Part shown: in pieces, positions 1 through 64,000 of the stretch
Layout: every line of letters begins with the position of its first letter
Position numbering within the stretch: position 1 is the first letter of the stretch
Source: a virus
Reading direction: 5' to 3' (one strand)
Virus genome (UHGV): UHGV-0026213
Length of the DNA stretch: 64,000 nucleotides
Made by a program: the position numbers and the translations under genes
The notes under the pieces: generated by a model
Database searches by the model: none
What the model was told of the DNA's origin: nothing
What the model saw: the letters and a program-made list of their open reading frames with translations, nothing else

Positions 1-519
1 CGTCTGTACACTGCCGATCCGGACATTCTGCCGAAAGTTGTTATTGCAACTGACGAACCGACTGCATCTATGCTGCTGCTGGTACAGGGCGACCAACGTC
101 TGCTGGGCGATCGCTACGAATACGAAGTGATCACCACCAACGATGACCGCTGGCGTATCTACAACGCAGCTGACGGTTCCTGGACTCGTCGTCTGCAATG
201 GTTCCTGAAAGTTCCGACTGCGGACGATGGTTCCTACAACGTGCTGAACTGGGGTAACCACTTCTGGTCTCCGATCATGGTTACCAACATCAACATTCAG
301 CGTAACGGTTCTACCTCTAAAGAGCTGGCCGTACAGCCGCGTAACGCGCACATCTGCCACTGCCCGATCACTGGTCTGATCTGGGTTAAAGGTATCACCA
401 AACTGGTTGAAGAAAAACTGGCTTACAATGTTTCTGTTGAACAGAACGGTCAGAAACAAACCGAAGGTGGTGTAGCAGGTAACGTTGCTGGCGAAGGCAA
501 AGCTGCTGCTGGTAAGTAA
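1..519 (+). CDS. 3' portion of a highly expressed structural-type protein (5' end lies outside the window)
   Basis: Frame open from base 1 to TAA at 517-519, no upstream stop; strongly biased E. coli-like codons (CTG, CGT, GGT, AAC); followed by a strong terminator. Function not recognisable from sequence. Confidence 0.6.
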   Translation, partial: RLYTADPDILPKVVIATDEPTASMLLLVQGDQRLLGDRYEYEVITTNDDRWRIYNAADGSWTRRLQWFLKVPTADDGSYNVLNWGNHFWSPIMVTNINIQRNGSTSKELAVQPRNAHICHCPITGLIWVKGITKLVEEKLAYNVSVEQNGQKQTEGGVAGNVAGEGKAAAGK

Positions 520-534
520 TCTTGCTTAAAAAGA

Positions 535-575
535 GTCTAAGCCCTTCGGGGCTTAGACCTTTTATTTTTTTTTCT
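535..575 (+). terminator. rho-independent terminator
   Basis: GTCTAAGCCC-TTCG-GGGCTTAGAC hairpin followed by a long T-run. Confidence 0.8.
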
Positions 576-701
576 TTCTATTATTTTTTGGATAGATATT
601 ATTAATGGGAGACGGCCAGTTGGTTTTAAAGGAGTATGTATGGAAAAAATACAGTTTAAACTAAAGATATGTGTCATCATTAAAATTTAGCTTGGGTTCC
701 C

Positions 702-1712
702 ATGAAACGTCTTGATATTGATGTGGTGCCCAGTATCTCTGAACGCTCGTTATGTCAAACGTCTGGATTGAGGAAACTTGTTACGTTTGAAAATAACACT
801 GGCGTGCCTATCCACGTCACTGAAACCAGTGGCGGTAGCTTTATTTTAAATGCTTCGAAAAACCCCGCTGATGAGCATGGGGTTATCGTTTACGTGACGT
901 ATCAATCATACGGAAGATGCGCGAATCTCAATGGGTTTGCTGAACTGATGCCGGGAAAACAGTTTTCTCGCTTTTGCGACCAATTGAAAGAAAAAGGGGA
1001 GGTAACGTTAGAGTATGCAGTAAACGACGTTGGTGCGTTGCTGCGAGGAGATTTGGTTGTACTAAAGCAGTTAGGCTTTGCTTTCTCAACAACACCGATA
1101 CGCTTAGATAGTAAACCCCCAACTATGCGCCCTGGAGGTGAGCGCACTGAATTTACATTGGGTGTTGTTGTTGTGCAACGCTACGACGAGCCTGACAATT
1201 ATCGGTGGCTACGTTTCTACGGTACGAAAATGAAAATCGAACCAATAACGTCACGCTATTATGAACCGGGTGTTTACATGATAATAGGAGGTGGAACGAG
1301 GGTGGAAGGGAGTCGTATGATTCATTTTGAATTTGACGACATTACTTCACCGTTTAGATTATTTAAGGATGAGGCAGCGGCTGACGCGTTTCGATGGCAA
1401 GAAGCGGTTCCCGGTCTCTTTGAGATTAAGCAGCGTTTAGAGGAGCAGTACAAAGAAAAATTAGAAAGCTTGGATTCGGCAAAAGACAAGCTAGAATTGG
1501 AACACAAGAAACAACTACAGAGCATGGCTTTAGAAAAGGAGCGATTGACTTTAGCATTCAAGCAACAGGAATTGGAAGCGAAGTCACGGGCTGAGGCGCG
1601 TAAAGAATTCTACGAGACGCGTTCTTACATTCGTAAGGACGGCTCAGACCTATTTAAATCTGTCCCTGCGTATTTGGCGGCGGGTGTCGCATTTATAGGG
1701 ATGCTAACGTAA
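702..1712 (+). CDS. hypothetical protein with coiled-coil segment and C-terminal hydrophobic anchor
   Basis: 336-aa ORF after a 180-bp AT-rich intergenic region; K/E/L-rich heptad-like stretch and C-terminal VPAYLAAGVAFIGMLT. Confidence 0.6.
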   Translation: MKRLDIDVVPSISERSLCQTSGLRKLVTFENNTGVPIHVTETSGGSFILNASKNPADEHGVIVYVTYQSYGRCANLNGFAELMPGKQFSRFCDQLKEKGEVTLEYAVNDVGALLRGDLVVLKQLGFAFSTTPIRLDSKPPTMRPGGERTEFTLGVVVVQRYDEPDNYRWLRFYGTKMKIEPITSRYYEPGVYMIIGGGTRVEGSRMIHFEFDDITSPFRLFKDEAAADAFRWQEAVPGLFEIKQRLEEQYKEKLESLDSAKDKLELEHKKQLQSMALEKERLTLAFKQQELEAKSRAEARKEFYETRSYIRKDGSDLFKSVPAYLAAGVAFIGMLT

Positions 1713-1722
1713 GGAGCATGGC

Positions 1723-3498
1723 GTGTTTAAAGATGCAATCAAAAAGCTTAAAGAGAGTGGTAAAATAGTACCCTTTAACCGTGCGATTGCGGAAGGAGTC
1801 GGTTATACACAAGCCAAAGATGGTATTCACGATCGTGTACATCGTATCTTGAAACGTGAGCTAGATTACCATCCTGTAGAGAACCCTCGTGTTCCTGAAG
1901 GCTTGGCCGTGTTGGGTGTTCGTTTAATGTCGCCGTTCGAAACTTTTATCTATAAGCTGTCTCGTTCAGAGAGCAGCAGGATGGATAAGCGTCGTGGTGT
2001 GATGTCTATCGCGAATACCGATGCGTATATGGTCATGTCGTCGTTCCGTATTCCTGGAGACTCAAGACCAATCTCAAGACCGATTAACTTGCCTTTCATT
2101 CGTCGTGGTGGGTTGATGAACTATTACGGAACAACGTATCATGTTGCACCTGTTATTCATCAGCCGGGTATCTGTCGTGAGCACGGTGGGGTGTTTGTTA
2201 ATTTTGACTTTAAACGTAAAGCGTCATTAAAATTCTGTAAGCATCCGGTACGGATTTTAGTGAACGGGAAGAAAGAAGAATTGTTCTTGCCCGGAACAAA
2301 CAATTTGTTTAAAGCCAAAAACGCCACACATCCTGACACGGACGAAAAGCCGTTAATGTACTGGCTATTCGGACGTTATGGATTTAAGGAAGCCATCAAA
2401 CGTTATACTGGCGTGGATGTGGAGATATATCCTGCATTCAAAGTACCTGAAATCGATCTCGATAAAAAAGTAGTAATCAGTTCAGGTGAGCCTAAACATA
2501 ATCGGTCGATTATGTACGTAGTGACGGTTCCTGCAGAGGCTTTACCAAATCTCGATAAAGCGGGATGGGATCAAAACGAGCACTTATTACTCGTGGCGAT
2601 TTCTGCATTCTTTAAAGCAGCGCACTATTATTGCGGAAAGCAAGCGATTAAAAACGGCAACGTTGTTCCTTTACCGCCGTTGTTTACCGCGATTAACGAA
2701 CTTGCAATGGAGGACGATGTTGTAAACCTGAATTCCTCCGCAATTTGGCGGGAGATTTTGGGGAGAAGTATTGTTGGACTTAAACCGTCCGATATTGAAC
2801 TGGCACACAGCATGACGAAACACTATACGGAGTGTGAACGCTACGTTAACTCAACATTCCGTGGTGAGTTAATGATGTCAGATCCCGATATCCCGGACGA
2901 TATGGATATGTTTGATTTCTTCTGGTACGCGACGAAGTTGATGGTGAGAACACGCCTTACGAAACAAGGTGATATTCCGTCAATGTATGGAAAACGTCTG
3001 ACCGTAACAGATTACCTGTTATTGGGTGAGCGTGGCTTTACGCCTACCATCGCTGCGATTCGTTTCCACTTGGGACAAACGGAAAATCGAACACCGGAGT
3101 CTTGTGCGAACATGATACGCAGTGCGTTGAATAAAGACATTGTAACCAGCCTGGTATTACGCAACATTACCGGTAATGGTGGTGTAAGTTATTTCAACGC
3201 TTCTACCGAGTCTATGGTACTGGGGGTTTCAACCCATGCTATCAGCCAGACAGAAACAGAATCAAAACGTAACAGCAAAGGCGGTAAGACGGTTAACCTT
3301 AATGACCGGACAAAACATGCCTCTGCATCTCATCTGGAATGTGGTAACGTGTATTACATTCCGAAATCATCACCGTTCAAATCGGGTATTCTCAATCCGT
3401 ATATGAAGACGAACACCCAACTGGTGATGGTACGTAATCCAAAACTCAACGAGTTGATCCAAGCAACCGAAGAAGACATTGCGAAGATTGGCCGTTAA
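1723..3498 (+). CDS. hypothetical protein (591 aa)
   Basis: Long ORF; GTG start 6 nt after AAGGAG (1711-1716); no recognisable motif. Confidence 0.7.
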   Translation: MFKDAIKKLKESGKIVPFNRAIAEGVGYTQAKDGIHDRVHRILKRELDYHPVENPRVPEGLAVLGVRLMSPFETFIYKLSRSESSRMDKRRGVMSIANTDAYMVMSSFRIPGDSRPISRPINLPFIRRGGLMNYYGTTYHVAPVIHQPGICREHGGVFVNFDFKRKASLKFCKHPVRILVNGKKEELFLPGTNNLFKAKNATHPDTDEKPLMYWLFGRYGFKEAIKRYTGVDVEIYPAFKVPEIDLDKKVVISSGEPKHNRSIMYVVTVPAEALPNLDKAGWDQNEHLLLVAISAFFKAAHYYCGKQAIKNGNVVPLPPLFTAINELAMEDDVVNLNSSAIWREILGRSIVGLKPSDIELAHSMTKHYTECERYVNSTFRGELMMSDPDIPDDMDMFDFFWYATKLMVRTRLTKQGDIPSMYGKRLTVTDYLLLGERGFTPTIAAIRFHLGQTENRTPESCANMIRSALNKDIVTSLVLRNITGNGGVSYFNASTESMVLGVSTHAISQTETESKRNSKGGKTVNLNDRTKHASASHLECGNVYYIPKSSPFKSGILNPYMKTNTQLVMVRNPKLNELIQATEEDIAKIGR

Positions 3499-3537
3499 CG
3501 AATTAAATTATAGAAAAGACGTAACAGGAGTATAATA

Positions 3538-5178
3538 ATGGCAACTGTCAATAAAGACGTAATTCGTAACCACATCTATAGCACGATCTCCAGTGGTCGT
3601 GATGAACTTTTATCGTATCTTTGTAATCAAGCACGTGCTGCTGGATTGAATGACGACAAATACATGGATAATGCCGTTACCGTCGCCACGTGGTTTGTAT
3701 ACAACCGTCGTCCAGATAACGAAACTGCATCGGCGATTCTGGCAACTTTTAAATCGACGCTGTATAGTGACTTACTGGGGCGTGGTATGCAGCCACTGGA
3801 CCCGCGTATTCACAGCCAGCTGGAACAGGAATTCCGTACGGCAAATCAGTATGCGGTACAAGCTAAACAGCTTATGGCGCAATCGAGCACTTTTGGTGGC
3901 CCAGCAATGGGTGGGTCTCCGAGCTTAGCGATGCCAGCGTCTGGCTTCCCAGGCAGCGGCTATGGTAGTCCACAACCAGCACCAGCGGTACAAGGGGGTT
4001 CTATCCCAATGTCAACTTACGATCCGCGCACAGCGGCACAGAAACAATCACCGCAACCGCAAGGTAACTTCGGCCAGCCTGCACAGCAACCCGTGCAACA
4101 GGCACAGCCTAAACCGACTGTTTCGCAGTCTATGGTGGAAGCTAACAAGCCGCGTGAGCTCGACGAGAAAACTATCGAAGAACTTGTCGAACGTTACAAT
4201 AAACCTATCATCGATCATTTCCGGGTGGAAATTGTGGAAGACTATTTAGATCACGAACTTAGAGAACAGATTAAGAAAAATATTCTTACGCCGAAAGAAC
4301 TCAATGAACGCATCAAGAATTCACCGTATTCTAGCCATCACAATTGGTCAGAAAAGGTTGACGAAATCATCGATAATGAAGACGTCGATTATTGCGTTTA
4401 TGATGAAGCGGATGTGATGGTGAAAACCGAAAGCGAGTATAAATTGTTCCCGATGGTGAGTACGGATTCGAGCAAAACTTACCTTCAAGAATTTTATACT
4501 GCCACCCGCCAGGCAATCGATGGTATCGAAGATATTCGCGATATTGACGATCCGGAAGAAATGCTGAAGCGTACGATCGATGAGGTGTTCCGCATCCGTA
4601 AAATGTCTGAGCGCCTACTGCAATATTTCAATACTCAGGCAGAGGAGCCGGATACACTGAAACAAAGCTGTGTGGAGTTTTGTCAGCAGTTTAACGCAAC
4701 ACTCACTGTTTTGGTTCATAACGCGATTTCTGTTGCGACAAACTACGGTAAAGGAATTCCAGGTACGAAATTTGTACAATTCGATTGTAACTTAAGCGAT
4801 CTCGAATACTTCCGCGACACGCTGTTCCCGCGCACTATCGGTGAAAATGGCGTAACCACGGCTGCGGATTTCTTCCGCGAACTGTGCTTGCTGGTTGCAC
4901 GTTCTGTTCGTAAGCTGCACTTCCGTCTGAAATCTAACGATCGTGCTATTGAAATTTGCCGCGTAACTTACACTATTCAACTGCCTGCGGATTACCCGTC
5001 TGCAAAAGGTCGCAATATCGTAGAGATTTCCTCCTTCGGTAATGCGTTTGAACCTATTGTCGGTATCTATGAAGCAATTAACCAACGCGCACCTGAAGCT
5101 ATTGTGAAGCTGGCTACCCCGTCGGTATCCTATACACTGCTTAGCAATGGTGAAATTACCGCACCGGTGCGTTACTAA
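3538..5178 (+). CDS. hypothetical protein with Gln/Pro/Gly-rich low-complexity linker
   Basis: 546-aa ORF, ATG preceded by AGGAG; central segment rich in Q, P, G, A and S (about 3900-4110). Confidence 0.7.
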   Translation: MATVNKDVIRNHIYSTISSGRDELLSYLCNQARAAGLNDDKYMDNAVTVATWFVYNRRPDNETASAILATFKSTLYSDLLGRGMQPLDPRIHSQLEQEFRTANQYAVQAKQLMAQSSTFGGPAMGGSPSLAMPASGFPGSGYGSPQPAPAVQGGSIPMSTYDPRTAAQKQSPQPQGNFGQPAQQPVQQAQPKPTVSQSMVEANKPRELDEKTIEELVERYNKPIIDHFRVEIVEDYLDHELREQIKKNILTPKELNERIKNSPYSSHHNWSEKVDEIIDNEDVDYCVYDEADVMVKTESEYKLFPMVSTDSSKTYLQEFYTATRQAIDGIEDIRDIDDPEEMLKRTIDEVFRIRKMSERLLQYFNTQAEEPDTLKQSCVEFCQQFNATLTVLVHNAISVATNYGKGIPGTKFVQFDCNLSDLEYFRDTLFPRTIGENGVTTAADFFRELCLLVARSVRKLHFRLKSNDRAIEICRVTYTIQLPADYPSAKGRNIVEISSFGNAFEPIVGIYEAINQRAPEAIVKLATPSVSYTLLSNGEITAPVRY

Positions 5179-5222
5179 GGGGCTTCGTGCCCCCTAATCT
5201 ATAGACACCACAGGACAGTATC

Positions 5223-5471
5223 ATGGCAGCCTATGTTGATTACAGTAATACAAAAATTGAGTTAAAGGAGATTGATACCGCCGCTCGTTTAAAGCAACAG
5301 CTTAATCTGGAGTTATACCAACTCCAAGTTCGGATGCACGAACGCGAACAGTTCATTGAAAAACGCCCAATTTTCATTGACGATCGCCAAGTGAAACTGA
5401 TCACTGCGGAACTGGAGGTAATGGCCGCAGAGAAGTTGTTGTTAGAAGAACGTATTGCCGCTATTGTCTAA
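5223..5471 (+). CDS. small coiled-coil protein
   Basis: 82-aa ORF with heptad-like L/E/Q/K pattern; terminator follows. Confidence 0.5.
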   Translation: MAAYVDYSNTKIELKEIDTAARLKQQLNLELYQLQVRMHEREQFIEKRPIFIDDRQVKLITAELEVMAAEKLLLEERIAAIV

Positions 5472-5480
5472 TCGCCCCAC

Positions 5481-5514
5481 AGGAGAGCTTCGGCTCTCCT
5501 CCTTTATTTTTATT
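5481..5514 (+). terminator. rho-independent terminator
   Basis: AGGAGAGC-TTCG-GCTCTCCT hairpin followed by CCTTTATTTTTATT. Confidence 0.75.
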
Positions 5515-5558
5515 CCCCAATTTATTATAGCCGCCCACTATAGTGAGGGAATGAGGAA

Positions 5559-5858
5559 ATGATTAAATATGTCGTTATTAATGTAGACTACGAACGTAGC
5601 CCACGTTTTCGTTTTGAGTTACCTGAAACCAAAGCAACCATGGAGTTTAATCGCTACTTATTAGAGCATTCAAACACCAAAATCAATCACGGTAGATACT
5701 GGCTTATCTACTATAATGCCCGTAATGAGCTACTGAAAGCCGTCAAGAAATCAGGTCAGTCGGAACTGTTAGCGAAACTGACGGCGTACGATAACGATCC
5801 CTTAGCAATAGGAGTGATGCTAGACCTTGCTATTAAGAAAGACGAGATAGCGTGGTGA
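5559..5858 (+). CDS. hypothetical protein (99 aa)
   Basis: ORF with GAGG-rich RBS upstream; last plus-strand gene before a convergent terminator. Confidence 0.5.
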   Translation: MIKYVVINVDYERSPRFRFELPETKATMEFNRYLLEHSNTKINHGRYWLIYYNARNELLKAVKKSGQSELLAKLTAYDNDPLAIGVMLDLAIKKDEIAW

Positions 5859-5920
5859 AAAAAAAGAAAAGCCACTCCGACCCCAGAAGGGTCGGAGTAA
5901 GCTCGAATTATTTTTTTTTT
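5849..5920. terminator. bidirectional terminator between convergent genes
   Basis: ACTCCGACC...GGTCGGAGT hairpin flanked by an A-run upstream and T10 downstream; sits between the plus gene ending at 5858 and the minus gene ending at 5926. Confidence 0.7.
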
Positions 5921-5925
5921 GCTAT

Positions 5926-8643
5926 TTAGAGAGTTTCGTCGGCGTTGTCGTCTGTACCGGTATCCGTCTCGTCTGTGTCTTCAGCAGAAACGTCTTCTTC
6001 CGTTGTCGTATCGGTTTCCGTCGTTTCATCATCAGACATGTCCAAGTCTTCATCACCGCCCATATCGTCACCACCTAAGTCCTCATCGCCCCCTAAGCCA
6101 CCGTCGTCTTCAGAGCCGCCACCGAAGTCGTTACCCCCGACAAAGTTATTGGCGTCCTCAGGATTCAAATCAGCCGCTTTTGCTAAGGTTTCAACTTTAC
6201 CTGTTGTGCGTTTAGCTAACTGAATCAGCGTCTTCGATGCTGCTGCGATTTCATCAGAAATCATCTTGACGTTTTCACCACGTTTATCTTCGTCGTAGAT
6301 CAAATCAAACAGATCGGTTTCGATGCCTTGATTACGCAGCCAGTTACGCGTATAGAACGATTTAATCATCGTCTTGAGATCATCAGGCTGCATTTCGATA
6401 CCTTCATTCTGAAGCATATTCGAAATGTCGTCGGTAACAACCAGATCCGCCAGTTTCTCAATGAACTCATAGCGTTTATCAAACAGATCCGCTTGTGAAG
6501 AAGAAGCTGATGTGTCTGGTGGTGGTAAGGTGACTTTCATGCCATTGATGAACTTCGCCAGATACTCTGACGTCTGTTTGGTCAAGTCTTCACCTGTTAC
6601 ATTAGGATTCTGATTGCGAATATATTCAACGATAACACGAATCAGTTCTGCTTGTAACTTAGGAGAGGCTTGCAAACTGTTTGTCACGTAGCGTGTTAAC
6701 GGCGTAGATAGGATTTCTTGTTTTTTCACGATTTGCTGAGTCACCAGCAGTGACTTGGAATAAATCTGTGAAGCAAATTCCAGGTTTTCCGGCGTCAAAA
6801 CAAGATCCGGGTCTACACACGCGATGTGACAAGTACGACGGAGTAAGTTTTCATCGATTTGTTGATCGGGCACTTTATACTCAGGCGTTGTGTCCGAAAC
6901 CGACACTTTATGACTGGCGTAGTATTCATTACCCGTCACGTTAAATGCAATCCCGGCATTAGCCCCCATTGACCAAGCGTCATTGATATCACCCCACATC
7001 GGTAAACGACGGTTATAGGAGTTGAGAATATCTGATTTAACTTGGTCAACCGTTTTCTGACCGTTCATATCGTCTGGCGATAACTCAATGTCGTATTGCA
7101 TGTGACGTGCTGAGTTCAACACTGAGGAGTTCATCGTTGCGAACAACAGTGCCATCCTGACCGTAGAGATGATAAAGGAACGTTCGGTGATAGACACCCC
7201 AATACCATCTTCGTTAAAGTCCGTTGCAAAGTAGCACAAGTTATTAGCCGGGATATAGACAACCTGTGTGTGACGTTTTGCGAGGTGACGTGCCAGCAGA
7301 ATACGACCGAAAGTTTCGGTAATTTTCATGCTGATTTCAGCTCCACCCAATGCCTGGCTTAACGCACGGGTAAATTCGTTCTCAGCAATCTCGCTACAAC
7401 GGGCACTTAAACGGTTGGCGATCTCTGGCGTTATACGAGAGGTATTACCCAAACCTAAATTAGAGCGGTTGATAATACTGTCCGTCATGCCGTCGTTATT
7501 AAGGTAGTTCATAAAGTTCGCGTCCCCGTAAAGTGAAGAACGTGAGTTGATGAAGTTACCCATATCGTCAATAATGGTCAGAAACCCAATAGGGTTACGA
7601 ACGTCGTCGCCGATAACCAACGGTGCGGTAGACTCAGCAGGCAATAGACATTCGAAATATTCGATTTGGTTGTTTTCATTCATCGAAATAATCGGAATAT
7701 CGCCATAAGTCTGAGTTTTTGGTGTACCTTTGTACGCTTCGTTCAGATCGCCTAAGTTAATGAAGCCTTTTTCAGCCGCATCACGCTGACGATCGTTAAA
7801 CTGTTGATTAACTTCGTACGGCGTAGCACCTGTCGGTGTGGCAGGCTTTTCATATGCGGCTTGCTCTAATTGGCCGTAGAGACCAGTACGTGCGTTCTCA
7901 TGCGCGATTCGACGATAAGCATGGGGTAGTAACGTGATACGTGGGTTGTCGGTGATCGAGATGTCCATTTCGAACTTATCTGAGAACATCTTATCGTGGT
8001 TACTGAAATTGATTTTCAGCGACTGTGGTCCTTTAACAGGGCCACGAACACGACTCAGTATAGATTCCACACCTACGCGTTGCCCGTCTTCTTGCTCGTT
8101 GATTGGACCGAGAATACCGAGCTGGTCTTCGAAATAGGCAGCTTGAGAACGACGTACGGATTCGGTAGCGACTTTGGCGTCTAAACCGAACAACTGGTCA
8201 AATCCGTTGTCCGAGATTATCATCACTGGACTTGCGCCTTTTGTTTTTAACGCGTCGTAAATCCACTGATATAATTTCTTAGGTAATTGACGTACGTTAT
8301 CATGATAATCACGCGTTGGTGTCAGTAGGTCATTACGTAAGTCAATTGGAATGTCTGCGATGTTGTCGTAAATCAACGTGGTGTTGATTAAGTCTTTTGT
8401 CGACAGCAAGCTCGAAGTTGCAATGGTAACAATCGTTTCGAGTTCAGGTAACGCATCAAAGATACGTTCCGCATTTTTGATAGTACGAATACGCGAACTT
8501 ACAATTCCTGCAAGTTCCTGACGTGTTGGCGTAGAACCACCCTCGCTACGCGTACCGCGTTGTTGCTGGGGTGCTGGGCCCGTAGTTTTACGAAGAATTG
8601 CAGCTACGGCGGGGTCGCCCGTTAATTTACTAATATCGTCCAT
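5926..8643 (-). CDS. large hypothetical protein (905 aa) with poly-acidic C-terminal tail
   Basis: 2.7-kb minus-strand ORF; C-terminus is D/E/T/G-rich (GGDEDLGGDDMGGDEDLDMSDDETTETD...). Function unknown; possibly virion-associated. Confidence 0.8.
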   Translation of the reverse strand: MDDISKLTGDPAVAAILRKTTGPAPQQQRGTRSEGGSTPTRQELAGIVSSRIRTIKNAERIFDALPELETIVTIATSSLLSTKDLINTTLIYDNIADIPIDLRNDLLTPTRDYHDNVRQLPKKLYQWIYDALKTKGASPVMIISDNGFDQLFGLDAKVATESVRRSQAAYFEDQLGILGPINEQEDGQRVGVESILSRVRGPVKGPQSLKINFSNHDKMFSDKFEMDISITDNPRITLLPHAYRRIAHENARTGLYGQLEQAAYEKPATPTGATPYEVNQQFNDRQRDAAEKGFINLGDLNEAYKGTPKTQTYGDIPIISMNENNQIEYFECLLPAESTAPLVIGDDVRNPIGFLTIIDDMGNFINSRSSLYGDANFMNYLNNDGMTDSIINRSNLGLGNTSRITPEIANRLSARCSEIAENEFTRALSQALGGAEISMKITETFGRILLARHLAKRHTQVVYIPANNLCYFATDFNEDGIGVSITERSFIISTVRMALLFATMNSSVLNSARHMQYDIELSPDDMNGQKTVDQVKSDILNSYNRRLPMWGDINDAWSMGANAGIAFNVTGNEYYASHKVSVSDTTPEYKVPDQQIDENLLRRTCHIACVDPDLVLTPENLEFASQIYSKSLLVTQQIVKKQEILSTPLTRYVTNSLQASPKLQAELIRVIVEYIRNQNPNVTGEDLTKQTSEYLAKFINGMKVTLPPPDTSASSSQADLFDKRYEFIEKLADLVVTDDISNMLQNEGIEMQPDDLKTMIKSFYTRNWLRNQGIETDLFDLIYDEDKRGENVKMISDEIAAASKTLIQLAKRTTGKVETLAKAADLNPEDANNFVGGNDFGGGSEDDGGLGGDEDLGGDDMGGDEDLDMSDDETTETDTTTEEDVSAEDTDETDTGTDDNADETL

Positions 8644-8654
8644 TGGGGTCTCCG

Positions 8655-10838
8655 ATGCAGAGATTTAACATATTTCGTGATCAGAACATCGCGTTGGCGA
8701 AATCGCTGATTATTAAATCAGAATCAATCGCACAACAGATGAATCTGGCAATAACCGAGAACGGCGGTTTCGTTTCCGATAACCGTAGTACGTGGCGATA
8801 CTACCTGCATTTAGCAGGACAACGTCACGAAATGGATAAACCCATTTACATCACGTCGCTCGACACGCAAGAGCAGATAGAATTAACGACAGCCAACCTG
8901 TCCCGTCATAAAAAGACCTCTAACGTTTTTCGTTCGAATGTCGAGTATATCGTGGCGTTGATCGCAACTTATCCCGAATACGCGGTTTATATTCGCGGCG
9001 TCTTTACGCCAATCGATTTAAATTACGCGTTACGTGTAGACGATTGTTCTATTTTGTACTACGACAGTTCGTTAGTAGAATCACAAGAGACATCATTGAT
9101 TAGCCGACTGGAAGCGAGAATTCGTGCAGCCCACGTCCGGTACATGGCTGAGGGTTGGAAGGTCCACAACGATGCGTTTGTGTTAGCTTTCTACTGCATG
9201 TTGTTTCCGCAGCTACCGGGCATAATTGGTTATATTCGTTCTTCTTTACAGCATACGACAGAAACACACTCTTTCTTCGTTACCGAATTTTTAGCTTCGC
9301 ACCAGGAACTGCATGAGTTTATGCCGTACCTGACTCAGAAACAAAAATTCATTCTTTATCGAAATATTCGATACTGGGAACGCAATTCAGGGAAAGAGGA
9401 GATCTTCGATTGGCAAATCGATGCGCTACTGACAGGCTGGGGAATGCCTGCGGTTGGGTATAATGTTGCGCAGCAGATTCACGAACCGAAAGATGATGAC
9501 GATTCAACCTTAACACCGTTGCCTATCGGTTATCAGCAATCTTTAAACTACACAGAGAAAGACTCTGGACGCGATTTGGATATTGTTACCACTACGGACA
9601 TAATCCAAAAAGAGGTGGGGTTAGCGTATAACAACCCGGCGTACGAACCAGAGTACCAAGAAGACTTAGACACGCGACTGAGTCTGACACAATATCCTAA
9701 CTTAACGACGAAGCTCGTAGAAGTAACCGCCGTTGACCCAGAAGCTATTGAGCGTTTTGAATACACACATAACCTCTTTAATGAATGGGTACATTTGGTA
9801 GCGAAGGGAAAATACAACATCTACCACGAGATTCTTAACCCAACGAACGGCGATGCATTAAAGTTAAGTTCGAAAGAACTGTTGGCACTGTTTTTGTACG
9901 CGGCGTATAAAGGTTACTCCGATGTTGCCCTTGAAGAAATCCCCGTATTTAACGTTTTTGATGTGTTGATTAAACGTTGGGTGCCCTTCGATGAAATGGA
10001 ACAACATCTTATCCCGAGTTGGGAACACCGTTTCGATGCGCTGATTAACTACTACACCGACACCCACACCGAGGTAGTCGGGACCATTCTCAGTGCCGAC
10101 GAACTTTACGATACGATTAATGAAATTATCTTACAGAAGCGACGCCGTTGGCGTTACAGCCAAAACCGCCGTAAGATTCCCGATCGTGCTGCGGGCTTAA
10201 TGTTGTTCGATTACCATTATCGTGATTATCGCTGTGATTTAAAGTTAAAGTATCGTAACTATGACGAGTTCTTTAAGACCTTTGGGTTAGACTATACGTT
10301 GGTCTCTGCAGAGACGTGGCAAGATATTGCAGTCGATGCATTGAACACCGCAACAAACCTTGAAACGCGTGCAACCATTTCGCAATCTGAAATACAGCGC
10401 GCGATGGTTCGATTAATGACCACGCTTTCGTCGTATACCGTACATTTTGCTGCACGGATGGGGTCAGATTCTTACGACGTTATGGACCCGCTTTGTCCAA
10501 TCTTAGGGGATATCCCTATGAGTGGGGAGGGTACAGTTACCATCATTGAACCTCTCTTAGGCGTACAGTCAGTTACGCGACACCAATACATGACGACGGA
10601 CAAAGTGCTTCCCGCAGCGCCGGTGATTAAAGAGCTGTCCATGCCGCAACACATCAAACTACGGATGAACATTTACATGGGTATCCGTGTGAGAGTGAAT
10701 CAGCAAGTCGTGGTGGATATTAATGAACCGACCACCGGGGTTGTTAAGGTCAAGTCTTCACTTGACGACTGGGCGTTAAACGAACAGGTGAAAATTAACG
10801 ATCTCGAAGGGTTTACGTTAGACCAGCTACCTAAGTGA
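8655..10838 (+). CDS. hypothetical protein (about 728 aa)
   Basis: Track ORF starts at TTG 8643; ATG at 8655 in the same frame is preferred. Starts back-to-back with the divergent 905-aa gene. Confidence 0.75.
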   Translation: MQRFNIFRDQNIALAKSLIIKSESIAQQMNLAITENGGFVSDNRSTWRYYLHLAGQRHEMDKPIYITSLDTQEQIELTTANLSRHKKTSNVFRSNVEYIVALIATYPEYAVYIRGVFTPIDLNYALRVDDCSILYYDSSLVESQETSLISRLEARIRAAHVRYMAEGWKVHNDAFVLAFYCMLFPQLPGIIGYIRSSLQHTTETHSFFVTEFLASHQELHEFMPYLTQKQKFILYRNIRYWERNSGKEEIFDWQIDALLTGWGMPAVGYNVAQQIHEPKDDDDSTLTPLPIGYQQSLNYTEKDSGRDLDIVTTTDIIQKEVGLAYNNPAYEPEYQEDLDTRLSLTQYPNLTTKLVEVTAVDPEAIERFEYTHNLFNEWVHLVAKGKYNIYHEILNPTNGDALKLSSKELLALFLYAAYKGYSDVALEEIPVFNVFDVLIKRWVPFDEMEQHLIPSWEHRFDALINYYTDTHTEVVGTILSADELYDTINEIILQKRRRWRYSQNRRKIPDRAAGLMLFDYHYRDYRCDLKLKYRNYDEFFKTFGLDYTLVSAETWQDIAVDALNTATNLETRATISQSEIQRAMVRLMTTLSSYTVHFAARMGSDSYDVMDPLCPILGDIPMSGEGTVTIIEPLLGVQSVTRHQYMTTDKVLPAAPVIKELSMPQHIKLRMNIYMGIRVRVNQQVVVDINEPTTGVVKVKSSLDDWALNEQVKINDLEGFTLDQLPK

Positions 10839-10845
10839 GAGAATC

Positions 10846-11373
10846 ATGGCATATCGTGTCGATTTAACGAAAGCACCTAAACAAATTTTAGTAGACCGGA
10901 TTAACTACGTATTTAGTCTATCCTATACTGCTGATAACATCGAGTTTAACGCAAACGGCGTTCAACCACTAACTTTAGCAGAACGTCAACGTTACGGACT
11001 AGAATCAAAGGTTGCTGCCGTCTTCCGTAACGGCGTTGTCGGTAACCAGGAATTCATTTTAACTCGCGTTGATTTGGCAACGTTCCTGGCCGATGAACCG
11101 GTGAGTGTACCGAAAGGCGCAGTAACGTCCAGCGAGGAGTTGGCTGATTATATCGTTGCGCAAACAGGGATTGACCTGCGTGCCGACGACATTATGATTG
11201 AGCCGATTTCAGAGGAGCTGGATTCTTATGATGTTCGTCTCGTCCCGAATCATTTGTCTTTTAAAGGAACGATTCCGGTCGTATTTACTGATTCCACCCC
11301 ACGCAAATTGGCGTCTCTTGTGACGAAATTAGCGTTGGATGGGTTCCGCCCAGGAGAATTAATCAATGTCTAA
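10846..11373 (+). CDS. hypothetical protein (175 aa)
   Basis: ORF with GAGAGAATC-ATG context; packed between neighbouring genes. Confidence 0.6.
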   Translation: MAYRVDLTKAPKQILVDRINYVFSLSYTADNIEFNANGVQPLTLAERQRYGLESKVAAVFRNGVVGNQEFILTRVDLATFLADEPVSVPKGAVTSSEELADYIVAQTGIDLRADDIMIEPISEELDSYDVRLVPNHLSFKGTIPVVFTDSTPRKLASLVTKLALDGFRPGELINV

Positions 11374-12253
11374 TGTCAAAGTTTACGACGGTAAACTCTC
11401 GACGGTAACGCTTAATGCGATGCGTTTGGCTACCGCATTAATTACCGGTGCTGACGTGCAATACCCGCAAAAATCCACACTGAATGAGTTCTATAAACTC
11501 ATGCAAACACCAGTGCCGGACGGTAAAGCGCGTCCTCATTTGCAGTACATGGCAATTGGCAACCGTGGCCATATGGTCGACACCTCTGATGTGGTGGCTG
11601 ACGTTGTGCCTGTAGGTAAAGAACCTATTGCTTCCGGGATGTTTTCCCGCGTTCCGTTTGTCCTGCGTACAAAAGACAATGATCTGTCTGACGAACAACG
11701 TAAGAACTACGCTTTTCGTACTTTGGAAACGTTTAACAAACGCGAATACTGGGCGTATTATTTAAAACGCATCGACATGCGCGCTGTAAAAACCACCGAT
11801 TACGATATCAGGCGTGAGAACGGTGTTGAGACCGTCGAAGACTTTGTGTACACAGACACGGAATTAAACCCCGTACCGAAAGTATTGCCGGACTACGATT
11901 ACGACGACGATGGCACCGTTGCAATCCCAGATGGCCGTTATGTGGAGTCAGGTGCTGACCTGGTTATTCCGTGGACAGACTTTGATGTTCAGGAATATAT
12001 GAACGTAACGAGCATTATGCGTGGTAGCCCGCGTAGTTCAATTATCTCTGAACTGGCACTCTGCTCAGGGTTAGACCAGGTCGCGTCCGGGGATTCTGCA
12101 ACTGGGTCTAAATTCAGCTATAACGAGGCGATCGGTGTTCAGGCGTTGTACTATATTTCGATGTTTACCAACCTGGCACAGACGAATGACAAATTGTCTT
12201 TGACCATTCGTATCGGACAGCCTGCACCGTTCTTCCTGGGGACAGCTAACTGA
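11366..12253 (+). CDS. hypothetical protein (295 aa)
   Basis: ORF overlapping the upstream stop by 8 nt (translational coupling); no confident motif. Confidence 0.6.
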   Translation: MSNVKVYDGKLSTVTLNAMRLATALITGADVQYPQKSTLNEFYKLMQTPVPDGKARPHLQYMAIGNRGHMVDTSDVVADVVPVGKEPIASGMFSRVPFVLRTKDNDLSDEQRKNYAFRTLETFNKREYWAYYLKRIDMRAVKTTDYDIRRENGVETVEDFVYTDTELNPVPKVLPDYDYDDDGTVAIPDGRYVESGADLVIPWTDFDVQEYMNVTSIMRGSPRSSIISELALCSGLDQVASGDSATGSKFSYNEAIGVQALYYISMFTNLAQTNDKLSLTIRIGQPAPFFLGTAN

Positions 12254-12897
12254 TGTTGATACCCGAGCCGAGACTTCCAGATAAGATGGTAAGAATCGCG
12301 GCAATAGACCCCGGTACGAGCCATCTTGGTATGGCAGTATTGGATTGGGAATACGGCAGCGATCAAGCCGAAGTGGTTTGGGCTGATACCATGCATGTAT
12401 TAGACCCAACGCATCCAAATGCGTTTGCAGAGTGTGTCGGTAAACGTGACGATCGTTTAGTTAAGCTCGAAGCTTGTTACCGTGAATTTCTTCGGATTGC
12501 CTGCCCAACTTTCGTTGCAACAGAGACACCGTTTATGCGGAGAGCAAAACTCTCCGCTTATGAATCTGGTGTCGAACTACAATTAATGTTGCGACGTACT
12601 TTGTGGGACGTTTACCCGGAGAAAATTTTACACGGCTTCAATCCTATCATTGTAAAATCATTCGTTGGGTTGGAAGCGAAGGGGACGGATAAAACCGATA
12701 TGTTTCGGGCCGTGACCAAGCTCTATCGCGAACATGCTTTGTTTGATATTACAACGTTAGATGAGCACAGTATTGATGCTGTGGCGGTGGGAAATATTTT
12801 CGTCAGGGTAAATCTGTTAAACTTAAACAGCCTGCTACCGCCTAAACAAAAGTCGACTAAGACCTCCAGGCGGAGAAGGCGTCGGAGAAAACGATAA
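12253..12897 (+). CDS. RuvC-like Holliday junction resolvase
   Basis: VRIAAIDPGTSHLGMAV matches the RuvC N-terminal ILGIDPG...G motif; VATETPFM matches AIEQVFM; DAVAVG matches the C-terminal catalytic Asp region; basic R-rich tail. Confidence 0.6.
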   Translation: MLIPEPRLPDKMVRIAAIDPGTSHLGMAVLDWEYGSDQAEVVWADTMHVLDPTHPNAFAECVGKRDDRLVKLEACYREFLRIACPTFVATETPFMRRAKLSAYESGVELQLMLRRTLWDVYPEKILHGFNPIIVKSFVGLEAKGTDKTDMFRAVTKLYREHALFDITTLDEHSIDAVAVGNIFVRVNLLNLNSLLPPKQKSTKTSRRRRRRRKR

Positions 12898-13475
12898 TGG
12901 AACCGAGCACACAAGCACTACCCACTGAAATACTTGACTTATTGATCCAAGCTGGAAACAGAAAGTTAAGTAAAGAACAGTCTGAACAGTTAACGAAACT
13001 CTTGAAAGCGGCGTATGGGGATGACGTCGACGTTGACGTTACCCGTTCGGGAACAAAGATTCTTTCCGACCTACGCCCGACGCTAATCGATAACTTAGGC
13101 AAAATATCAGAACAATTCCATCAGCAGGCAACTGACGCTGTGGAATCTCTAGGGGATGAGATTAGCAAAGAAACCATGCTAACCTTATGGCCGAAATTAT
13201 CCGCTCCCCAGAAGTTCATTATTGCCCTCCTGACGTTAGCGACGGTTGTTGTAACCGGTTTCCTGGGTTATGACACGCATCAACATTTTCCAGAAGACAG
13301 TTTAGATGTTCTGATTGTGACGTTGGTACCGTTCTTTGCGTTGGTTGTTTTTGCGACTTGGCCGATTAAAACGTTGGCTTATAAGTCTCTTGAGATAGCC
13401 ACAAAAGTTGTTGAGAAGAAGCTTGAGAAATCAGGCCAGCTTAAGTCGAAGACAGAAAGCCCAACAACGAAATAA
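12897..13475 (+). CDS. putative membrane protein (two predicted TM helices)
   Basis: 192-aa ORF with two hydrophobic segments (FIIALLTLATVVVTGFLGY and VLIVTLVPFFALVVFATWPI). Confidence 0.5.
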   Translation: MEPSTQALPTEILDLLIQAGNRKLSKEQSEQLTKLLKAAYGDDVDVDVTRSGTKILSDLRPTLIDNLGKISEQFHQQATDAVESLGDEISKETMLTLWPKLSAPQKFIIALLTLATVVVTGFLGYDTHQHFPEDSLDVLIVTLVPFFALVVFATWPIKTLAYKSLEIATKVVEKKLEKSGQLKSKTESPTTK

Positions 13476-13478
13476 TCC

Positions 13479-13519
13479 TAACCTCTACCTTCGGGTAGAG
13501 GTTACTTCTTTTTATTTTT
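13479..13519 (+). terminator. rho-independent terminator
   Basis: CCTCTACC-TTCG-GGTAGAGG hairpin followed by TTACTTCTTTTTATTTTT. Confidence 0.8.
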
Positions 13520-13564
13520 ACAATTTTTAAACATACTGTGAGACTTAAAAGAAGGAGTGCTATT

Positions 13565-14218
13565 GTGGAACCATTACGCTTAATGACCAGAACGTTACTG
13601 ATACCTATTCAGGACCTGAAGGTTGGACCGTTGGTCACCTCTAATGGGGAAATTGTTGATTTCGTTAAAGAGGAAAAAATTCTTACGGCGGCTTTTCAAG
13701 AGACGCTTCATCGCTATTATCGCGCAGTACCTTTATCCGGCAGTTTAGATTGTCCGGGTGTGGAGGGGAGTACGTCTGCGTTAATAGCGGAGCATTTAGA
13801 AAAGAAAGGGTTTGGGGTCGGGAAAGGACAGGTTTTTGTAGACACTGCCACACTGAACAAATACCAAAACGACCTAATGTTACAGATAAGGAGATTGCTT
13901 GCCCGTTATGGTCTTTTCTCGATTAATTGTAAGTTTGACGACGTTCGGATGTTAGACCACGGTTTTACTACCACCCTTAAAATCTGTCGTGGTAAAAGAT
14001 TCATACAGTTTACCTGGTGGGTGCCGTCCCTACGTGGTGAGAGAAAAACGGTGGAAGGGTTGTATGGTTGGGCTTTATGGAGCGAAGTTCCAGTAACGAA
14101 GCTCGATGCGATTATTCCACAGCATCGAAACGTTCCACTTAGCAGTTTATTTACTTCTGGTGGGAACACCACGTGGGATGAATTTGTTAAAAACGTTTTA
14201 TCGATAGGGGAACAATAA
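13565..14218 (+). CDS. hypothetical protein
   Basis: Track start is GTG 13538; GTG at 13565 lies 7 nt after AAGGAG (13552-13557) and is preferred. Confidence 0.55.
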   Translation: MEPLRLMTRTLLIPIQDLKVGPLVTSNGEIVDFVKEEKILTAAFQETLHRYYRAVPLSGSLDCPGVEGSTSALIAEHLEKKGFGVGKGQVFVDTATLNKYQNDLMLQIRRLLARYGLFSINCKFDDVRMLDHGFTTTLKICRGKRFIQFTWWVPSLRGERKTVEGLYGWALWSEVPVTKLDAIIPQHRNVPLSSLFTSGGNTTWDEFVKNVLSIGEQ

Positions 14219-14694
14219 TGCAGCAGTTAGATATTACCGAAGACAAAATTTCCGCTAAATTTCCTGAATTACGTGAATACGTCAAAGACTTAAATTCGAT
14301 TCGAGAAACGCCAGTCAGAATCACGTTGGCTGTTGAAGACGATATTACACATGGGGTTGCAATCTGGGAGCCGGGGAATCTTATCTATCTGGTAGTGGCC
14401 GAAGGTTCTCGTCGTAGCGGTGTAGGTTCCTTTTTACTGAAATACGTTCAACTTAATTCAGATCGTCAAATGGTGATGTGTCGTGTCCATCCCTCAAACA
14501 TAGACGGGCTGTGTTTCTTTTCCAAAAAAGGCTTCCAAATAGACCGATGGTTTATTGCCAGTGACTCCCGTCGGTATTTTCGTATGACGAACAGTAACGT
14601 TGATTCGTCATACGCCCCGCCGGAAGAAGGATATTTGGTGGATTTTATTGAAAACACCCCCATCTTTCTCTCTGTTGCGGATAAGATTTATTAG
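14218..14694 (+). CDS. GNAT-family acetyltransferase-like protein
   Basis: LVVAEGSRRSGVGSFLLKYV resembles the GNAT acetyl-CoA-binding motif (R-x-x-G-x-G). Confidence 0.45.
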   Translation: MQQLDITEDKISAKFPELREYVKDLNSIRETPVRITLAVEDDITHGVAIWEPGNLIYLVVAEGSRRSGVGSFLLKYVQLNSDRQMVMCRVHPSNIDGLCFFSKKGFQIDRWFIASDSRRYFRMTNSNVDSSYAPPEEGYLVDFIENTPIFLSVADKIY

Positions 14695-14713
14695 AAACAG
14701 TTGAGAGCCCAAA

Positions 14714-15190
14714 ATGATTCGTGTCGAATATGAGACGCGGTGCTTGGAAGGCAATAAAGCAAAAGTGTTACGTTGCGTTGAAGTTATCCCCGCACACGAG
14801 GTTGATTTACGTACAGGCCGTGTTCGGGGAGTTCCTGTAACGATACTACAACATAATCCTTGTTCGCAATTTAAAGAGAAGGCAACTCCAGCAGTACGTT
14901 CTCGTCGTCGAGAGGACTTTTCTGATCTCCGCAAATCTTTTACACGGCACTACCGACGCAGTAAATGGAAAGTGTTGGTATTAATTTTAGTGGATGATTT
15001 TATTAAAGACTTGGTTTGGGAGGAGGTGCTAAAAGAGCGCGGTTTTACACCCAAACCTTTCTCGTATCACTGGGAACGTTTCAAAAAGAAATATCGTGAA
15101 GCGCTATGGTTTTCGCCGAACACACGGAATATGATTCCGCGCTTAGAGTCGATGCCATGGCTACGCGATCATCTTGATGAGGTAGACTGA
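14714..15190 (+). CDS. hypothetical basic protein
   Basis: 158-aa ORF, R/K-rich; no recognised domain. Confidence 0.5.
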   Translation: MIRVEYETRCLEGNKAKVLRCVEVIPAHEVDLRTGRVRGVPVTILQHNPCSQFKEKATPAVRSRRREDFSDLRKSFTRHYRRSKWKVLVLILVDDFIKDLVWEEVLKERGFTPKPFSYHWERFKKKYREALWFSPNTRNMIPRLESMPWLRDHLDEVD

Positions 15191-15582
15191 TGAAACGAAC
15201 TGTCATTACCCTATTTCTAACGCTACTTTCATTTTCCGCGTTCGCGGAATTTAAACCGCACGATATTAGTCGTTTTGAACCTACAGTGCCGGGCGATAAA
15301 CCCGTCGTTTTTAAATCTACCGACCAGCCAGTTGTTGCAGTTCAAAACGATGAGTTCGCCACGGTAAATTACGGTAAAACCGAATTGTGCCCGGCAGGCG
15401 GCTACTATTTGGTAAACATCAAACGGCGTACATATCAGTTTGTTGATCCGGGTAGTTGTTCTGCCAGTGTAAAGGTAACGTTAGAAACTGTACCCTACGC
15501 AAATAAAAGTATTAATGTTCAACGTTTAACTTTCTATGTTGGTGATGAGATCACCGCACGGTACCCATTATACGGGTATTAG
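15190..15582 (+). CDS. secreted/periplasmic protein with signal peptide
   Basis: N-terminus MKRTVITLFLTLLSFSAFA-EF has a classic n-h-c signal peptide with an AxA cleavage site. Confidence 0.55.
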   Translation: MKRTVITLFLTLLSFSAFAEFKPHDISRFEPTVPGDKPVVFKSTDQPVVAVQNDEFATVNYGKTELCPAGGYYLVNIKRRTYQFVDPGSCSASVKVTLETVPYANKSINVQRLTFYVGDEITARYPLYGY

Positions 15583-15605
15583 TGATTAACCCCCGCGGAG
15601 TTTGT

Positions 15606-16244
15606 ATGTCTTTTGTAATTGATTTTGAAGTTGGTCATAGACAGAACTTACTCAACCTCGTTAGTTACTGTAATAGCGGCAGTGTACGTAAAAAGCTTTC
15701 GGCTGAGAAAGTGGATGTTTCTTTAATAGGCGCACCCACACCGGAAGGTCGGTATCGAGTAAAGTTAACTAACCGCAATGATATTAACGACGCGGTGATG
15801 ATATCTTACACGAAACTTCAATTGAATGACTTTCTTGATATTCCCGGTAAGTATCTGGATTGGTTCGATTTCGAAAACGGCCAACCTAAAAATTACGATA
15901 AATGGGCAGAGTCCGCGAAAGTGTCGGTGGAGAAGATGTGTCAAGACCGTGGTATGGTTTTGTCGCGTGCATGGGACACGGGCTCGCAGTGTCACGTTGA
16001 GTATGATGAGGATCTCGAGCGCTATGTGGTAATTTACGAATGTGATTCGTTTATTTATAGCGCACGAAATCGATTTATTCTACCGCTTCATATTGGGCAA
16101 ATTATTACGAATAAAACCCTTGACGGACTTAATTACAACAACGAACTGAATAAACGTCCTTTAGGGGGCTTAGATGGTGAGTTGGACGTCTGGATGGGCA
16201 AAGCGTTACTCGAGACTGTCGTTTTAAGTGGTTTAGAAGCGTGA
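15606..16244 (+). CDS. hypothetical protein
   Basis: Track ORF from GTG 15582; ATG at 15606 after a GGAG RBS is preferred. Confidence 0.55.
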   Translation: MSFVIDFEVGHRQNLLNLVSYCNSGSVRKKLSAEKVDVSLIGAPTPEGRYRVKLTNRNDINDAVMISYTKLQLNDFLDIPGKYLDWFDFENGQPKNYDKWAESAKVSVEKMCQDRGMVLSRAWDTGSQCHVEYDEDLERYVVIYECDSFIYSARNRFILPLHIGQIITNKTLDGLNYNNELNKRPLGGLDGELDVWMGKALLETVVLSGLEA

Positions 16245-16258
16245 TAACATCACCGATA

Positions 16259-16300
16259 GGAGAGAACCCTGAAAAGGTTCTCTCCTGCTTTCTTTTTTTT
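16259..16300 (+). terminator. rho-independent terminator
   Basis: GGAGAGAACC-CTGAAAA-GGTTCTCTCC hairpin followed by TGCTTTCTTTTTTTT. Confidence 0.85.
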
Positions 16301-16330
16301 CACTTCACAACTTCAGTATGGAGGTGACAA

Positions 16331-16879
16331 ATGTATAAAATTGCTATTATTGGTTCTCGAGAAACGCCCGAAGACACGATGCAAGAAATGTTGGATGTGT
16401 TGCAACGTGGGTTCAAAATTCTTCGTAATAAACAGCACAGTATCGAAACGCGGTCAGGCGGTTGTTACAAAGGACCAGACCAATTACAGTTTATGTTAGC
16501 ACGTACTGAACCAGGACCACATATTTGTTATTTGCCTGACGAACGTAAGTTGTGGTTACGTAAGTTACATCCGAATGTGGATTTTCGCGTTATTCCACAA
16601 GACGTCCGTTATCGTGGGATTGTGGCATCGCTTCACCCTAATCCTGATAAGCTATCGGAAATAGCTTGGGTGTTGCATGGACGAAACTTAAATATTGTAT
16701 CAGGTGATTCTTTGGACGATCATGTAGACGCCGTCTATTATTACGCTGAGCATGATAAAAAGGGAAATCCAAAAGGGGGTACGGCGATGGGTGTCCGCTA
16801 CGCACAGTCACTGAACATCCCTTGTTATTATCATGTTACGGATGCATCTAAGTGGTTAGAAGACCTACGCTTATTATGA
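16331..16879 (+). CDS. DprA/Smf-like (SLOG Rossmann-fold) protein
   Basis: IAIIGSR near the N-terminus, RSGGCYKGPD (like SGGAxGxD) and a C-terminal GGTAMGV motif resemble DprA-type DNA-processing proteins. Confidence 0.45.
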   Translation: MYKIAIIGSRETPEDTMQEMLDVLQRGFKILRNKQHSIETRSGGCYKGPDQLQFMLARTEPGPHICYLPDERKLWLRKLHPNVDFRVIPQDVRYRGIVASLHPNPDKLSEIAWVLHGRNLNIVSGDSLDDHVDAVYYYAEHDKKGNPKGGTAMGVRYAQSLNIPCYYHVTDASKWLEDLRLL

Positions 16880-16929
16880 AGTTAGTCAGGGCGGGCTTCT
16901 CCCCGCTTTAGCTTAAAATGGGGTAAAGG

Positions 16930-18063
16930 ATGTCAACATTAGATTCCGATTTAGAAGTCCTTTGCGATGACTACGATCGTTTGGTCGCGTTAGAATCGCT
17001 TAATGTTAAAGACAATTATCCGGCGGTTGTCGCTATCCGAAAACGGTGGGCTTTAGATGATGTCCACGTTGCGTTGGAGTCTGCAGCGATGATGGAACGC
17101 GCGCAATTTGTTGCGGACACCGAGCCTTACGCAGGGGTAGGTAAAGCGGTCGCACGCGCGACCGGCAGAGCGGTTAAGGGAGTTGGACGCGTTGCTGGAA
17201 AAGCAGCAGTGGCAGGAGCCAAAGCGTCTGGAAAATTCGCAGGTAAACATTCTAAGCAATTGGCCTTACGTTTTATCGACTTCGCGGAAGCCGCCGGTAA
17301 AGAAGTTATTAATGAACTGAAAGAAGCGACGTCCAAAGCATCGTCGTTAGAACGCAAGCTACAGAAGTTAGAAGCACGTTTAAGTTTACTTGGTATCAAG
17401 GACACCTTAAAACCGGTTGACTGTGACACAGGAAGTTGGACAACAAAAGTTTGTTTAGAAGACAAGCCTAACGTAAAAGCATGTATTGAGTTCAGTAAGA
17501 ACCTGAGCGCAATGGATGCGATGGTCAACGAGTATACTGTTAAAACACGTACGTTAATCGGTAAGAGCAAGAAAGTTACCGAGAGCGGTTTGGAGAAAGT
17601 GGGCCGGTCAACGAACTGGGCGATTAAACGAAGCGCAGGACTGTTCGGTATTATCGATCCGTTTAAAACGGTGAAAGCATATCCGTGGCCAGGTAACGTG
17701 GTGGTCGTTGAACACAACAACGGTAAGATTGAGTGGGCGATTGCTCGCGACGGTGATTTTGGCCACACAATCAAATCTCTGAACTTGCACGAAATCGGTT
17801 CAGCACTCGACGCCGTTAGAAACATTATCCGAGCGTTACGTCAGCGTGGTGCGAAACGACGTAGTGTAGGGTATACAGGAATTTATGACGAAATTCAGCG
17901 TATGCGTAAGGAACTTAAGTCGCTTGAAGGGCGGGAGTTACGCGACGCTACCGTACGTTATAAAAACGCACTGCGTTTAGAAGATGCGTTTACTACCTCG
18001 TTAGTGCGCGTTGCGGAAGGGTTACTGGAGTGGTGCAGGTTGTCACTGATTGAGGTTAAATAA
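16930..18063 (+). CDS. hypothetical protein (377 aa)
   Basis: ORF with GGGGTAAAGG-ATG context; Ala/Lys/Gly-rich segment then coiled-coil-like region. Confidence 0.6.
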   Translation: MSTLDSDLEVLCDDYDRLVALESLNVKDNYPAVVAIRKRWALDDVHVALESAAMMERAQFVADTEPYAGVGKAVARATGRAVKGVGRVAGKAAVAGAKASGKFAGKHSKQLALRFIDFAEAAGKEVINELKEATSKASSLERKLQKLEARLSLLGIKDTLKPVDCDTGSWTTKVCLEDKPNVKACIEFSKNLSAMDAMVNEYTVKTRTLIGKSKKVTESGLEKVGRSTNWAIKRSAGLFGIIDPFKTVKAYPWPGNVVVVEHNNGKIEWAIARDGDFGHTIKSLNLHEIGSALDAVRNIIRALRQRGAKRRSVGYTGIYDEIQRMRKELKSLEGRELRDATVRYKNALRLEDAFTTSLVRVAEGLLEWCRLSLIEVK

Positions 18064-18530
18064 TGCGTATCACTATTATTCTCAAACCCGACAGTAAATA
18101 CGGAAAGTTATACGGCGACCAGGTACTCAAACTGCACAACATGTTGTTCGCAGAAGAGAAAGTGCGTATTAGTCAGTTAACCGGACGCGACACGTTCAAC
18201 CCCATCGAACACTTAGAAGAGATCTGGCCTCAAGATTATCTCTGTGCGTGTGCGGTGGATGATAACGAACAACTTTTGGGATTTATGACCTTTTCAATAG
18301 GTTCTTGCCAGAAGGACACGTTTGTTTATATTGGGAACTACTATGTGATTCCTGAAGCACGTTCTCAAGGGGTAGGCCGTGCGCTTATGGACAAAGTTCG
18401 TGAATACGGAAAGTCCAAAGGTTGTGGTTGGATGAGTTTGGATGTGCTGGACAACAACGTTAAAGCTATCTCCTTGTATGAGAAAATGGGATTCCGTACC
18501 GAATGCAGGGAAATGATAAAGGAAATCTAA
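18063..18530 (+). CDS. GNAT-family N-acetyltransferase
   Basis: YVIPEARSQGVGRALMDKV is a GNAT motif A (R-x-x-G-x-G); size 155 aa is typical. Confidence 0.6.
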   Translation: MRITIILKPDSKYGKLYGDQVLKLHNMLFAEEKVRISQLTGRDTFNPIEHLEEIWPQDYLCACAVDDNEQLLGFMTFSIGSCQKDTFVYIGNYYVIPEARSQGVGRALMDKVREYGKSKGCGWMSLDVLDNNVKAISLYEKMGFRTECREMIKEI

Positions 18531-18531
18531 A

Positions 18532-19164
18532 ATGGCTGCAAGATTAGTACCGTTTCACGACGGGTCTAGATATACTTTTGGTGTAGAGCGTTACGCTGTG
18601 GGTTTTCGTCCTGGTTGGAGAGTGGTACGAATCGATAAGGCGTGTTGGTATTTGCCGACGGGCATTTTTGATTACTTTACACCTGAAGCTTTAACGCGGT
18701 TTGTTTCTCTGGGTTCTCCCACGCAACGTGCTGCGTGGGAAAAGAATATCCGTTGTCGATATTTAGGCAAAACAAGAAACGCCACAGTACGGGCAGTTTA
18801 TCATGTTGGGAGTCGTTGGTTACACGTCGAACCAACACGTCCACGATGTGCAGTGACGCCCTTTAATGGGGAGTACAAAGGTCAGGTATACACAGGGTTG
18901 CATTTTGCTTTTCCAGACAACCCCGATCTTAATTACTTCTTAGCCACCCCGAAAAACGTTACGTTAGCTACGTTCTATAAATACCTTTTGTTCTATCCTG
19001 CGTATGTCGTTGCAGAATTTGAACACAAAGCATTTCCTCTGCCATACGGTAGAGATAGGAGATTAGCAGGATGTTCTATCGAGAACTTCAGCAATACACC
19101 GACGCTCTCCGAAAAGCGACCATCGATGCGGACAACAACCTCAGAGATGTCGTTAGCACTATAG
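18532..19164 (+). CDS. hypothetical protein
   Basis: 210-aa ORF; its 3' end overlaps the next ORF by 94 nt. Confidence 0.5.
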   Translation: MAARLVPFHDGSRYTFGVERYAVGFRPGWRVVRIDKACWYLPTGIFDYFTPEALTRFVSLGSPTQRAAWEKNIRCRYLGKTRNATVRAVYHVGSRWLHVEPTRPRCAVTPFNGEYKGQVYTGLHFAFPDNPDLNYFLATPKNVTLATFYKYLLFYPAYVVAEFEHKAFPLPYGRDRRLAGCSIENFSNTPTLSEKRPSMRTTTSEMSLAL

Positions 19165-19442
19165 AACAGTGTTCGGATGTATTGTATGCGGAAACGATTG
19201 AATCACCAACTCACGACGGTGTGAAATCGCTCCAGCTACACGTTTGTAGTAAACACGGTAGTCTGTCGTTAAACTTCCGTGTAGGTTTAGATTATTACAT
19301 GGTTCGTAAGAGCTATTTAAGTTGCGACGGCGACCTCTATCCGGTTGTCTGGAACAACGACTATTCTAAGTTTGTTTATCCGCTTGAAGAACACCGACGC
19401 ACGGTTTATGAATTTGTGAAAGCTGTTCTTGAGGGGTTCTAA
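19071..19442 (+). CDS. hypothetical protein
   Basis: 123-aa ORF, ATG preceded by AGGAG at suitable spacing; overlaps the upstream gene's 3' end. Confidence 0.4.
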   Translation: MFYRELQQYTDALRKATIDADNNLRDVVSTIEQCSDVLYAETIESPTHDGVKSLQLHVCSKHGSLSLNFRVGLDYYMVRKSYLSCDGDLYPVVWNNDYSKFVYPLEEHRRTVYEFVKAVLEGF

Positions 19443-19456
19443 GAGAGGGCCTTGTA

Positions 19457-20062
19457 ATGTCAGAGATGATTCTCGATTCATTACTATTGATTACAGTATC
19501 GTATATCAACAAAACAGGCAAGTTGCCTAAGCGTGGCGTTACTATCGAACGTGACGGGTTTAAACACCGCTATCCCTTAACGAAAATTTTGGATTTAGCT
19601 GCACGTTTAGCCAAGATGCGTCGTCCGAATAGCGAAGCGGCACCGAAATACGTTTTACTGGTTTTACAACGCGCGATTTCTGAGGTGCGTCGTAAACGCC
19701 GCCGTGCCGCGTTTCGATTTTATCCCAATTCGACGCAACAAGTGGTGGGGGAATACAACGATATGGTTGTCGATCTTCGTGCAGGCCGGAGTAATGTAAC
19801 TGGGTTGGCGTATAACCGCCTTAAACGCATTCTGGACGACAGTGATGCCTTAACCACACCACAAGAGGGTCAAGCAGCTTTAACGCTTCTACGAGGCGCT
19901 GAGCTCGTTATTGTGGACACCGCTGTGCAAGCAGCAAGAATGCAACACTATCTTGCTAAACAAGGGTTAGTCTTGCTGTGCGTAACGTCTGCACAGGCTG
20001 CTAACCTCACCGCACCACAAACGTCAGAAGTGTGGAGTGATCCGATTGTTGATCACCAATAA
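19457..20062 (+). CDS. hypothetical protein
   Basis: 201-aa ORF; terminator follows. Confidence 0.55.
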   Translation: MSEMILDSLLLITVSYINKTGKLPKRGVTIERDGFKHRYPLTKILDLAARLAKMRRPNSEAAPKYVLLVLQRAISEVRRKRRRAAFRFYPNSTQQVVGEYNDMVVDLRAGRSNVTGLAYNRLKRILDDSDALTTPQEGQAALTLLRGAELVIVDTAVQAARMQHYLAKQGLVLLCVTSAQAANLTAPQTSEVWSDPIVDHQ

Positions 20063-20069
20063 AACCTTA

Positions 20070-20105
20070 CCCCTACTTAACGGTAGGGGCGGGTTTCTTT
20101 TTTTA
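20070..20105 (+). terminator. rho-independent terminator
   Basis: CCCCTAC-TTAACG-GTAGGGG hairpin followed by CGGGTTTCTTTTTTTATT. Confidence 0.8.
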
Positions 20106-20133
20106 TTGTAAATTATTACAACTGTTACTCTCA

Positions 20134-20154
20134 TTGTGAGAGGTTTCACTTAAC
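20134..20154 (+). promoter_or_regulatory. conserved intergenic palindrome/promoter-like element (TTGTGAGA...TCACTTAAC)
   Basis: TTGTGAGAGGTTTCACTTAAC, 24 nt upstream of the ATG at 20178; same element recurs at 26175, 45019 and 48391, with variants at 20865 and 40810. Confidence 0.35.
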
Positions 20155-20177
20155 GTGCGTAAAAAGGTAAAACAATA

Positions 20178-20801
20178 ATGCTTAAGACAGTGTCTATTGA
20201 TGGTCCTGATTTTTCTGGGAAATCAACGTTGTGTAAAATGGTAAAAGCGATGTTGGAGTCCGCAGGATTAAAAGTGTGTATTCGGAACCATCCGACGTCT
20301 GAGACCGAGGCGGGCATTCGTGCACGTAGCTTGGTTGTACAGTCTGCTTCGAAAACAAAAATTGCTGAAGCAATGTGTGATGACTTCCTTCACACGTTAG
20401 ACCATGTTGTTGACGAGTACGATGTCGTCATTTTCGATCGTTTTTGCCCTTCAACGATTGTTTATCAGGGGACAGATGGCAAGGACGTAGTTTTCCAACG
20501 TAAGCTAACTCGTCATTTCCACGCACCCGACCTTTATGTTTGGACTGATGTTGATTACCCAACAGCGTTAGCGCGATTTAAGAAACGTGTAGAAGAACAA
20601 GGTAAGAATTGGGACGATGAGGTACTTACGGTTAAGTATCTAATGGACAATCATTGTTGGGATGGCCTACGCGACCATTATCGTTTCGCGCATCATATCT
20701 TAACAGAAGGCGGTTGCCTTCACGTTCTATTACCGGTAACGCAGAATGACGATTACCGTTTGAAAGCCGCAGAGATTGTTACGCACATTTTAGCAAACTA
20801 A
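20178..20801 (+). CDS. thymidylate kinase-like (d)NMP kinase
   Basis: P-loop IDGPDFSGKSTL near the N-terminus and DRF...TIVYQG resembling the thymidylate kinase DRY/YQ region. Confidence 0.55.
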   Translation: MLKTVSIDGPDFSGKSTLCKMVKAMLESAGLKVCIRNHPTSETEAGIRARSLVVQSASKTKIAEAMCDDFLHTLDHVVDEYDVVIFDRFCPSTIVYQGTDGKDVVFQRKLTRHFHAPDLYVWTDVDYPTALARFKKRVEEQGKNWDDEVLTVKYLMDNHCWDGLRDHYRFAHHILTEGGCLHVLLPVTQNDDYRLKAAEIVTHILAN

Positions 20802-20808
20802 CCGCTTA

Positions 20809-20846
20809 GGTACCACCGTTGGGTGGTACCTATATTTTATTTTTTC
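20809..20846 (+). terminator. rho-independent terminator
   Basis: GGTACCACC-GTT-GGGTGGTACC hairpin followed by TATATTTTATTTTTT. Confidence 0.85.
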
Positions 20847-20893
20847 TCAGATATATTTTACTTAGGTGAGAGTTACAACTAACTCTTTACACC
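20841..20893 (+). promoter_or_regulatory. conserved promoter-like block plus downstream inverted repeat
   Basis: TTTTTCTCAGATATATTTTACTTAGGTGAGAG; near-identical 30-nt block at 40781 and 44998, each about 50-70 nt upstream of a gene start. Confidence 0.4.
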
Positions 20894-20921
20894 GACTTGT
20901 TAACCTAAAGGAGTATTTACA

Positions 20922-21281
20922 ATGGCTTACAATCACAATTCCATCGTTCTGGCAAAACGTAAATTCGGTCTTCACTTGTCTTACGTAATTCGTCACTTGA
21001 CCACAAAAGACATTACCCAGCGTGAACTTGCCCAGCTTGCGAAAGTTTCACAACCTGTTATCTCGTCTATTAAGAACGATCACTCAGAACGTTTAAGCTT
21101 GCCGATTATGATGAAAGTTGCTGATGCGATTCGTCTGAAATACCAGATTAGTTTTAATTCCGTTAAGGGTCGTTGCTCAGTAACCGTTCACGTAGAGTCC
21201 GCGTTGGACTACGTTGCAAACACGTCCATTAAACGCACCACGAAGAATGTGCGTTTTATCACTAACACCGCAACGCACTAA
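20922..21281 (+). CDS. XRE-family helix-turn-helix transcriptional regulator
   Basis: ITQRELAQLAKVSQPVISSIKN is a canonical HTH_XRE signature. Confidence 0.55.
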   Translation: MAYNHNSIVLAKRKFGLHLSYVIRHLTTKDITQRELAQLAKVSQPVISSIKNDHSERLSLPIMMKVADAIRLKYQISFNSVKGRCSVTVHVESALDYVANTSIKRTTKNVRFITNTATH

Positions 21282-21302
21282 TCAACCTGAAGGAGTATTA
21301 TC

Positions 21303-21974
21303 ATGCCACCGAAAATTGGTAAAACTGTAATTGAAGAAACTGTAAAGAACGAGACTAAAGTTAACGAAGCACAACCGCCTGTGAAAGTTGAGCTTTTACC
21401 CTGCGTTAATGAAATACTCGGGGTGAAATTCTTAACTTTTAGCCCGTATACTGACCTGGTTTTCGAACTTTATCAAGACCAGCCTTTCAACTTATTCACA
21501 CTTGTCTGCACTTATAATGGTGATGTTTTGGCGGTTGCACCTGGTCTCAATAGAGACAAATTACTTACAGGCACGGTTATTACTGAAATTCTTCTTCGGT
21601 TAATGCATAAGTTTGAAGGGCCTGAACTTGACAAAATCGCTGTTAAGTTAGCTGACTTACTAATCACTGCCGCCACCTGGTTGTGTTTTAACCCTTCTAT
21701 CTATTTCCATTTCAGTACAAATATTCTTCACGCCGTAACAGACGACGGTAAAAAGTATCGCATCTTAATTAAGGGTGGGGTGCAACAACCTTTGTTCTCT
21801 AGACAAAACTGCCATATTAAGTTTTCGCCTGACTTGGTAGAAGTTTACGGTCAGCGAGTAGCGGCTGGCCACTACGACGCCCATCTCAGATTTTTCAATT
21901 ACCTGTATGAAAAATTAGGGAAAGCTGGCTTGACACCCAATCTTGCTTTTACAAACTCTGCCCCTTCTGCATGA
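21303..21974 (+). CDS. hypothetical protein (223 aa)
   Basis: ATG preceded by AAGGAG; terminator follows. Confidence 0.6.
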   Translation: MPPKIGKTVIEETVKNETKVNEAQPPVKVELLPCVNEILGVKFLTFSPYTDLVFELYQDQPFNLFTLVCTYNGDVLAVAPGLNRDKLLTGTVITEILLRLMHKFEGPELDKIAVKLADLLITAATWLCFNPSIYFHFSTNILHAVTDDGKKYRILIKGGVQQPLFSRQNCHIKFSPDLVEVYGQRVAAGHYDAHLRFFNYLYEKLGKAGLTPNLAFTNSAPSA

Positions 21975-21986
21975 TGTTTAATAATT

Positions 21987-22020
21987 GGGGAACTTCGGTT
22001 CCCCTTTCTTTTTTTGTTTT
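21987..22020 (+). terminator. rho-independent terminator
   Basis: GGGGAAC-TTCG-GTTCCCC hairpin followed by TTTCTTTTTTTGTTTT. Confidence 0.85.
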
Positions 22021-22069
22021 TACAGCTTTAGCGTATTGTTTTGAGACGACCTTTTAAGGAGTAATTAAC

Positions 22070-23068
22070 ATGGCTTTTAGGAAGACTATAGAACGTACCG
22101 CCACGGATTTAACAGTAGGTCGGTTAGCACGTAGAGATATTCGCAACCCTCAACTTCAGGCTTGTTTATCGGGTCCTAACGGTGCTGTGATTCGTGAGGC
22201 GTTGTGCAATAGCGAGCTGAATACGTTCTCTTTACAAAAAGGAAAAACGATCCAAGGGTTTATCATCACAAAACACATTTACGGCGACCCAACGTTACAC
22301 TGCTTGTATATGCATGAAATTGTACCGGGCTGTTTGAACAAACTGAACCTACTACTGGTACTCGACTATACCGGCTTTACGTATCTTAATCGAATCGCCA
22401 GTGGCGTAGAAGAGATCGCTGAGCTTAATGACTTAGGATTTAGACACACCCACACTACGTATCGTTTAGGTACACGCTCGTTATTGGATATCGCTCTACC
22501 AACAAACGTGAAGAACATTTCCGGCGATTTTTATAAAGAGCTAACCACTGCACAACGTGAACAGCTTATGTTGCTTTTGGGTACGAGTGTCGTTGAAAAC
22601 ATCAACGCTGACCCTGTGAGTCGCTCACGTCAAATCATGCCACAAGTCGAAACGTTGGTGGAGTTAGTACGTCATGTCAACCACCACACCTACGTTTGGA
22701 TGGACGGCAACGATGTTGTGGGCGCGGTGCAAGTTAAATTGCGTAATCTTAACGAATGTGAATTAAAAGCCATTGCGGTAAGTGAGACACATCGGGGTCG
22801 TGGTATCGGACGGACTTTATTGTATCGTGCTCTACAAATTGCATCGACAACAGCGGCACCATTAGAGATAGGGTGTTTCAATAACAACCCTGCATTCAGG
22901 CACCTGGCCGTCGAATTATTTAAATTTCGCCCCTACGAATACGAATTTGTTTTAGTGCGTGACGAAAACGTCGTCAGTTGGGAGCGTCAGAAAAATCATG
23001 TCAAATTGGTGTTAGTCGACGAAGTGTCATCGTTACAAGGCGGATATAATGCGGAAACCGATAATTAA
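22070..23068 (+). CDS. protein with C-terminal GNAT acetyltransferase domain
   Basis: 332 aa; C-terminal LKAIAVSETHRGRGIGRTLLYRAL is a GNAT motif A. Confidence 0.5.
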   Translation: MAFRKTIERTATDLTVGRLARRDIRNPQLQACLSGPNGAVIREALCNSELNTFSLQKGKTIQGFIITKHIYGDPTLHCLYMHEIVPGCLNKLNLLLVLDYTGFTYLNRIASGVEEIAELNDLGFRHTHTTYRLGTRSLLDIALPTNVKNISGDFYKELTTAQREQLMLLLGTSVVENINADPVSRSRQIMPQVETLVELVRHVNHHTYVWMDGNDVVGAVQVKLRNLNECELKAIAVSETHRGRGIGRTLLYRALQIASTTAAPLEIGCFNNNPAFRHLAVELFKFRPYEYEFVLVRDENVVSWERQKNHVKLVLVDEVSSLQGGYNAETDN

Positions 23069-23864
23069 ATGGATGGGTGGGAAAACGCGCGTTTTGGGTG
23101 AATTACAAAAGGTCTTACCTAAACGTACAACCTTTGTAGAACCGTTTGTGGGCGCAGGGTCTGTTTTCCTAAATACGAATTACAGCCGGTATATTCTATC
23201 GGATTCTAACCCCGATTTGATACGCTTACTTTGTGTTGCGCGTGAACAGCCTGAAGAACTGATCGCTGCATCGCAACCGTTGTTCTTAGACGGCAATACC
23301 ACTGTAAAGTATATGGAACGTCGTGAACTGTTTAATAGCGGTAAAACGATGACCGAAGTTGAACGTGCTGCAATGTTTTTATACTTAATGCGTCACGGTT
23401 ATAACGGGATGTGTCGTTATAACAGTAGTGGTGGGTTCAATGTTCCGTTTGGACGTTACCCGAACGGCGTTTATTATCCATTAGAAGAAATTCGGGATTG
23501 GGCTAAACGTTGCGCAGAAGTTGAGTATCTGGAAATTGTTTGTGAGGACTTTCGTTCTGTATTAGCACGGACACCTGAAGATGCCGTGATTTATGCTGAT
23601 CCTCCTTATATTCCGTTATCGGATACCGCGAAACACGCGCAATATCACCGTAAAGAATTCTCACAAACGGACCATCGCGAATTAGCCAAGTTACTACAGC
23701 AGCAGGTGGAACGTGGCAACAGTGTCGTGCTGTCAAATGCGGACACCCTACTCACCCGCGAAATTTATTACGGTTTTGAGTGGCGTAGTATTGAGGTCGG
23801 TCGCTATATGGGTGCGTCTGGTGCCGCTCGGAAAACGGTGACTGAATTACTGGGAGTGCTCTAA
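23049..23864 (+). CDS. dam: DNA adenine (N6) methyltransferase, Dam-like
   Basis: N-terminal KWMGGK, FVEPFVGAGSVF (AdoMet motif I) and catalytic DPPY (YADPPYIP); domain order typical of Dam/T4 Dam class. Confidence 0.75.
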   Translation: MRKPIIKWMGGKTRVLGELQKVLPKRTTFVEPFVGAGSVFLNTNYSRYILSDSNPDLIRLLCVAREQPEELIAASQPLFLDGNTTVKYMERRELFNSGKTMTEVERAAMFLYLMRHGYNGMCRYNSSGGFNVPFGRYPNGVYYPLEEIRDWAKRCAEVEYLEIVCEDFRSVLARTPEDAVIYADPPYIPLSDTAKHAQYHRKEFSQTDHRELAKLLQQQVERGNSVVLSNADTLLTREIYYGFEWRSIEVGRYMGASGAARKTVTELLGVL

Positions 23865-24637
23865 TGCGCATAGTGGATATCCACGATTATCGTAATGACC
23901 ATTTAGCAATTGGTGTGGACGGGAAAATGGTTTCACTAACCCGTGTACGGAAAGGGTTACTGGAAAAGGACGTCATTCGCGAATCTGAAGATCCGACCTT
24001 TATCATTCTTTCGAACACGAATCAGCTGCAAGGAATCTTCTCCGGCCGCACTGACGGTAAGATTTTCTACATGTCAGCAATCGTTGTGTTTGCGAAGAAG
24101 AACATCAATTTCGCACAACTCAAACGGTTGTTAAATGTGGAGGTGTTTGATATCACCTACCCTGCCAACGACCTAAAACGTCGCGATCAGTTAATGGCGT
24201 TCTTGAGTATGCAACCGACGTCTATCGACTATGAGCTAACGTTTACTGAAAAACCTGAAGTTCGTACCGATTTACCTGATGTAGATGATATTGAATCTCT
24301 AACGTTAGAAGAAACGTTTACGATCCCTAAGGTGGCTAATGTCAGTTTGGATACGTACTGCCTGGGTTTGTTAGCGATTGGGGCTGCCGAAGGGCTGTGC
24401 TGTCGTAAAGACGGTAAAGTTGAAGGTATCTTAGTCTATTCGAAAATCAACGAAAAGACGTTTGCCACCGAAGGTTTCTTCTATAACGACTGTACTTACG
24501 GGAATGCACTCTTAACCACATACTACCGTATTGCGTATTTAAAGGGTGCAACCGTGCGTCTTACTTTTCCATACTCAGCACCTCCAGCAATGTCTGGTGT
24601 TGAAGTAGAAGCATTAACTGGCCATTTTATCTTTTAA
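23864..24637 (+). CDS. hypothetical protein (257 aa)
   Basis: ORF overlapping the dam stop (ATGCGC within CTCTAATG). Confidence 0.6.
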   Translation: MRIVDIHDYRNDHLAIGVDGKMVSLTRVRKGLLEKDVIRESEDPTFIILSNTNQLQGIFSGRTDGKIFYMSAIVVFAKKNINFAQLKRLLNVEVFDITYPANDLKRRDQLMAFLSMQPTSIDYELTFTEKPEVRTDLPDVDDIESLTLEETFTIPKVANVSLDTYCLGLLAIGAAEGLCCRKDGKVEGILVYSKINEKTFATEGFFYNDCTYGNALLTTYYRIAYLKGATVRLTFPYSAPPAMSGVEVEALTGHFIF

Positions 24638-24646
24638 GGACATTGA

Positions 24647-24874
24647 ATGGAAATCAAACGTATTGTAACCAAAGACAAAAAGATTACTTACGTCGCAGGT
24701 GATAACGAATTCTCGGCGGTTATTAATACTGAGAACGTGCTGATTATCGGTTATCCAGGTAAAGTCATTACTCGTAGCCATCAGCGCGTGATTGACAAAC
24801 TCATCGCCAAAGCGAAAGCACGTGACGGTGTTGGGTCAGTAGAAACCCATACCGGGTTAACGTTGGCACTCTAA
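24647..24874 (+). CDS. small hypothetical protein (75 aa)
   Basis: ORF with GGACATTGA-ATG context. Confidence 0.45.
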   Translation: MEIKRIVTKDKKITYVAGDNEFSAVINTENVLIIGYPGKVITRSHQRVIDKLIAKAKARDGVGSVETHTGLTLAL

Positions 24875-24912
24875 CCAGCAGGTAATATGACCTCTTAACT
24901 GGAGACTTAGAG

Positions 24913-25419
24913 ATGAAAGAGACTCTGGATTTTAATCAGCTTGAGCAGCACGATTTTGATCTCGGTGTTCGCGACTTAGAAGCTGACTATGAAACGCGTT
25001 GTAAAGAATTCTTTAATCGCTACGGGCAATTGATTACCGGGGCATCTGAAGACACCGAATTCTCGTTAGACGATTTCGAAAAGATTCTATCTTGCTTTAT
25101 CACCGACAGCTTAGCGAAACAGGCGTTGTTGGTAGAACAGAACCTGCAAATGGTGGAGCCTACGGATGCTCACGCCGTGCTAAAAGAATCCATTATTCCG
25201 AACGACGAGATTATGGATGCGGTAGCAGGTATTCGCGGTACGTTCGACACAGCTGTGGAAGACTATACCGAACAACTTCGTGAGTCTGGACTAACGTTGT
25301 GTGCACCTGCGGGCGAACAGTTACCTTCTGAAGAAGAAACGGAAGAAGCACGTAGTCGCTTAGCGCGCTATGTGATTACTTCTGTTTTAGTAGACGATCG
25401 CGAAGAAAACGTACTGTAA
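24913..25419 (+). CDS. highly acidic hypothetical protein
   Basis: 168 aa, rich in D and E with few K and R; terminator follows. Confidence 0.5.
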   Translation: MKETLDFNQLEQHDFDLGVRDLEADYETRCKEFFNRYGQLITGASEDTEFSLDDFEKILSCFITDSLAKQALLVEQNLQMVEPTDAHAVLKESIIPNDEIMDAVAGIRGTFDTAVEDYTEQLRESGLTLCAPAGEQLPSEEETEEARSRLARYVITSVLVDDREENVL

Positions 25420-25424
25420 ACTTT

Positions 25425-25460
25425 CCCTCTCTCCGTTTGGAGAGAGGGAGTATTTATTTT
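25425..25460 (+). terminator. rho-independent terminator
   Basis: CCCTCTCTCC-GTTT-GGAGAGAGGG hairpin followed by AGTATTTATTTTT. Confidence 0.85.
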
Positions 25461-25517
25461 TACGCTTTCGTGTCTAATTATGCACACGTAAACAAAATTA
25501 ATTGAGGAACAGCTTAA

Positions 25518-25853
25518 ATGTGGTTAAGTGCGATTCACCGTGATTTACCAAAACAAGAAATGGTATTTACTGTTGGCGAGCCAGCAACTGTAGTGGGTGT
25601 TGCTAAGTTCGAAAGGGTAGAAGAAGGTCAATTCGTCGTAGTGGACGACAACGAAAACGAATTCATGTTGTTCCACCCTGAGGTCGATACCTCTGAAATT
25701 TGTGAGGGTTCTCTTTTGTTGTCCTGGCAAGATCCTGAAACCGGCGCATGGAAGTGGCGTGTCGCTAAACCGACGCTTGAAACAGAATCTGCATACGTGA
25801 TTGAACACGTATACGTGTTTGGGGAAACTTATGTCGAACCAAAACCACACTAA
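25518..25853 (+). CDS. hypothetical protein (111 aa)
   Basis: ORF with GAGGAACAGCTTAA-ATG context. Confidence 0.5.
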   Translation: MWLSAIHRDLPKQEMVFTVGEPATVVGVAKFERVEEGQFVVVDDNENEFMLFHPEVDTSEICEGSLLLSWQDPETGAWKWRVAKPTLETESAYVIEHVYVFGETYVEPKPH

Positions 25854-26139
25854 TACCGACGAAACGAATTTACAGCGCTTGCAACGGGCACTAACTGCAC
25901 CGCTAGGTGGCGAGATTCACGATCGATGGGTAATAGCAAGGGTGGTAGAAATTGACTATTCTCAGGATCAGTTACTGTTAAATAACTGCTCGACGAACGT
26001 GCCTTTCACGTTACCGCGCGCTGTATTCCGCCTTACACCCAACGTTGATGAAATACTGACTATTGACAGGAAACTTCTATCGATAGAACTACAGCATTTC
26101 CCGCTGCCTGGTAAGTCGGTTAACATCGCGCTGTGTTAA
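25831..26139 (+). CDS. hypothetical protein (about 102 aa)
   Basis: Track ORF 25801-26139; ATG at 25831 is preferred and overlaps the upstream 3' end. Confidence 0.45.
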   Translation: MSNQNHTNTDETNLQRLQRALTAPLGGEIHDRWVIARVVEIDYSQDQLLLNNCSTNVPFTLPRAVFRLTPNVDEILTIDRKLLSIELQHFPLPGKSVNIALC

Positions 26140-26174
26140 TGACAGTCTAAAAAACTTAAGATATATTTCATCTA

Positions 26175-26194
26175 TGTGAGAATTCTCACTTAAC
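26175..26194 (+). promoter_or_regulatory. conserved palindrome/promoter-like element
   Basis: TGTGAGAATTCTCACTTAAC, a perfect GTGAGA/TCTCAC inverted repeat, 18 nt upstream of the gene start at 26213. Confidence 0.35.
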
Positions 26195-26212
26195 TAAATG
26201 GAGTAATCTAAA

Positions 26213-26482
26213 ATGGGTAAGATTTATATTGTTGAGAAACGTGCGGGTAATGTTCTTTCCTATTACGAAGAAGGTAAACCTGAGAAAATTAAAACACTCA
26301 AACTCGACGGATTTGATGTGAAGAGTTTACGCAAGGGTGTGAAGATTACCTTTAAAGGTCTGACTCGCGTAAGTAACTTACACATTGTTAAGGCCGATGG
26401 TACGATGGTTGCGTTAGCACCTGTCAGTGCTGCGAAAACGACAGCAGGTCGTGGATGCTACGGTAGCAGTCGTAAGATTTAA
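26213..26482 (+). CDS. small hypothetical protein (89 aa)
   Basis: ATG after GGAG; terminator follows. Confidence 0.5.
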   Translation: MGKIYIVEKRAGNVLSYYEEGKPEKIKTLKLDGFDVKSLRKGVKITFKGLTRVSNLHIVKADGTMVALAPVSAAKTTAGRGCYGSSRKI

Positions 26483-26488
26483 GCAGTG

Positions 26489-26528
26489 CCCCTCTCTCCT
26501 AACGGAGAGAGGGTACTTTTATTTTTCT
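26489..26528 (+). terminator. rho-independent terminator
   Basis: CCCCTCTCTCC-TAAC-GGAGAGAGGG hairpin followed by TACTTTTATTTTTC. Confidence 0.85.
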
Positions 26529-26540
26529 TCGAGGTGTGCG

Positions 26541-27029
26541 ATGACAACAGTTTTAGTAACAAACGATTACATTTTAGCTGATCAGTTGGTTGATTATGGC
26601 GGTACAGTTAAAGCGTCACCTAAATTACACAAGTACAAAAACAAATTCGTTGTTTATACTGGGGAACGCGTATTGGACTCGGATTTCTGGAAAAAGACGA
26701 TGATGGTCGCAGTAGAAAAATATTTGATTGAAGAAAAGCGAGCCAAGGTTGAAGGGTTATTTAAAGATCTTATCGAAAAAGAACTGTTTTACGATCAGAT
26801 AATCATTTACACAGCTGAGGAAACACATTGGCTCGGGCTGCTAGAGGGTAAATTTGAATCCCGTGTACTGAATAAAAACACGGTTTGGGCAACGGGTTCT
26901 GGTGGAGGATTTGCACGGGCTGCTTGGGCAACTGGAATATCAGAAAAGAATATTATTCCATTAGTAGGTTCGATTGATACAGCTTCATCACAAACGTACG
27001 ACTTATTTTACAGGAAGCACTTACGATGA
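26541..27029 (+). CDS. HslV-like N-terminal-nucleophile (proteasome beta-type) hydrolase
   Basis: Begins MTTVLV (Thr at position 2, as in HslV MTTIV); central Lys-rich stretch; ATGSGGGFARAAWATG matches the HslV IGSGGPYAQAA motif. Start reset from track 26427 to ATG 26541 after GAGGTG. Confidence 0.45.
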   Translation: MTTVLVTNDYILADQLVDYGGTVKASPKLHKYKNKFVVYTGERVLDSDFWKKTMMVAVEKYLIEEKRAKVEGLFKDLIEKELFYDQIIIYTAEETHWLGLLEGKFESRVLNKNTVWATGSGGGFARAAWATGISEKNIIPLVGSIDTASSQTYDLFYRKHLR

Positions 27030-27547
27030 AAATAAACGCTGTCTTAATTGGCGATGAAATATTCGTTAATACAAAAACACAATATCTGTATTACGAAGGT
27101 ATTACCGTAATAGACGATTATTACGGTAAGCACGGTTGGTGGATTCCGTCTCCTAACTCCTTACGATTAGAAGATGCATTAACCGCCGAAAAGAACAAAC
27201 TGGATAGCGATTGGACTTATATCAGTTCCGTAATTGACGTCAGCGGTCGAATTAAAGACGTCTACTGGGCTAAAGAGTCAGGGTGGCGTGTTACGCTACA
27301 CCAACCAACACCAGTAAGATTGTTGTACGACCACTCGGATAGTTCAGAGTTAGCGTTTACCATTGAGACGCTCTCGGTACGTAAGGATCTAGACAACGTA
27401 GGGAAAGGGAAGTGGTCTATTGAGCGCATTGAGGAGATTCTCAGCCACTTTAAAGCCAACAACAAATTTAAACGTTGGTGTACGTTACCTGAGTTAGTAG
27501 AGGAGTTGAAAAAGCGGTATTGCAAACCGCTACCTTTTAACCCGTAG
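27026..27547 (+). CDS. hypothetical protein (173 aa)
   Basis: ORF overlapping the upstream stop (ATGA). Confidence 0.55.
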   Translation: MKINAVLIGDEIFVNTKTQYLYYEGITVIDDYYGKHGWWIPSPNSLRLEDALTAEKNKLDSDWTYISSVIDVSGRIKDVYWAKESGWRVTLHQPTPVRLLYDHSDSSELAFTIETLSVRKDLDNVGKGKWSIERIEEILSHFKANNKFKRWCTLPELVEELKKRYCKPLPFNP

Positions 27548-27593
27548 TCTTTTTTACAACTGCGGCTATTTTAATGATTAGGAGAATATAGAG

Positions 27594-27989
27594 ATGACCG
27601 CAATAATAGGTATAATGTCAAGAAAAGCTGATGTCATTAGGACATTTATCGACCAATATAACAACTCACCGTATACGCGTCTTAGATTGCGTAAACCCCA
27701 GAATAGCACAGAATGGGTTCGCTGGTTTAATATTTGGGATAAAACAATAAGTAAAATCAATCCGTTATTCAGAATTAGGGTTGAGCCTGCTTATTGGATT
27801 GTAATGGAAATATCGCTATTACGTATTCTCGAAAAACGTCCTATAGACGTAAAGACGATGTTTGGGGTAGATACGTATAAAATGTTGAACAATGGTTTTG
27901 TGGGTAATGGGGAACACACATTGTATCAAGCGATGCTGGAAATGTGTTTGTTCGATTTAGTTACTTACGAATTGGGGATTTCAAAATGA
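27594..27989 (+). CDS. hypothetical protein (131 aa)
   Basis: ORF with GGAGAATATAGAG-ATG context. Confidence 0.5.
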   Translation: MTAIIGIMSRKADVIRTFIDQYNNSPYTRLRLRKPQNSTEWVRWFNIWDKTISKINPLFRIRVEPAYWIVMEISLLRILEKRPIDVKTMFGVDTYKMLNNGFVGNGEHTLYQAMLEMCLFDLVTYELGISK

Positions 27990-28450
27990 ATTACTTCGAA
28001 TCTAAAGAAATTGTTGAGTTGTTTAAACAGCGTGAGAAAACTGCTTTCCGTGACTTGTACGATTCTGATTATCGCCCACTGTTTGCGGTATTAATGCGAC
28101 TGGATAAAGAACCCGAAGTCGCGTTAGCAGAGGTACAGCACCACCACGTCAGTTTCGTATTAACCGAAAACATGAGCCGGTGGGTAGACGGTATGCTGAT
28201 CCGTATTGGGCTCTTGGAAACGCCACACCGTTGGGAAGTGGTTATTCAGAAATCATTGTTCCCACGGGAAGATATTTTCAACAAATATCGTCCGAAGCAG
28301 TATTACAATCACGACGGGTCACCAAAACGTCCTTTCCTGGCACCCCAACATTTTGTAACCTACGTAACGCTACGTTATAAAGACACCGTGGTGCCGTTTG
28401 ACACCTATCTGGAAATGCGTGAGATAATTTTAGGGAAGAACCCAACATGA
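27986..28450 (+). CDS. hypothetical protein (about 154 aa)
   Basis: Track start 27944; ATG at 27986 overlaps the upstream stop (ATGA) and is preferred. Confidence 0.5.
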   Translation: MNYFESKEIVELFKQREKTAFRDLYDSDYRPLFAVLMRLDKEPEVALAEVQHHHVSFVLTENMSRWVDGMLIRIGLLETPHRWEVVIQKSLFPREDIFNKYRPKQYYNHDGSPKRPFLAPQHFVTYVTLRYKDTVVPFDTYLEMREIILGKNPT

Positions 28451-28929
28451 ATCAATTTTCTGTTGATGCAGAAAGACTAGCGTCATTTAAAGAGCGTAGT
28501 CAGTTTGCAGTTAAAAACGGCTATATTGAAAAAGGTGTTCGTGACACCTGCAAGCTAATCAACGACCATCCACACTTGGCGACAATGTGGAGTTGTGAAG
28601 GTCACGGTATGTATTCTAAGTCACCTGGAAATCTGCATATCGTTTTTGCAACAGACGCTATTGGAAGTCAGATTCCAATGCAGGTTATGACTGAACTTGC
28701 AAAATCGGATTTACCGAATTTCTGGAATCTTAGTTTGTGTCGTCTTTATATACCAGATGCATACACGGATTTGGTATATCTTGAACCTGATTACGGGTTA
28801 AATACCGACGACACTTCTTACTGGTCTTGGAAAATTGGATACATGTGCTTGATTAATCGTCCCGCGTTAATTGAGACACGTCAAGCTCTTTACAAAGCAT
28901 TTCATACAGTATTAGTTGAGAATAAATAA
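28447..28929 (+). CDS. hypothetical protein (160 aa)
   Basis: ORF coupled to the upstream gene (ATGA overlap). Confidence 0.5.
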   Translation: MNQFSVDAERLASFKERSQFAVKNGYIEKGVRDTCKLINDHPHLATMWSCEGHGMYSKSPGNLHIVFATDAIGSQIPMQVMTELAKSDLPNFWNLSLCRLYIPDAYTDLVYLEPDYGLNTDDTSYWSWKIGYMCLINRPALIETRQALYKAFHTVLVENK

Positions 28930-29621
28930 TGGCTACCAAACAAAAGAAACCGCGTAACAAAAAGTATAATCCGAAAGCCGCTGCTAACCGTACTGCGCAC
29001 ACCATTGCTGAAAATGCGCTAAACCGCATTACTTTCGTCGGTAGCTCTATTCGTCCTATCGGTCCGTACGCGGGCCGTGGTTTCCAGTTTACAACGTCAC
29101 CGCGTATGCGCATGGCGGCTACCGATATGTTAATCGGTGGTTTGTTTGACGAGCCACGTAACTGGAAACTGTGGGTTGCGCATCTGTACGAAACAGATAA
29201 TGGTGTGCAAGCAGAAACCATCGTGGCAACGCTTGACGACTACACGTTAAGTGATTTCTGTCAACACGGTGACAAGATCATCAAGTCGCTACGCGAGACG
29301 GAAGAAAACTACTTCGGTTATGCTTTCGTTGCTGCACCTAACGAACGTTATGATTTCGACCAGGGAGAAGAACGCTTACTGGAAAACTTCATGCATTCTG
29401 GGCTGTTAGACAAATCCCTACACCTACCTGAAGAAGAACTGATGGTTACGCGTAAGGATATGGTAACGTTGCTGTTAGCCGATCGTGGACGTTTTGATGT
29501 TACCGAATCCCATGTACGTAAAGTACAGAAGCTCGTGGATAAGGTCGACGAAACTGACCTGGACACTAGCGAAGTCGCAACGCGTATCCAATCGGTAGTT
29601 AATCAGGAAGAGGATTACTAA
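28929..29621 (+). CDS. hypothetical protein (230 aa)
   Basis: E. coli-like high-expression codons (CGT, CTG, GGT); N-terminal basic segment. Confidence 0.55.
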   Translation: MATKQKKPRNKKYNPKAAANRTAHTIAENALNRITFVGSSIRPIGPYAGRGFQFTTSPRMRMAATDMLIGGLFDEPRNWKLWVAHLYETDNGVQAETIVATLDDYTLSDFCQHGDKIIKSLRETEENYFGYAFVAAPNERYDFDQGEERLLENFMHSGLLDKSLHLPEEELMVTRKDMVTLLLADRGRFDVTESHVRKVQKLVDKVDETDLDTSEVATRIQSVVNQEEDY

Positions 29622-29623
29622 AC

Positions 29624-30145
29624 GTGATAGCGCGACTTGCGAGTTGGTTTAAGCAACGTCGGGCAAAGGCGGTCGAATGGCCGCCTATTACGCACGATGA
29701 AAAGGTGGTTGCTTTTCTGAACTATAACAAAGACTTGAAGAAATTGGGCGAAATAATGCGCCTAACGGAAACTCAGGTCTTTGCTAAGATTTCAAGTAGT
29801 GCTTTACGTAAACAGATAATTCCCCACCTATCCTTTTCAGGACAGGTTTATGCATTAACAGCAGAGGAATTTTTATCGATGGTGGGGAATGAAACCCCAC
29901 GTATACGGTACTCGGTTACGGATTCATCTGATGCGGTCGGTACGGTCGATTTCGGACGATTGTATCAGAGCATTAAAGACGTGGGCCATATACATGTTAA
30001 ACGTGTATCAGAAACTTCTGTAGTGATTTATCATCGTACTGAGCACGATTTGTTAGGGCGTGTTATAACGCTAACAAATTTACATAGTTTTTACGTTGAT
30101 TTACTTACAGGGTTTTATCCAGAACCATGGTGTTTTATACGATGA
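29624..30145 (+). CDS. hypothetical protein (173 aa)
   Basis: GTG-initiated ORF directly after the upstream stop. Confidence 0.5.
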   Translation: MIARLASWFKQRRAKAVEWPPITHDEKVVAFLNYNKDLKKLGEIMRLTETQVFAKISSSALRKQIIPHLSFSGQVYALTAEEFLSMVGNETPRIRYSVTDSSDAVGTVDFGRLYQSIKDVGHIHVKRVSETSVVIYHRTEHDLLGRVITLTNLHSFYVDLLTGFYPEPWCFIR

Positions 30146-30354
30146 AAAGAGCTAATGGATACATCATCTCAGCGATTGTTTCAACCGTGCTGGTTGTGAC
30201 GATGCTGATGTTTTATGTTCGTGTGTCAGATGACTCGCGCAAAGAAAGTCTTTATCGTGAGTGTATGTCAGGAACGACCGTGGACAATCCACGTTACAGC
30301 GAATTGGTAATGGCGTGCACAGAACATGCTAAACTAATGGGAGATGGTCGATGA
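30127..30354 (+). CDS. small membrane protein
   Basis: Single hydrophobic helix (YIISAIVSTVLVVTMLMFYV); alternative start at ATG 30142; two Cys in the C-terminal part. Confidence 0.4.
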   Translation: MVFYTMKRANGYIISAIVSTVLVVTMLMFYVRVSDDSRKESLYRECMSGTTVDNPRYSELVMACTEHAKLMGDGR

Positions 30355-30548
30355 AGATTTGGTTACCGATTGTAGCTTTCATCCTTATCGCTGGGGCACT
30401 AGCAAGTGCCGAGTGCGACAATCGTGTTTTAGAAAAGAAAAGCGAATTGTATCAGGATTGTATAAAGGATTACACACCAGGTACAGAGCTTCATGCACAG
30501 GCTGTAAAAAGTTGTGCGCTGATGGCTGAATCGCAGACTCGTTCCTAA
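30351..30548 (+). CDS. small secreted or membrane-anchored protein
   Basis: MKIWLPIVAFILIAGALASA-EC signal-like N-terminus; C-terminal part resembles the preceding small protein (shared Cys spacing). Confidence 0.45.
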   Translation: MKIWLPIVAFILIAGALASAECDNRVLEKKSELYQDCIKDYTPGTELHAQAVKSCALMAESQTRS

Positions 30549-30922
30549 TGCGTATCTGGACGTTACAGCTCGCTAAGTGGCGGTTAGCTAAGCAGAAAGG
30601 GTTTCACGCAGTGGATATCACTGTGAAGTCAGGGCGAAAGGAACTCGCCCCCGACTGGGATTTCTTAATGGCGTATAAAAACTCTGCAAAGGATGCAGCT
30701 GCTGAACGCGAGTACACGATAAAGTATTTGTACAAACTCGAACGACTGTTAGATACAGACGCCGAAACTTTAGTGTCGTTACTTAGGCACGATGACTTGG
30801 TTTTGATGTGTTATTGTCCCGCAGGTAAGTTTTGCCATCGTCATCTACTGGCGAGCAAGCTTCAAGAGGTGGGATTGATGTTCGGTATCGACATTGTGTT
30901 GTGTGGAGAATTAACGGACTGA
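30548..30922 (+). CDS. DUF488-family protein
   Basis: LVLMCYCPAGKFCHRHLLA matches the DUF488 C...C......CHR signature. Confidence 0.5.
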   Translation: MRIWTLQLAKWRLAKQKGFHAVDITVKSGRKELAPDWDFLMAYKNSAKDAAAEREYTIKYLYKLERLLDTDAETLVSLLRHDDLVLMCYCPAGKFCHRHLLASKLQEVGLMFGIDIVLCGELTD

Positions 30923-30949
30923 TTTGATTTTTTAGCTGTAAAATGACTT

Positions 30950-30995
30950 CCTACCGCCCGATTCTATGGGCGGTAGGTGTTTTTATTTTTTTTTG
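30950..30995 (+). terminator. rho-independent terminator
   Basis: CCTACCGCCC-GATTCTAT-GGGCGGTAGG hairpin followed by TGTTTTTATTTTTTTTT. Confidence 0.85.
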
Positions 30996-31010
30996 ATCTG
31001 GGAGGTTTTA

Positions 31011-31571
31011 GTGACTACTTACGTACCTGATTTAAGTCTGGCCTCAGCCGAATTAGTGGTCGCTTTAATCAACCACGATAACGGTTCACGGTTGTCTCTA
31101 AACGAAATCCGTATTAGCAACACTATGGCAAACCCGTCCCCGACCACTTCGCGTCGTAACACACTGACAGAGATTACAAAAATCAGGAAACCTGATGGTG
31201 CTTCTGTGGTTGTTTATTACGACCGTTTGGATGCGGACGAAGTGTTAGCGTCTGAACCTATTTTGATTTCGTTAGACGGTACTGAAGACAACCTTCGTGA
31301 CATTTTAGGTGTTGTAAATGAATTCTGCGGAACGAACTTACAACCCGAAGATTTACGTGCTGCAGATATCACCTTAGGTAACGAACCCATTGCTGTTAAC
31401 GTTGCTGACGATTCTCCTGCGTGGATGAATGCGTTTATGGTGACGTTATTCGATACAACAGAACGAGCATTAGCAAACGAAGATGATGCGATCTTCTGTA
31501 TTGGTGATGATGCCGTTCTTACCTTTGAGGTTCCAGATGACGACACAGCTGAAGAAAACCCGGCTACATGA
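31011..31571 (+). CDS. fibre-associated protein, paralogue of the 37776-38291 gene
   Basis: GTG start 6 nt after GGGAGG; shares TPDLSL...ALIN.D, IYYNRL, CG.NLQ.EDL and VLTF motifs with the 37776 gene; each precedes a fibre gene. Confidence 0.55.
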   Translation: MTTYVPDLSLASAELVVALINHDNGSRLSLNEIRISNTMANPSPTTSRRNTLTEITKIRKPDGASVVVYYDRLDADEVLASEPILISLDGTEDNLRDILGVVNEFCGTNLQPEDLRAADITLGNEPIAVNVADDSPAWMNAFMVTLFDTTERALANEDDAIFCIGDDAVLTFEVPDDDTAEENPAT

Positions 31572-31773
31572 ACTTGACCGTTTTACCGGTAATGGAGGCC
31601 AAAGCAAACTTTTATCAAAACTTAACAATCCCAAATCATGAAGCGCGGAGTTGGGCATCACTTTCACGTTAGAAGATGATGGATTAAAACCAGTATAATA
31701 ATCCGCTTATAAAAATGTTGAGGGGTAAAACACTTCCTCAGATCTTTTAGCTCCCGATAGAGAATTAAATATC

Positions 31774-34700
31774 ATGGCTAAAGCGGTAAAGAAAATTCGT
31801 TTACACGATTTACGTCCATACACCGGGGATATCGGTGAAGGCGTTTTACTTTTTTCGAAAGACGAAAGGGATTATCAGTTACCTGTCCGCGAGATTGTTG
31901 CGGATATTGACACCGTCAGAAACGCGGTTGCTGACGCACAAACGGCGGCGGCCAAATCGCAACAGTCTGCAACAGAAGCCACACAAGCAAAAGACTTAGC
32001 AGAAACAGCGAAGCAACAAACTGACACGTTAGCTTCCACAGTTAGCGAGCAAGCGGGAACCGTTGCCACTAAAACTGCCGAGGTTAGCAAAAAACACGCT
32101 GAAGTTTTAGCCGCGAAAACGGCCGTAGATACTGTATTACAATCGGTAAATGAGAAAGCTCAAGCTGTCGCCACAAGCGAACAATCGGTGACGGCTGCAG
32201 CGGCTGATGTAACTAAGAAAGCAGAAACGGTTACGCAACAGGCCGGACAAGTTCAACAGACGGCTACCGGTGTCGAGAATACTGCGGCTTCAGTTGAGGC
32301 CAGTAAGGGCGCAGTGGAGAAGATTGCTGCACAGGTCGCGAAAGATAAAGAAAGTTCAGAAGGCGCAGCAACACGTTCGGAGTCAGCTGCCTTACGTGCG
32401 GAGAAAATCGCTGCGCAGGGCTTAATCGACGCCAGTACGACCGGTAAAGGTATCGTTAAACTTAACGATACACTGACTAGCGAATCCGTGACTGAGGCCG
32501 CCACACCGTCCACGGTTAAACAGCTGAATGACGAATTACAGTTAAAAGCCAATAAACATTCGCCGAATTTTACGGGTAAACCGTCATCCCCAACACCCCC
32601 GAAGGACTCGAACGACACGAGCATCTCCACAACGGCCTGGGTGCGTGACGCGATTGCGGAACTGGTTGGTTCTTCACCCGAGACGTTAAATACCTTAGCG
32701 GAATTAGCTGAGGCGTTAGGTAATGACCCTAACTTCGCAACAACGATTACTGGGGAACTTGCGCAGAAACAACCTCTCAGTCCGTTGCTCACCGCCATTG
32801 CCGCAGTCACCACAGCGGCAAATAAACTCATGTATTTCACTGGCAGTAATAAAGTCCGATTAACGGATTTTACAGAAACGGCTAGATCCTTGTTAGCGAA
32901 AGGGTCAACTGCGGATATCATCAATTTCTTGGGATTAAGAACCACCGTAGATAAAGCGAATGGTGCGCTACAGAAAAACTCTAACGGCGCTGATATCCCA
33001 GATAAAGAAACTTTTGCTCGAAACATCGGCCTATCTCCTGATACCTATCTGCGTTTCCGTGGCGAAATGCCTGTAGATGCTGATATTAACACATTTGCTC
33101 CAGATGCCAATTACACAGGAACGTGGGCTAAGTCGACATCAACCAATGCGTCGATGGCAAAACACTTCCCAGAAGACGGTGCGGTCGGTTATCTGGAAGT
33201 GTATAAAGCCGGTAATTACAGCGGTGCGCAACGTTTTACCTGTCGTAATGGTAACGTGTACAACCGTATGTTGTCAGGTGCGTGGAATGGTGCCAATGGA
33301 CCCTGGTCGCCGTGGAGAATGGTAACTACTGGTGTACGTCCGTTATCTACCTCTATAGACTTGAACTCTCTGGGTGGCGCTGAGCATATGGGTAACTGGC
33401 GAAACTCAAGCAGTTCGCTGGCTGTGTTTAGCAGACATTACCCTGAAGAAGGTGGTGGTGCGCAAGGCGTACTAGAAGTAATGGAAGGTGGTCTTTTCGG
33501 ACGGTTGCAGCGATACACTACGCGTCGTGGTACAATGTATGTTCGTGGTTTGACTGCAACGTGGGATTCATCAAACCCACAATGGGAAGATTGGATTCAG
33601 GTTGGTTATCAGACTGACGGTGCTTTCTTTAAAGCCAATTTTAACGATCTCGTTAAACCGGGACGTTTCAGTGTCACTGGTGAAGCAACTAATGGCCCAC
33701 TTACCGGTTCTTCTGGTGAAACCATATTAGGTGTTTGTGAAGTTACCTTACGCTTAGACGGTACAGGGGTCGAACAGAATTATACTACATACGGTACGGG
33801 TGTAGAAACTAAAGGTCGTAAATTCCAACGTATCCGTACGGGTAACGCTTGGAGCGATTGGCGTGAGGTTTTCACATCGTATTCGCTTCCGCTGGTATTA
33901 GGTATCGGCGGTGAACGTGCGAATGTTGATCCTTTAGACTGGCAAACCTATGACTTTAAACCAGGTGAGTTAATCTGTACGCCGCTTAACACCATGAAAA
34001 ACATTCCTGCGGGAATGGATTGGGGTGTTATTGACGGTAACTTAGTTAGCATTCTGGTTGGTCCATCAGATGGCGCATCCTCAGCCCGGAGTATGTTGGT
34101 TTGGCGTAGTACGGTGTCTACTGCCAACTATCGATTCTTTGCAGTACGTATCGCTGGTGAGAAAGGTAGTCGTACGATTACGCCACGACAGATGCCTGTA
34201 TTGAATGCAGCACACACCTGGGCAGAAAAACAGACCTTTGCAAAAGGGTTAGCAGGCGAGTTAACAGGCAATGCTTCAACCGCAACGAAATTAAAGACCG
34301 CACGTAGAATTGGTGGAGTCGCTTTCGACGGTAGTGGTGATATTAACCTCCCGGGTGTTAACCAACAAGGTAATCAAAACACCACGGGTAATGCCGGTAC
34401 AGCCACTAAACTTCAAACTGCCAGAAATATTAACGGTGTGAGATTCGATGGTTCTGCTGACATCAATATCAACACCTTGGTGGGTCGTGGTCGGGTTACT
34501 GCACTAACCGGTTCAAACAAAGGTACGCCTGGTATTCAGATGTACGAAGTTTACAATAACGGTTATCCGACCGCTTATGGTAACTTGCTGCATTTGGGCG
34601 GTTCTACTGCGCTAGGTGAAGGTGAACTGTTAATCGGTTGGTCGGGCACGAGTGGTGCGCACGCACCCGTTTATATTCGTAGTCGACGCGATACAGCGGA

Positions 34701-36375
34701 TGCGCCGTGGTCAGATTGGGCACAAGTTTATACTGCCCGTGATAGTATTCCTGGTGTAAATACCACCGGTAATCAAGATACTACTGGTAACGCTGCTACC
34801 GCGACGAAACTGAAAACTGCTCGCAGAATCGGGGGCGTTACCTTTGACGGTACTGGGGATATCAATTTACCGGGGGTTAACCAGCAAGGTAACCAGAATA
34901 CGACAGGTAATGCAGCAACCGCCACTAAGTTACAAACACCACGTAAGATCGGTGGTGTTAACTTTGACGGTTCGCAAGACATTAGTCTGCCCGGTGTGAA
35001 CCAAACCGGTAACCAATCGACTACGGGGAATGCTGCGACTGCGACTAAGCTCCAGACTGCGCGAAATATAGGTGGCGTAGCTTTTGATGGTACCAAAGAC
35101 ATCAACTTACCTGGCGTAAACCAAACGGGTAATCAGTCGACCACCGGAAACGCGGCCACGGCAACGAAGTTGCAAACTGCAAGGACCATCAACGGTGTTC
35201 CGTTTGATGGCACTAAAAACATCGAAATAACGGCTGAAAGTTTAAACCTTGGGCAAACTGTAGAATTGGCCGGTGGGTCATTGCAGAAGAAACAGAACGG
35301 TGCCGATATTCCAGATAAAAGGAAATTCTTACGAAATGTTGGTGCCCCGAACACAACAACCATATCTTTTAATGGTGGTGCCGGATGGTTCAAACTGGCA
35401 ACTGTAACGATGCCACAAGCCAGTTCCGTGGTTTACATAAGCCTGATTGGTGGTGCAGGGTTTAACGTTGGTTCCCCGCATCAAGCAGGTATCTCTGAGC
35501 TGGTTCTGCGTGCAGGAAATGGGAATCCAAAAGGTATTACTGGTGCGTTATGGCGACTGACCTCAGTCGGCTTCACTAATTTTGCATGGGTGAATACATC
35601 TGGTGACACTTACGATATTTATGTTGAAATAGGTAATTACGCCACCGGTGTTAATATTCAGTGGGACTACACTAGTAATGCCAACGTAACGATTCACACA
35701 TCGCCAAGTTATACGGCTAATAAACCCGCAGGACTAACAGACGGTACCGTCTATCTGATTTACAGCACACACAACAAACCTAACGCTGGTGACGTCGGTG
35801 CGTTACCGTCAGGGGGCGGTACTATAGGTGGCGATTTAACCGTTAACGGTAAATTGGTCACTAAGTACCCTGATTTTCGAATCGCTTACGGCAACTACGG
35901 CTTTATGTTACGTAACGATGGTGCCAATACCTATTTCTTAGTAACCGACGCCGGACAAGCTGCAACGGGTTCCTGGAACGGACTACGTCCGTTGTATTTT
36001 AATAACGCTAACGGCCAAGTAACCTTTGGTCATAACGTTACTGGCAGCGGTAACGGTTCGTTTAACGACGTACAGATTCGTTCTGACCGTCGTAACAAAC
36101 GTAATCTGGTGAAACTGGATAAAGCTTTGGATCGGTTAGAGTTACTAACCGGTTATTTGTACGAAATTCAGCATCCGGATGACGGTTGGCAAACCTCTGT
36201 AGGTCTAATTGCTCAAGACGCATTAGAAGCGTTACCTGAACTTGTGTCTGAGGATGATGATGCCATTTCAGGCGAAAAACGTTTACGTCTAAACTACAAT
36301 GGCGTTATTGCGCTGTTAGTAGAGGGTATGAAAGCGTTGCGTCAAGAGGTTAACGAAATTAAAGGAAGATCCTAA
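31774..36375 (+). CDS. long tail fibre protein with tandem fibre repeats and C-terminal intramolecular chaperone (peptidase S74-like) domain
   Basis: 1533 aa; Ala/Thr/Gln-rich N-terminal shaft; at least six copies of TTGNAATATKLQTAR.I.GV.FDG..DINLPGVNQ; C-terminus SDRRNKRNLVKLDKALDRLELLTGYLYE... resembles the auto-cleaving chaperone of endosialidase and T5 L-shaped fibre. Confidence 0.85.
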   Translation: MAKAVKKIRLHDLRPYTGDIGEGVLLFSKDERDYQLPVREIVADIDTVRNAVADAQTAAAKSQQSATEATQAKDLAETAKQQTDTLASTVSEQAGTVATKTAEVSKKHAEVLAAKTAVDTVLQSVNEKAQAVATSEQSVTAAAADVTKKAETVTQQAGQVQQTATGVENTAASVEASKGAVEKIAAQVAKDKESSEGAATRSESAALRAEKIAAQGLIDASTTGKGIVKLNDTLTSESVTEAATPSTVKQLNDELQLKANKHSPNFTGKPSSPTPPKDSNDTSISTTAWVRDAIAELVGSSPETLNTLAELAEALGNDPNFATTITGELAQKQPLSPLLTAIAAVTTAANKLMYFTGSNKVRLTDFTETARSLLAKGSTADIINFLGLRTTVDKANGALQKNSNGADIPDKETFARNIGLSPDTYLRFRGEMPVDADINTFAPDANYTGTWAKSTSTNASMAKHFPEDGAVGYLEVYKAGNYSGAQRFTCRNGNVYNRMLSGAWNGANGPWSPWRMVTTGVRPLSTSIDLNSLGGAEHMGNWRNSSSSLAVFSRHYPEEGGGAQGVLEVMEGGLFGRLQRYTTRRGTMYVRGLTATWDSSNPQWEDWIQVGYQTDGAFFKANFNDLVKPGRFSVTGEATNGPLTGSSGETILGVCEVTLRLDGTGVEQNYTTYGTGVETKGRKFQRIRTGNAWSDWREVFTSYSLPLVLGIGGERANVDPLDWQTYDFKPGELICTPLNTMKNIPAGMDWGVIDGNLVSILVGPSDGASSARSMLVWRSTVSTANYRFFAVRIAGEKGSRTITPRQMPVLNAAHTWAEKQTFAKGLAGELTGNASTATKLKTARRIGGVAFDGSGDINLPGVNQQGNQNTTGNAGTATKLQTARNINGVRFDGSADININTLVGRGRVTALTGSNKGTPGIQMYEVYNNGYPTAYGNLLHLGGSTALGEGELLIGWSGTSGAHAPVYIRSRRDTADAPWSDWAQVYTARDSIPGVNTTGNQDTTGNAATATKLKTARRIGGVTFDGTGDINLPGVNQQGNQNTTGNAATATKLQTPRKIGGVNFDGSQDISLPGVNQTGNQSTTGNAATATKLQTARNIGGVAFDGTKDINLPGVNQTGNQSTTGNAATATKLQTARTINGVPFDGTKNIEITAESLNLGQTVELAGGSLQKKQNGADIPDKRKFLRNVGAPNTTTISFNGGAGWFKLATVTMPQASSVVYISLIGGAGFNVGSPHQAGISELVLRAGNGNPKGITGALWRLTSVGFTNFAWVNTSGDTYDIYVEIGNYATGVNIQWDYTSNANVTIHTSPSYTANKPAGLTDGTVYLIYSTHNKPNAGDVGALPSGGGTIGGDLTVNGKLVTKYPDFRIAYGNYGFMLRNDGANTYFLVTDAGQAATGSWNGLRPLYFNNANGQVTFGHNVTGSGNGSFNDVQIRSDRRNKRNLVKLDKALDRLELLTGYLYEIQHPDDGWQTSVGLIAQDALEALPELVSEDDDAISGEKRLRLNYNGVIALLVEGMKALRQEVNEIKGRS
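34268..35235 (+). repeat. tandem ~33-codon tail-fibre repeats (Phage_fiber_2-like), codon-diversified
   Basis: Repeated NTTGNAATATKLQTAR...FDG..DINLPGVNQ units in two blocks; amino-acid identity is high but synonymous codons differ between copies. Confidence 0.75.
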
Positions 36376-37157
36376 TGGCAGTTGTCGGCGTAGGTGGTTG
36401 GATTGGTTCTTCAGCAAAAGCTGAAGCTGGTAACGAATGGATGTCTGGCGCGATGCGCACACTTGGTGTGCCGGTTCCAGGCTGGATGTCGCAATTGGCG
36501 GGAAAATCAAAAGAGGTCCATTATTCTATTGGTGCTAACCATAGCTATAATAAGGATACTCTTATTAACTATTTACGTTCTTTAGGCTCTACTGCTGTCG
36601 TTGTGACCATTACAGGGGATTTAGTGTCTTATAGTAGCGGGGTTCCTTGTTTAGAATTCCCTAGCAATCTTCCAAATTCGTATATTACACTCATCATCAA
36701 TCCTGGGGTTACAGTATACGGCAGAGGAGGCAACGGCGGTTCTAACTCACCAGGCGGTGCAGGTGGAACCGCAATACAGAACGGAATAGGAAACAGACTG
36801 CGTATAACCAACCGTGGCGCTATTGCCGGAGGCGGTGGCGGCGGTGGCGGCGGTAACAGGGGTAGACTAATATTTGGTGGTGGCGGTGGTCGCCCATTCG
36901 GTGCTGGTGGGTCTTCCTCTCATATGAGTTCCGGTGCGGCTGCTGGTACTATTTCCGCTCCTGGTAAAGGATCTGTTGGTGAGGGGTCTCTTAGTGCATA
37001 TACAGGCGGTTCGGGTGGTAATGTCGGTGCTGCTGGAGGAAGATGTAATACTCATGGTAACGGTACAGAATATAACGGCGGAGCAGCTGGTGCAGCTGTT
37101 ACTGGTAATGCGCCAAGATGGGACGCAGTAGGTGCAATATACGGTTCACGTGTTTAA
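36375..37157 (+). CDS. glycine-rich protein, possible receptor-binding adhesin (T-even gp38-like)
   Basis: 260 aa with poly-Gly tracts (GGGGGGGGGNRG, FGGGGGRPFGAGG); start overlaps the fibre stop; N-terminus conserved with the next gene. Confidence 0.5.
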   Translation: MAVVGVGGWIGSSAKAEAGNEWMSGAMRTLGVPVPGWMSQLAGKSKEVHYSIGANHSYNKDTLINYLRSLGSTAVVVTITGDLVSYSSGVPCLEFPSNLPNSYITLIINPGVTVYGRGGNGGSNSPGGAGGTAIQNGIGNRLRITNRGAIAGGGGGGGGGNRGRLIFGGGGGRPFGAGGSSSHMSSGAAAGTISAPGKGSVGEGSLSAYTGGSGGNVGAAGGRCNTHGNGTEYNGGAAGAAVTGNAPRWDAVGAIYGSRV

Positions 37158-37173
37158 TTAAAAAAGAGGGTAG

Positions 37174-37677
37174 ATGGGGGTAGCGTCAGGATGGGTCGGT
37201 TCTTCGGCCAAGAACGAAACGGGCGAACAATGGATGAGCGCTGCGGGTAGTAAATTAGGATTGGGTAGACCTTTTATGATGAGCCAAATGGTGGGACGAT
37301 CTATGGGCTGTAAAATTGCAACTGCTGCATATAGCGATTCTTTAGGTAAGAAATGGGGAGCAGTAGGGCCAAGTTGGCCGTTAAACCAGAAAAATCAGGG
37401 GACCATTCAAAACGCGGGTAACTGCGGGGTGGGAACTTTAGTAGGTATTGAGTTACAGTTAACGACGATAGTTGCCAACGCAAAGCCTACTTTAGCGGTT
37501 TACTTACAAGGAGGCAGAGCCTCTAACATTACCGTAAATTTAGGTGGCAACACCTGCGCGCTGACCTATCAGCAGGTTATTAACGGACAGCATTATTACT
37601 GGACTAATAACATCAGCGCTGCGTTCCAAAACGTGATGAAATCGACAGGCGCACTACGTGATTTGAGAATTAGCTAA
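37174..37677 (+). CDS. paralogue of the Gly-rich adhesin-like protein
   Basis: N-terminus MGVASGWVGSSAKNETGEQWMSAAG parallels MAVVGVGGWIGSSAKAEAGNEWMSGAM of the preceding gene. Confidence 0.5.
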   Translation: MGVASGWVGSSAKNETGEQWMSAAGSKLGLGRPFMMSQMVGRSMGCKIATAAYSDSLGKKWGAVGPSWPLNQKNQGTIQNAGNCGVGTLVGIELQLTTIVANAKPTLAVYLQGGRASNITVNLGGNTCALTYQQVINGQHYYWTNNISAAFQNVMKSTGALRDLRIS

Positions 37678-37711
37678 TTATTTTCAAGTCATAGTGCTTG
37701 AAAACATAATC

Positions 37712-37721
37712 GGGGGGGGGG
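37712..37721. repeat. homopolymeric G10 tract (intergenic)
   Basis: Ten consecutive G, 55 nt upstream of the ATG at 37776, between TTGAAA (37698-37703) and a TGAAAT -10-like hexamer. Confidence 0.9.
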
Positions 37722-37775
37722 TGAAATGCTTTAGCCAACATTTTATGACTCCCCTAACCGTTGGAGGTAAACTTT

Positions 37776-38291
37776 ATGGGGCAATTCACACCAGATTTAT
37801 CATTAACTTCAACTAACATGGTTATATCGCTGATCAACTACGACCTTCAGCTCGATCTGCAAGAAAACGAGGTTGAGTTCAGCAACGTAAATCCTACTGA
37901 AGAAATGAATCGTGATACCACTGCCGTTGTAAAGATTAAGCGTCCTGGAAACAGAACGTTGCAGATCTATTACAACCGTTTAACCGCAGAGCGGTGGTTA
38001 AACCAGCAACCTATTCTGGTAAAAGTAATCGGGGAAGGGTTTACCACACACGATTTAATCGAAGCGATTAACGCAGCTTGTGGCAGTAACTTACAAGCTG
38101 AAGATCTAACAGATAATTCATTTACTGTAGGAAAAGACGCGGTAACGTTGCAGGTATCGCCTAGTTCACTAGGTTATAAAGGTCAATTCTCTGTTCTGGT
38201 TTTCGGTAACGGTGAAGAAGCCGCAGTAACAAAAGACGACGATTTAATCGTTACCGCAGATAATCGTGTATTAACTTTCGGAGATCATTAA
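37776..38291 (+). CDS. fibre-associated protein, paralogue of the 31011-31571 gene
   Basis: ATG after GGAGG; conserved motifs with the 31011 gene; precedes the second fibre/tailspike gene. Confidence 0.55.
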   Translation: MGQFTPDLSLTSTNMVISLINYDLQLDLQENEVEFSNVNPTEEMNRDTTAVVKIKRPGNRTLQIYYNRLTAERWLNQQPILVKVIGEGFTTHDLIEAINAACGSNLQAEDLTDNSFTVGKDAVTLQVSPSSLGYKGQFSVLVFGNGEEAAVTKDDDLIVTADNRVLTFGDH

Positions 38292-38305
38292 TGGCTAAAA
38301 CTTAA

Positions 38306-38575
38306 GTGGCGTTGGTATTTTTTACATCGATAACAATCTATCCGCAAATACTCTACTTATCTGAAAGTAACGAATTACTGGACGTTAAATATTACGTTGC
38401 GGATGCTTCCACAAAAGCATCGGTGGTAATGTTGACTATCTTGGTAACAATGTCTAAAGTCCATGGTGTTACTATTGATATCAACAATCTCGATGAAGTC
38501 CCTATTACGGAAGAACAAACCCCGGTTAAATTTATCGTTGGTACTGCCTTATCACAGAACGGCATGTCGCGCTAA
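38306..38575 (+). CDS. small hypothetical ORF
   Basis: 89-aa ORF from a GTG start with no clear RBS; may be shorter or spurious. Confidence 0.3.
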   Translation: MALVFFTSITIYPQILYLSESNELLDVKYYVADASTKASVVMLTILVTMSKVHGVTIDINNLDEVPITEEQTPVKFIVGTALSQNGMSR

Positions 38576-38610
38576 CCGGAAGAGCATTGGTTTAAAAATT
38601 GGAGGTTACA

Positions 38611-38748
38611 ATGGTTCAACCAATTGGAAAGAAACGTATCCATGAACTCGACAATTTCTCTGGCGATCTCAAAGGTGCGGTAGTTCTCCTTTCTAAGGAA
38701 GAAAAAGAATATAAAATTGATATTGCAGAACTTCAAGGGGGGGGGTGA
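38611..38748 (+). CDS. N-terminal virion-anchor segment of the tailspike, in a different frame from the esterase body
   Basis: ATG 5 nt after GGAGG; encodes MVQPIGKKRIHELDNFSGDLKGAVVLLSKEEKEYKIDIAELQGGG, homologous to the first 45 aa of the 31774 fibre; frame ends at TGA just after the G9 tract. Confidence 0.5.
   Translation: MVQPIGKKRIHELDNFSGDLKGAVVLLSKEEKEYKIDIAELQGGG
38737..38745. repeat. homopolymeric G9 tract at the tailspike frame junction
   Basis: Nine consecutive G; one extra G would fuse the upstream anchor frame to the esterase frame. Confidence 0.9.
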
Positions 38749-40736
38749 CGGAACCGGATTATTACTTCGTGATCCCTATAGCCGGGCAATCTAATGCGAT
38801 GAGTTATGGTGAAGGATTGCCTCTACCAGCGACGTTGGACGCTCCCGATCCGCGGATTAAACAGATGGCACGCCGTACGAAGGTAACGCCTAATGGAGCT
38901 GATTGTAAGTATAACGACGTCATTCCAGCGGATCACTGTCTGCACGACGTGCAAGATATGTCCGTATTCTCGCATCCCAATGCCAATTTGGACAAAGGTG
39001 AATACGGATGTGTGGGTCAAGGTCTACACATCGCGAAGCGTCTTCTCCCGTATATTCCTAGCAACGCTGGTATCTTACTAGTACCCTGCGCACGCGGTGG
39101 TTCTGCTTTTACAGGTGGTGCAGAAGGTACCTTCGATGACGCCACAGGAGCCTCTGCGGCGTCATCGGTATGGGGGGTGGAAAAACCGCTTTATAAAGAT
39201 TTAGTTAGCCGGACCAAAAAAGCTCTGGAGGTTAATCCTAAAAATAAACTCCTGGCTGTAGTGTGGATGCAGGGAGAGTATGATCTGACTAAAGTAGGTT
39301 ACGCACAACAACCAGCGCTATTTAACGCTATGGTAGAGCGTTTCCGAACTGATCTCTCTGACCATCTCCCTCAGATGCCCGAGTACGACACCGCCGAAGT
39401 ACCATGGATCTGCGGGGACACTACCTACTATTGGAAGGAAAAATATCCTGCTCAATATGAAACCATATACGGTAATTATCGTAACAATGAACAAAAAAAT
39501 ATCTTTTTTGTTCCATTCATGTACGACGATAATGGCCAACGTGTACCGACTAATGATCCCACTGACGATCCTGATATCGCCGCTGCTGCTTACTACGGTG
39601 CTGCCTCCCGTAGTAATAAAAACTGGACGTCTGAAACAAGGAATAGCCATTTCAGTTCTTGGGCTCGACGCGGTATTATCTCAGAGAGAATAGCTGCTGA
39701 GATATTATCAAGAACAGCGATTGGTGCAATGCTCATGACGAAGAACGACACTAAAGAGCTCAAAGACAATATGAATGTGGTAAGAAGCTATACCCCATTA
39801 GTAGAGTCTGTGGGTTATAACGGACGTCGTGGAGATGGTTCCCTGAAAGGGCAAGGTTGGAACAATACCATTGATTGTAACGTAACCGTGCAAAAATCTG
39901 AGGATGGAAATGGACATTTCGTCGAATTAAGAAAGGCTGTAAGTAACAAACCTTGGAATGTAACCAGGTCAATGGCAACAGCTGCAGACATGATACGTTA
40001 CGGTGGACGTCTGACCGTTACTTTTAGACTAAAAGGTGATTTAGCAGCAAATCGTTTCGGGTTAGGACTTTATTGGCGTATCTCCGCGTCCGACCTACCT
40101 TCTGGTACTACACTTGCTGACGCTAGTGTGGCTGATACGAACCCGTACCTAATGTCTTTTTTCTTACAGACCGACGCTACGAATCTTTATCTGATGCATC
40201 ATAAAAAGCAGAATGTGCAATTAGGAACTTTCGGTGCGTACGATAATAACTGGCATACGCTTGAAATCATTTATCCGGGTGACAATAAAATCAAAGTCAC
40301 GCCTGTGCTTGACGGCAAGAATGGCACTCCATTTGATCTGGCGAACAGTACAGCTAAGACCAATTTGAACGAATTGGTTCTGACAGATATTACGAAAGTT
40401 ATTGCCTACGATATCGATATTTCGAAGTTTGAGATCTCGGTCAATCGTGATTCTGGTAGTATAGTGTTATCTGAGGAAGATGTATCGTCTTATGTGTATT
40501 TCCCAGCCACCAACCGTGGCGGCCAACTTACTATTCCTGATCTAGAATATAGCGTGGGTAGAAATATTCAGATCGTGGCAAATAAGGCTGGTTCGATCAC
40601 CGTTAAACCGGAAAATTCAAACGTTCTCATCACTCCAAAGAGTGGGACGGAAGGTCTTGCCAAACCCATTGAGACCAATGAAAGTATTACGCTAATGCAA
40701 GTTGGCTCCGATGGTAAAAGCTGGGTAGTTATTTAA
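38745..40736 (+). CDS. tailspike/fibre body with SGNH-type esterase (sialate O-acetylesterase-like) domain
   Basis: 663-aa ORF; N-terminal YFVIPIAGQSNAMSYG carries the GQSN nucleophile motif of SASA/SGNH esterases; lacks its own anchor domain in frame. Confidence 0.7.
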   Translation: MTEPDYYFVIPIAGQSNAMSYGEGLPLPATLDAPDPRIKQMARRTKVTPNGADCKYNDVIPADHCLHDVQDMSVFSHPNANLDKGEYGCVGQGLHIAKRLLPYIPSNAGILLVPCARGGSAFTGGAEGTFDDATGASAASSVWGVEKPLYKDLVSRTKKALEVNPKNKLLAVVWMQGEYDLTKVGYAQQPALFNAMVERFRTDLSDHLPQMPEYDTAEVPWICGDTTYYWKEKYPAQYETIYGNYRNNEQKNIFFVPFMYDDNGQRVPTNDPTDDPDIAAAAYYGAASRSNKNWTSETRNSHFSSWARRGIISERIAAEILSRTAIGAMLMTKNDTKELKDNMNVVRSYTPLVESVGYNGRRGDGSLKGQGWNNTIDCNVTVQKSEDGNGHFVELRKAVSNKPWNVTRSMATAADMIRYGGRLTVTFRLKGDLAANRFGLGLYWRISASDLPSGTTLADASVADTNPYLMSFFLQTDATNLYLMHHKKQNVQLGTFGAYDNNWHTLEIIYPGDNKIKVTPVLDGKNGTPFDLANSTAKTNLNELVLTDITKVIAYDIDISKFEISVNRDSGSIVLSEEDVSSYVYFPATNRGGQLTIPDLEYSVGRNIQIVANKAGSITVKPENSNVLITPKSGTEGLAKPIETNESITLMQVGSDGKSWVVI

Positions 40737-40742
40737 TTTAAA

Positions 40743-40786
40743 CCGTAGGATGGACTAAGTCCATCCTACGGTTTTTATATTTTTTC
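40743..40786 (+). terminator. rho-independent terminator
   Basis: CCGTAGGATGG-ACTAAG-TCCATCCTACGG hairpin followed by TTTTTATATTTTTT. Confidence 0.85.
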
Positions 40787-40830
40787 TCAGATATATATTA
40801 CCTAGGAGAGAGTGAAATTTACATTCACTC
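40781..40830 (+). promoter_or_regulatory. conserved promoter-like block plus inverted repeat
   Basis: TTTTTCTCAGATATATATTACCTAGGAGAGAG then GAGTGAA...TTCACTC; same block as at 20841 and 44998. Confidence 0.4.
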
Positions 40831-40859
40831 CATTAGTTATAGCCGAAAAGGAGGATTAG

Positions 40860-41711
40860 ATGTCACACCCGTATTATCTCCCGCACATTCTAGCAAATAG
40901 GGACCCTGGTTATTACTACGAACAAACAAAGGGATTTGTTGAACGACTTTATATTCGTGAATTTAATACCGATGAAATGACTGATGGCCAGTATCTAGAG
41001 TATCTAAAAGACCTTTACGCTTTTTCAAAATCGAATAAAGGTGGGTTTGGACGTTACTCGGTCATTAGAGATGATGAATATCGTCATTTAGCTAAGCCTG
41101 TTACGTACCCTATTGTTACACGCGCTTATACATCGGATAGGCAATATAAAGCTGAGCTAAAATTTCCTTTACGGATAGACGGACCTCAAATTAGCGCTAT
41201 AGAAGTAGAAATTCAACCAATTGCTGAAGACTATATTAGAGACTACTTCAAGAAAGCTAAAGACGTACTCGACGAGGGTTTAAGTTACTCTGAAGAAGGT
41301 ACGATTTGTCTTCTCTCGTTGCTCTCGAAGACTTATGTCACGGCAAATTTCCGTGTCTCTGATTCCAGTAACTACAATACACTTACTCCCTCTAAGACAA
41401 AACCGGTTTATTGGGACGATCGGTTAGTCGACAGACAACGCTGGCTTACTATCTTAGATAAAGTAAAATTCGAACCCCCTAAACACACCGAAGACAACTT
41501 TATTTTATTGGACGACTTCGAACCGATCTATATCCCGACACATTTTGAACAAGCCTTACGTCATCGGTTGAAATATGTGTTGGAATTACGGTACGGAAAG
41601 ATAAACGGACTAACCTGTTCTGGTGAATTGGGAGAAGAAGAACGCGAGAAAATAAAAATCGTGTTTGATGAGTTGGTTGAAGATTACATTAAGAAGGAAG
41701 GGCAATTATGA
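40860..41711 (+). CDS. hypothetical protein (283 aa)
   Basis: ATG after AAAGGAGG; downstream of the conserved promoter block. Confidence 0.6.
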   Translation: MSHPYYLPHILANRDPGYYYEQTKGFVERLYIREFNTDEMTDGQYLEYLKDLYAFSKSNKGGFGRYSVIRDDEYRHLAKPVTYPIVTRAYTSDRQYKAELKFPLRIDGPQISAIEVEIQPIAEDYIRDYFKKAKDVLDEGLSYSEEGTICLLSLLSKTYVTANFRVSDSSNYNTLTPSKTKPVYWDDRLVDRQRWLTILDKVKFEPPKHTEDNFILLDDFEPIYIPTHFEQALRHRLKYVLELRYGKINGLTCSGELGEEEREKIKIVFDELVEDYIKKEGQL

Positions 41712-42151
41712 AACCAAATACTACTAATGGCATTATGTTACTTTGTGATTCTGAAACGTTAGCAAACCGTATTCGTGGTTTGATGCAAGTACGTTGGCAG
41801 CAGAAAGTTCTCGTGGATTACGATGCACCGTTTGTTCACGTTAGTTGGTTGCCAGAATCTAGTGATTTCAAAGAAAGTATAACCACGAGAAGAATTAAAG
41901 AATGGTTATCGGCAATCATTAATAAACAGATTACCGTTATCAATTTCCAGTTGTTCGGTACCGCTGAAGAACATGAAATCTTGAAACAGTGTTTAAAAGC
42001 GTTGGGTCTTGCCTTCTCTGTTCGTGGAAGTTGCTACACGGCTTACTTTATCGGTTCACTTGAACTGTTTAAGAATACGCTAATGCTTCAACTAAAAGAC
42101 GACTACAAACTTTTAGATAAAATCGATTTCGAATTCCCAGGCATGATTTAA
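41708..42151 (+). CDS. hypothetical protein (147 aa)
   Basis: ORF overlapping the upstream stop (ATGA). Confidence 0.55.
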   Translation: MKPNTTNGIMLLCDSETLANRIRGLMQVRWQQKVLVDYDAPFVHVSWLPESSDFKESITTRRIKEWLSAIINKQITVINFQLFGTAEEHEILKQCLKALGLAFSVRGSCYTAYFIGSLELFKNTLMLQLKDDYKLLDKIDFEFPGMI

Positions 42152-42197
42152 AGAATCATCGCTTAATCACCCCACCATTTACCTAAAGGAGCATTAA

Positions 42198-42713
42198 ATG
42201 TCAGTAAATATTAACATGAATCTTTATACTAAACGTGAACGTCAGATTCTGGCGAATCAACCCGGTGTTACGACTATCGACGGTAAACCTATTGACCGTT
42301 TAAAAGTTATCGTTGCGCGAAATTGTCATGAACGCGATTGGGACATTACCTACTTCCGTTGTTGTTCGGTCGCAAATGCGCTTACTCAACTCTCTAACTA
42401 CCACTCAGGACCGCTATTAAAAGACTGGGTTTGGTTAGTGCCTAGAACACCCTCAGCAATTGAGTATCCTTCTGGGTTAGTTTATATTCGTCCTGTCGCT
42501 TACCCAGAGCGTCTGAAAGAGTATCTTGAAGTTATCTGGAACCGTCCTCGTAAAGAGCTGGTGACGATTATTAATTTACTGCAGCAGATCGAAATCCCTG
42601 GTGTTTTGAATTTGAAACTCACGTCTCGCGATATTAACCAGGCTTACTGGGAACTAGAGTGGACTGAACCGAAATTCGAAAACAGTAACCGCATTTTCTT
42701 GCATCGGGGGTAA
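42198..42713 (+). CDS. hypothetical protein (171 aa)
   Basis: ATG after AAAGGAG. Confidence 0.55.
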   Translation: MSVNINMNLYTKRERQILANQPGVTTIDGKPIDRLKVIVARNCHERDWDITYFRCCSVANALTQLSNYHSGPLLKDWVWLVPRTPSAIEYPSGLVYIRPVAYPERLKEYLEVIWNRPRKELVTIINLLQQIEIPGVLNLKLTSRDINQAYWELEWTEPKFENSNRIFLHRG

Positions 42714-42715
42714 AA

Positions 42716-42997
42716 ATGTTAGATTGGTTGTTGGGATTAATTAACTCACGTCAACAGGAGCTTTATAAAGAAAACGCACGGTTACGGCAGGAACTTAGTA
42801 ACAATCGTCAAACCAAACGACAATTAATTCGGATGGTAAAACAACAGGCGCGTTGTATACGGGATATCGATTATCAGTATCACCGTCTGAATACCTTAGA
42901 CCCAACAACAAAAGCTTTAGGTAGTACGATTGGACACGCACGTAAAGTCAGTCACGATGCGTTAGTTCGAATCGATACAGTAGAAGAGAAACTGTGA
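42716..42997 (+). CDS. small coiled-coil protein (93 aa)
   Basis: ORF after GGGGGTAAAA; Q/R/L-rich heptads. Confidence 0.5.
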   Translation: MLDWLLGLINSRQQELYKENARLRQELSNNRQTKRQLIRMVKQQARCIRDIDYQYHRLNTLDPTTKALGSTIGHARKVSHDALVRIDTVEEKL

Positions 42998-43040
42998 TAT
43001 AGCCCCTCTCAGGAAATCCTGAGAGGGGGGAGAAAGAAAG

Positions 43041-43349
43041 ATGCATGGTATTTTGATTATTCTTAAAGCCAAACTATACAAAATTGCCTTTTCTTTGTTT
43101 TACGGCCGTATTGTAGAGGAGGTTGTATCGGAATCCGAACCCCATGAAGAAACAGTGATTCGTTTTGGAAAGGAATACACAGTCATGGTTCGTGATGTTG
43201 TGATAGACGTTTACTCTACCGGGGGAATCTTAAAAGGAAAACCTAAGCGCAGATTGTACGGTAAAAGACTTCCTTACATGAGAGATCATTTAATTCTGGG
43301 CTCGTTACAAGAATTTTTCGATTTAAGAGATAATGCAAGAAGTAAATGA
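43041..43349 (+). CDS. hypothetical protein (102 aa)
   Basis: ATG after GGGGGGAGAAAGAAAG; preceded by a GC hairpin without a T-run. Confidence 0.45.
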   Translation: MHGILIILKAKLYKIAFSLFYGRIVEEVVSESEPHEETVIRFGKEYTVMVRDVVIDVYSTGGILKGKPKRRLYGKRLPYMRDHLILGSLQEFFDLRDNARSK

Positions 43350-43352
43350 AAT

Positions 43353-43718
43353 ATGCTGAACAAAATTAAATATTGGTTAAACGATTCGTTTAAAACCTGG
43401 GCTTGTGGTAAGAATGCCTTAACGGTAGTTAAATCGGGCGATTGGTATACAGAGATTATTACATTAGCAAACGGAGGATTGCAAAACATACAAGTTCGTA
43501 ACGTTGTTGTTAAAATAGGGCGCGAGGGAGGAGCAATCTTCAACTCTGAATACTATCAAGTTTCTGCCCTGGAGTTGAAAAACGGTCCGATTTTATTTAT
43601 CGGTACAGCACAACACCTTTACGATACAGTAGTTAAGTTTAGTGAAAGAGTAAAACGTTTAAATGAATCGCTTAGTAAGTTTATTAAAGAAACTGAACGA
43701 ACTACAGTGGAGATTTAA
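43353..43718 (+). CDS. hypothetical protein, tandem paralogue A
   Basis: Shares W.CGK.....VVK.GDWYTE...NG....I.VR.V.VK.GR.GG..F with the next gene. Confidence 0.55.
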   Translation: MLNKIKYWLNDSFKTWACGKNALTVVKSGDWYTEIITLANGGLQNIQVRNVVVKIGREGGAIFNSEYYQVSALELKNGPILFIGTAQHLYDTVVKFSERVKRLNESLSKFIKETERTTVEI

Positions 43719-43721
43719 AAG

Positions 43722-44108
43722 ATGCGTTTATTTTACTTAAAAAGGCGTTTGTCATTAAAAGCCCAACTGTTTGTTAACGAGAAAGTTAAAAACTGGCTGT
43801 GTGGTAAAAGGGTACAATATGTCGTTAAAGAAGGCGACTGGTATACGGAGGTTGTGACTTCCCCTAACGGTGAACTTATAAACGTTACTATTCGTGACGT
43901 TATGGTTAAGGTTGGTAGGGGAGGCGGTCTGTTATTTGGATCAGAAACTATAAGGGTCGTTGCTAAACAATTGAAAGATGGTCGAGTTATATTCAATGTT
44001 ACCGCCCAGAAATACTACGACAATTTATTCGAGTGTCAACGAGCAATAGACAGAATGACCCGTGAGATGCGAAGAATGCACATTACGGAGATCACTATAG
44101 GAGTTTAA
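43722..44108 (+). CDS. hypothetical protein, tandem paralogue B
   Basis: Adjacent duplicate of the 43353 gene with the same conserved Cys/Trp positions. Confidence 0.55.
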   Translation: MRLFYLKRRLSLKAQLFVNEKVKNWLCGKRVQYVVKEGDWYTEVVTSPNGELINVTIRDVMVKVGRGGGLLFGSETIRVVAKQLKDGRVIFNVTAQKYYDNLFECQRAIDRMTREMRRMHITEITIGV

Positions 44109-44419
44109 TGATGGAAAGTAAAATCACAAACACATCGGTACCTGAGAACATTGTCAACTATATTCTCCGTGGTGGGTTGTTAGAAGACAATAAAGAAACG
44201 TGCGATAAACTCGTTTCTCAACTACTACCTATTCGTTCAGAATACTGCGAAATCGTTATCTTAGGTTCCGAGTATTGCGTACGTTCTTACTGCCGTCGTT
44301 ACGAAGCCTTACGCGTCCCTCGTACGTTAGGTGGCGTGATCTTGCTGATTTCGTCTTTTCAAGACGCTCATGTGCGTGTGGCGACCTGGATTGCCAAAGG
44401 AGGTAACAGTGGTTTTTAA
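44108..44419 (+). CDS. hypothetical protein (103 aa)
   Basis: ORF overlapping the upstream stop; Cys-containing. Confidence 0.5.
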   Translation: MMESKITNTSVPENIVNYILRGGLLEDNKETCDKLVSQLLPIRSEYCEIVILGSEYCVRSYCRRYEALRVPRTLGGVILLISSFQDAHVRVATWIAKGGNSGF

Positions 44420-44717
44420 ATTGCTAGGTTTCGGAAAATGCAAAGCGTGCGCAAAGCACGAAGAATATATCAAGTTATTAGAAGAAACAGTTGAAACGCA
44501 GCAAGAACTTATCTCTGAATACCGTGCGAAAACCGGTTCGGTAGAATATTTGACTGTTCTCGTTTGTGCTATTGCTGAATTGGGTTGTGAGGGGAAATTG
44601 CCTAAAGAGGAGATATTAAAACTATTAAAAGAAAAAACGTCGTTTTACCGTAAAGATATTGAAGACTGTAAACGTGAGATTATAAGAGCGAATTGGGAGA
44701 TTATCAATGAAGCGTGA
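44409..44717 (+). CDS. hypothetical protein (about 103 aa)
   Basis: Track start 44370; GTG at 44409 lies 5 nt after AAAGGAGG and is preferred; contains CKAC...C motif. Confidence 0.5.
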   Translation: MVFKLLGFGKCKACAKHEEYIKLLEETVETQQELISEYRAKTGSVEYLTVLVCAIAELGCEGKLPKEEILKLLKEKTSFYRKDIEDCKREIIRANWEIINEA

Positions 44718-44988
44718 AACGGTTGTATTTCGTAGTAATGGTGATGTGGTTTTGTATCGTGGTAAGAAACGTATTCGTACGTTAGATTATCGCGAAGCAA
44801 AACGTTTCGTTGAAGAGTGTGCGTGGTTAATGCATTACGAAGGGAACTATCGGGCCATCTTAGAAGCACCGCGTTTAGAACGTGCAGTTGCGCAGATGGC
44901 AATAGGTAATCCTAAGAACTGTTACCTGGCACGCAAACCAAAATACCTGCAACGTGTCTCGCTAGGCAGTTTTATTGCGGGATTTTAA
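44707..44988 (+). CDS. hypothetical protein (93 aa)
   Basis: ORF overlapping the upstream 3' end by 11 nt. Confidence 0.5.
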   Translation: MKRETVVFRSNGDVVLYRGKKRIRTLDYREAKRFVEECAWLMHYEGNYRAILEAPRLERAVAQMAIGNPKNCYLARKPKYLQRVSLGSFIAGF

Positions 44989-44997
44989 TAAAAATAA

Positions 44998-45045
44998 TTT
45001 CAGATATATATTACTTAGGTGAGAGTACAAAAGCTCTCACTTAAC
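44998..45045 (+). promoter_or_regulatory. conserved promoter-like block plus perfect inverted repeat (GTGAGAG...CTCTCAC-TTAAC)
   Basis: TTTCAGATATATATTACTTAGGTGAGAGTACAAAAGCTCTCACTTAAC, 24 nt upstream of the ATG at 45069; best-preserved copy of the motif. Confidence 0.45.
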
Positions 45046-45068
45046 GAACCATTTTAGGAGAATATACC

Positions 45069-45335
45069 ATGAACTTCACTAAAGCTGATTATGCTAAAGA
45101 ATTAGTTTCTAAAGAAGATTACAAGTTTACTGTTGAACTAGACTATGTATTAACCGAAGATGAAAAAGATGCGCTGTATAAAGCGTTCCGCAAACACTTC
45201 GGTGCGTTGTTCTTTATGGGTTTCCGTAAAGACTCTATCGATATTGGCTATACTGTCGCAGTACGTACCGATGAGGAAATGTTCAATATGGTGTGCGAAA
45301 TCGTCAGTACCATTACTGCTAAACGTGCGATTTAA
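45069..45335 (+). CDS. small hypothetical protein (88 aa)
   Basis: ATG after TAGGAG; terminator follows. Confidence 0.5.
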   Translation: MNFTKADYAKELVSKEDYKFTVELDYVLTEDEKDALYKAFRKHFGALFFMGFRKDSIDIGYTVAVRTDEEMFNMVCEIVSTITAKRAI

Positions 45336-45358
45336 CTTCAACGTTTAATTACACTACA

Positions 45359-45388
45359 GGGTAAGGGAATCCCTTACCCTATTATTTC
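45359..45388 (+). terminator. rho-independent terminator
   Basis: GGGTAAGGG-AAT-CCCTTACCC hairpin followed by TATTATTT. Confidence 0.7.
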
Positions 45389-45416
45389 GATATGTAAAAC
45401 TAAAAGGAAAATAAAA

Positions 45417-46193
45417 ATGAAAACTGTTGAGTTTAAAAATAGCAGTCTTTGGGCATACTCGCACATCATTACGAGTTTCCTGAAAAACGTTACTTCGCAC
45501 CTCGCTTATCAGTTTTGTGGAAATGAGCTCACTATCGGCGGTTTTAACGAGGAAGAATTAAAACGTGCAAAAGAGTTCATTGACGATGTTCTTCATGGCG
45601 ACGCGACGTGTTTAGTTGCGAGTTACGTTGCTAAAGACAAAGGAAGATTAAACATCATGGCAATCTTCCGGGCGCTCTCCGAAAAAGTATACGAAGTTGA
45701 GAAGGCTAGTCATGGCGTTTATATTGTTTACTTTAAACGTTCAGCGGAGAAAAACGCTGATAAACTTCTGGAGTATTTCGACTGTAACCCAGGGGAAGGT
45801 ATGGATGTCTATACGCTCGGTTATGATGGGGTACCTCACCGGAATAACCTTATTCGAGTTGACGAACCTTTTTCAGTCAATGATAACTCCACGCCTATAG
45901 AGTTGGTTCTGGTTCACAAAGATCGTTTCGCGCATTACGATTCTGATACTATTCAACGTGTCCTGAACAACGTTAATATACAGTTTTCACAAACCGAGCA
46001 CCTGGTACGTGCTTGTGTTAGGTCTAATGGCACAACATCATTTTTCCTGGAACGTCAAATCATTTGGCAGACTTATCTGGCTTTGATGGAAGAACTCGAT
46101 AGGATCGAACCAGTTCAGGTTGGTACAAATTGCTTATATTGGATAAAAACAAAGGGGTTCAAGAATGAAAACACTCAATTCAGATTTGCGTGA
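45417..46193 (+). CDS. hypothetical protein (258 aa)
   Basis: ATG after AAAGGAAAATAAAA. Confidence 0.55.
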   Translation: MKTVEFKNSSLWAYSHIITSFLKNVTSHLAYQFCGNELTIGGFNEEELKRAKEFIDDVLHGDATCLVASYVAKDKGRLNIMAIFRALSEKVYEVEKASHGVYIVYFKRSAEKNADKLLEYFDCNPGEGMDVYTLGYDGVPHRNNLIRVDEPFSVNDNSTPIELVLVHKDRFAHYDSDTIQRVLNNVNIQFSQTEHLVRACVRSNGTTSFFLERQIIWQTYLALMEELDRIEPVQVGTNCLYWIKTKGFKNENTQFRFA

Positions 46194-46593
46194 TTATATC
46201 CGTAAGTACCCGGCCAGTATTCCTGTACTGGCTTCACTTACACTTTCAGGTACTGACGTTAACATCTTAACGGTGGAACAGTTCCACGAGATAATAAAAA
46301 CCGCCTATAACTCCATTACCGCAACGTCAGTACGTAAACGTTGCGATTATCCCGATGGTCCTTTCGGTACAGAGATGTTCACAGACTACGCAGTTGCGTT
46401 TCTGTTAGGGCGACACTGCCTCGATAAGCTTAACACTGCTGTAGAAGGGGAAACAGTGACGGAAATAGTCAATGCTTGGCAGCAACGTATTCTTAATGAC
46501 CCTTACTGTCGCCAAGCGTTAAAACGAATGTCCACAACGGCGATTACAAACGACCAACGTGCTTTAGAGTTCTTTAAGCACAACTACAGCTAA
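46165..46593 (+). CDS. hypothetical protein, paralogue of the 47807-48238 gene
   Basis: Shares R.Y.R..P, TAY, YP.G..G..M and DP...L..MS.T pattern and length (about 142 aa) with the 47807 gene. Confidence 0.5.
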   Translation: MKTLNSDLRDYIRKYPASIPVLASLTLSGTDVNILTVEQFHEIIKTAYNSITATSVRKRCDYPDGPFGTEMFTDYAVAFLLGRHCLDKLNTAVEGETVTEIVNAWQQRILNDPYCRQALKRMSTTAITNDQRALEFFKHNYS

Positions 46594-46615
46594 TTTACCA
46601 AAAAGGAAAAATGAT

Positions 46616-47737
46616 ATGTTTAATATCGAAATTACCCCGCTCGTTAAAACTGAAATCCGTCCGGTTCCCGAAGCACAATTACTCGATCAGCTTTATCATG
46701 TATTCCTGGATAAAGGTGTACATTTCCGTGTAGAGCAGGTCAACGATGAAAGCATCGTGTTCTACTGGACTCACTGCAACGATTATCTTTGCGACACTAT
46801 TGCGGTGGAAATCGGTGAGTTACTCAACCCGGTAGCCGAGAACGCCAAGGTAAAAGCGACCGAGACAGAGCAACCGAAAGTCGAAGAGCAGCAGTGGTCT
46901 ATAAACAATGAAGACTCGTCATACGTAAATCAATATGATGTTGAAACGATCGAGAAAATTAAAGAGGCATTAAATATCCTCTATCCCGATGCCTTATACA
47001 TTAGTCAAGAATACGACATGTTAGCTTTCAGGATGAAGGAATTCGATCCTAAGATCATGAAAGCTATTCGCATCGTCGTTGCTCTGATCGTCAAAGACGC
47101 CGTTCGACTTATTTCGGTTCGTGATATCGGAAAAGAAGACGCAGATGAAATCATGCGTGGTGCTGTTCACGAACACAAGGGGAAAATTCGTGGGTCTAAT
47201 TATGTTGACGGCACGCTAACTGTGCTTGTTGATAATGATCCTGTCGTTATTAAATGGTTCGAAGAACCGTATTCCTTTACTTACACTGGTCCAGAAGCCG
47301 TAGCGATTAATGATACCTTGACAGCTTTCTATCCTACCAAAGTAGAGACTAAACTCGAGGGCGAAAAACTCACCATTAAATGGAAATGGTGGGACGCTGC
47401 TCTTGACGAAGAAATTAGCAACCTCATTAATGAGATTGTTGACAATCGTCTACGTCTTCTGACAATCACTACTATTGGGAAAGAAGATGCCGATACGTTT
47501 ATGCGTGATATCGCTCGTTGGTTTCCTGAGAAAGTCCGTCAGTGGACTTACACAGACAATATACTTACCATTCTACTCAACTATGAACCCGGTATTATCG
47601 GAAAGTTAAAAACTCATCTGCGTGACTTGGCGGGAGCTCGTTTTCTTAAGAATAATGAGCACTCGATCGACGCGATCTTTAGAGAAATATCATCTGGCAT
47701 AGGCTGCGATTGCCCTGCTTGTCAAAAATTTCGTTAA
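46616..47737 (+). CDS. hypothetical protein with internal duplicated module and C-terminal CDCPACQ motif
   Basis: 373 aa; two copies of an I..D..RL....IGKEDAD.FMR...... module; C-terminal GIGCDCPACQKFR suggests a zinc knuckle. Confidence 0.6.
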   Translation: MFNIEITPLVKTEIRPVPEAQLLDQLYHVFLDKGVHFRVEQVNDESIVFYWTHCNDYLCDTIAVEIGELLNPVAENAKVKATETEQPKVEEQQWSINNEDSSYVNQYDVETIEKIKEALNILYPDALYISQEYDMLAFRMKEFDPKIMKAIRIVVALIVKDAVRLISVRDIGKEDADEIMRGAVHEHKGKIRGSNYVDGTLTVLVDNDPVVIKWFEEPYSFTYTGPEAVAINDTLTAFYPTKVETKLEGEKLTIKWKWWDAALDEEISNLINEIVDNRLRLLTITTIGKEDADTFMRDIARWFPEKVRQWTYTDNILTILLNYEPGIIGKLKTHLRDLAGARFLKNNEHSIDAIFREISSGIGCDCPACQKFR

Positions 47738-47806
47738 TTAACTAAAATCGTACAAGGGGTGGTAAACCACCCCTCCATTATTGTAATTACCTAAAGGAGT
47801 ATTAAA

Positions 47807-64000: not shown

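Follow-up and report, generated by a model that had tools for sequence, protein, structure and literature searches.

Two consecutive genes of the viral genome UHGV-0026213, called here A and B, very probably share a genuine, clade-conserved terminal overlap, consisting of a short core that codes in both frames and a neutral, lineage-specific 3' run-on of gene A. The analysis covered a 64,000-nt stretch of this genome, hereafter the window. Gene A (18532..19164, plus strand, ATG to TAG) encodes 210 aa and is homologous to SPN3US gp96 (SPN3US_0096); gene B (19071..19442, plus strand, ATG to TAA) encodes 123 aa and is homologous to SPN3US gp97 (SPN3US_0097). The ORF table and the sequence agreed on 94 shared nucleotides, 19071-19164, with B in the -1/+2 frame of A and codon position 1 of B on codon position 3 of A. 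This 94-nt out-of-frame overlap had been reported in the preliminary description, and both ORFs were confirmed as placed. Among the mechanically listed ORFs of the window it is the longest same-strand overlap with both ends fixed, the further apparent overlaps (19-56 nt) mostly hinging on the choice of start codon.

The B start is preceded by a Shine-Dalgarno sequence, AGGAG (19057..19061, plus strand), read from the sequence, which lies inside A codons D175-R176-R177 and is spaced 9 nt from the ATG. A TAG at 19056-19058 closes the B frame just upstream of the B start, and within B there is no further in-frame start before residue 77. The structure model of B is confident (pLDDT 93, pTM 0.87) and predicts a compact alpha-beta5-alpha domain, with helices at residues 2-15 and 25-32, a five-stranded sheet and a C-terminal helix. 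Because the N-terminal helix 2-15 belongs to this confidently predicted fold, the model would rule out a B start further downstream. The model of A is moderate (pLDDT 67.6), residues 174-210 scoring below 50. PHROG searches assigned A to phrog_9255 (E=4.4e-60, residues 3-195) and B to phrog_8535 (E=4.2e-41, residues 1-123); both families carry no functional annotation. Pfam, NCBIfam and PDB sequence searches with A and B gave no match, and a structural-neighbour search with the two models returned nothing informative. The overlap finding itself gives no clue to what either protein does.

Genes A and B belong to a densely packed plus-strand run with an internal head protein gene (16930-18063; Pfam phiKZ_IP and a PHROG match), a GNAT acetyltransferase gene (18063-18530; Pfam Acetyltransf_1 and a PHROG match), gene C downstream of B (19457..20062, 201 aa, phrog_8075) and, after gene C, a thymidylate kinase gene identified by its family match (20178-20801). 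The order internal head protein, GNAT, A, B, C, thymidylate kinase is common to SPN3US and other relatives, and gp96/gp97 of SPN3US lie downstream of head protein gp94 and acetyltransferase gp95. SPN3US proteome papers name gp94 as a head protein and make no mention of gp96/gp97, and the literature searched gave no proteomic or ribosome-profiling data for gp96/gp97.

Megablast of the window against GenBank phages detected no near-identical phage. By tblastn, A was found in 62 records and B in 53, all SPN3US-like jumbo phages with at most 51% aa identity, assigned to Seoulvirus, Machinavirus, Erskinevirus, Wellingtonvirus and Derbicusvirus and infecting Salmonella, Erwinia, Escherichia, Cronobacter and Proteus. 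The close relatives are 11 metagenomic/viral contigs of up to about 229 kb that carry A at 85-97% aa identity. With 13 cluster representatives in a set of 1.84 billion proteins, the A family is very small, and scans of viral contigs with the distant A homologues P0037 and P0042 gave no match. GenBank entries for relatives already show the overlap in their annotation but do not comment on it.

Of the 58 related loci fetched, 53 have the overlap; B is missing from three of the others, and a spacer separates A and B in the remaining two. A and B overlap in each of the 47 loci from the five genera and their relatives that carry the pair, by 40, 55, 73, 82 or 94 nt, every length being 1 mod 3, and B starts with ATG in all 47. 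GGAG or GAGG is found 5-9 nt before the B start in each of the 18 non-redundant relatives. The exact 94 nt is kept in 11 of 11 close relatives, the overlap of gp96 and gp97 is 55 nt, and among the deeper relatives it is 28 nt (L047, L048), 31 nt (L058) or 40 nt (L053, and with a GTG start of B L054 and L055). The A stop position is thus clade-specific, falling 28, 31, 40, 55, 73, 82 or 94 nt into B. Traced back from the start, the B frame is closed within 0-156 nt, and in phiEaH2 and CR5 directly ahead of the start.

These data leave very little room for an assembly or annotation artefact, that is, a frameshift error or a wrong start call, which we regard as having almost no likelihood. [quoted passage not shown] The A and B boundaries, however, are identical in 11 independently assembled contigs, and no indel separates the window from its close relatives anywhere across 18532-19442, contradicting the frameshift error that the preliminary description had considered. 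The B start is fixed by conservation, the Shine-Dalgarno sequence and structure, and the overlap is annotated in SPN3US, ChrisDB, Asesino, Wellington and others. The A extension is a real state inherited by 12 sequences that share the same open frame and stop, which also disposes of the mis-called frame suggested earlier. Homologues in which the upstream gene ends earlier had been named as a possible refutation; they do exist, with stops 28-82 nt into B, and the overlap itself stands.

The most distant loci extend the range of states. In L051 a 32-nt spacer separates A from a downstream gene that is a B homologue (hhalign probability 98%), and in L057 the spacer is 10 nt when the conserved ATG of B, not the TTG of the gene-caller, is used; the A tail is divergent in both. 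L049, L050 and L056 have no B gene, the C homologue following directly after A. No relative that has both the conserved C-terminal motif of A and a B gene was found to end A before the B start. This motif, P-Y-G-R-D-R-R-L (19042..19065, plus strand), was recognized in alignments, sits before the overlap and is probably a flexible segment according to the structure model. It varies at synonymous sites and is also kept in the B-less L049 and L056, therefore its constraint acts on protein A and not only on the ribosome-binding site of B. In the B-less A proteins P-Y-x-x-D-x-R-L is followed by a tail of about 14 residues, e.g. ATLDTFQVVESF, in line with the core length and aligning with CSIENF... 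of the window A. In a midpoint-rooted NJ tree (no outgroup) the spacer lineages were near the root and the B-less lineages were nested among overlapping ones; the direction of change among the spacer, overlap and B-less states can be inferred from such a tree only tentatively.

The existence of the overlap exceeds chance. Its length in the window is a different matter. In 4 of 73 window genes, a frame of the A type remains free of stops over 31 or more codons from the gene start, and given about 13 constrained codons, the chance of 18 more open codons is ~0.34 at the off-frame stop density of the genome, therefore the 94-nt length needs no special explanation.

The overlap is divided into two parts that evolve differently. 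In the core (19071..19101, ~31 nt, plus strand), A residues (G)CSIENFSNTP lie over B residues MFYRELQQYT. Codons 2-10 of B are nearly invariant, with third-position diversity of 0.21-0.46 vs 0.62-0.79 from codon 11. We compared synonymous codon diversity across genera in 18 non-redundant relatives, using conserved-amino-acid columns only, normalised by codon degeneracy, with five genes as the reference. The normalised value was 0.41 for the core (B codons 2-10), vs 0.95 for all other columns of the five genes (p=4e-5) and 0.75 for the first ten codons of other genes (p=0.005), while the distal overlap (B codons 11-31) gave 1.01 (p=0.5 vs other columns). The tightest sites are those where a change silent in B would alter a conserved A residue: the B F2 codon is always TTC, placing S182 in A; the L6 codon is almost always CTT, contributing to A N185 and F186; and the T10 codon is mostly ACC, its third base being the second base of the nearly invariant A P190.

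Within the clade of the window, 12 sequences (the window and the 11 close relatives) were compared. Polymorphic sites numbered 142 of 539 in the A-only region, 1 of 30 in the core, 16 of 54 in the distal overlap and 58 of 278 in the B-only region, the core density differing from A-only (Fisher p=0.002) and from B-only (p=0.015). None of the 16 possible B-synonymous changes was detected in the core, vs 42 of 176 in the B-only region (p=0.025). The sole core polymorphism, at 19077, replaces Y3 of B by H and leaves A unaltered, and A residues 180-190 are identical (11/11) in the 85% relative L038. Within the clade, the invariance of the core is matched by about 6% of all 30-nt windows, among them 18547-18614 in A, and we therefore place weight on the synonymous comparison across genera and on the rate tests. 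By these substitution patterns, the ~31 nt of the core, and that part only, are doubly constrained.

The conservation of the core could alternatively come from a nucleic-acid signal at the B start instead of A coding, leaving the overlap functionally single-coding throughout; we consider this unlikely. A hairpin, GUUCU-AUCG-AGAAC, is predicted after the AUG in the window and in many relatives. The C-terminus of A is modelled as disordered, and with pLDDT below 50 for A 174-210 the structure offers no separate argument for a role of the core residues. Some of the A invariance is forced by B residues, as for the TGT codon of A Cys181, which follows from B M1 plus F/Y2 alone. Synonymous suppression at 5' ends can also stem from selection on translation initiation, and it is somewhat visible, in a milder form, at the other gene starts (0.75 of normal). 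The core, however, is significantly more constrained than those starts, and RNAalifold with the 18 relatives predicted 0 conserved pairs. Rfam gave no match, and the single-sequence fold of the window had z=-1.7. The Derbicusvirus-like clade has no such hairpin and the Wellingtonvirus-like clade an imperfect one, and the Shine-Dalgarno sequence is not consistently sequestered across the 18 relatives (pairing P=0.88-0.94 in the clade of the window; mean 0.61 vs 0.54 background across relatives). The constrained sites extend to the T10 third base, where P190 of A is at stake, and the one tolerated core polymorphism preserves A and alters B. The B-less relatives keep a homologous A tail, beginning ATLDTF... 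where the window A has CSIENF..., which supports the core residues belonging to protein A.

S-x-E is a prohead-protease site motif in phiKZ-like phages. The S-I-E of A was considered as such a site and rejected, its E not being conserved in relatives.

Beyond the core, the run-on tail of A (19102..19164, ~60 nt, plus strand; A residues 191-210 and TAG, over B codons 11-31) behaves differently. The nonsynonymous/synonymous rate ratio in the A frame was 0.96 in the tail vs 0.11 in the body, with a higher nonsynonymous rate in the tail (p=2.5e-4), and the ratio for B on the same bases was 0.19, indicating purifying selection. Compared with L038, identity was 158/179 (88%) for A residues 1-179 and 9/20 (45%) for A residues 191-210 (p=2e-5 vs body), while B residues 11-31, encoded by the same bases as the tail, were 86% identical (18/21). 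The tail substitutions are radical (R to L, P or Q; S to L; E to V), and the extra residues by which A exceeds most orthologues are unconstrained. B-synonymous changes were not depressed in the distal overlap (13 of 43 vs 42 of 176 in B-only, p=0.43). The last 20 codons of A thus drift neutrally over a normally evolving B.

Functional dual coding of the whole 94 nt, in which the 20-residue tail TLSEKRPSMRTTTSEMSLAL would have a lineage-specific function, is distinctly improbable on these data. The stop position is the same in 12 of 12 members of the clade of the window, and the separate ChrisDB/Caitlin lineage stops at the same place with a similar ...MSLAL ending, as a functional tail would predict; the shared ending, however, follows from the conserved D-V-x-x-x-(I/L/V)-E codons of B. 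B-nonsynonymous changes were accepted in 6 of 48 cases when A-synonymous vs 2 of 89 when A was also altered, a contrast expected from the genetic code alone, because B position 1 is compared with B position 2. A tail under selection is also at odds with its near-neutral A-frame ratio, with an identity to the 85% relative far below that of the A body and of B on the same bases, with the radical replacements, and with B-synonymous sites that vary normally both within the clade and across genera. The true dual-coding segment proposed in the preliminary description therefore holds for the first ~31 nt, where both frames are conserved in five or more genera, with suppressed synonymous variation, but not for the remaining ~60 nt, where the A ratio is about 1 and the B-synonymous rate is normal. 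The check for conservation and synonymous constraint of both frames in relatives was positive for 19071-19101 only and negative for 19102-19161. The idea that the upstream C-terminal extension is read-through is retained for the last ~60 nt, as a 3' run-on without amino-acid selection.

A further possibility is programmed -1 ribosomal frameshifting that yields an A-B fusion, as in the tail-assembly chaperones G/GT. As in those pairs, the downstream ORF is in the -1 frame and overlaps the upstream 3' end, and with overlaps of 1 mod 3 this is so in every relative. A and B differ from G/GT in the lack of a slippery heptamer or stimulatory structure: there is no X XXY YYZ heptamer in the A frame at 19059-19164 and none is conserved, and downstream RNAalifold gave no conserved RNA structure. 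In all relatives B starts from a conserved ATG or GTG of its own with a Shine-Dalgarno sequence, its frame is closed upstream of the start, and it is modelled as a self-contained domain from residue 2. Distant relatives separate A and B by a spacer or lack B. We consider this fusion very improbable.

In the preferred reading, that of a real overlap with a dual-coding core and a run-on tail, B would be translated from its own conserved ATG and Shine-Dalgarno sequence, both inside the 3' end of A. In the core, the last conserved A residues (C-S-I-E-N-F-x-x-x-P) and the first ten B residues, which would form the start of the N-terminal helix of B, would share bases in different frames. Beyond it, the A frame would merely stay open to the first stop, and ribosomes presumably add the 20-residue tail to A, with no selection on its sequence. 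We infer that both proteins are made and that B initiation is independent of the A termination site. The tight packing may serve A/B co-expression in a head protein-GNAT-A-B-C operon, which we suggest more weakly.

A different reading, which we find improbable, is that the overlap is a selected regulatory device fixing the A:B ratio, with the tail as a young overprinted peptide gaining function. A-translating ribosomes crossing the B Shine-Dalgarno sequence and start, hairpin-sequestered in the clade of the window, would set the A:B ratio, and, if true, this would mean that A and B work together. Relatedly, the pair would offer a clean natural series of the birth and growth of a long co-directional overlap, from a spacer through 28, 40, 55, 73, 82 and 94 nt to the loss of B. 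Two coupling mechanisms were evaluated and rejected: the unmasking of a sequestered ribosome-binding site, as there is no conserved occluding structure (0 RNAalifold pairs and inconsistent Shine-Dalgarno pairing), and termination-reinitiation, as the A stop lies 28-94 nt downstream of the B start and is variable.

The real but fairly ordinary overlap of A and B can be placed among known systems. The longest real overlap in the survey of prokaryotic genomes was holD-rimI, 32 bp in E. coli and 56 bp in Salmonella and Yersinia (PMC2478687). Like it, A and B form a co-directional, out-of-frame terminal overlap that is conserved across genera in protein and nucleotide sequence and has a lineage-dependent length; unlike it, A and B are a phage pair, the length ranges over 28-94 nt with a maximum beyond the 60-bp limit of the survey, and the double constraint is shown for about 31 nt only. 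The orthologue pairs closest in arrangement are SPN3US gp96/gp97 and those of Erwinia, Salmonella and Cronobacter phages, with the same gene order, phase, B start and Shine-Dalgarno sequence as the window, which differs from these pairs by at most 51% aa identity and no megablast match, and from gp96/gp97 by an overlap of 94, not 55, nt.

In the model of Fonseca et al. 2013 (PMC3887535), the upstream gene is elongated at its 3' end after stop-codon loss, and the first off-frame stop then fixes how long the overlap is. The A tail agrees with this model: the first in-frame stop sets the run-on, which varies by lineage and needs no selection; the A/B core, in contrast to the model, is not neutral. 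Overlaps of 3n+1 nt such as A/B have the same phase as the overlaps of 1 and 4 nt that are common, and by our reading of the description in PMC3887535 A/B is a 'phase 2' overlap, a class usually held short. B begins with ATGT, so no ATGA stop is available.

Taken together, A and B are a documented exception to the rule on long co-directional overlaps, being real genes with an inherited overlap, yet they confirm it, since about 30 nt are doubly constrained and the remainder is a neutral run-on. The extent of dual coding should not be read off the length of a mechanical ORF overlap. The annotation of SPN3US-like jumbo phages should keep both genes; at present phiEaH2 lacks the upstream gene and the downstream gene is truncated in CR5. 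The A/B family provides a graded series of overlap states that could be useful for studies of overlap evolution.

Gene A, the upstream gene of the overlapping pair and homologous to SPN3US gp96, and gene B, homologous to gp97, are incompletely represented in some records of related phages. The homologue of A in Erwinia phage phiEaH2 is an intact 202-aa ORF (NC_019929.1, approximately 18083-18691; 2495-3103 of locus L003) that is unannotated, and the record has a 554-nt gap from the acetyltransferase to the B homologue. The B homologue of Cronobacter phage CR5 (NC_021531.1; 3031-3402 of locus L008) was annotated from an internal start at locus position 3199, as a protein of 67 aa. Starting instead from the conserved ATG at 3031 yields the complete 123-aa B protein and a 73-nt A/B overlap, the same as in its relative EarlPhillipIV. 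The TTG start (2099) called for the B homologue of the deeper relative L057 is probably wrong; the ATG at 2138 matches the family N-terminus of B.

The tblastn alignment of the window's A protein to SPN3US crosses the gp96 stop codon and reaches query residue 207 (3107-3133 of locus L001). This A-frame similarity past the stop is incidental and results from conservation of the codons of B; the SPN3US case is an example of a hitch-hiking frame that mimics conservation. Inside gene A, no 30-nt segment of the 68 nt at 18547-18614 (A residues 6-28) contains more than one polymorphic site among the 12 sequences of the window's clade, an invariance equal to that of the doubly constrained overlap core. 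Across genera, synonymous diversity in these 68 nt is normal. A recent sweep, a recombination tract or chance could account for the invariance of this stretch.

The mechanical ORF list contains other apparent same-strand overlaps in the window, at 44108-44717 (50 nt), 54262-56119 (- strand, 38 nt), 45417-46593 (29 nt) and 22070-23864 (20 nt). GTG or TTG starts may be mis-assigned in several further apparent overlaps.

Strong terminator-like hairpins with T-runs were detected at 16257-16287 and 20070-20089, on the 5' and 3' flanks of the block 16331-20062, which spans the head protein, GNAT, A, B and C genes; another is located after the thymidylate kinase gene (20807-20832). The flanking hairpins suggest that 16331-20062 is a single transcription unit. 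Most lineages have one GNAT acetyltransferase gene upstream of A; among the deeper relatives, L047 and L051 have none, L054 has two and L056 has three, and in L051 an acetyltransferase is located downstream of thymidylate kinase instead. The block is undergoing remodelling by duplication and rearrangement.

The window comes from an SPN3US-like jumbo phage. Megablast of the window against the GenBank phage collection gave no match, and the A and B proteins have at most 51% amino-acid identity to those of GenBank phages. Metagenomes and IMG/VR hold near-identical contigs (L016-L019 and L033-L039; for instance, QZLY01000003.1, CYGL01000001.1 and IMGVR_UViG_3300029126_000001) of up to ~229 kb, mostly 220-229 kb. 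The window phage is probably an undescribed genus-level lineage. The source of the protein cluster closest to B is given as Shigella sonnei and that of a partial match as Enterobacter quasiroggenkampii assemblies, and these labels suggest an enterobacterial host.

At 19032-19063, structure prediction pairs the AGGAG Shine-Dalgarno motif of B with a UUUCCU located upstream within gene A, with a pairing probability of 0.88-0.94 in the window and its 85% relative. Conservation of this pairing does not extend to other genera, and the predicted fold is not significant (z=-1.7). If the predicted pairing is true, initiation of B would depend on the ribosomes translating A.

Follow-up and report, generated by a model that had tools for sequence, protein, structure and literature searches.

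A divergent HslV-like Ntn hydrolase with a conserved predicted active site in a jumbo-phage lineage without a detectable HslU-like gene

Introduction

What kind of enzyme is encoded by a 162-codon gene of a jumbo phage whose product public records label, together with its close homologues, only as 'hypothetical protein', and with which partner would that enzyme act? The gene lies in a 64-kb stretch (64,000 nucleotides) of the virus genome UHGV-0026213, hereafter called the window. A reading made from the letters of the window alone (the sequence-only reading) had proposed that the product is a proteasome-type N-terminal-nucleophile (Ntn) hydrolase resembling HslV, and that it could pair with the HslU of the host.

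Phage HslV-like proteins are a known kind. They are grouped as PHROG 1040, they carry RefSeq labels, and phage homologues of the proteasome were surveyed by Fuchs, Alva and Lupas in 2021 (PMC8665760). Jumbo phages of Erwinia and Cronobacter have orthologues that already bear the label 'peptidase HslV family' or 'putative HslV-like ATP-dependent protease', and the presence of two HslV ORFs without HslU has been remarked upon for pSal-SNUABM-04 (PMC7823757). In the literature that we searched, 'peptidase HslV family' was found in one paper, as a genome annotation only, no paper pairing 'HslV-like' with phage was found, and we found no report of activity, structure, oligomers, expression, partner or substrates for the phage members.

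Such genes are also numerous. A tblastn search with a relative of ~150 aa (P0110) matched 590 phage records, which bear labels such as 'HslV family peptidase', 'putative Ntn hydrolase' and 'ATP-dependent protease subunit'. The listed hosts are mostly Proteobacteria: Salmonella (230 records) and Escherichia (137), and also Caulobacter, Klebsiella, Vibrio and Pseudomonas. Among the matches are 42-kb Jerseyvirus genomes without an annotated AAA+ gene. The gene described here is a divergent addition to this annotated and surveyed kind of protein, and what is new about it lies in its gene context: a missing ATPase, a second paralogue and a conserved neighbour.

Results

The HslV-like gene begins at ATG 26541 and is under purifying selection

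The coding sequence spans 26541..27029 on the + strand; its product begins MTTVLV, and its TGA stop occupies 27027-27029. A mechanical list of open reading frames extends the frame upstream to a GTG at 26427. A start there would overlap the preceding gene, whose stop is at 26482, and would span a terminator-like hairpin at 26490..26513 (+), which sits between that stop and ATG 26541. The terminator scan gave this hairpin arms CCCTCTCTCC and GGAGAGAGGG, a TAAC loop, a 10-bp stem with 7 GC pairs and a following run of T. The sequence itself places a Shine-Dalgarno-like GAGGTG at 26531-26536 (+), 4 nt 5' of ATG 26541. The length of the protein points the same way: of 55 database homologues at 70-91% identity, 49 have 162 aa and the remaining six are fragments or 149-aa forms; every aligned homologue sequence starts with MTT. 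We therefore take ATG 26541 to be the real start on the combined grounds of the upstream stop, the hairpin, the GAGGTG motif and the 162-aa homologues. The sequence-only reading had chosen this start, which puts Thr directly after Met, and its choice stands now that GTG 26427 has been discounted for gene overlap, hairpin and homologue lengths. The stem sequence of the hairpin recurs at 25426-25447.

Among nine orthologous genes of the lineage without an HslU-like gene, pairwise dN/dS was 0.08-0.34, which indicates that the HslV-like gene is real and evolves under purifying selection.

Profile searches place the protein closest to HslV

Searches with the single sequence gave nothing meaningful: Pfam returned nothing relevant (DUF5678, E=0.064), and a phmmer search of the PDB gave noise only (a rhodanese, E=0.13). 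A family profile was thus needed, and we used one built from a 20-sequence alignment (A2). With this profile, the sole significant sequence match in the PDB by HMMER was Trypanosoma brucei HslV (4hnz, E=4.6e-5, residues 11-151). Alignment of the family with the single E. coli HslV sequence by hhalign gave E=1.6e-4 with a probability of only 50%; the E. coli sequence agrees with PDB 5ji3 over its full length apart from one conservative mismatch. A match of the window protein itself to phrog_1040 ('peptidase HslV family') spanned residues 1-159 with E=2.7e-5.

The same relationship is seen across more distant relatives. A profile search of 1.84 billion representative proteins returned 146 clusters at E<=1e-3, from which we drew an alignment of 106 distant relatives. 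Phrog_1040 was matched by 87 of these 106 sequences (best E 1.1e-49), and the Pfam proteasome family PF00227 was matched at E<0.01 by 20 of them (best 2.5e-7). For the window protein, Pfam gave no match to PF00227 even at E<=10, and the NCBIfam HslV equivalogs TIGR03692 and NF003964 gave none either.

A tblastn search of phage genomes turned up homologues that align over the whole protein, with 26-31% identity, in Cronobacter phage CR5 and in Erwinia phages Phobos, EarlPhillipIV, Derbicus and pEa_SNUABM_6/38. C-terminal matches occur in Machina-like phages, and matches confined to the C-terminal 44 residues are 48-52% identical. With megablast, the region had no match in the phage collection, a search of viral contigs with the A2 alignment found eight loci, all close relatives, and the closest complete relative was found in a plasmid collection.

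These sequence matches, together with the Foldseek probability of 1.00 reported below, exceed what chance would give. The profile searches, the predicted fold, the fold search and the conserved catalytic set together support placing the window protein, as a divergent member, in the proteasome-like Ntn-hydrolase family, with HslV as its nearest relative, and the HslV-like identity proposed by the sequence-only reading holds up on all four. Within the PHROG 1040 group, the protein falls in the jumbo-phage branch. It is not a bona fide HslV, since it fails PF00227 and the NCBIfam HslV models, is 14 residues shorter than HslV and is ~20% identical to it.

The predicted fold is that of HslV and proteasome subunits

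An AlphaFold2 (AF2) model computed on the A2 alignment had a mean pLDDT of 85.8 and a pTM of 0.83, and shows the alpha-beta-beta-alpha core of Ntn hydrolases. When this model was searched against the PDB with Foldseek, the best five matches were all HslV (probability 1.00, TM 0.59-0.68). The HslV structures found were 4hnz, 4ho7, 1m4y and 1ned, and also 6kr1 and 3ty6; 20S beta subunits followed, and all of these matches had probability 1.00. The comparison with HslV/ClpQ structures that had been suggested as a check thus recovered a proteasome-like Ntn fold with HslV ranked first. In BFVD, many phage proteins share the predicted fold, including proteins of the phiKZ-like phages PhiPA3, Noxifer and Psa21.

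The model contains two predicted helix pairs, 48-61 with 64-80 and 122-130 with 135-145, which flank the beta core as in HslV/ClpQ (1m4y, 1ned, 4hnz). The likeness to HslV/ClpQ extends to a similar size, a Met-Thr-Thr start without a propeptide, and the aligned Asp, Lys, Gly and G-S-G positions of the active site. Unlike HslV/ClpQ, the window protein has no adjoining hslU, and there is none in the closest complete genome, NZ_CP134650.1. BPH, Anbu and connectase all score below HslV, and none of them matches at the sequence level.

According to Fuchs et al. (PMC8665760), homologues of the proteasome do not necessarily form assemblies or cleave polypeptides, so the window protein could be a monomer that catalyses another reaction, for example as a sequence-specific ligase or transpeptidase in the manner of connectase, or as an amidase. 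Connectase is a monomeric ligase without the H1/H2 helix pair (PMC8665760), whereas the model of the window protein includes this first pair (48-61 and 64-80) and, with it, both of the helix pairs through which the subunits of HslV and the proteasome touch one another. With HslV as the only significant sequence match in the PDB in addition, we judge a non-proteolytic role to be very unlikely.

The 2021 survey also describes compact phage proteins. PPH and AAH are group-I proteasome-like proteins of tailed phages (PMC8665760), and the window protein resembles them in having no propeptide, no C-terminal S12/H5 elements, a Thr/Ser-Asp-Lys triad and an oxyanion-hole Gly. PPH is described as having ~140 residues and no helix H2 (PMC8665760); with 162 residues and modelled helices at 48-61 and 64-80, the window protein is set apart by that description and, judged by it, falls outside PPH as strictly defined by Fuchs et al. 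Our profile search also found many proteins of ~140-150 aa that match at both ends only, as a PPH-like architecture would.

The catalytic set of the proteasome-like family is conserved

Thr/Ser, Asp17, Lys33 and the oxyanion-hole Gly47 are the defining set of the proteasome-like family (Fuchs et al. 2021, PMC8665760), and each has a counterpart in the window protein (all codons on the + strand). Thr2 (codon 26544..26546) was aligned by hhalign to residue 1 of E. coli HslV, that is, to Thr1, and is the predicted N-terminal nucleophile after removal of Met1. This position holds Thr in 92 and Ser in 14 of the 106 distant relatives, so that all have one or the other, and Thr is invariant in A2. 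An MTT start was also seen in 100 of 140 additional clusters from the search of 1.84 billion proteins. Asp14 (26580..26582), the equivalent of Asp17 of HslV and the proteasome, is present in 106/106 distant relatives and aligns with the D of 'GDRQ' in 4hnz and the D of 'AGDGQ' in E. coli HslV. Lys28 (26622..26624), the equivalent of Lys33 of HslV and the proteasome, is kept in 104/106 and aligns with the catalytic Lys of HslV both in the HMMER match to 4hnz and in hhalign. Gly41 (26661..26663; HslV Gly45, proteasome Gly47) is kept in 101/106 and is a candidate oxyanion-hole residue, judging from its place in the alignment and the description of the family (PMC8665760). Finally, Gly119-Ser120-Gly121 (26895..26903) corresponds to the G-S-G motif of HslV: the two glycines are present in 106/106 distant relatives and Ser or Thr at the middle position in 100/106, and the HMMER (4hnz) and hhalign alignments both place these residues on IGSGG of HslV. 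Within A2, the invariant residues are M1, T2, T3, D14, K28, T91, G119, G121, A125, G132, D146, Y157, R158 and L161.

These alignments and conservation counts show that all three sequence observations behind the original proposal were correct. Thr does follow Met as in HslV; the Lys-rich segment likened to the surroundings of HslV Lys33 contains, within KASPKLHKYKNK, the family-invariant Lys28; and GSGGGFARAA (residues 119-128) aligns with GSGGPYAQAA of HslV by both HMMER and hhalign. The conservation check proposed at the time for the equivalents of Thr1, Lys33 and the Ser/Gly positions found them kept in 100-106 of the 106 distant relatives.

The predicted mechanism follows from that of HslV. 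A Met that precedes Thr is removed by methionine aminopeptidase, and the host enzyme would thereby free Thr2 as the N-terminal nucleophile. Removal of Met before Thr has been described for E. coli HslV (PMC6429459). Asp14 and Lys28 would complete a catalytic triad, Gly41 and Gly119-Ser120-Gly121 would shape the oxyanion hole and the active-site loop, and the enzyme would hydrolyse peptide bonds in the manner of a threonine peptidase. HslV and BPH suggest, by analogy, that it may act as a ring-shaped homo-oligomer. We consider it likely that the protein is a proteasome/HslV-type threonine peptidase that uses Thr2 as its nucleophile: fold, alignment and residue conservation were each observed, and catalysis is deduced from them.

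The lineage lacks the HslU-like gene of its relatives

The window derives from a phiKZ-like jumbo phage and encodes a phiKZ internal-head-protein domain at 16930-18063. A relative also has an S80 prohead protease, so that head maturation is not the task of the HslV-like protein. The closest complete genome, NZ_CP134650.1, is a circular 222,441-bp sequence deposited as an Enterobacter ludwigii plasmid and is 85.5% identical across window positions 22000-30000.

We mapped synteny between the window lineage and Phobos, CR5, Huxley and the locus L007. As in the window, the Erwinia and Cronobacter relatives have GNAT and Dam genes upstream. Their gene order then runs from a homologue of 24913-25419 through a small gene, the HslV-like gene, and homologues of 27026-27547 and 28929-29621, to several small genes, an HslU-like AAA+ gene, a gene for a protein of 314-345 aa, and homologues of 30548-30922 (DUF488-N3a) and 42198-42713. 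The HslV-like proteins of Phobos (gp123), CR5 and pEa_SNUABM_43 (QQO90609), all of PHROG 1040, are homologous to the window protein, with the same invariant residues and the same synteny. Unlike the window lineage, these phages encode an HslU-like AAA+ protein nearby.

These genes raise the possibility that the peptidase has an HslU-like ATPase of the phage as its partner. In six relatives (Phobos, CR5, Derbicus, Huxley, pEa_SNUABM_43 and L007), the HslU-like gene lies 5-7 genes downstream of the HslV-like gene, and at least eight phages with an HslV-like gene of the window type are also among the HslU-like matches listed. The HslU-like proteins have 580-730 aa, Pfam AAA_2 and AAA domains and an HslU-type N-terminus; against such a pairing, they do not have the canonical ...SRFIL C-terminal tail, and a phage RAY homologue localises to the phage nucleus (preprint 10.1101/2023.02.24.529968). 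The stronger objection comes from the window lineage itself. The syntenic interval of the relatives' HslU-like and 314-345-aa genes, 29622..30547 (+), here holds only an ORF of 173 aa and small ORFs. No HslU-like gene was found in the 64-kb window by tblastn with 31 HslU-like proteins or with an HMM built from them, none was present in eight further loci of the lineage on the synteny map, and no AAA+ unfoldase was found in the whole of NZ_CP134650.1 by tblastn, HMM or Walker-A scan. The sole match in the HslU-like search of the lineage was a coiled-coil protein at 13 bits, and the only large P-loop protein of NZ_CP134650.1 is SMC/SbcC-like. A phage HslU-like partner is thus excluded for the window lineage unless, in this genome, the gene sits outside the 64-kb window, and we hold such a partner to be very improbable. 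One further protein (P0241) had been a candidate for the HslU-like gene of the lineage and was rejected; it belongs to a different jumbo phage with GroES/GroEL and ligase genes.

NZ_CP134650.1 encodes a second paralogue of the HslV family at 88426-88926, outside the region that matches the window. Its motifs (MTTIVF..., CDGQ, K, IGSGA and YDLYSGG) make it look equally active. Against the NCBIfam HslV equivalogs it scores 12.8 bits, the cut-offs being 137 and 158.

A 173-aa protein is encoded directly downstream

With no HslU-like gene in the lineage, the peptidase would act alone, with the product of the adjacent gene, or through an unfoldase of the host, for instance HslU. The adjacent gene (27026..27547, +) encodes a 173-aa protein of phrog_25529 (E=1.2e-20), and its ATG overlaps the stop of the HslV-like gene (ATGA). 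A homologue of 170-182 aa lies directly 3' of the HslV-like gene in every jumbo-phage locus that we examined, its start codon each time overlapping or adjoining the preceding stop, and also in three distant loci (L023, L024 and L025) whose wider surroundings differ. The pair is kept with or without an HslU-like gene.

This adjacency marks the 173-aa protein as a candidate for a partner, a regulator or a substrate adaptor. The peptidase and the translationally coupled 170-182-aa protein could form a self-contained module, with the latter as regulator, cap or substrate adaptor, that works without any AAA+ unfoldase. The conservation of the pair, in the three distant loci as well, and its persistence in phages with and without an HslU-like gene speak for such a module. 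The support comes from gene adjacency only, however, and no gene of this kind lies next to the second paralogue or the Jerseyvirus homologue. Nor does the downstream protein have a recognisable family or fold: it had no meaningful match in the PDB (best E=0.058, an auxiliary relaxosome protein) or in Pfam, and its single-sequence AF2 model had a pLDDT of 36.8. We also considered that it might be an inactive, alpha-like proteasome subunit and rejected this, the hhalign probability against the HslV-like family being 0.1-0.2%. Taken together, we regard a self-contained module as a tentative and rather unlikely solution.

Host HslU as a possible partner

The remaining candidate partner is the one that the sequence-only reading had named. 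The phage peptidase could replace host HslV on the HslU hexamer and so redirect degradation to regulatory or defence proteins of the host. The complete 222-kb relative has no AAA+ unfoldase, yet its lineage maintains the HslV-like gene under purifying selection and with the active site intact. Most members of the wider phage family are orphans as well; its 590 phage records include 42-kb Jerseyvirus genomes in which no AAA+ gene is annotated. Proteobacteria, which make up most of the listed hosts, normally encode HslUV. In addition, HslV has only weak peptidase activity by itself and depends on the C-terminal tails of HslU for activation (PMC6429459).

In E. coli HslV, Phe54, Phe57 and Gln114 form the pocket that accepts the HslU C-terminal tail (PMC6429459), and in this region the hhalign alignment of the phage family with E. 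coli HslV is gapped and of low confidence, too poor to speak for or against such a pocket. The shortness of the window protein and its low identity to HslV weigh against a capture of host HslU, and the presence of a phage HslU-like gene near the HslV-like gene in close relatives suggests that the ancestral partner was encoded by the phage and not by the host. The absence of a phage HslU-like gene leaves room for the use of host HslU as no more than a possibility, and we think it rather unlikely that the host unfoldase is captured in this way.

Discussion

We found that the gene at 26541..27029 encodes a divergent HslV-like protein with the catalytic set of the proteasome-like family, in a jumbo-phage lineage in which no HslU-like gene was detected. 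The main outcome is that the annotation can be raised from 'hypothetical protein' to a predicted HslV-family Ntn peptidase with an intact active site.

The gene context allows a broader and more speculative scenario, to which we give little credence. The lineage may have lost its HslU-like unfoldase while keeping two intact HslV-like paralogues and the 173-aa neighbour, and the peptidase may have switched partner to target regulatory or defence proteins of the host, working either with host HslU or as an ATPase-independent particle, the latter with the 173-aa protein or as a mixed ring with the second paralogue. We consider this combination of events quite unlikely.

Phage homologues of the proteasome and HslV are widespread, as the number of phage records matched by a single related protein attests, so the question of their partners reaches well past this locus. 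Sister lineages with a phage HslU-like ATPase and the window lineage without one offer a natural comparison, which could ask whether phage peptidases need an unfoldase, and whose. If capture of host HslU were true, it would be a new viral route to re-programme bacterial proteolysis.

A conserved gene accompanies the HslV-like gene

Directly downstream of the HslV-like gene, and overlapping its stop codon through an ATGA junction, lies a gene for a 173-aa protein of unassigned fold (phrog_25529; window 27026-27547, + strand). This gene is kept immediately 3' of the HslV-like gene in all of the jumbo-phage loci that we examined, including distant ones. Profile comparison revealed no proteasome-like relationship for its product.

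The closest complete relative, NZ_CP134650.1, encodes a second HslV-family paralogue of 166 aa (NZ_CP134650.1 88426-88926, i.e., 38426-38926 of locus L010), in a region beyond the genome portion that the window represents. This paralogue has the MTT, D, K, and GSG features together with a proteasome-like YDLYSGG motif, and inspection of its locus revealed no conserved downstream partner gene.

HslU-like ATPases of related phages have divergent C-termini

At the position syntenic with window 29622-30547, the relatives from Erwinia and Cronobacter have an HslU-like AAA+ gene and a gene for a 314-345-aa protein. The window's lineage has a gap there, in which the ORFs are limited to one of 173 aa and some small ones. 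The HslU-like ATPases of related phages (P0212-P0241) share with HslU a clear HslU-type N-terminus (TPxEIVxxFDxxVxGQxxAK). Their C-terminal residues are ...LRG, ...LDG or similar ones, in place of the canonical ...SRFIL tail with which HslU docks into HslV. Given this difference in sequence, coupling of these ATPases to any HslV-like peptidase would not be assured.

Same-stem hairpins bracket three small upstream genes

The three small genes 5' of the HslV-like gene are bracketed by two hairpins (window 25426-25447 and 26491-26512, the latter spanning 26490-26513 in the terminator scan). Both consist of the same 9-bp stem, CCTCTCTCC-N4-GGAGAGAGG, followed by a T-run, and no such shared stem is expected by chance. 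The pair resembles a terminator or regulatory element that the phage uses more than once. Farther upstream (window 22070-23864) are two overlapping genes, one for a 332-aa GNAT acetyltransferase and the other for a 271-aa Dam-type N6-adenine methyltransferase, and these are syntenic with Machina-like Erwinia phages.

A T4-type tail fibre module and other genes of the window

The window, which comes from a phiKZ-like jumbo phage, contains a T4-type long-tail-fibre module (31774-37157). Its 1533-aa fibre has Phage_fiber_2 repeats, a Gp34 trimerisation domain, and an S74 intramolecular chaperone, and is followed by a gp38-type adhesin. The module falls within a ~11-kb stretch (about 30.9-42.2 kb) that is mostly without counterpart in the Erwinia relatives. 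A 663-aa protein (window 38745-40736) has two domains, a carbohydrate (sialate O-acetyl) esterase domain of SASA type and DUF6645, and may be a receptor-modifying tail enzyme. Two adjoining radical SAM / 4Fe-4S proteins (440 and 307 aa; window 54797-57026, - strand) are likewise found in NZ_CP134650.1.

Related genomes occur in bacterial isolate assemblies

NZ_CP134650.1, the closest complete relative (compared over window 22000-30000), is a circular record of 222,441 bp that was filed under an Enterobacter ludwigii isolate as a 'plasmid'. Many Salmonella enterica isolate assemblies also contain near-identical contigs of ~224 kb. Together, the 'plasmid' deposit and these contigs suggest a carrier state, or phage that persists in co-culture with the isolates.

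Follow-up and report, generated by a model that had tools for sequence, protein, structure and literature searches.

In T-even phages, the adhesins of the gp38 type are the best understood host-range determinants and the easiest to re-engineer. Phages Mu and P1 possess invertible fibre segments, and Campylobacter phages possess poly-G phase-variable receptor-binding genes; to our knowledge, poly-G switching of such genes has been described only in Campylobacter phages, and not in enterobacterial or nucleus-forming phages. According to previous studies, the gp38 of RB49 recognises OmpA and O antigens (PMC9569957), and phages FL18 and FL20 are OmpA-dependent (PMC12032242). Recently, it was suggested that fibres bearing an intramolecular chaperone (IMC) domain generally depend on separate, easily overlooked adhesin genes (bioRxiv 10.64898/2026.05.12.724579).

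The locus described here lies in a 64-kb stretch of phage DNA (the window), the source of which is a Chimalliviridae-like jumbo phage of the nucleus-forming type with a genome of ~225 kb, and not a member of Straboviridae. The hosts of this phage are gut enterobacteria; it appears to be uncultured and probably belongs to the proposed 'Bapsvirus' lineage, which is widespread in gut metagenomes as well as in Salmonella, Shigella, and E. coli isolate assemblies and has no cultured member. A complete genome of ~225 kb (ENA ERZ27287186 k141_659670) is identical to the window over 16.5 kb. Exact copies of the two adhesin genes discussed below (A1 and A2) are also present in Salmonella, Shigella, and E. 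coli assemblies. Fibres are not mentioned in the paper describing the lineage, the module composed of fibre, A1, and A2 is absent from the related Erwinia phage Asesino, and no clear foreign island was found in the composition profile of the window.

The long tail-fibre gene (31774..36375, + strand) encodes a chimera of 1533 aa. Residues 1 to ~45 form an anchor common to gp140 of Asesino and the adjoining esterase tailspike; the shaft consists of Phage_fiber_2 and six repeats of ~40 aa (residues ~836-1170), which are seen at the protein level only, no tandem or direct repeats being found in the DNA of this gene. The C-terminal chaperone domain, which the preliminary description presumed to be cleaved off, was identified by a match to Pfam PF13884 Peptidase_S74 (40.8 bits, residues 1437-1491) and by its similarity to S16 gp37 (6F45_A, E 1e-12); it also aligns with the IMC domains of phage-plasmid, Stx-phage, and PEi26 fibres. 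This domain of 96 aa covers residues 1438-1533 (36085..36372, + strand). The motif IRS/DRRNK (S1437-D-R-R-N-K1442; the slash marks the cut) aligns with VSS/DRRIK of S16 gp37 (VSS/DRRIKKD in 6F45_A), and from this alignment of the Ser-Lys motif an autoproteolytic cut is predicted after Ser1437 (codon 36082..36084, + strand; …GNGSFNDVQIRS/DRRNKRN…), by which the chaperone domain would be released after trimerisation. The C-terminus of the fibre left after cleavage would be the docking tip for an adhesin, and within the window this fibre is the sole one with an IMC domain and such a cleavage tip.

Two open reading frames on the + strand directly follow the fibre gene, just where they had been placed before. 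The start of A1 (36375..37157, 260 aa), a gp38-type adhesin with glycine-rich motifs, overlaps the fibre stop (TAATG), and a 16-nt spacer separates A1 from A2 (37174..37677, 167 aa), a short Gp38_N adhesin. The spacer contains a Shine-Dalgarno-like AGAGGG (37165..37170, + strand) and no reported terminator-like site, which implies co-transcription of A1 and A2; sigma-70 promoter-like sites were not commoner than in shuffled sequence. The esterase tailspike gene (38611-40736), a neighbour of the locus, is broken in the window by a G9 tract (38737-38745), the length of which varies; another poly-G tract lies at 37712-37721. No match was found for a downstream protein of 283 aa by tblastn against phages.

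The docking domains of A1 (residues 1-42, nt 36375-36500, + strand) and A2 (residues 1-40, nt 37174-37293, + strand) share ~55% identity (BLASTP, 21/38 identities over residues 8-45, E 5e-10), and both score above the Pfam gathering threshold for Gp38_N (25 bits), with 53.6 bits for A1 and 72.2 bits for A2, so that the common N-terminus noted earlier is far above chance. However, the preliminary description called the two genes paralogous, which holds for the first ~45 residues and not for the remainders, which are unrelated; since the similarity is limited to residues 8-45, A1 and A2 were rejected as whole-gene paralogues. Likewise, the term glycine-rich suits A1 (25% Gly), in which the poly-Gly motifs GGGGGGGGG and GGGGGRPFGAGG do occur, but not A2 (13.8% Gly). 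The unrelated C-terminal domains lend support to the proposal that the two adhesins differ in specificity, and for the idea of interchangeable tips the population variation at this locus provides indirect support only.

The resemblance of A1 to gp38-type adhesins extends to full-length membership in the family. Residues 47-260 match Pfam PF05268 GP38 with 237 bits, and A1 also matches PHROG 2056 (315 bits), S16 gp38 (PDB 6F45_D, E 9e-51, residues 7-258, with the N-terminus aligned as well), and 9v85 (E 2e-38). The same part (nt 36513-37154, + strand) is predicted from its sequence to form the T2/S16-type beta-helix and polyglycine-II sandwich with hypervariable loops, and the glycine-rich motifs are invariant across the alignment of A1 and gp38 proteins. 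A1 shares 76% identity with RB49 gp38 overall and 82% without the docking domain, which is only 46-52% identical to those of the nearest gp38 relatives. HVS2-4 of A1 are nearly identical to those of RB49, FL18, and FL20 gp38, and on account of this identity OmpA is predicted as the most likely receptor of A1, which possibly also binds some O antigens, as RB49 does. The A1 gene adjoins a distal fibre gene ending in an S74 chaperone domain with a cleavage motif, and its product would be a monomer on the trimeric virion tip that binds an outer-membrane receptor.

A2 has no match to PF05268 in Pfam and is outside the GP38 family, sharing with T2/S16 gp38 the docking module alone. Its residues 1-61 align with the attachment domain of S16 gp38 (6F45_D 1-62), and the entire protein is covered by a match to PHROG 1121 'tail fiber adhesin' (158 bits; residues 1-160 against positions 1-173 of the 181 in the profile); no experimentally shown function of any PHROG 1121 member was found in the literature. 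The C-terminal domain (residues ~45-167, nt 37306-37674, + strand) was modelled by AF2 as a strand-rich beta-sandwich without polyglycine helices (pLDDT ~90). An exhaustive HMMER search with this domain yielded 10 representatives, none of them showing it fused as the terminal part of a fibre protein; the large hits (LapA, PKD, Big_7) are repetitive Ig-like bacterial adhesins and were treated as generic or compositional. Among relatives of A2 the docking domain is 95% conserved and the C-terminal domain ~55% identical, and the same docking domain bears other C-terminal domains in P0010 and P0016. Homologues of A2 come after IMC fibres in PEi26, Stx phage 75/02, and CMS-2020a.

The adhesin slot was also compared among sibling contigs of ~225 kb (L005, L006, L010-L014, and L015). 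A2 is constant across these genomes, and the slot before it varies: in L006 the fibre gene is directly followed by A2 and A1 is missing; L005 has an A1 allele with a 48-aa in-frame deletion, by which glycine-rich motifs are lost; L015 possesses other HVS alleles of gp38; and L010-L014 carry a 181-aa Gp38_N adhesin together with a lipoprotein. The resident module appears to comprise A2 together with the tip and the chaperone domain of the fibre, while A1 occupies a variable insertion slot situated between fibre and A2. Exact copies of A2 were found on at least 50 contigs, including all sampled window-type genomes, and exact copies of A1 on 15. The dN/dS values were 0.10-0.25 for A2 and, in comparisons with dS of ~0.5 or more, 0.10-0.26 for A1, while the nearest A1 pairs gave 0.2-0.8 from few substitutions; between genomes having an A1-type gene as well as A2, such as the window and L015, dN/dS was 0.15-0.16 for A2 and 0.22 for A1. 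Both A1 and A2 are under purifying selection. A scan of GTDB genomes yielded 4 distant loci only, too few for the frequency of tandem adhesins.

Taken together, the fibre, A1, and A2 are likely to constitute a T2/S16-type module of a fibre plus clip-on adhesin, here with two alternative adhesins, and two receptors are probably recognised via one fibre. Under such an arrangement, the three genes would be co-expressed late; the S74 chaperone domain would aid fibre trimerisation and then cleave itself off after Ser1437; the trimeric tip (…GNGSFNDVQIRS), once exposed, would take one adhesin monomer through the ~40-residue Gp38_N domain; and each fibre would be capped by A1 or A2, leading to virions with mixed tips. 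A1 would then present hypervariable loops on a polyglycine-II sandwich, and A2 an unrelated beta-sandwich for a second receptor. The docking of A1 and A2 on the tip of the 1533-aa fibre, their simultaneous use, and their receptors are what we infer from these comparisons. In phage-plasmid CMS-2020a (CP054387) and Stx phage 75/02, the same tip and IMC sequence (GNGSFNDVQIRSD[KR]RNKRNLVKLD) occurs with an A2 docking domain that is 95% or 81% identical to the one in the window; on the other side, the docking domain of A1 shares only 55% identity with that of A2, which counts against taking a fit of both to one tip as more than a presumption.

As L006 is devoid of A1 and A2 is frameshifted in some siblings, either adhesin can be dispensable, and this would also suit a replacement in progress in place of joint use. 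If replacement were under way, new cassettes would enter behind the fibre gene and ahead of the resident A2, only one adhesin would be functional at a time, the displaced gene would be on its way to being lost, and the tandem would be transient. The sibling lacking A1, the deleted A1 allele of L005, and the out-of-frame A2 (G10, called as a 124-aa remnant) in at least 10 contigs having the upstream 181-aa adhesin and lipoprotein are all consistent with such a turnover. However, A2 is intact and identical in the 50 or more contigs mentioned above, the dN/dS values between the dual-gene genomes are low for both genes, and at the poly-G start of A2 in the siblings the in-frame lengths G8 and G11 are commoner than the out-of-frame G10, a pattern more suggestive of reversible switching than of decay; we thus regard replacement as unlikely. 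It is less probable still that A2 acts in assembly or shields the fibre tip instead of binding a receptor, although its homologues in PEi26, RB16, and Margaery carry the legacy label 'distal long tail fiber assembly catalyst' and the comparison of its C-terminal model with solved structures returned no relative and no known receptor-binding domain. A2 was rejected as a T4 gp38 assembly chaperone, with no BLASTP alignment to the latter at E <=100 (T4 gp38 itself gave a weak Caudo_TAP signal only), and the preliminary description's alternative of a chaperone only fails for this reason. Furthermore, the fibre comes with an intramolecular chaperone of its own, A2 bears the attachment domain of a virion-bound type of adhesin, and a docking domain that stays constant while the C-terminal domain diverges fast or is swapped is a hallmark of receptor-binding proteins. 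In CMS-2020a (CP054387), the A2-type gene is the sole adhesin-like gene after the IMC fibre; the order of fibre and then adhesin is also found in Stx phage 75/02, where a second annotated tail fibre protein lies further downstream.

A1 and A2 might also not compete for one tip at all, if A2 (or A1) docked on another fibre encoded outside the window, which covers 64 kb of the ~225-kb genome. One or more other fibre-like proteins do exist in this phage, the esterase tailspike being one. We consider this very improbable, because the 1533-aa fibre provides the only IMC and cleavage tip in the window, the same tip adjoins A2-type adhesins in unrelated phages, and A1 and A2 are located directly behind this fibre, like gp38 behind gp37 in T-even phages. 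The module with two alternative adhesins on one fibre is the reading we prefer.

A further possibility, which we put forward tentatively and hold to be somewhat doubtful, is that the locus is a bet-hedging array, in which one scaffold stochastically receives at least two unrelated clip-on adhesins and poly-G tracts switch the genes; the switched genes may be A2 among the siblings and, in the window genome, the esterase tailspike. The tract at the start of A2 in the siblings varies in length (G8, G10, and G11), suggesting that it is hypermutable, and no more than suggesting it, since the five contigs differing in poly-G length belong to distinct strains (78-326 SNPs per 14.5 kb). In the window, A2 begins with G5 only, A1 and A2 contain no tract of seven or more G, and both are in frame; pattern scans of IMG/VR for two poly-G junctions found nothing. 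If the locus is indeed such an array, this could explain the occurrence of one lineage in Salmonella, Shigella, and E. coli isolates.

The locus is thus a known clip-on adhesin system in a new arrangement rather than a new kind of system: a gp38 module that has been moved to a jumbo-phage fibre, in a phage of the nucleus-forming type, in the form of a heterotypic tandem. It supports the view that IMC-bearing fibres rely on separate adhesin genes (bioRxiv 10.64898/2026.05.12.724579), it offers a predicted receptor for A1 (OmpA) as well as a putative second adhesin domain, that of A2, with no solved structural relative, and its variants provide a natural series for host-range work.

Among the known systems, the S16 gp37-gp38 pair (PDB 6F45), together with gp38 of the T2/T6 type, shares with the window a fibre chaperone domain with an S/D-R-R-x-K site, at which the cut is predicted for the window, and a separate adhesin with an N-terminal attachment domain, encoded immediately 3' of the fibre; beta-helix, polyglycine-II sandwich, and hypervariable loops are common to S16 gp38 and A1 only. 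Unlike S16, which belongs to Straboviridae, the window comes from a Chimalliviridae-like jumbo phage of ~225 kb, its fibre is a single 1533-aa chimera with a jumbo-phage anchor instead of the gp34-37 set, and it has two adhesin genes, the second without a polyglycine domain. The gp38 genes of RB49-like Krischvirus and of FL18/FL20 (OmpA-dependent 'type 2') share 80-91% nucleotide identity with A1 in the common part, but in their docking domains A1 and RB49 gp38 share no more than 46% identity, which presumably reflects a different fibre tip. As in Mu and P1 and in the Campylobacter-phage systems, one fibre scaffold would be combined with alternative receptor-binding ends and population heterogeneity; however, the locus has no invertase or inverted repeat as in Mu/P1, and it differs from the Campylobacter poly-G genes in its in-frame A1 and A2 and the short G5 at the A2 start.

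The SSU5-like phage-plasmids ('Escherichia phage CMS-2020a') and the Stx podophages (75/02 Stx, P13374, phi191) possess the same fibre tip and IMC domain and an A2-type adhesin (60-66% identity overall, 81-95% in the docking domain). One adhesin is present behind their fibres, and of the CMS-2020a records one has the glycine-rich adhesin type and the other the A2 type, whereas the window carries both types in tandem. A literature search for two adhesins in connection with gp38 found nothing relevant, and no functional study was found of the tandem 'gp38' genes of Edwardsiella phages PEi20 and PEi26 (Kanagawavirus). Like the window, these phages have a tandem pair of Gp38_N adhesin genes, in their case behind gp37, and so demonstrate that adhesin tandems also occur in other phages, but PEi26 is a T4-like phage in which both copies are of the short type and share 40% identity with each other, while the window pairs two structural classes of adhesin.

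The fibre gene (31774-36375, 1533 aa), A1 (36375-37157, 260 aa) and A2 (37174-37677, 167 aa) lie head to tail in the same orientation on the plus strand, with the A1 start codon overlapping the fibre stop (TAATG) and AGAGGG within the 16-nt spacer 5' of A2. A terminator-like site was looked for in this spacer and none was reported; weak terminator-like matches fall inside the coding sequences of the fibre and A1, and a strong terminator-like hairpin (16 pairs) first appears at 40740-40774. The preliminary description had proposed two paralogous genes with a common N-terminus directly after the fibre. Because the ORFs occupy these positions and 21/38 residues are identical at positions 8-45 (E 5e-10), the coordinates and the common N-terminus are confirmed, while paralogy does not extend to the whole genes: no similarity was found outside positions 8-45, and the rest of the two proteins is unrelated. 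Glycine content is 25% in A1 and 13.8% in A2, and the G9 motif and the GGGGGRPFGAGG motif are both in A1.

According to its matches to Pfam (GP38, 237 bits; the docking domain Gp38_N, 53.6 bits), PHROG 2056 (315 bits), S16 gp38 (6F45_D, residues 7-258, E 9e-51) and another gp38 of known structure (9v85, E 2e-38), A1 is a full-length gp38 adhesin, as its polyglycine motifs had suggested. A1 is 76% identical to RB49 gp38 overall, with 82% outside the docking domain and just 46% inside. Hypervariable segments HVS2-4 of A1 align as near-identical to those of RB49, FL18 and FL20. OmpA dependence has been shown for FL18 and FL20 (PMC12032242), and the gp38 of RB49 uses both OmpA and some O antigens (PMC9569957); OmpA is therefore the predicted receptor of A1. 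The shorter A2 carries Gp38_N (72.2 bits) and has a full-length match to PHROG 1121 "tail fiber adhesin", and comparison with the T4 gp38 chaperone gave no similarity, which supports an adhesin rather than a chaperone only. Its alignment with S16 gp38 is limited to A2 residues 1-61. Because A2 lacks the polyglycine sandwich, it is not a PF05268 member; it belongs to a recognised class with just the docking module in common.

The fibre contains Phage_fiber_2, Gp34_trimer-like (residues 1335-1408) and C-terminal Peptidase_S74 domains, and an alignment with S16 gp37 (6F45_A, E 1e-12) spans its C-terminal 124 residues. The chaperone domain presumed earlier is thus supported by Peptidase_S74 and the S16-aligned motif. 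Since fibre IRS|DRRNKRN sits on S16 VSS|DRRIKKD, cleavage is predicted after Ser1437, which would free 96 residues. The shaft includes six repeats of about 40 aa (…GNQxTTGNAATATKLQTAR…GVxFDG…; ~34279-35280, residues ~836-1170), detectable at the protein level only; one 120-nt unit is missing in sibling contig L010 relative to L011-L014, so repeat copy number differs between strains. Just 5' of the fibre gene, 31537-31614 encodes a fibre-anchor relic (KKTRLHELDRF…, 46% over 26 aa, E 8e-4), called as a 43-aa ORF in the siblings, which is probably what is left of a fibre gene that was lost or replaced. Paralogues of the DUF7941 "virion structural protein" (30966-31571 and 37761-38291), each 5' of a fibre or tailspike gene, may be fibre adaptors; the second is fused to a 644-aa protein in L009.

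Comparison with sibling contigs of about 225 kb showed that A2 stays constant, whereas the slot separating it from the fibre varies. The slot is empty in L006, with A2 directly after the fibre; it holds A1 with a few substitutions in L004, L008 and L009, and A1 with a 48-aa in-frame deletion in L005. L015 differs in its fibre tip and in HVS2-4 of its A1, and its A2 allele is 170 aa long; L010-L014 have a 181-aa Gp38_N adhesin and a 76-aa lipoprotein, followed by an A2 homologue. The L005 allele (7346-7984, 212 aa, one contig) is deleted between two GGAGG motifs, which costs it one hypervariable segment and several of its glycine-rich motifs. In the L010-L014 cassette (7001-7787), the adhesin has a third kind of C-terminal domain, and the predicted lipoprotein, beginning MLRKVLLGFALLTVSGC…, could by analogy be a receptor blocker like T5 Llp. 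Docking domains are kept at 95%, and C-terminal domains are diverged (55%) or swapped. Both A1 and A2 are under purifying selection: in deeper comparisons (dS about 0.5 or more), A2 has a dN/dS of 0.10-0.25 and A1 one of 0.10-0.26, and the closest A1 pairs, which differ by only 10-30 substitutions, have 0.2-0.8. The comparison of the window with L015 involves two genomes each with both adhesin genes.

Only two G/C runs of at least 7 occur in the 64 kb, both in the fibre-adhesin module; about 0.14 runs of at least 9 are expected by chance. The first, G10 at 37712-37721, separates A2 from the gene that follows (9-11 G at the equivalent sites of siblings L005-L015) and can pair with downstream CUCCCC to form a hairpin; another hairpin lies 5' of it at 37681-37704. 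The second, G9 at 38737-38745, divides a SASA-esterase/DUF6645 tailspike-like gene (38599-40736) into 49-aa and 663-aa ORFs. The 663-aa piece starts with GTG at 38745, and the N-terminus of the 49-aa piece resembles the fibre anchor. Sibling tailspikes are in frame (706, 707 or 708 aa), differing by 1-3 Gly codons at the tract, ELQG(1-3)VTEP, or lack the tract. Three contigs have the split form, which may reflect either the OFF state of a phase-variable gene or an assembly error in the homopolymer. In the A2 homologue of L010-L014 (about 7800-8310), a G tract begins right after the ATG. Tracts of G8 and G11 keep the frame (at least 21 contigs; 168 or 169 aa), whereas G10, in at least 10 contigs, reads M-G-G-G-stop, and a 124-aa remnant is called there. 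Such a tract resembles a switch that turns the second adhesin ON or OFF. Because contigs differing in tract length are distinct strains, rapid switching is at most suggested.

The evidence best supports an S16/T2 mechanism in which either of two adhesins can cap the fibre; beyond gene identity, we infer all of it. The chaperone domain would aid fibre trimerisation and then be cut off, and each tip would take one adhesin monomer held via Gp38_N, the stoichiometry of one gp38 per gp37 trimer being taken from 6F45 and the literature. Fibres capped by A1, with its predicted OmpA specificity, and by A2 would then coexist, either on one particle or within one population. Alternatively, one adhesin may be in the course of replacing the other, a reading favoured by the absence of A1 from L006, the A1 deletion allele of L005 and the frameshifted A2 copies. 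A2 might also be a non-binding cap or an assembly factor, or docking might take place on another fibre encoded outside the window, within which the present fibre is the sole one bearing the intramolecular chaperone (IMC).

At the DNA level, the window matched deposited phages only via A1 and the fibre C-terminus. A virion protein of 1148 aa has 49% identity to that of Erwinia phage Asesino (Erskinevirus, Chimalliviridae) and ~39% to those of SPN3US-like phages, and over 16.5 kb the window is identical to a metagenome contig of 224,967 bp. Many gut metagenome contigs of ~222-226 kb encode exactly these A1 and A2 proteins, whose entries include NCBI records of isolate assemblies from Salmonella, Shigella flexneri and E. 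coli as well. Because these features fit the proposed genus "Bapsvirus" (~226 kb, Chimalliviridae, in Salmonella/E. coli/Shigella assemblies; PMC12768965), the window probably belongs to this carrier-state lineage, whose description does not cover fibres or adhesins (PMC12768965). On the minus strand, a 440-aa ORF (54797-56119) matches radical-SAM families, and the adjoining 307-aa ORF (56103-57026) corresponds in position to the second gene of the radical-SAM pair gp180-181 in Asesino. The Asesino fibre has only the ~45-residue N-terminal anchor in common with ours (54% identity), and the 46 kb examined around its fibre locus contain no IMC or Gp38_N gene; a jumbo-phage anchor has therefore acquired shaft, tip and adhesins as a grafted-on enterobacterial host-range module.

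The tip and IMC sequence GNGSFNDVQIRSD[KR]RNKRNLVKLD… was also found beside an A2-type adhesin in two unrelated genomes, the SSU5-like phage-plasmid CMS-2020a (CP054387) and Stx podophage 75/02, whose docking domains are 95% and 81% identical to that of A2, respectively. In a second CMS-2020a record, the fibre is followed by a glycine-rich gp38 80% identical to A1. A1 is a new member of the well-known gp38 family, and we found no earlier description of a heterotypic adhesin tandem behind an IMC fibre, with a variable insertion slot, in a Chimalliviridae-like jumbo phage. Tandem adhesins are also present in Edwardsiella phages PEi20 and PEi26, on which no study was found, but these are two short-type copies. 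The CMS-2020a records and 75/02 have one adhesin directly after that fibre, whereas the window has both types.

Follow-up and report, generated by a model that had tools for sequence, protein, structure and literature searches.

The run of ten G residues upstream of the DUF7941 gene in an uncultured jumbo phage (hereafter G10) appears to form one arm, homopolymeric and hypermutable, of a conserved RNA hairpin between two cistrons (HP2), with a length effect that is probably small; we assign this model a probability of roughly 0.55. The slippage-prone tract would make up the outer 5' arm of a stem-loop in the sense transcript, between the genes of a second gp38-type adhesin (adhesin-2) and of DUF7941. 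The homopolymer would slide in register against the partner sequence UGACUCCCCU, so that ±1 G hardly alters the hairpin, which would explain why a hypermutable run is tolerated at position 37712. The hairpin itself would work at the RNA level, in processing or stability of the transcript or as a leaky terminator, since it occupies the same position as a canonical terminator in the phages SPN3US and Asesino, but without a U run. A change of one G would tune the expression of the downstream genes weakly at most, and the true on/off switch of the module would be a coding G tract 1 kb downstream, which joins a fibre anchor to an esterase.

The stretch of DNA analysed here (64,000 nt, hereafter the window; Table 1) comes from a phage genome of about 225 kb, with related metagenomic contigs of 220–228 kb. 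Its structural region shows about 75% nucleotide identity to Erwinia phage Asesino and Salmonella phage SPN3US, the nearest cultured relatives, both of which are now placed in Chimalliviridae (nucleus-forming, RNA-polymerase-encoding jumbo phages). Nucleotide searches of INPHARED revealed no cultured phage that covers the intergenic tract region, the matches being limited to the C-terminal part of gp38 and to the esterase. An exact-pattern scan of viral contigs for the flanks of the tract gave no match, a search of viral contigs with the esterase returned a single unrelated and distant match, and alignment of DUF7941 against the contigs of the species genome set found none, hence there is no prophage copy in that set.

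The terminator scan identified no strong terminator between 31774 and 40740; the first one past the start of the fibre gene lies directly downstream of the esterase gene and is followed by a copy of a putative early-promoter motif. Both genes that flank G10 are likely to lie within one long late transcription unit (about 31774–40736), which we infer to be a single operon. The homologues of the DUF7941 protein, SPN3US gp122 and Asesino gp139, are each encoded just upstream of the gene of a tail-associated protein, and a sequence search of the PDB with DUF7941 found nothing.

The fibre carries the Gp34_trimer and Phage_fibre_2 domains and a C-terminal S74 chaperone, and together with the two tandem gp38-type adhesins it forms a T-even-style (gp37/gp38) receptor module (31774–37677) in a jumbo phage of the Chimalliviridae type. 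One of these adhesins shows 80–90% DNA identity to the gp38 genes of Krischvirus and Tequatrovirus coliphages, a likeness that indicates exchange between different phage families by horizontal transfer and hints at a host similar to E. coli. A short ORF (31537–31640, MTTQLKKTRLHELDRFTGNGG...), located immediately before the gene of the 1533-aa fibre, resembles the N-terminal fibre-anchor module but ends after 34 codons; it is probably what remains of a fibre gene that was lost or exchanged. The 89-aa ORF downstream of DUF7941 gives a weak match to the C-terminus of the long phrog_33169 family (E = 2e-4) and is missing from the related locus L030, where the esterase gene directly follows that of DUF7941; it is possibly a remnant of an exchanged fibre gene.

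Table 1. Positions of the genes, tracts, hairpins and sequence motifs discussed in the text.
Feature	Position	Strand	Basis or remark
RNA polymerase beta subunit homologue	1723-3498		homologue of Asesino gp94, so annotated
Fibre, 1533 aa	31774-36375		domain and family searches
gp38-type adhesin	36375-37157		glycine-rich motifs; domain and family searches
Second gp38-type adhesin (adhesin-2), 167 aa	37174-37677	+	Gp38_N domain, phrog_1121; TAA stop at 37675-37677
G5 at adhesin-2 start	37176-37180		directly after ATG
HP1, AT-rich inverted repeat UUUUCAAGU...GCUUGAAAA	37681-37704	+	contains TTGAAA; 37681-37689 paired with 37696-37704
TTGAAA	37698-37703		in 3' arm of HP1
HP2, predicted RNA stem-loop, 44 nt	37712-37755	+	folding
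G10	37712-37721	+	intergenic
TGAAAT	37722-37727		in 5' arm of HP2
TATG	37744-37747		in 3' arm of HP2
Shine-Dalgarno GGAGG	37763-37767		precedes ATG 37776
DUF7941 virion structural protein, 171 aa	37776-38291	+	domain and family searches
89-aa ORF	38306-38575		family search
45-aa fibre-anchor module ORF	38611-38745	+	ends in G9
G9	38737-38745		coding
SASA-family carbohydrate esterase body, 663 aa	38745-40736	+	SASA and DUF6645 domains; frame differs from that of the anchor
Canonical terminator, strong	40740-40774	+	16-bp stem, then T run
AT-rich motif AGATATATWTTACYTAGG, four copies	20849, 26159, 40789, 45002	+	always after a terminator and before a gene
TATAG, intergenic examples	3499-3537, 5179-5222, 5472-5558, 40737-40859, 42998-43040	+	intergenic regions

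Long G runs and their variation in length

G10 ends 55 nt upstream of the DUF7941 start codon and lies in an 18-nt spacer between TTGAAA and TGAAAT; these distances and coordinates, given earlier in a reading of the window made from its letters (the sequence-only reading), proved correct on recheck. That reading also pointed to two long G tracts close together in DNA otherwise poor in G runs, and the counts bear it out. The second tract, G9, is located 1025 nt downstream of G10, and the window (44.7% GC) contains four G runs and one C run of at least 6 nt, but none of at least 7 nt besides these two. Two G/C runs of at least 9 nt are observed in the 64 kb compared with 0.088 expected (analytic expectation, first-order Markov), therefore the G10/G9 pair is not a product of chance. 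The same count in about 113 kb of related loci found all G/C runs of at least 7 nt confined to the same receptor-binding module of about 1.6 kb. G10 and G9 thus carry the marks of polyG contingency loci, i.e. at least 7 G, an excess over composition and a concentration in the region of host-recognition genes.

The length of the intergenic tract was compared among contigs that encode exactly the DUF7941 protein of the window (ten assemblies from ten different runs, 98.7–100% identical to the window over 1.4–3.5 kb; L019 is the window's own source contig). The tract is covered by eight near-identical assemblies, where it is G8 in one, G9 in four and G10 in three. True indels in these alignments occur only in G runs, and all of them fall at the two long tracts except a change from G5 to G4 at the start of adhesin-2 in L024. 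More distant relatives (73–95% protein identity) exhibit G4, G5, G6, G9, G10 and G13 as well as the interrupted versions GAG7, GAG10, G5AG4 and GGAG5, and in a comparison of 13 loci the five closest pairs (96–98.5% identical downstream) each differ in the tract. The closest metagenomic relative, L013 (CYGL01000001.1), was set aside for the comparison of G10 with G9, because the assembly is error-prone: compared with the window it shows many 1-nt insertions (e.g. at 37250, 37290, 37298, 37318, 37893 and 37961) and broken ORFs, which makes it unreliable for homopolymer lengths. The tract changes in length far faster than its flanks between natural populations. Absence of such variation would have spoken against the "programmed variable locus" proposed in the sequence-only reading; as a description of the module, this proposal is upheld by the length variation and by the confinement of long G runs, while the promoter-spacer mechanism attached to it is not (see below).

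All these lengths come from consensus assemblies rather than reads, and one could ask whether the differences are sequencing or assembly errors in a homopolymer that is stable in nature. Ten-G homopolymers are hard to sequence, L013 is a clear case of an error-prone assembly, and three of the ten near-identical contigs begin at the intergenic tract or within 6 nt of it, which is no more than suggestive of heterogeneity within populations. An artefact is nevertheless scarcely credible, as the ten short-read assemblies from different runs show no indel outside G runs, A7 and T runs included, differences of −2, −3 and +2 occur, and the coding tract favours lengths that keep the reading frame, as expected of biology and not of error.

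This coding tract, G9, behaves differently from G10 with respect to reading frames. The 45-aa module upstream of the esterase body resembles the N-terminal part of the 1533-aa fibre and a gene of L003 (at 5510); it ends in a Gly3 linker encoded by G9, and its ORF, as sequenced, stops at TGA 38746–38748. Addition of one G (G10) yields a single anchor-esterase ORF of 708 aa, whereas removal of one G leads to a stop, and anchor and esterase are in frame only at G7 or G10, being called as one protein of 707–708 aa in near-identical contigs. The esterase aligns with its PHROG profile from position 65–68 onwards, which fits a missing N-terminus. Among the near-identical assemblies, the esterase tract is G10 in five, G7 in two, G9 in two (three with L019) and G11 in one; the frame is thus closed in 7 of 10 (G7/G10) and broken in 3 (G9/G11), and the window carries the out-of-frame, "off" allele. 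The G9 tract is likely to be an on/off phase switch of a fibre-anchored esterase. A relative encodes the same Gly3 linker as GGGGGTGGC, without a long run, therefore the protein does not demand the homopolymer. A third run follows the ATG of adhesin-2 directly: it is G5 in the window and G4 in the near-identical L024 (at about 15), G8 in L003 (4390–4399, in frame) and G9 in L009 (2388–2398, frameshifted). In L012, a run of ten G is found at the position of the ribosome-binding site, and in L010 a C9 run forms the arm of a hairpin upstream.

No such switch of reading frame is seen at the intergenic tract: the inspection of sequence and frames at G8, G9, G10 and G11 revealed no ORF fused or broken through it. 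An ORF from GTG 37694 through the tract was considered and rejected, as it meets TGA or TAG at G8, G9 and G10 and does not join the frame of the gene at 37776.

The predicted hairpin and its possible roles

Two hairpins are predicted between the adhesin-2 and DUF7941 genes. HP1 (−7.4 kcal/mol, z = −2.6) is kept by every relative with the same adhesin 3' end. In HP2, the 5' arm consists of the G run and UGAAAUG, and the 3' arm of CAUUUUA and UGACUCCCCU. The fold of minimum energy sets the ten G opposite this pyrimidine-rich 10-nt sequence, with eight G:C or G:U pairs and a 2x2 internal loop. The predicted energy is −19.1 kcal/mol for the window and ranges from −14.3 to −24.5 kcal/mol for the eight other variants; 7 of 9 variants are more stable than at least 198 of 200 shuffled sequences, while the z-score of the window itself is modest (−2.05). 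In the alignment of 13 sequences, 95.6% of the cells assigned to HP2 pairs can pair, compared with 51–69% in slid controls. Owing to the G:U pairs, the sense strand is more stable than the antisense strand by 5.5–9 kcal/mol, an asymmetry suggestive of an RNA structure in the transcript of coding-strand sense.

The architecture AAUC, G run, stem, loop, stem and C run is predicted in all relatives but L005, which has unrelated upstream sequence. The upper stem occurs in at least five sequence versions, each of them self-complementary (e.g. UGAAAUG/CAUUUUA, AUAAAAU/AUUUUAU and AUGU/ACGU), and the A residues that interrupt the G run in some relatives are mostly still paired (A:U in L013 and L002). 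Covariation in HP2 is not significant, as the columns vary very little within a given hairpin type: only a single pair differs at both of its positions, and 483 of 500 shuffles reach the observed score. Support for HP2 was taken instead from the recurrence of different self-complementary versions and from the strand asymmetry.

The comparison with intrinsic terminators gave a mixed result. HP2 is a GC-rich stem-loop, but a U-rich tract 3' of the stem is missing: the window has UAACCGUUGG at this place, and relatives have AAUCAUAGG or AACCGUAGG. HP2 is not among the terminators reported by the scan, and the true terminators of the window have T7–T10. A terminator on the minus strand was also considered and rejected, as the antisense fold is much weaker. 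The Rfam scan of 37000–39000 returned chance-level matches only, all of them far below the gathering scores.

If the hairpin tolerates a change of length, the tract might still be a functional non-coding contingency tract, whose length switches or grades the expression of DUF7941 and the esterase by a mechanism specific to the phage. Such a mechanism might involve a leaky terminator or attenuator of variable strength, a site of RNase processing or the upstream context of a promoter for the phage's own RNA polymerase. Most genomes belonging to two hairpin lineages, and every near-identical assembly, keep the tract long (9–10 and up to 13 nt), although relatives with G4–G6 fold an equally good hairpin, so the additional G residues are not needed for pairing; the tract also shares a module with two coding G tracts that toggle reading frames. 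Folding of an in-silico series from G3 to G15 predicted that with 5 or fewer G CUCC pairs with the Shine-Dalgarno GGAG, but also that the architecture stays constant from G6 to G15. Strong selection for an unbroken run is difficult to reconcile with the A-interrupted tracts in 4 of 13 relatives and with the G4–G6 versions. The 3' arm of HP2 contains in addition TATG, the core of the phiKZ late promoter (PMC7598289), which in many relatives is TACG, TATC or absent and is not enriched in intergenic DNA (3.2 vs 2.5 per kb); a late promoter of the phiKZ type in the hairpin arm was rejected on these grounds. Taken together, we regard a regulatory role of the tract length as unlikely, though worth keeping in view.

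A bolder version of this idea treats all three G tracts (adhesin-2 start, intergenic hairpin and anchor-esterase linker) as a system of combinatorial bet-hedging in host recognition, in which G10 would be regulatory and set the output of DUF7941 and the esterase via the hairpin or via a promoter of the phage RNA polymerase. We consider it quite unlikely; if it were true, G10 would be without precedent among phages as a non-coding element of phase variation in expression level. A point against the hairpin-arm model favoured here is that the tract clusters at 9–10 nt across lineages about 15% apart in the DUF7941 protein, which could reflect selection on length, i.e. a spacing function.

The pattern of sequence identity around the tract raises the question of a role at the level of DNA. 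The AATC, the G run and the hairpin could mark the 3' border of an exchangeable adhesin cassette, with the homopolymer promoting or marking the exchange. Identity is indeed uncoupled across the tract (L004 and L008 are 64% identical upstream and 98.5% downstream, L003 and L009 94% upstream and 91% downstream), an identical adhesin-2 protein is found beside at least four hairpin versions and different downstream genes, and in L002 and L004 an unrelated upstream sequence with a different adhesin 3' end joins exactly at AATC and the G run. However, any conserved stretch beside a variable cassette would produce the same pattern, nothing points to the homopolymer as a driver of exchange, and the G:U pairing specific to the sense strand is left unexplained, all of which makes a recombination junction an improbable explanation of G10.

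In L001 (3911–3962), an ATG located 4 nt past the G run opens an upstream ORF of 14 codons, MFLANILRLPNHRR, which extends across the hairpin and terminates within the Shine-Dalgarno sequence of a DUF7941 gene that starts with GTG. A homologous upstream ORF is present in L003, L004, L006, L008, L009, L011, L012 and L034; the equivalent ATG of the window (37726) is followed by a stop after one codon. Translational coupling is possible in the lineages that possess this ORF.

Promoter-like hexamers and transcription in the phage lineage

The sequence-only reading had proposed that G10 sets the −35/−10 spacing of a phase-variable promoter, TTGAAA-N18-TGAAAT; taken as a sigma-70 promoter, it would be used by the host RNA polymerase and vary in strength with tract length. 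Both hexamers and the 18-nt spacing are present, the natural lengths G8, G9 and G10 correspond to spacers of 16, 17 and 18 nt, and TTGAAA is conserved in most relatives. On the other hand, TGAAAT exhibits G at position 2 of the −10 element, where sigma-70 reads an A by base flipping (PMC7598289), and the consensus scan omits the pair. Sigma-70-like sites are not enriched in this region (26 found vs 28.2 expected in shuffled sequence), and both hexamers are accounted for as hairpin arms, TTGAAA in HP1 and TGAAAT in HP2. Nor do the elements persist where the tract or the hairpin does: neither L002 nor L004 has TTGAAA, other hairpin types have ATAAAAT, TAAGAT or ATGT in place of TGAAAT, and the implied spacer in other relatives would be 14, 20 or 21 nt. 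Finally, the relatives of this phage in Chimalliviridae encode RNA polymerases, and the window contains an RNA polymerase beta homologue and an early motif similar to that of phiKZ. With a −10 element that lacks the key A, hexamers that belong to hairpins, elements that are not conserved and a lineage that has its own RNA polymerases, the promoter-spacer mechanism is very improbable, and we prefer the hairpin arm. Such a case calls for caution, since promoter-like hexamers around a homopolymer turned out to be explained by two hairpins.

The early motif is the AT-rich AGATATATWTTACYTAGG, of which the window contains 4 copies vs 0.17 expected. A location after a terminator and before a gene is the pattern of early promoters for the virion RNA polymerase in the style of phiKZ, which develops without the host RNA polymerase (PMC7598289). 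We take AGATATATWTTACYTAGG to be the probable early promoter of this lineage, read by the virion RNA polymerase. Each copy is followed by an inverted repeat, GTGAGAG...CTCTCAC. Another motif, TATAG, is 3.2-fold enriched in intergenic DNA (2.21 vs 0.69 per kb), often 20–35 nt upstream of start codons, and is a candidate element of another promoter class.

Comparison with known systems

The analysis describes a widespread lineage of uncultured gut jumbo phages in which every long G run lies within a mosaic module for receptor binding. This module combines a gp37/gp38 fibre, a second adhesin and a fibre-anchored sialate-type esterase, and in natural variants the esterase is in or out of frame. 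It provides a concrete setting in which bet-hedging by a nucleus-forming phage, on host range or on glycan processing, can be tested. For the annotation of such genomes, it means that split esterase genes are probably phase variants and not pseudogenes. Among the papers searched, none reports such tracts in Chimalliviridae.

Phase-variable promoters with homopolymer spacers are a feature of Neisseria and Haemophilus. The resemblance to G10 lies in the poly-G between promoter-like hexamers and in the natural variation by ±1–2 nt; the differences are that here the −10-like hexamer lacks the essential A, that the hexamers are parts of hairpins and are not conserved in all relatives, and that the phage family transcribes with its own RNA polymerases.

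The terminator hairpins that precede SPN3US gp122 and Asesino gp139 resemble HP2 in their location, directly before the ribosome-binding site of the homologous gene, in GC-richness and in similar size. Unlike HP2, which in the window is followed by UAACCG without a U run, they are followed by T8–T9, and their stems are of mixed sequence and not homopolymeric.

To our knowledge, experimental proof that poly-G tracts diversify host recognition is limited to Campylobacter phages. In the Fletchervirus phages of Campylobacter, hypermutable polyG tracts occur in the genes of receptor-binding proteins (Sorensen et al. 2021, Cell Rep 35:109214, as far as that work is relayed in PMC10877375 and PMC12633550). 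Set against what these two sources relay, the lineage studied here is similar in that G runs of 7–11 nt are concentrated in the host-recognition module of a lytic phage, that their length differs between otherwise near-identical genomes, and that the esterase (G7/9/10/11) and adhesin-2 start (G4/5/8/9) tracts toggle reading frames. It differs in that G10 is non-coding and situated inside the arm of an RNA hairpin, and in that its carrier is a jumbo phage of enterobacterial type (Chimalliviridae lineage, about 45% GC), known from consensus assemblies.

Simple-sequence-repeat contingency loci have also been described in the coliphages T2 and T4, in a preprint that makes the case for such loci as a general property of phages (Gomez, Barrick and Waters 2025, PMC12633550). 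As in T2 and T4, where a few of the repeats are intergenic, slippage of homopolymers leads to reversible frameshifts and to diversity in the population (PMC12633550). In the BASEL coliphages, repeats are under-represented in tail-fibre genes, and those of T2 and T4 are scattered over all gene classes (PMC12633550), whereas the long G runs of the lineage described here are all located in the receptor-binding module.

Follow-up and report, generated by a model that had tools for sequence, protein, structure and literature searches.

The 64-kb window, by which we mean the whole stretch of DNA analyzed here, is identical to the MEGAHIT contig ERZ27287186 k141_659670 and belongs to an uncultured SPN3US-like jumbo phage. 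The parts of the locus described below lie on its plus strand. A 45-aa open reading frame (ORF1, 38611–38748) starts with the ATG at 38611, 5 nt downstream of a Shine-Dalgarno sequence, GGAGG, that is read directly from the sequence at 38601–38605. It runs into nine consecutive G residues (38737–38745) and terminates at a TGA (38746–38748) produced by the frame that the G9 tract imposes. The second reading frame (ORF2), 663 codons long, begins with the GTG at 38745 and extends to 40736 in the −1 frame relative to ORF1, so that its start codon overlaps the ORF1 stop as GTGA. Inspection of the window sequence thus bore out the preliminary description of this locus, according to which a G9 run separates a 45-aa anchor ORF from a 663-aa esterase ORF in another frame.

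The N-terminal, fibre-type anchor coding sequence, delineated by homology and HMM, spans 38611–38736 (approximately 41 aa plus a glutamine) and forms the 5′ part of the esterase-fibre gene. Its previously proposed homology to the N-terminus of the large fibre at 31774 was recovered by BLASTP (E = 3e-10; 14/41 positions identical, 29/41 positive), and the paralogous module, also detected by the HMM, occupies 31774–31896 at the N-terminus of this 1533-aa long fibre. ORF1 is also about 50% identical to the N-termini of the SPN3US and Asesino “tail fiber protein” genes, and an HMM built from five such N-termini matched the six-frame translation of the window only at 38611 (E = 4e-28), 31774 (E = 6e-27), and 31537 (E = 7e-7), the last match (31537–31641) being a truncated relic of another anchor gene. 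The 45-aa ORF therefore carries an N-terminal module common to other fibre proteins, as tailspikes and accessory fibres do. Neither the anchor nor the initial 200 aa of the large fibre matched a Pfam family, and AlphaFold, run on a 27-sequence alignment, gave no confident model of the anchor (pLDDT below 50). An assignment of the 45-aa ORF to DUF1737, suggested by tblastn alignments to Stx phages that start at query residue 18, was rejected because Pfam finds no DUF1737 there and the match to NanS begins only at residue 45. Each anchor gene comes after a gene for a DUF7941 virion protein; on the grounds of homology and gene order, the 41-aa module is a putative virion-attachment handle.

The copy of DUF7941 that precedes the anchor ORF (DUF7941 #2, 37776–38291, 171 aa) is the first gene of the accessory-fibre unit and encodes a putative virion or adaptor protein, with matches to Pfam PF25613 (E = 1e-16) and to PHROG 2935, “virion structural protein” (E = 7e-26); its start agrees with the call in L008. 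A paralogue (30966/31011–31571) precedes the large fibre, and gp144 of SPN3US occupies the same gene position. Between DUF7941 #2 and the anchor lies an 89-aa ORF (38306–38575), within an insertion of about 320 bp that is missing from the relatives without the tract; in L003–L007, the esterase gene begins 4 nt after DUF7941. Called as 89 or 75 aa depending on the haplotype, this ORF has no Pfam match, resembles the C-terminal end of phrog_33169 only weakly (E = 2e-4), and may be what remains of a displaced gene's 3′ end. It is not the second half of DUF7941, given that DUF7941 #2 is complete and shares the ending of its homologues. An intrinsic-terminator-like hairpin with a 16-bp stem and a T tail (40740–40784) closes the unit.

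A second long G run, an intergenic G10 (37712–37721), is located about 55 nt upstream of the start of DUF7941 #2. In relatives, this block is interrupted (GGGGTGGGGG or GGGGGAGGGG) or consists of G11 (L006, L017), and it is a possible part of the switch discussed below. The possibility that it acts as a classical promoter spacer was discarded when a sigma-70 scan of 37100–41000 returned fewer matches than shuffled sequences; the phage uses its own RNA polymerases.

The ORF2 product is, judging from its domain matches, a NanS/NanS-p-type sialate O-acetylesterase joined to a lectin domain. The catalytic SGNH/SASA domain (38745–39707) matches NanS (PDB 3pt5, E = 1e-121, residues 45–366 of the conceptual fusion of the two ORFs) and Pfam SASA (PF03629, E = 1e-11), and contains a G-Q-S-N motif that is invariant in 27 homologues. 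It is followed by a jelly-roll or lectin domain of the NanS-p type (39813–40445), which matches NanS-p (PDB 6yp6, E = 3e-36, fused residues 402–612) and DUF6645 (PF20350, E = 2e-31). The remaining portion (40446–40736, including the stop codon) encodes a beta-rich C-terminal domain of about 95 aa that lies outside the NanS-p PHROG and PDB matches; it shows beta strands in the AF2 model (pLDDT 61–85) and is kept in homologues from Salmonella prophages (93% query coverage). NanS-p proteins combine an N-terminal DUF1737, a catalytic domain with GQSN, and a C-terminal DUF6645. The latter two are found here, and the position of DUF1737 is occupied by the fibre-type module, with no Pfam match on the N-terminus. 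The substrate could be 9-O-acetyl sialic acid or, equally, an O-acetylated capsule or O-antigen. The protein had been described as an esterase tailspike, of which the SGNH esterase body stands and the classical tailspike does not: the trimeric beta-helix expected of the latter is replaced by an alpha/beta SGNH fold and beta-sandwich domains, for which the 27-sequence alignment yielded a usable AlphaFold model, that is, by a NanS-type enzyme with a lectin domain.

Across 120 homologues, the body always starts at (T/S)EPEYYFVIPVAGQSN, and the N-terminal modules ahead of it are highly diverse, including DUF1737, the PF08400 tail-fibre N-terminus, and others; one homologue (P0006) has a lambda-type tail-fibre N-terminus, and homologues with short N-termini are present in Salmonella prophages. 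Another homologue is listed under Shigella sonnei. Because homology to NanS begins at fused residue 45 and the start of the body is constant behind diverse N-termini, the G tract lies in the linker, where it encodes glycines between anchor and enzyme.

The closest homologues of the conceptual fusion are uninterrupted proteins of 706–708 aa that cover 100% of it, and the sequence comparison therefore indicates that the anchor ORF and the esterase ORF are one gene. Three of these proteins (P0001, P0002, and P0003; 706 aa) are 88–92% identical to the fusion over its entire length, and the unbroken 706-aa genes begin with DNA nearly identical to that of the anchor ORF. In these close relatives, the junction of the unbroken protein (CAGGGCGTG) lacks the tract and reads ELQG(V/T)TEPEYYF, encoded by CTTCAGGGCGTGACG; sister lineages carry GGGCG where the window has the G tract. 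The proposal that one extra G would fuse the two ORFs was confirmed directly, as the fusion ...AELQGGGVTEPDYYF... exists verbatim in other samples as the 708-aa protein P0123. In the 22 kb surrounding the tract, comparison with relatives reveals no further split gene. A megablast search of the locus and the surrounding 24 kb against the INPHARED phages produced no close relative, only segments of gp38 and of the fibre tip, and neither IMG/VR nor the GTDB genomes gave a match in exact-pattern scans.

The G9 tract is exceptional within the window, which contains 90 G runs of length 4, 13 of length 5, and 2 of length 6, followed by the single G9 and the single G10. Under a first-order model, about 0.09 runs of at least nine G or C are expected, so the G9 run is not attributable to chance. 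It is also the sole homopolymer of 8 nt or longer within a coding region of the 64 kb, and its length was found to vary when the tract was compared in related phages, a check that the preliminary description had proposed. Public assemblies of the window's own lineage (“MVQ”) contain G7, G9, G10, and G11. The G10 allele, which encodes the 708-aa P0123 (QGGGVT), occurs in eight datasets, namely seven runs (L010–L016) and CYGL01000001.1 (L027), the latter contig contributed by a scan of JGI metagenomes. G7 encodes the 707-aa P0128 in ERZ27246429. The split G9 form is found in 4–5 datasets (ERZ27287186, the source of the window, ERR7738532, ERR2368357, ERR2367902, and ERZ15610544), with the qualification that window/L008 and L009 are identical and possibly represent one sample. 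G11, present in two datasets (ERR14760501 and ERR2368003), places the body in the other wrong frame and yields a 61-aa ORF1 (P0149), the stop of which is 50 nt further on than in G9. Altogether, 7 of the approximately 17 tract-bearing datasets, roughly half, are out of frame.

These alleles are superimposed on almost invariant surroundings. A G9 contig (L021) and the G10 haplotype represented by L013, L015, and L016 differ at 0 of 1529 flanking positions, and a G9 and a G11 contig (L023 and L024) at 1 of 938; three haplotype backgrounds carry G9, at least three carry G10, and two carry G11. The body of 662 codons is open and of the same length in 9 of the 9 haplotypes compared, with dN/dS values of 0.2–0.5 that include pairs in which both members are out of frame, indicating at the sequence level that the esterase body is under purifying selection in every haplotype. 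Three attributes of a contingency locus, namely a long mononucleotide run in a coding region or promoter, a run length that differs among otherwise near-identical genomes, and length changes that switch the frame of an intact, selected ORF, are thus observed at the G9 tract; within-population switching at high frequency and a phenotypic difference between ON and OFF states would be further ones. As a control, the G6 run at 39172, 435 bp downstream, is G6 in every covering contig with a pure run. Two assemblies break at G tracts: the ERZ28628744 scaffold terminates within the coding tract after 10 G, and the Logan contig of ERR7738532 ends exactly at the intergenic G10 (37712–37721). Such breaks are the only hints toward switching within a population.

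We consider it probable that the locus is a real, hypermutable slipped-strand switch in a fibre-type esterase gene and that the window caught this switch in the OFF state. A hypermutable linker is suggested by the combination of an allelic series on near-identical flanks, an open and selected body, and the unvarying G6. DUF7941 #2, the anchor ORF, and the esterase ORF would form an accessory-fibre unit, the main product of which would normally be a single protein of about 707 aa, consisting of the N-terminal module of about 41 aa, a short glycine linker, the NanS-type O-acetylesterase, and the NanS-p-type lectin and C-terminal beta domains. In one sub-lineage, the linker codons would have turned into a pure G run, the length of which would change by slipped-strand mispairing during DNA replication. 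With G7 or G10, the frame would be maintained and the esterase tethered (ON). With G9, as in the window, or G11, the frame would be broken (OFF), leaving a 45- or 61-aa anchor peptide and an esterase made, at best, without an anchor. Within populations, the length changes would be frequent and reversible, the N-terminal module presumably fixes the enzyme to the tail, and the ON/OFF state would be expected to alter adsorption or host range. Display of such an esterase on virions has a precedent, given that gp84 of phi24B, a NanS-p homologue, is a capsid-decorating structural protein bound via its N-terminal DUF1737 (bioRxiv 10.64898/2026.04.10.717836) and that P0006 possesses a lambda-type tail-fibre N-terminus. 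The annotation of the neighboring DUF7941 family as virion proteins points indirectly to the same location. The homopolymer switch invoked in the preliminary description, by slippage at the DNA level or by transcriptional or ribosomal slippage, is accordingly retained in part: the DNA-level length polymorphism is what slipped-strand mispairing predicts, and the recoding variants are disfavored for the reasons given below.

A more elaborate version, in which the switch is an adaptive toggle between virion-tethered enzyme (G7/G10) and free enzyme (G9) that serves as bet-hedging against hosts with phase-varying O-acetylation, is possible although doubtful. Under this scenario, the tail-borne esterase of G7 and G10 phages would remove O-acetyl groups from the host surface glycan at adsorption. 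In G9 phages, the GTGA would let ribosomes restart, with the free enzyme released at lysis and the 45-aa handle left to occupy or vacate the docking site. The phage's own replication polymerase, plausibly beyond the reach of host mismatch repair, would make long homopolymers intrinsically unstable, and this instability would put both particle types in every burst.

The observation that about half of the datasets are out of frame is compatible with neutral drift of a dispensable gene as much as with adaptive switching, and this proportion lies near what neutrality would predict. The tract could be a hot spot in such an accessory gene, with G9 and G11 representing pseudogenes en route to loss and nothing being regulated or reversible. 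The gene is indeed not essential, since relatives of this jumbo phage that occur as 222-kb “plasmids” in E. coli 98232 and Enterobacter ludwigii have no esterase gene at all, and the anchor-gene relic at 31537–31641 demonstrates that fibre genes do decay at this locus. Such dead-end decay is nevertheless unlikely, because all OFF haplotypes keep the 662-codon body open, free of indels, and at dN/dS 0.2–0.5, and because the identical flanks of OFF and ON alleles imply that the frameshifts are either very recent or reversible; furthermore, G7 and G10 are exactly one codon apart, which suggests selection for the frame. A simple miscount, with a true tract of G10 (or G7) and an intact gene, has to be weighed as well, given that the tract lengths are taken from assemblies, that long homopolymers are error-prone, and that G10 is the commonest public allele. 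Several G9 contigs are short or of low coverage (2.3 for L023), one scaffold breaks within the tract, and any one assembly may be off by one G. Against this stands the recovery of G9 by three assemblers, MEGAHIT (in a contig of 225 kb), SPAdes, and Logan, in 4–5 datasets, with the same pipelines returning G7, G10, and G11 elsewhere for identical flanking sequence. The Logan contig of ERR7738532 passes through the G9 tract without a break, the nearby G6 has the right length throughout, and the neighborhood shows no further frameshift, so that we assign to an artifact of sequencing or assembly only a small probability.

The split might alternatively be only apparent, if a −1 ribosomal frameshift on G GGG GGG before the UGA, or slippage of the RNA polymerase, restored the frame. 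A −1 slip on the G run would yield exactly the QGGGVT fusion. A stop codon in the A site together with a G-rich, Shine-Dalgarno-like stretch can favor P-site slippage, and long homopolymers promote transcript slippage; the phage has its own RNA polymerases. However, G GGG GGG is not known as one of the slippery heptamers that work efficiently in bacteria. The conserved slippery site with a constant frame relation and the stimulatory RNA structure 5–9 nt downstream that mark −1 frameshift sites are both absent: sister lineages carry GGGCG and the homologues are single ORFs, in-frame G7 and G10 alleles exist and G11 would need the opposite shift, so that no fixed frame relation is kept. Predicted folding of the RNA, both across the tract and downstream of it, revealed nothing beyond shuffled sequences (minimum free energy z = −1.06 and −0.20), and a frameshift stimulator near the tract was rejected on this basis. 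Programmed ribosomal or transcriptional recoding is therefore very unlikely. Least credible of all is a two-protein design, in which termination at the TGA and re-initiation at GTGA would purposely deliver a free soluble esterase and a free anchor peptide in the OFF state. The stop/start overlap does exist, the G run could serve as a weak Shine-Dalgarno-like element, and Salmonella prophages harbor the short-N-terminus homologues, but only 0–4 nt would separate such an element from the start codon, and the G11 OFF allele, with its ORF1 stop 50 nt further on, has no overlap.

The slipped-strand switch that we favor resembles the bacterial poly-G loci of Neisseria, Haemophilus, and Campylobacter, where slipped-strand mispairing in a G run likewise turns translation ON and OFF. 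The locus here is viral, however, so that the consequence would be a change in virion composition rather than in the cell surface. Among phage enzymes, gp63.1 of the N4-like phage G7C is an SGNH-type deacetylase that an N-terminal adaptor domain attaches to the particle and whose target is the surface polysaccharide of the host; we know of no frameshift switch in gp63.1. With NanS-p and gp84 of phi24B (Stx phages; PDB 6yp6; NanS, 3pt5), the body, about 51% identical over 85% of its length, shares the catalytic SASA/SGNH and lectin domains. In those proteins the enzyme is displayed on the virion via an N-terminal binding module, DUF1737, in place of which an SPN3US-type fibre handle is predicted here; they also lack the additional C-terminal domain of about 95 aa, and NanS-p is not known to have a homopolymer switch.

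The closest parallel is with Fletchervirus phages of Campylobacter, whose genes for receptor-binding proteins contain hypermutable polyG tracts (Sorensen et al., Cell Rep 2021, as cited in PMC10579305 and bioRxiv 10.1101/2025.10.21.683753). Tracts of 7–11 G inside genes for host-recognition proteins are common to both systems, and length changes toggle the frame, which in the Fletchervirus phages gives subpopulations with different virion composition and would do so here. The differences are that the host and the phage lineage are others, with an SPN3US-like jumbo phage of enterobacteria in place of a Campylobacter phage, that one coding tract and one intergenic G10 take the place of many tracts, and that the tract coincides with the linker between anchor and enzyme in an esterase, where the Fletchervirus tracts lie within the body of a receptor-binding protein. 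Homopolymer contingency loci have also been reported in T2, T4, and other coliphages (Gomez, Barrick & Waters, bioRxiv 10.1101/2025.10.21.683753), with reversible frameshifts in homopolymer runs through polymerase slippage and a proposed role in bet-hedging, as considered here. Most of those loci are short runs (6 or more) in genes such as agt and rIIA and were studied by experiment, whereas the present case is a natural allelic series of a much longer G run in a fibre-type gene. Such repeats are under-represented in the tail-fibre genes of the BASEL coliphages (bioRxiv 10.1101/2025.10.21.683753), and, given this depletion, the locus described here would be an exception.

In annotations, one frameshifted or phase-variable gene should stand in place of separate 45-aa and 663-aa ORFs, and metagenome-assembled genomes of this group will vary in apparent gene content at the tract. 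If the tract truly switches, the alleles G7, G9, G10, and G11 would constitute a natural series with which to probe the role of a virion-displayed NanS-type esterase and to test the stability of homopolymers during jumbo-phage replication. Poly-G control of virion composition, best documented in Campylobacter phages, would then extend to an enterobacterial jumbo phage.

Nine consecutive G occupy positions 38737-38745 of the window, where the preliminary description had placed a tract splitting an anchor ORF from an esterase ORF, and the coordinates, TGA stop and GTG start of this arrangement were confirmed in the sequence. The upstream ORF starts at ATG 38611, with GGAGG five bases upstream, and runs for 45 codons to TGA at 38746-38748; the downstream ORF, shifted to the -1 frame of its upstream neighbour, opens with a GTG at 38745 whose initial base is the final G of the tract, and extends for 663 codons to 40736, its start overlapping the preceding stop as GTGA. 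Given that the window contains 90 runs of four G, 13 of five and two of six, that the only longer runs are this G9 and a G10 at 37712-37721, and that about 0.09 runs of at least nine G or C are expected in the window under a first-order model, the tract is not attributable to chance. All other window homopolymers of eight or more bases are intergenic A or T runs.

The two ORFs are one gene, as uninterrupted homologues span the whole in-frame fusion. A search with the conceptual fusion identified three proteins of 706 aa (P0001, P0002 and P0003), 88-92% identical over 100% of the query, with the junction ELQG(V/T)TEPEYYF. At this junction, the DNA reads CTTCAGGGCGTGACG in their genes vs CTTCAAGGGGGGGGGTGACG in the window, so that the window has a net 5 nt more than the intact, tract-less gene. 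In the tract-less relatives, the esterase gene begins 4 nt past DUF7941. The window's lineage has, between the second of its two paralogous DUF7941 genes and the esterase gene, an insertion of about 320 bp (38292-38610) that these relatives lack; within it, an 89-aa ORF (38306-38575; 75 aa in some haplotypes) weakly matches the C-terminal end of phrog_33169 and could be what is left of the 3' end of a displaced gene.

The 90%-identity cluster of the 663-aa ORF also includes 708-aa and 707-aa members, with the junctions QGGGVT and QGGVT, respectively. The tract was then compared among related phages, a check proposed at the outset, by reading its length from the DNA of all fetched loci, and G7, G9, G10 and G11 were found. 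G7 (ERZ27246429) is in frame and encodes 707 aa. G9 splits the gene into 45 and 663 aa in the window's own contig (ERZ27287186), ERR7738532, ERR2368357, ERR2367902 and ERZ15610544. G10 is in frame in SRR29980933, SRR29980956, SRR29980979, SRR29981030, SRR29981075, ERR2368306, ERR14760479 and CYGL01000001.1, and its natural 708-aa product matches exactly the fusion that had been predicted for one additional G. G11 (ERR14760501, ERR2368003) again splits the gene, leaving a 61-aa first ORF (P0149), and the ERZ28628744 scaffold ends inside a run of at least 10 G.

Flanks of up to 3 kb were compared with the tract masked. Contig L021 (G9) shows 0 differences in 1529 positions from the G10 haplotype shared by L013, L015 and L016, L015 and L021 coming from the same study series; L023 (G9) differs at one of 938 positions from L024 (G11) and, likewise, at one of 938 from the window. 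G9 occurs in three haplotypes, G10 in at least three and G11 in two, with haplotypes otherwise 1-4% apart. Tract length is therefore independent of genealogy, and it has undergone repeated, recent changes. The esterase body comprises 662 codons without indel or stop in all nine haplotypes compared (three tract-less, one G7, two G10, one G9 and two G11), and its dN/dS between haplotypes is 0.2-0.5, even where both members of a pair are out of frame, which argues against old pseudogenes.

The length variation, the near-identical backgrounds and the maintained body are direct observations, most probably explained by slipped-strand mispairing within a G run specific to this lineage. Such slippage would generate ON alleles (G7, G10), in which the esterase is tethered, and OFF alleles (G9, G11), in which the frame is broken at the tract; the window would represent an OFF allele. 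A miscount of G9 in the window's contig, by sequencing or assembly, is improbable: three different assemblers give G9 in 4-5 datasets, the same pipelines return G7, G10 or G11 on identical flanks, and a G6 run 435 bp downstream keeps that length in all covering contigs with a pure run there. Moreover, the ERR7738532 Logan contig crosses the G9 unbroken, although it breaks exactly at the intergenic G10, and no other gene within the surrounding 22 kb is split compared to relatives. The homopolymer switch initially proposed left open DNA-level or RNA-level slippage, and the length alleles on near-identical flanks favor the former. Programmed recoding, by which a G9 template would yield the full-length product, could restore the fusion through a -1 slip on the run, but is argued against by sister lineages without the tract, by the existence of in-frame alleles, by the opposite shift that G11 would require, and by downstream RNA folding no stronger than that of shuffled sequences (z of -1.06 and -0.20). 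Some leaky slippage on the run, at the RNA level or by ribosomes, may occur.

The 663-aa ORF is predicted to be a sialate O-acetylesterase of the NanS/NanS-p type, with Pfam matches to SASA and DUF6645, matches to PDB 3pt5 (E. coli NanS; E 1e-121) and 6yp6 (NanS-p lectin domain; E 3e-36), about 51% identity to NanS-p genes of Stx phages, and, at the C-terminus, an additional beta-rich domain of about 95 residues. The earlier label of SGNH-esterase tailspike thus holds for the superfamily but not for a beta-helix tailspike. NanS homology starts at fused residue 45, directly past the G run, and in 120 homologues the body has a constant start, (T/S)EPEYYFVIPVAGQSN, preceded by very different N-terminal modules, among them DUF1737, numerous linkers rich in Pro, Ser and Gly, and a coiled-coil-bearing tail-fibre N-terminus of the lambda type (PF08400). 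In phage phi24B, the NanS-p homologue gp84 decorates the capsid, to which its DUF1737 domain anchors it (2026 preprint, bioRxiv 10.64898/2026.04.10.717836). Together, the exchangeable N-termini and the display of gp84 indicate an enzyme family carried as virion-displayed cargo on swappable handles. Here the G run sits in the linker that joins handle to cargo, a tolerant position where extra Gly codons are harmless and out-of-frame lengths uncouple the two. Many Salmonella prophage homologues (P0013, P0017, P0024, P0051, P0100 and others) have only 30-40 aa before the conserved EPEYYFV, compared to 80-130 aa in their neighbours, and may each have been truncated or split independently.

By homology, the 45-aa ORF is a fibre-type N-terminal module: as first noted, it is homologous to the long fibre at 31774 (1533 aa) over the N-terminus of the latter (E 3e-10), and it shares about 50% identity with the N-termini of small 'tail fiber proteins' of SPN3US, Asesino and relatives. 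An HMM built from five such N-termini hits exactly three window sites: 38611, 31774 and a truncated relic at 31537-31641. A gene for a DUF7941 'virion structural protein' directly precedes each anchor gene (30966/31011-31571 and 37776-38291), the same order as in SPN3US, and a very strong intrinsic-terminator-like hairpin (about 40740-40784; 16-bp stem, T-rich tail) lies directly 3' of the esterase gene. This arrangement suggests a second, accessory fibre unit. The relic (MTTQLKKTRLHELDRFTGNGG..., a 34-aa ORF) overlaps the end of the first DUF7941 gene at the position of the SPN3US small tail-fibre gene, and looks like a remnant of fibre-gene replacement. After the long fibre come a complete T-even-type gp38 adhesin gene (36375-37157) and then a gene for the gp38 N-terminal domain only (PF21721; 37174-37677). 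Within the region, DNA similarity to T-even-like coliphages and Yersinia phages exceeds 80% in the gp38 segment alone.

Other homopolymers occur nearby. The intergenic G10 (37712-37721) lies about 55 nt upstream of the second DUF7941 gene and 1 kb from the G9 tract; its counterpart in relatives is an interrupted 10-nt G-rich block (GGGGTGGGGG or GGGGGAGGGG), or G11 in loci L006 and L017, and it could be a conserved regulatory element turned slippage-prone. In the tract-less relatives, the spacer between the two gp38_N genes (8847-8878 in L003; equivalent sites in L004, L005 and L007) contains a C run, C10 in L003 and C9 in the others, and 15 nt past it a G7 or G6 run that also serves the next gene as ribosome-binding site; pairing of the C run with the G run is conceivable, and length varies by contig. 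Another intergenic C run, upstream of a 171-aa gene matching window 42198-42713, is C9 at L017 7409 vs C6 at L010 7410.

Across the 22 kb compared, the window is identical to ENA metagenome contig ERZ27287186 k141_659670 (224,967 bp, MEGAHIT). PHROG matches of large virion and RNA-polymerase proteins point to phiKZ/SPN3US-type jumbo phages, and one virion protein, of 905 aa, shares about 73% identity with counterparts in Erwinia phages phiEaH2 and Asesino and Salmonella phage SPN3US; no close relative at the DNA level was found among INPHARED phages. Related circular 'plasmids' of 222 kb in E. coli 98232 and Enterobacter ludwigii 51A:C, along with a homologue filed as Shigella sonnei, identify the hosts as enterobacteria. 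These deposits (L026, NZ_CP173450.1, and L028, NZ_CP134650.1, respectively), jumbo-phage genomes of about 222 kb, suggest a carrier state or pseudolysogeny. Both keep the second DUF7941 gene and lack the esterase gene and the 283-aa gene next to it in the window (40860-41711), suggesting that the esterase cassette is accessory.

The closest precedent, as related in PMC10579305 and bioRxiv 10.1101/2025.10.21.683753, is found in Campylobacter Fletchervirus phages, whose receptor-binding-protein genes contain poly-G tracts of 7-11 G (Sorensen et al. 2021); a second is the 'contingency loci' recently proposed for T2 and T4 in the latter preprint, which also reports depletion of homopolymers in coliphage tail-fibre genes. 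In the literature searched, no fibre gene of a jumbo phage was reported to carry such a tract. The mechanism is familiar; new, and directly testable, are its setting, its location at the junction of two domains and an allelic series already available in nature.

Follow-up and report, generated by a model that had tools for sequence, protein, structure and literature searches.

The window analysed here, a stretch of 64,000 nucleotides of the virus genome UHGV-0026213, is by sequence comparison part of an SPN3US/Asesino-like, phiKZ-related jumbo phage, which is uncultured and whose host is probably E. coli. It is syntenic with SPN3US from 72.7 to 146 kb, and virion proteins and internal head proteins are encoded in it beside a beta-like subunit of a multisubunit RNA polymerase. 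The product of this last gene (ORF 1723-3498) has 77% amino acid identity to the 'putative RNA polymerase beta subunit' of Erwinia phage Asesino and 72.6% to that of SPN3US. Since the gene encodes an RNA polymerase subunit, the phage brings its own transcription machinery, and the split beta/beta'-like polymerase subunits of the phiKZ-type class are represented both by this ORF and by several SPN3US genes annotated as RNA polymerase beta subunit. A scan of the window for tRNA genes found none, and an Rfam scan of the whole window gave no family at gathering thresholds. The features discussed below are listed here; promoters, transcription starts, early units and hairpins are predictions, and promoter scores are those of a position-weight matrix made from related phages, with a shuffle threshold of about 19. 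The promoters take two forms, class A (TATATTAC-YTAGGT-GAG, with a uniform leader of about 51 nt) and class B (GATAGATATTATCT-N4-G, with a short leader).

567-608, + strand: class-B early promoter (GGATAGATATTAT-TAATGG), predicted +1 G609, matrix 39.1
1723-3498, + strand: gene for a multisubunit RNA polymerase beta-like subunit (phrog_2943, 6.9e-171)
20826-20867, + strand: class-A early promoter (TTTTTCTCAGATATATTTTACTTAGGT), predicted +1 G20868, matrix 46.8, exact pattern
20868-20887, + strand: predicted 5'-terminal hairpin GAGAGUUA-CAAC-UAACUCUU, from the predicted +1, MFE -6.5, z -3.92, 0/200 shuffles as good
20922-21281, + strand: gene for an XRE/Cro-C1-type HTH protein of 119 aa, first gene of an early unit ending at terminator 21987-22004
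26136-26177, + strand: diverged early promoter (AAGATATATTTCATCTATGT), predicted +1 G26178 or possibly G26176, matrix 33.9
26176-26189, + strand: perfect palindrome GTGAGAATTCTCAC, then TTAAC; fold z -2.33 from 26176, z -0.53 from 26178
26213-26482, + strand: single small early gene, 89 aa, phrog_12339 (function unknown), followed by terminator 26490-26513
40766-40807, + strand: class-A early promoter (variant ...CCTAGGA followed by GAG), predicted +1 G40808, matrix 42.2, pattern match
40808-40831, + strand: predicted 5'-terminal hairpin (G.GAGUGAA-AUUUACA-UUCACUCC), MFE -7.6, z -4.35, 0/200 shuffles as good
40860-44988, + strand: ten small ORFs 3' of the 40808 start, mostly without family matches
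44979-45020, + strand: class-A early promoter, predicted +1 G45021, matrix 55.9, ATATATTAY-N6-G rule obeyed
45019-45040, + strand: predicted 5'-terminal hairpin GUGAGAGU-ACAAAA-GCUCUCAC, MFE -12.1 kcal/mol, z -5.07, 0/200 shuffles as good
45069-45335, + strand: first gene of an early unit, 88 aa, without family match, followed by terminator 45358-45380

Five sites in the window score above the matrix threshold, all of them on the + strand, at the head of an operon, co-directional with the genes they precede and 24-50 nt upstream of start codons. All five are intergenic, in keeping with the placement claimed in an earlier note on this DNA and against a motif that occurs mainly inside coding regions. 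The genes behind them are small ORFs with no family or a family of unknown function, plus the HTH gene. Four of the six copies listed in the earlier note are among these sites; those at 20134 and 48391 are not, and the site at 567 (start at 609) had been overlooked and came from the matrix scan. The block described at 20841, 40781 and 44998 is an exact 32-nt pattern at the first two positions, with 0 expected in shuffles, whereas the copy at 44998 has only the 3' 27-28 nt in common (TTCAGATATATATTACTTAGGTGAGAG at 44999-45025) and carries AATAATT in its 5' part, not TTTTTCTC. The inverted repeat GTGAGA...TCTCAC, said to be present at every site, is literal only at 26176-26189 and 45019-45040; the repeats at 20868 and 40808 differ (GAGAGTTA/TAACTCT and GAGTGAA/TTCACTC). 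TTAAC follows at 20134, 26175, 45019 and 48391, stands further on at 20865 and is absent at 40810. Upstream terminators lie at 20807-20832 and 40740-40774, with the promoters directly 3' of them, and at 535-558 before the site at 567, and none was seen before 44998 or 26136.

The best-scoring promoter, at 44979-45020, consists of an A/T-rich upstream block, CAGATATATATTAC (the -10-like element, 45001-45014) and TTAGGT, and it is the sole part of the window between 40000 and 48000 with nucleotide matches in the phage collection, all to SPN3US/phiEaH2-type jumbo phages. The preceding stretch of small ORFs is A+T-richer (GC about 0.40 versus about 0.45 elsewhere). In SPN3US the orthologue of the 20826 site stands before the HTH gene gp165 and that of the 567 site at 72505, and the site at 26136 is kept in the relative L006.

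The two claimed sites that were rejected are both on the + strand and score below 11. At 20134 (20105-20160), upstream of a thymidylate kinase gene, there is a small hairpin, CTCTCA-TTG-TGAGAG. At this spot L006, which is 94% identical, has an extra promoter, an ORF of about 205 aa and a terminator that the window lacks, and from this comparison the site appears to be a junction or relic. At 48391 (48360-48405) the resemblance is partial (TTTTTACTTATTGTGAG) and there is no inverted repeat; the gene that follows is a virion-structural, late-type paralogue (DUF7941 / phrog_1037).

According to a review, each jumbo phage that encodes an RNA polymerase has an AT-rich motif of about 10 nt centred near -10 before its early operons, and wherever transcripts were profiled this motif proved to be the early promoter (PMC7598289). 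The published consensi are TATATTAC for phiKZ, TTTRARR_BTATATTACDWHDGTG for 201phi2-1 and TTTCARRYAKATATTATYWAAGTG for N1M2/OBP (PMC7058600). In AR9, whose consensus is also given as ATATATTAT-N6-G(+1), differential RNA-seq gave AAATATATATTAT-N6-G(+1), and early transcription is insensitive to chloramphenicol (PMC5312081). Promoters of this class are ascribed to the virion RNA polymerase. To judge by its letters, the motif of the window, TTTCAGATATATATTACYTAGGT followed by GAG, fits these consensi, and the window belongs to such a phage, so that the phage-specific promoter class proposed earlier is supported. An AT-rich -10 element of the TATATTAC/ATATTAT type is found as ATATATATTAC or ATATTTTAC at 45004-45014, 20851-20861 and 40791-40801, as GATAGATATTAT at 591-602 and, diverged, as ATATATTTCAT at 26161-26171. 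A G follows at N6+1 in all five window sites and also in 7 phiKZ copies of TATATTAC; the start at N6-G, and with it every +1 position given here, is a prediction extrapolated from the AR9 paper and the phiKZ sequence pattern. A T/A-rich block lies upstream of about -19 (matrix consensus ATTAAAAATAATTT, with informative columns), and the conserved columns include CAGAT and YTAGGTGAG.

Apart from this motif, the window and distant jumbo phages have no similarity at the nucleotide level. A search for the 23-nt core of the motif gave 37 stretches, belonging to about 12 jumbo contigs (107-246 kb) and one 7.4-kb contig. Of the 24 sites in SPN3US all but one lie on the main coding strand; starts predicted there include 56313, 65432, 94258, 114005, 165706 and 223296. 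Searches of the searchable literature for the motif strings ATATATTAC, GATAGATATTAT, TATATTACTTAGG and TATATTACCTAGG gave no relevant match, and no mapped start sites for any SPN3US-like phage were found there. A class-A promoter would be read as an A/T-rich stretch, the -10-like CAGATATATATTAC and six bases (YTAGGT), with initiation at the G of GAG, and by homology with phiKZ, 201phi2-1 and AR9 the reader would be a multisubunit RNA polymerase that travels in the virion and enters the cell with the DNA. For this uncultured SPN3US-like jumbo phage the sites amount to a working map of its early transcription units, and the two-form, clade-wide consensus lends itself to the annotation of early genes in related genomes.

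The hairpin at 45019-45040 is followed by TTAAC and then by the leader up to the start codon at 45069. In its orthologous copies L005, L015, L018 and L027 the stem is kept while the loop and one stem pair are altered, and in orthologues of the 20868 hairpin, before HTH genes, the stem is kept and the loop goes from 4 to 8 nt. The folding model suggests that the hairpin at 26176-26189 is weak unless the transcript starts at G26176. The class-B promoter at 567 is without a 5' hairpin, and its leader from 609 folds no better than shuffles (z +0.74).

For 44 non-redundant class-A copies from related phages, the mean MFE of positions +1 to +32 is -6.42, versus -2.08 +/- 0.27 in shuffles (z -15.9). 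Counted from the predicted start, pairing begins at +1 to +3 in 95% of class-A leaders versus 43% in shuffles, and exactly at the predicted +1 in 30 of 38. Class B has no clear fold excess (z -2.9), with +1 to +3 paired in 47% and the same in shuffles, and phiKZ leaders are marginal (z -2.0, n=7). The stems themselves are varied: 30 distinct arm pairs occur in the 44 copies, with loops of 3-11 nt and a span of 16-31 nt, and when arms are exchanged among copies, the resulting chimeric leaders fold less well than the real ones (z -8.5). The sense strand folds better than the antisense strand in 32 of 44 copies and worse in 10 (p=0.0018), G.U pairs favouring the sense strand.

A MAFFT alignment of 41 promoter-leader sequences was ungapped, left the 3' arms out of register and was of no use for counting pairs. 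Covariation was instead measured on a model-based alignment, for which a covariance model had been built from 10 equal-length copies. In this model-fitted alignment 88.6% of cells are paired (versus 75.0 +/- 1.5), there are 41 double-sided changes (versus 16.4 +/- 3.2), and the covariation score is 0.289 versus 0.111 (a score as high in none of 500 shuffles; at most 0.049 in slid controls). All of these figures are optimistic, owing to the fitting of the alignment to the model and to the kinship among the copies. Compensatory changes occur in four of the eight stem pairs. The variety of arms, the variable loop, the compensatory changes and the sense bias together argue for an RNA hairpin, not for a single conserved DNA half-site with constant spacing. 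A class-A transcript would accordingly begin with a stem-loop of 5-9 bp that includes its first nucleotide, the DNA palindrome being, on the covariation evidence, the template of that hairpin.

We favour the reading, at a probability of about 0.78, that the block is a jumbo-phage early promoter read by the virion RNA polymerase and that the palindrome encodes a 5'-terminal RNA hairpin, likely a stabiliser. The promoter class is already known; its leader hairpin is apparently undescribed. Base-pairing of the 5' end greatly slows cleavage by RNase E, and the ompA and papA mRNAs owe stability to 5' stem-loops (PMC3997798 and references therein). By analogy, the hairpin would most likely keep the 5' end paired and so protect the earliest phage mRNAs, in the enterobacterial host, from the decay by RppH and RNase E that depends on that end, and a role as mRNA stabiliser is probable. 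Found on one promoter sub-class, the hairpin offers a clue to how the first phage mRNAs survive or are handled before phage proteins exist.

Several known systems bear comparison. The window sites are like the early promoters of phiKZ, 201phi2-1, OBP/N1M2 and AR9 in having an AT-rich -10-like element with a G 7 nt after it and a T/A-rich block upstream of about -19, in standing before operons of small unknown genes, and in belonging to phages that encode a split multisubunit RNA polymerase. They differ in a longer conserved block, about 26 nt including CAGAT and YTAGGTGAG, in the presence of two sub-forms in one genome, and in the systematic coupling of class A to a +1 hairpin, which is at most marginal in phiKZ and is not mentioned in the transcriptome papers examined. 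As in the ompA and papA 5' UTRs, a stem-loop begins at or within 2 nt of the (here predicted) 5' end, and after it come a leader without structure and a strong Shine-Dalgarno sequence; here, unlike in those single-gene UTRs, the hairpin is on many transcripts of one promoter class. The leader of T7 gene 10 is built in a similar way, with a phage-polymerase start, a 5' hairpin and, ahead of the Shine-Dalgarno sequence, an enhancer that contains UUAAC.

A further, possible parallel is offered by the PeSLs (promoter-early stem-loop cassettes) of T4-like phages, repeated units of terminator and early promoter between small variable genes at insertion/deletion junctions (PMC4122927). Terminators adjoin three of the five window promoters, and one promoter-ORF-terminator cassette is an indel relative to L006. 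PeSL promoters are of the sigma-70 type, however, and their stem-loop is the upstream terminator, whereas the window sites are promoters of the phage-polymerase type, with a second hairpin further down, in the transcript. In coliphage N4 the polymerase is a single-subunit enzyme, and what it recognises is a hairpin of the DNA, situated upstream of the start and with a loop of 3 nt. This N4 virion polymerase is injected, and the early promoters are associated with a small hairpin (PMC4496689). A DNA-hairpin promoter of this type was rejected for the window sites: their hairpin is downstream of the predicted start, has loops of 3-11 nt and shows a G.U strand asymmetry that points to RNA.

It is also conceivable, if rather unlikely, that some factor of the phage or the host recognises the whole class-A leader (5' hairpin, TTAAC, GACYAT and Shine-Dalgarno) as a signal, for example in selective translation or in the handling or export of the first transcripts made in the early-infection vesicle, from which mRNA exit is an open question (PMC13282480). 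Class-A leaders are uniform in length (45-64 nt, median 51), TTAAC is present in 18 of 41 (3.1 +/- 1.7 expected) and GACTAT or GACCAT in 16 of 41 (about 0.4 expected), and the hairpin is tied to class A only. These common motifs may, however, merely reflect duplication of a cassette; the stem sequence is not conserved, no factor is known, and the copies examined in E. coli chromosomes do not form the hairpin, though two of them keep downstream genes with intact frames.

Transcription of the early genes by host RNA polymerase from a strong sigma-70 promoter with an A/T-rich UP element, as in T4 and T7 class I, seems to us improbable. TATATT/TATATA does resemble a -10 hexamer, the upstream block is A/T-rich, and weak sigma-70-like hexamer pairs exist at two of the five sites (26139-26167, ATGACA-17-TATATT, 10/12; 44985-45012, 9/12), the site at 567 lying outside the two scanned regions. 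No -35-like hexamer stands at the proper spacing for 20826 or 40766, however, sigma-70-like sites are not enriched in the two scanned regions (27 vs 32.9 and 24 vs 22.9), and the conserved CAGAT and YTAGGTGAG fall outside sigma-70 elements. The ATATATTAY-N6-G rule is common to Pseudomonas and Bacillus phages, AR9 early transcription requires injected proteins only, and phiKZ infection is reported to be rifampicin-insensitive. In about 35-48% of E. coli chromosomes this sequence stands before conserved genes that are under purifying selection and must have some promoter, and before such intact genes host polymerase could also use it. For the phage, host sigma-70 polymerase would not be the reader under the virion-polymerase interpretation.

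We give still less credence to the hairpin and a following T-run as a promoter-proximal attenuator or pause site that limits or times early transcription. A short T-run (TTT) stands at or after the end of 19 of 43 hairpins and premature termination in 5' UTRs is common in phiKZ and 201phi2-1, but over half of the hairpins, including the 45019 copy, have no T-run. With their short, A/U-rich stems the hairpins reach only about -6 kcal/mol, transcription would have gone on for about 20 nt before the structure is complete, and what is conserved is the pairing of nucleotide +1, which termination does not need.

Finally, the earlier note had taken the inverted repeat for an operator of a dimeric DNA-binding protein and suggested that the XRE regulator controls its own gene. 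The HTH assignment is sound (HTH_37 2.5e-7; HTH_26 and HTH_3 above cut-offs; phrog_7126 1.3e-31), and yet a DNA operator for a dimeric repressor such as the 20922-21281 product, giving autoregulation and shut-off of the motif-linked genes, is highly improbable: although that protein's gene lies behind such a promoter here and in SPN3US, the repeat overlaps the predicted start as a repressor site typically does, stem positions 1 to 3 (GAG...CTC/CTT) hardly vary and 6 of the 44 copies have the stem GAGAGTTA/TAACTCTT in common, there is no common half-site (30 distinct arm pairs in 44 copies, with compensatory arm changes) and no fixed spacing (spacer 3-11 nt, span 16-31 nt), the orthologous promoters of the HTH gene itself already differ in loop length, from 4 to 8 nt, the sense strand folds better through G.T pairs where a duplex operator would be strand-neutral, and class-B promoters are entirely without the repeat. 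With the palindrome read as the template of an RNA hairpin, the HTH gene would simply be one early gene served by such a promoter.

The promoter is also present in a CP4-like island of about 48% of complete E. coli genomes, where it is fused to homologues of jumbo-phage genes that follow such a promoter in the phages. In the strain WAT type of the island, the genes concerned encode 227 aa and 136 aa. For the island ORFs 3' of the promoter copy, Pfam and PADLOC gave no family. We entertain only as a speculation, and a doubtful one, that the class-A cassette is an immediate-early module with a factor-read RNA and that the E. coli copies are host genes fired by an incoming phage polymerase, as an exclusion or defence device. 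The promoter-plus-gene cassette in the island indicates that host genomes can take up and retain parts of virulent, nucleus-forming phages, and it may serve as a natural reporter for whether the virion polymerase reaches host DNA. The island genes behind the promoter are intact and under purifying selection, and the island variants diverge directly after the promoter.

All jumbo phages that encode multisubunit RNA polymerases carry an AT-rich motif of ~10 nt, centred near -10, 5' of their early operons; in every transcript-profiled case this motif is the early promoter, and its reader, a review concludes, must be the virion polymerase (PMC7598289). Early promoters, predicted or mapped, read TATATTAC in phiKZ, TTTRARR_BTATATTACDWHDGTG in 201phi2-1 and TTTCARRYAKATATTATYWAAGTG in OBP and N1M2 (PMC7058600). 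The phiKZ motif has been described as an extended -10 box with a T-rich block upstream of -19. In AR9, differential RNA-seq yielded AAATATATATTAT-N6-G, the G being the start, and early transcripts accumulate despite chloramphenicol (PMC5312081). Within the first 50 kb of the phiKZ genome, promoter-looking copies of TATATTAC likewise have G at N6+1. The motif in the window, TTTCAGATATATATTAC-YTAGGT-G, agrees with the published early promoters of phiKZ-related phages and with the N6-G rule; given its fit to the phiKZ, 201phi2-1, OBP and AR9 patterns, starts are therefore predicted at G45021, G20868, G40808, G26178 and G609. By sequence comparison the motif is shown to belong to the phiKZ-related early promoter class, and the earlier note was right to propose a phage-specific promoter class: these would be early virion-polymerase promoters of phiKZ-related jumbo phages. 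We infer that the virion polymerase reads the window motif and that the predicted G of each site is +1. The element is a known kind of promoter, and this core finding is an ordinary one for the phage family.

ORFs in the window match jumbo-phage families, among them virion proteins, an internal head protein and an RNA polymerase beta-like subunit (1723-3498) with 77% amino acid identity to Erwinia phage Asesino and 72.6% to Salmonella phage SPN3US. Gene order parallels SPN3US from ~72.7 to 146 kb, including the thymidylate kinase/HTH protein pair (gp166/gp165). When 40000-48000 was compared with a phage collection at the nucleotide level, the motif was the only part that matched, and its matches sit in unannotated stretches of SPN3US-, SEGD1-, phiEaH2-, Stratton- and Asesino-type genomes. 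The 23-nt core was found in 37 stretches (~12 IMG/VR jumbo contigs of 107-246 kb, most of them 220-246 kb, and one 7.4-kb contig). Among these contigs, 3300029126_000001 (225 kb) shares 90-99% identity with the window.

Of the 24 early-promoter-like sites in the complete SPN3US genome (L038-L042 joined), 23 lie on the main coding strand; the sites split into two sequence groups, here labelled class A and class B. Class A, TTTCAGATATATATTACYTAGGT followed directly by GAG, is the 201phi2-1 consensus and has uniform leaders of 45-64 nt (median 51); class B, AGATAGATATTATCT-N4 followed by G, is the OBP/N1M2 consensus (both consensuses from PMC7058600) and has shorter leaders (median 34). Several annotated RNA polymerase subunit genes of SPN3US are preceded by class-B sites (for example 28988 before gp232, and 15633/15726 before gp244), and small unknown genes by class-A sites. 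A position-weight matrix was derived from related phages by iterative refinement, with a shuffle threshold of ~19, and five sites in the 64-kb window exceed it, all on the + strand.

Promoter sites in the window, by matrix start
44979, + strand, score 55.9, class A
20826, + strand, score 46.8, class A
40766, + strand, score 42.2, class A
567, + strand, score 39.1, class B
26136, + strand, score 33.9, diverged, intermediate between classes A and B

The earlier note had counted six copies, of which four are recovered here; 20134 and 48391 score below 11 and were rejected, and the copy at 567 had been overlooked. Its 32-nt pattern is matched exactly at 20841 and 40781 (0 expected in shuffles); at 44998 only the 3' 27-28 nt agree, TTCAGATATATATTACTTAGGTGAGAG at 44999-45025. 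The repeat GTGAGA...TCTCAC, said to occur at all sites, is literally present only at 26176-26189 and 45019-45040; other true copies have different inverted repeats.

The spot at 20134 is a junction. L006, a stretch of a 94%-identical relative, carries at 2224-2990, against window 20090-20177, an extra cassette of class-B promoter, ORF (~205 aa) and terminator; it sits between the thymidylate kinase gene and the terminator that follows ORF 19457-20062. In this place the window retains only ~60 nt, among them the A/T-rich upstream part of the cassette promoter. The difference is one cassette-sized insertion/deletion at a promoter/terminator junction. Position 48391 precedes a late-type virion-structural paralogue (DUF7941, phrog_1037). 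The 167-nt spacer at 48239-48405, whose conservation in relatives L005 and L018 is 93-97%, is made up of a terminator (48245-48272), a long T-rich stretch and ~100 nt of other sequence; lying 5' of the first virion-structural paralogue, it may hold a middle or late promoter.

Folding was analysed for class-A leaders taken from the window, from SPN3US and from IMG/VR contigs (44 non-redundant sequences). Over +1 to +32 their folding energy averages -6.42 kcal/mol versus -2.08 +/- 0.27 in shuffles (z -15.9; n=44), and 95% of the leaders are paired from +1 to +3, against 43% in shuffles; individual window hairpins reach z -3.9, -4.4 and -5.1. Class-B leaders have no clear folding excess (z -2.9), and their pairing from +1 to +3 (47%) is at shuffle level; phiKZ leaders have a marginal excess (z -2.0) in a small sample (n=7). 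No family in Rfam matched.

Among the 44 leaders there are 30 distinct arm pairs, with loops of 3-11 nt and spans of 16-31 nt. Chimeric leaders, which combine a 5' arm with the rest of a different copy, lose much stability (z -8.5), and orthologues of the HTH-gene promoter retain the stem while the loop goes from 4 to 8 nt. Of the 44 leaders, 32 fold more stably as the sense than as the antisense strand and 10 less stably (p=0.0018), an advantage of the sense strand that is expected because of G.U pairs. A covariance model built on ten copies of equal length retrieved 51, including those at window 20844, 44997 and 40784. In the resulting alignment, which is fitted to the model and consists of mutually related copies, standard pairs fill 88.6% of cells versus 75.0 +/- 1.5, changes on both sides occur in 41 cells versus 16.4 +/- 3.2, and the covariation score is 0.289 versus 0.111, a value attained by 0 of 500 shuffles; slid controls reach at most 0.049. 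Variable arms and loops, covariation and strand asymmetry contradict a shared rigid-dimer operator and fit a transcript structure, an RNA hairpin at the predicted +1.

The earlier note, sound on the promoter class, thus erred in reading the repeat as an operator for a dimeric protein. It had correctly placed an XRE-type regulator gene behind one copy: ORF 20922-21281 encodes an XRE/Cro-C1-type HTH protein and is the first gene after a class-A promoter in both the window and SPN3US. Autoregulation by this protein has no support: its promoter is indistinguishable from the others and the repeat is unlike an operator. Binding of the inverted repeat by some protein is possible.

In E. coli, the classic shield against 5'-end-dependent decay is a stem in which the first nucleotide is itself paired, and the 5' stem-loops of ompA and papA stabilise their own mRNAs (PMC3997798 and references therein); RNase E cleavage is much slower when the 5' end is base-paired (PMC3997798). 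Class-A transcripts would be the first ones made, ahead of any phage-encoded countermeasure. Because 5' pairing protects from decay and these transcripts would be the earliest, we take mRNA stabilisation, at roughly even odds, to be the most likely role of the hairpin if the element acts as RNA. Possibly the hairpin and the remaining leader form a recognition signal: between hairpin and Shine-Dalgarno, TTAAC occurs in 18 of 41 leaders versus 3.1 +/- 1.7 expected, and GACTAT or GACCAT in 16 of 41 versus ~0.4.

Examples of the TTAAC(C) / (AATC)GACYAT leader enrichment in the window
45041-45052, class-A leader
20890-20905, class-A leader
26190-26194, class-A leader

Class-B leaders have no enrichment of either motif. 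The class-A enrichment explains why the repeat had been described as followed by TTAAC, and the leader motifs could derive from shared ancestry of duplicated cassettes. The TTAAC element is similar to the beginning of the 'epsilon' enhancer of T7 gene 10. The hairpin might also be a promoter-proximal attenuator, as a short T-run at 19 of 43 hairpins would allow.

As for its reader, the motif might be used by the host sigma-70 polymerase, and weak sigma-70-like hexamer pairs do overlap two of the five window sites; such pairs, however, are not enriched in either scanned region, conservation reaches well beyond the hexamers, and the motif tracks the phage polymerase across Pseudomonas, Bacillus and enterobacteria. 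Dual use of the promoter is kept alive by copies in E. coli chromosomes. A 61-nt promoter query matched 2,326 of 5,426 complete E. coli genomes, and an element of ~84-102 nt, a terminator and then a near-perfect class-A promoter (ATTGAAAATATTTTCAGATATATATTACCTGGGT followed directly by GAG, matrix score 50.0), is present in 2,582 of the 5,426 (~48%).

Promoter copies in E. coli
L045, 1495-1540, CFSAN064036 chromosome
L046, 3001-4250, strain WAT
L047, 3001-3102, O157:H7
L048

The element lies in CP4-like islands, with dynamin-family protein, YjcZ/RdcB-family protein and patatin-like phospholipase genes on the upstream side and a DUF932/antirestriction/JAB/toxin-antitoxin module downstream, and divergence among strains begins right behind the predicted +1. 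ORFs 3' of it are homologues of jumbo-phage genes directly behind class-A promoters (73-76% amino acid identity to contigs L002, L020 and L021; 37-45% to the genes that follow promoter 165706 in SPN3US). The two-gene version is present at 80% completeness or more in 1,883 genomes, and two E. coli variants of the island genes have dN/dS of 0.24 and 0.13. Differences affect 1 of 135 positions in the intergenic element versus 12 of 315 in the flanking patatin gene, which is weak evidence that the element is conserved. The most parsimonious account is transfer of a phage early operon, promoter included, into an island, with retention of the genes. The 5' hairpin does not form in the island copies (L045-L048). 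The island ORFs have signal-peptide-like N-termini.

A circular record of 221,873 bp, NZ_CP173450.1, deposited as plasmid p98232-contig_4 of the urinary isolate E. coli 98232, has 78-93% nucleotide identity to 36-51 kb of the window and the same class-A promoters; it is in fact a related SPN3US-like jumbo-phage genome. Because this genome stands in the record of a urinary E. coli isolate, E. coli is suggested as a host of the phage group, and the record hints at a carrier state or contamination.

Two features seem not to have been described so far in the searchable literature: one promoter sub-form comes tightly coupled to a 5'-terminal RNA hairpin, and E. coli islands carry the promoter together with phage-derived genes; both add modestly to an otherwise ordinary promoter finding.

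Directly 3' of the class-B promoter, at 641-691 (+), is a 16-codon ORF (MEKIQFKLKICVIIKI) that has a strong Shine-Dalgarno and is followed by ORF 702-1712 and the gene for the RNA polymerase subunit; the related stretch L016 is arranged alike, and the equivalent SPN3US spacer has two promoter-like sites, 72505 and 72703. The region 40000-46000, served by the 40808 and 45021 starts, has a G+C of 0.40 versus ~0.45-0.48 elsewhere, and most of its ORFs are without a family match, features typical of a fast-evolving early region.
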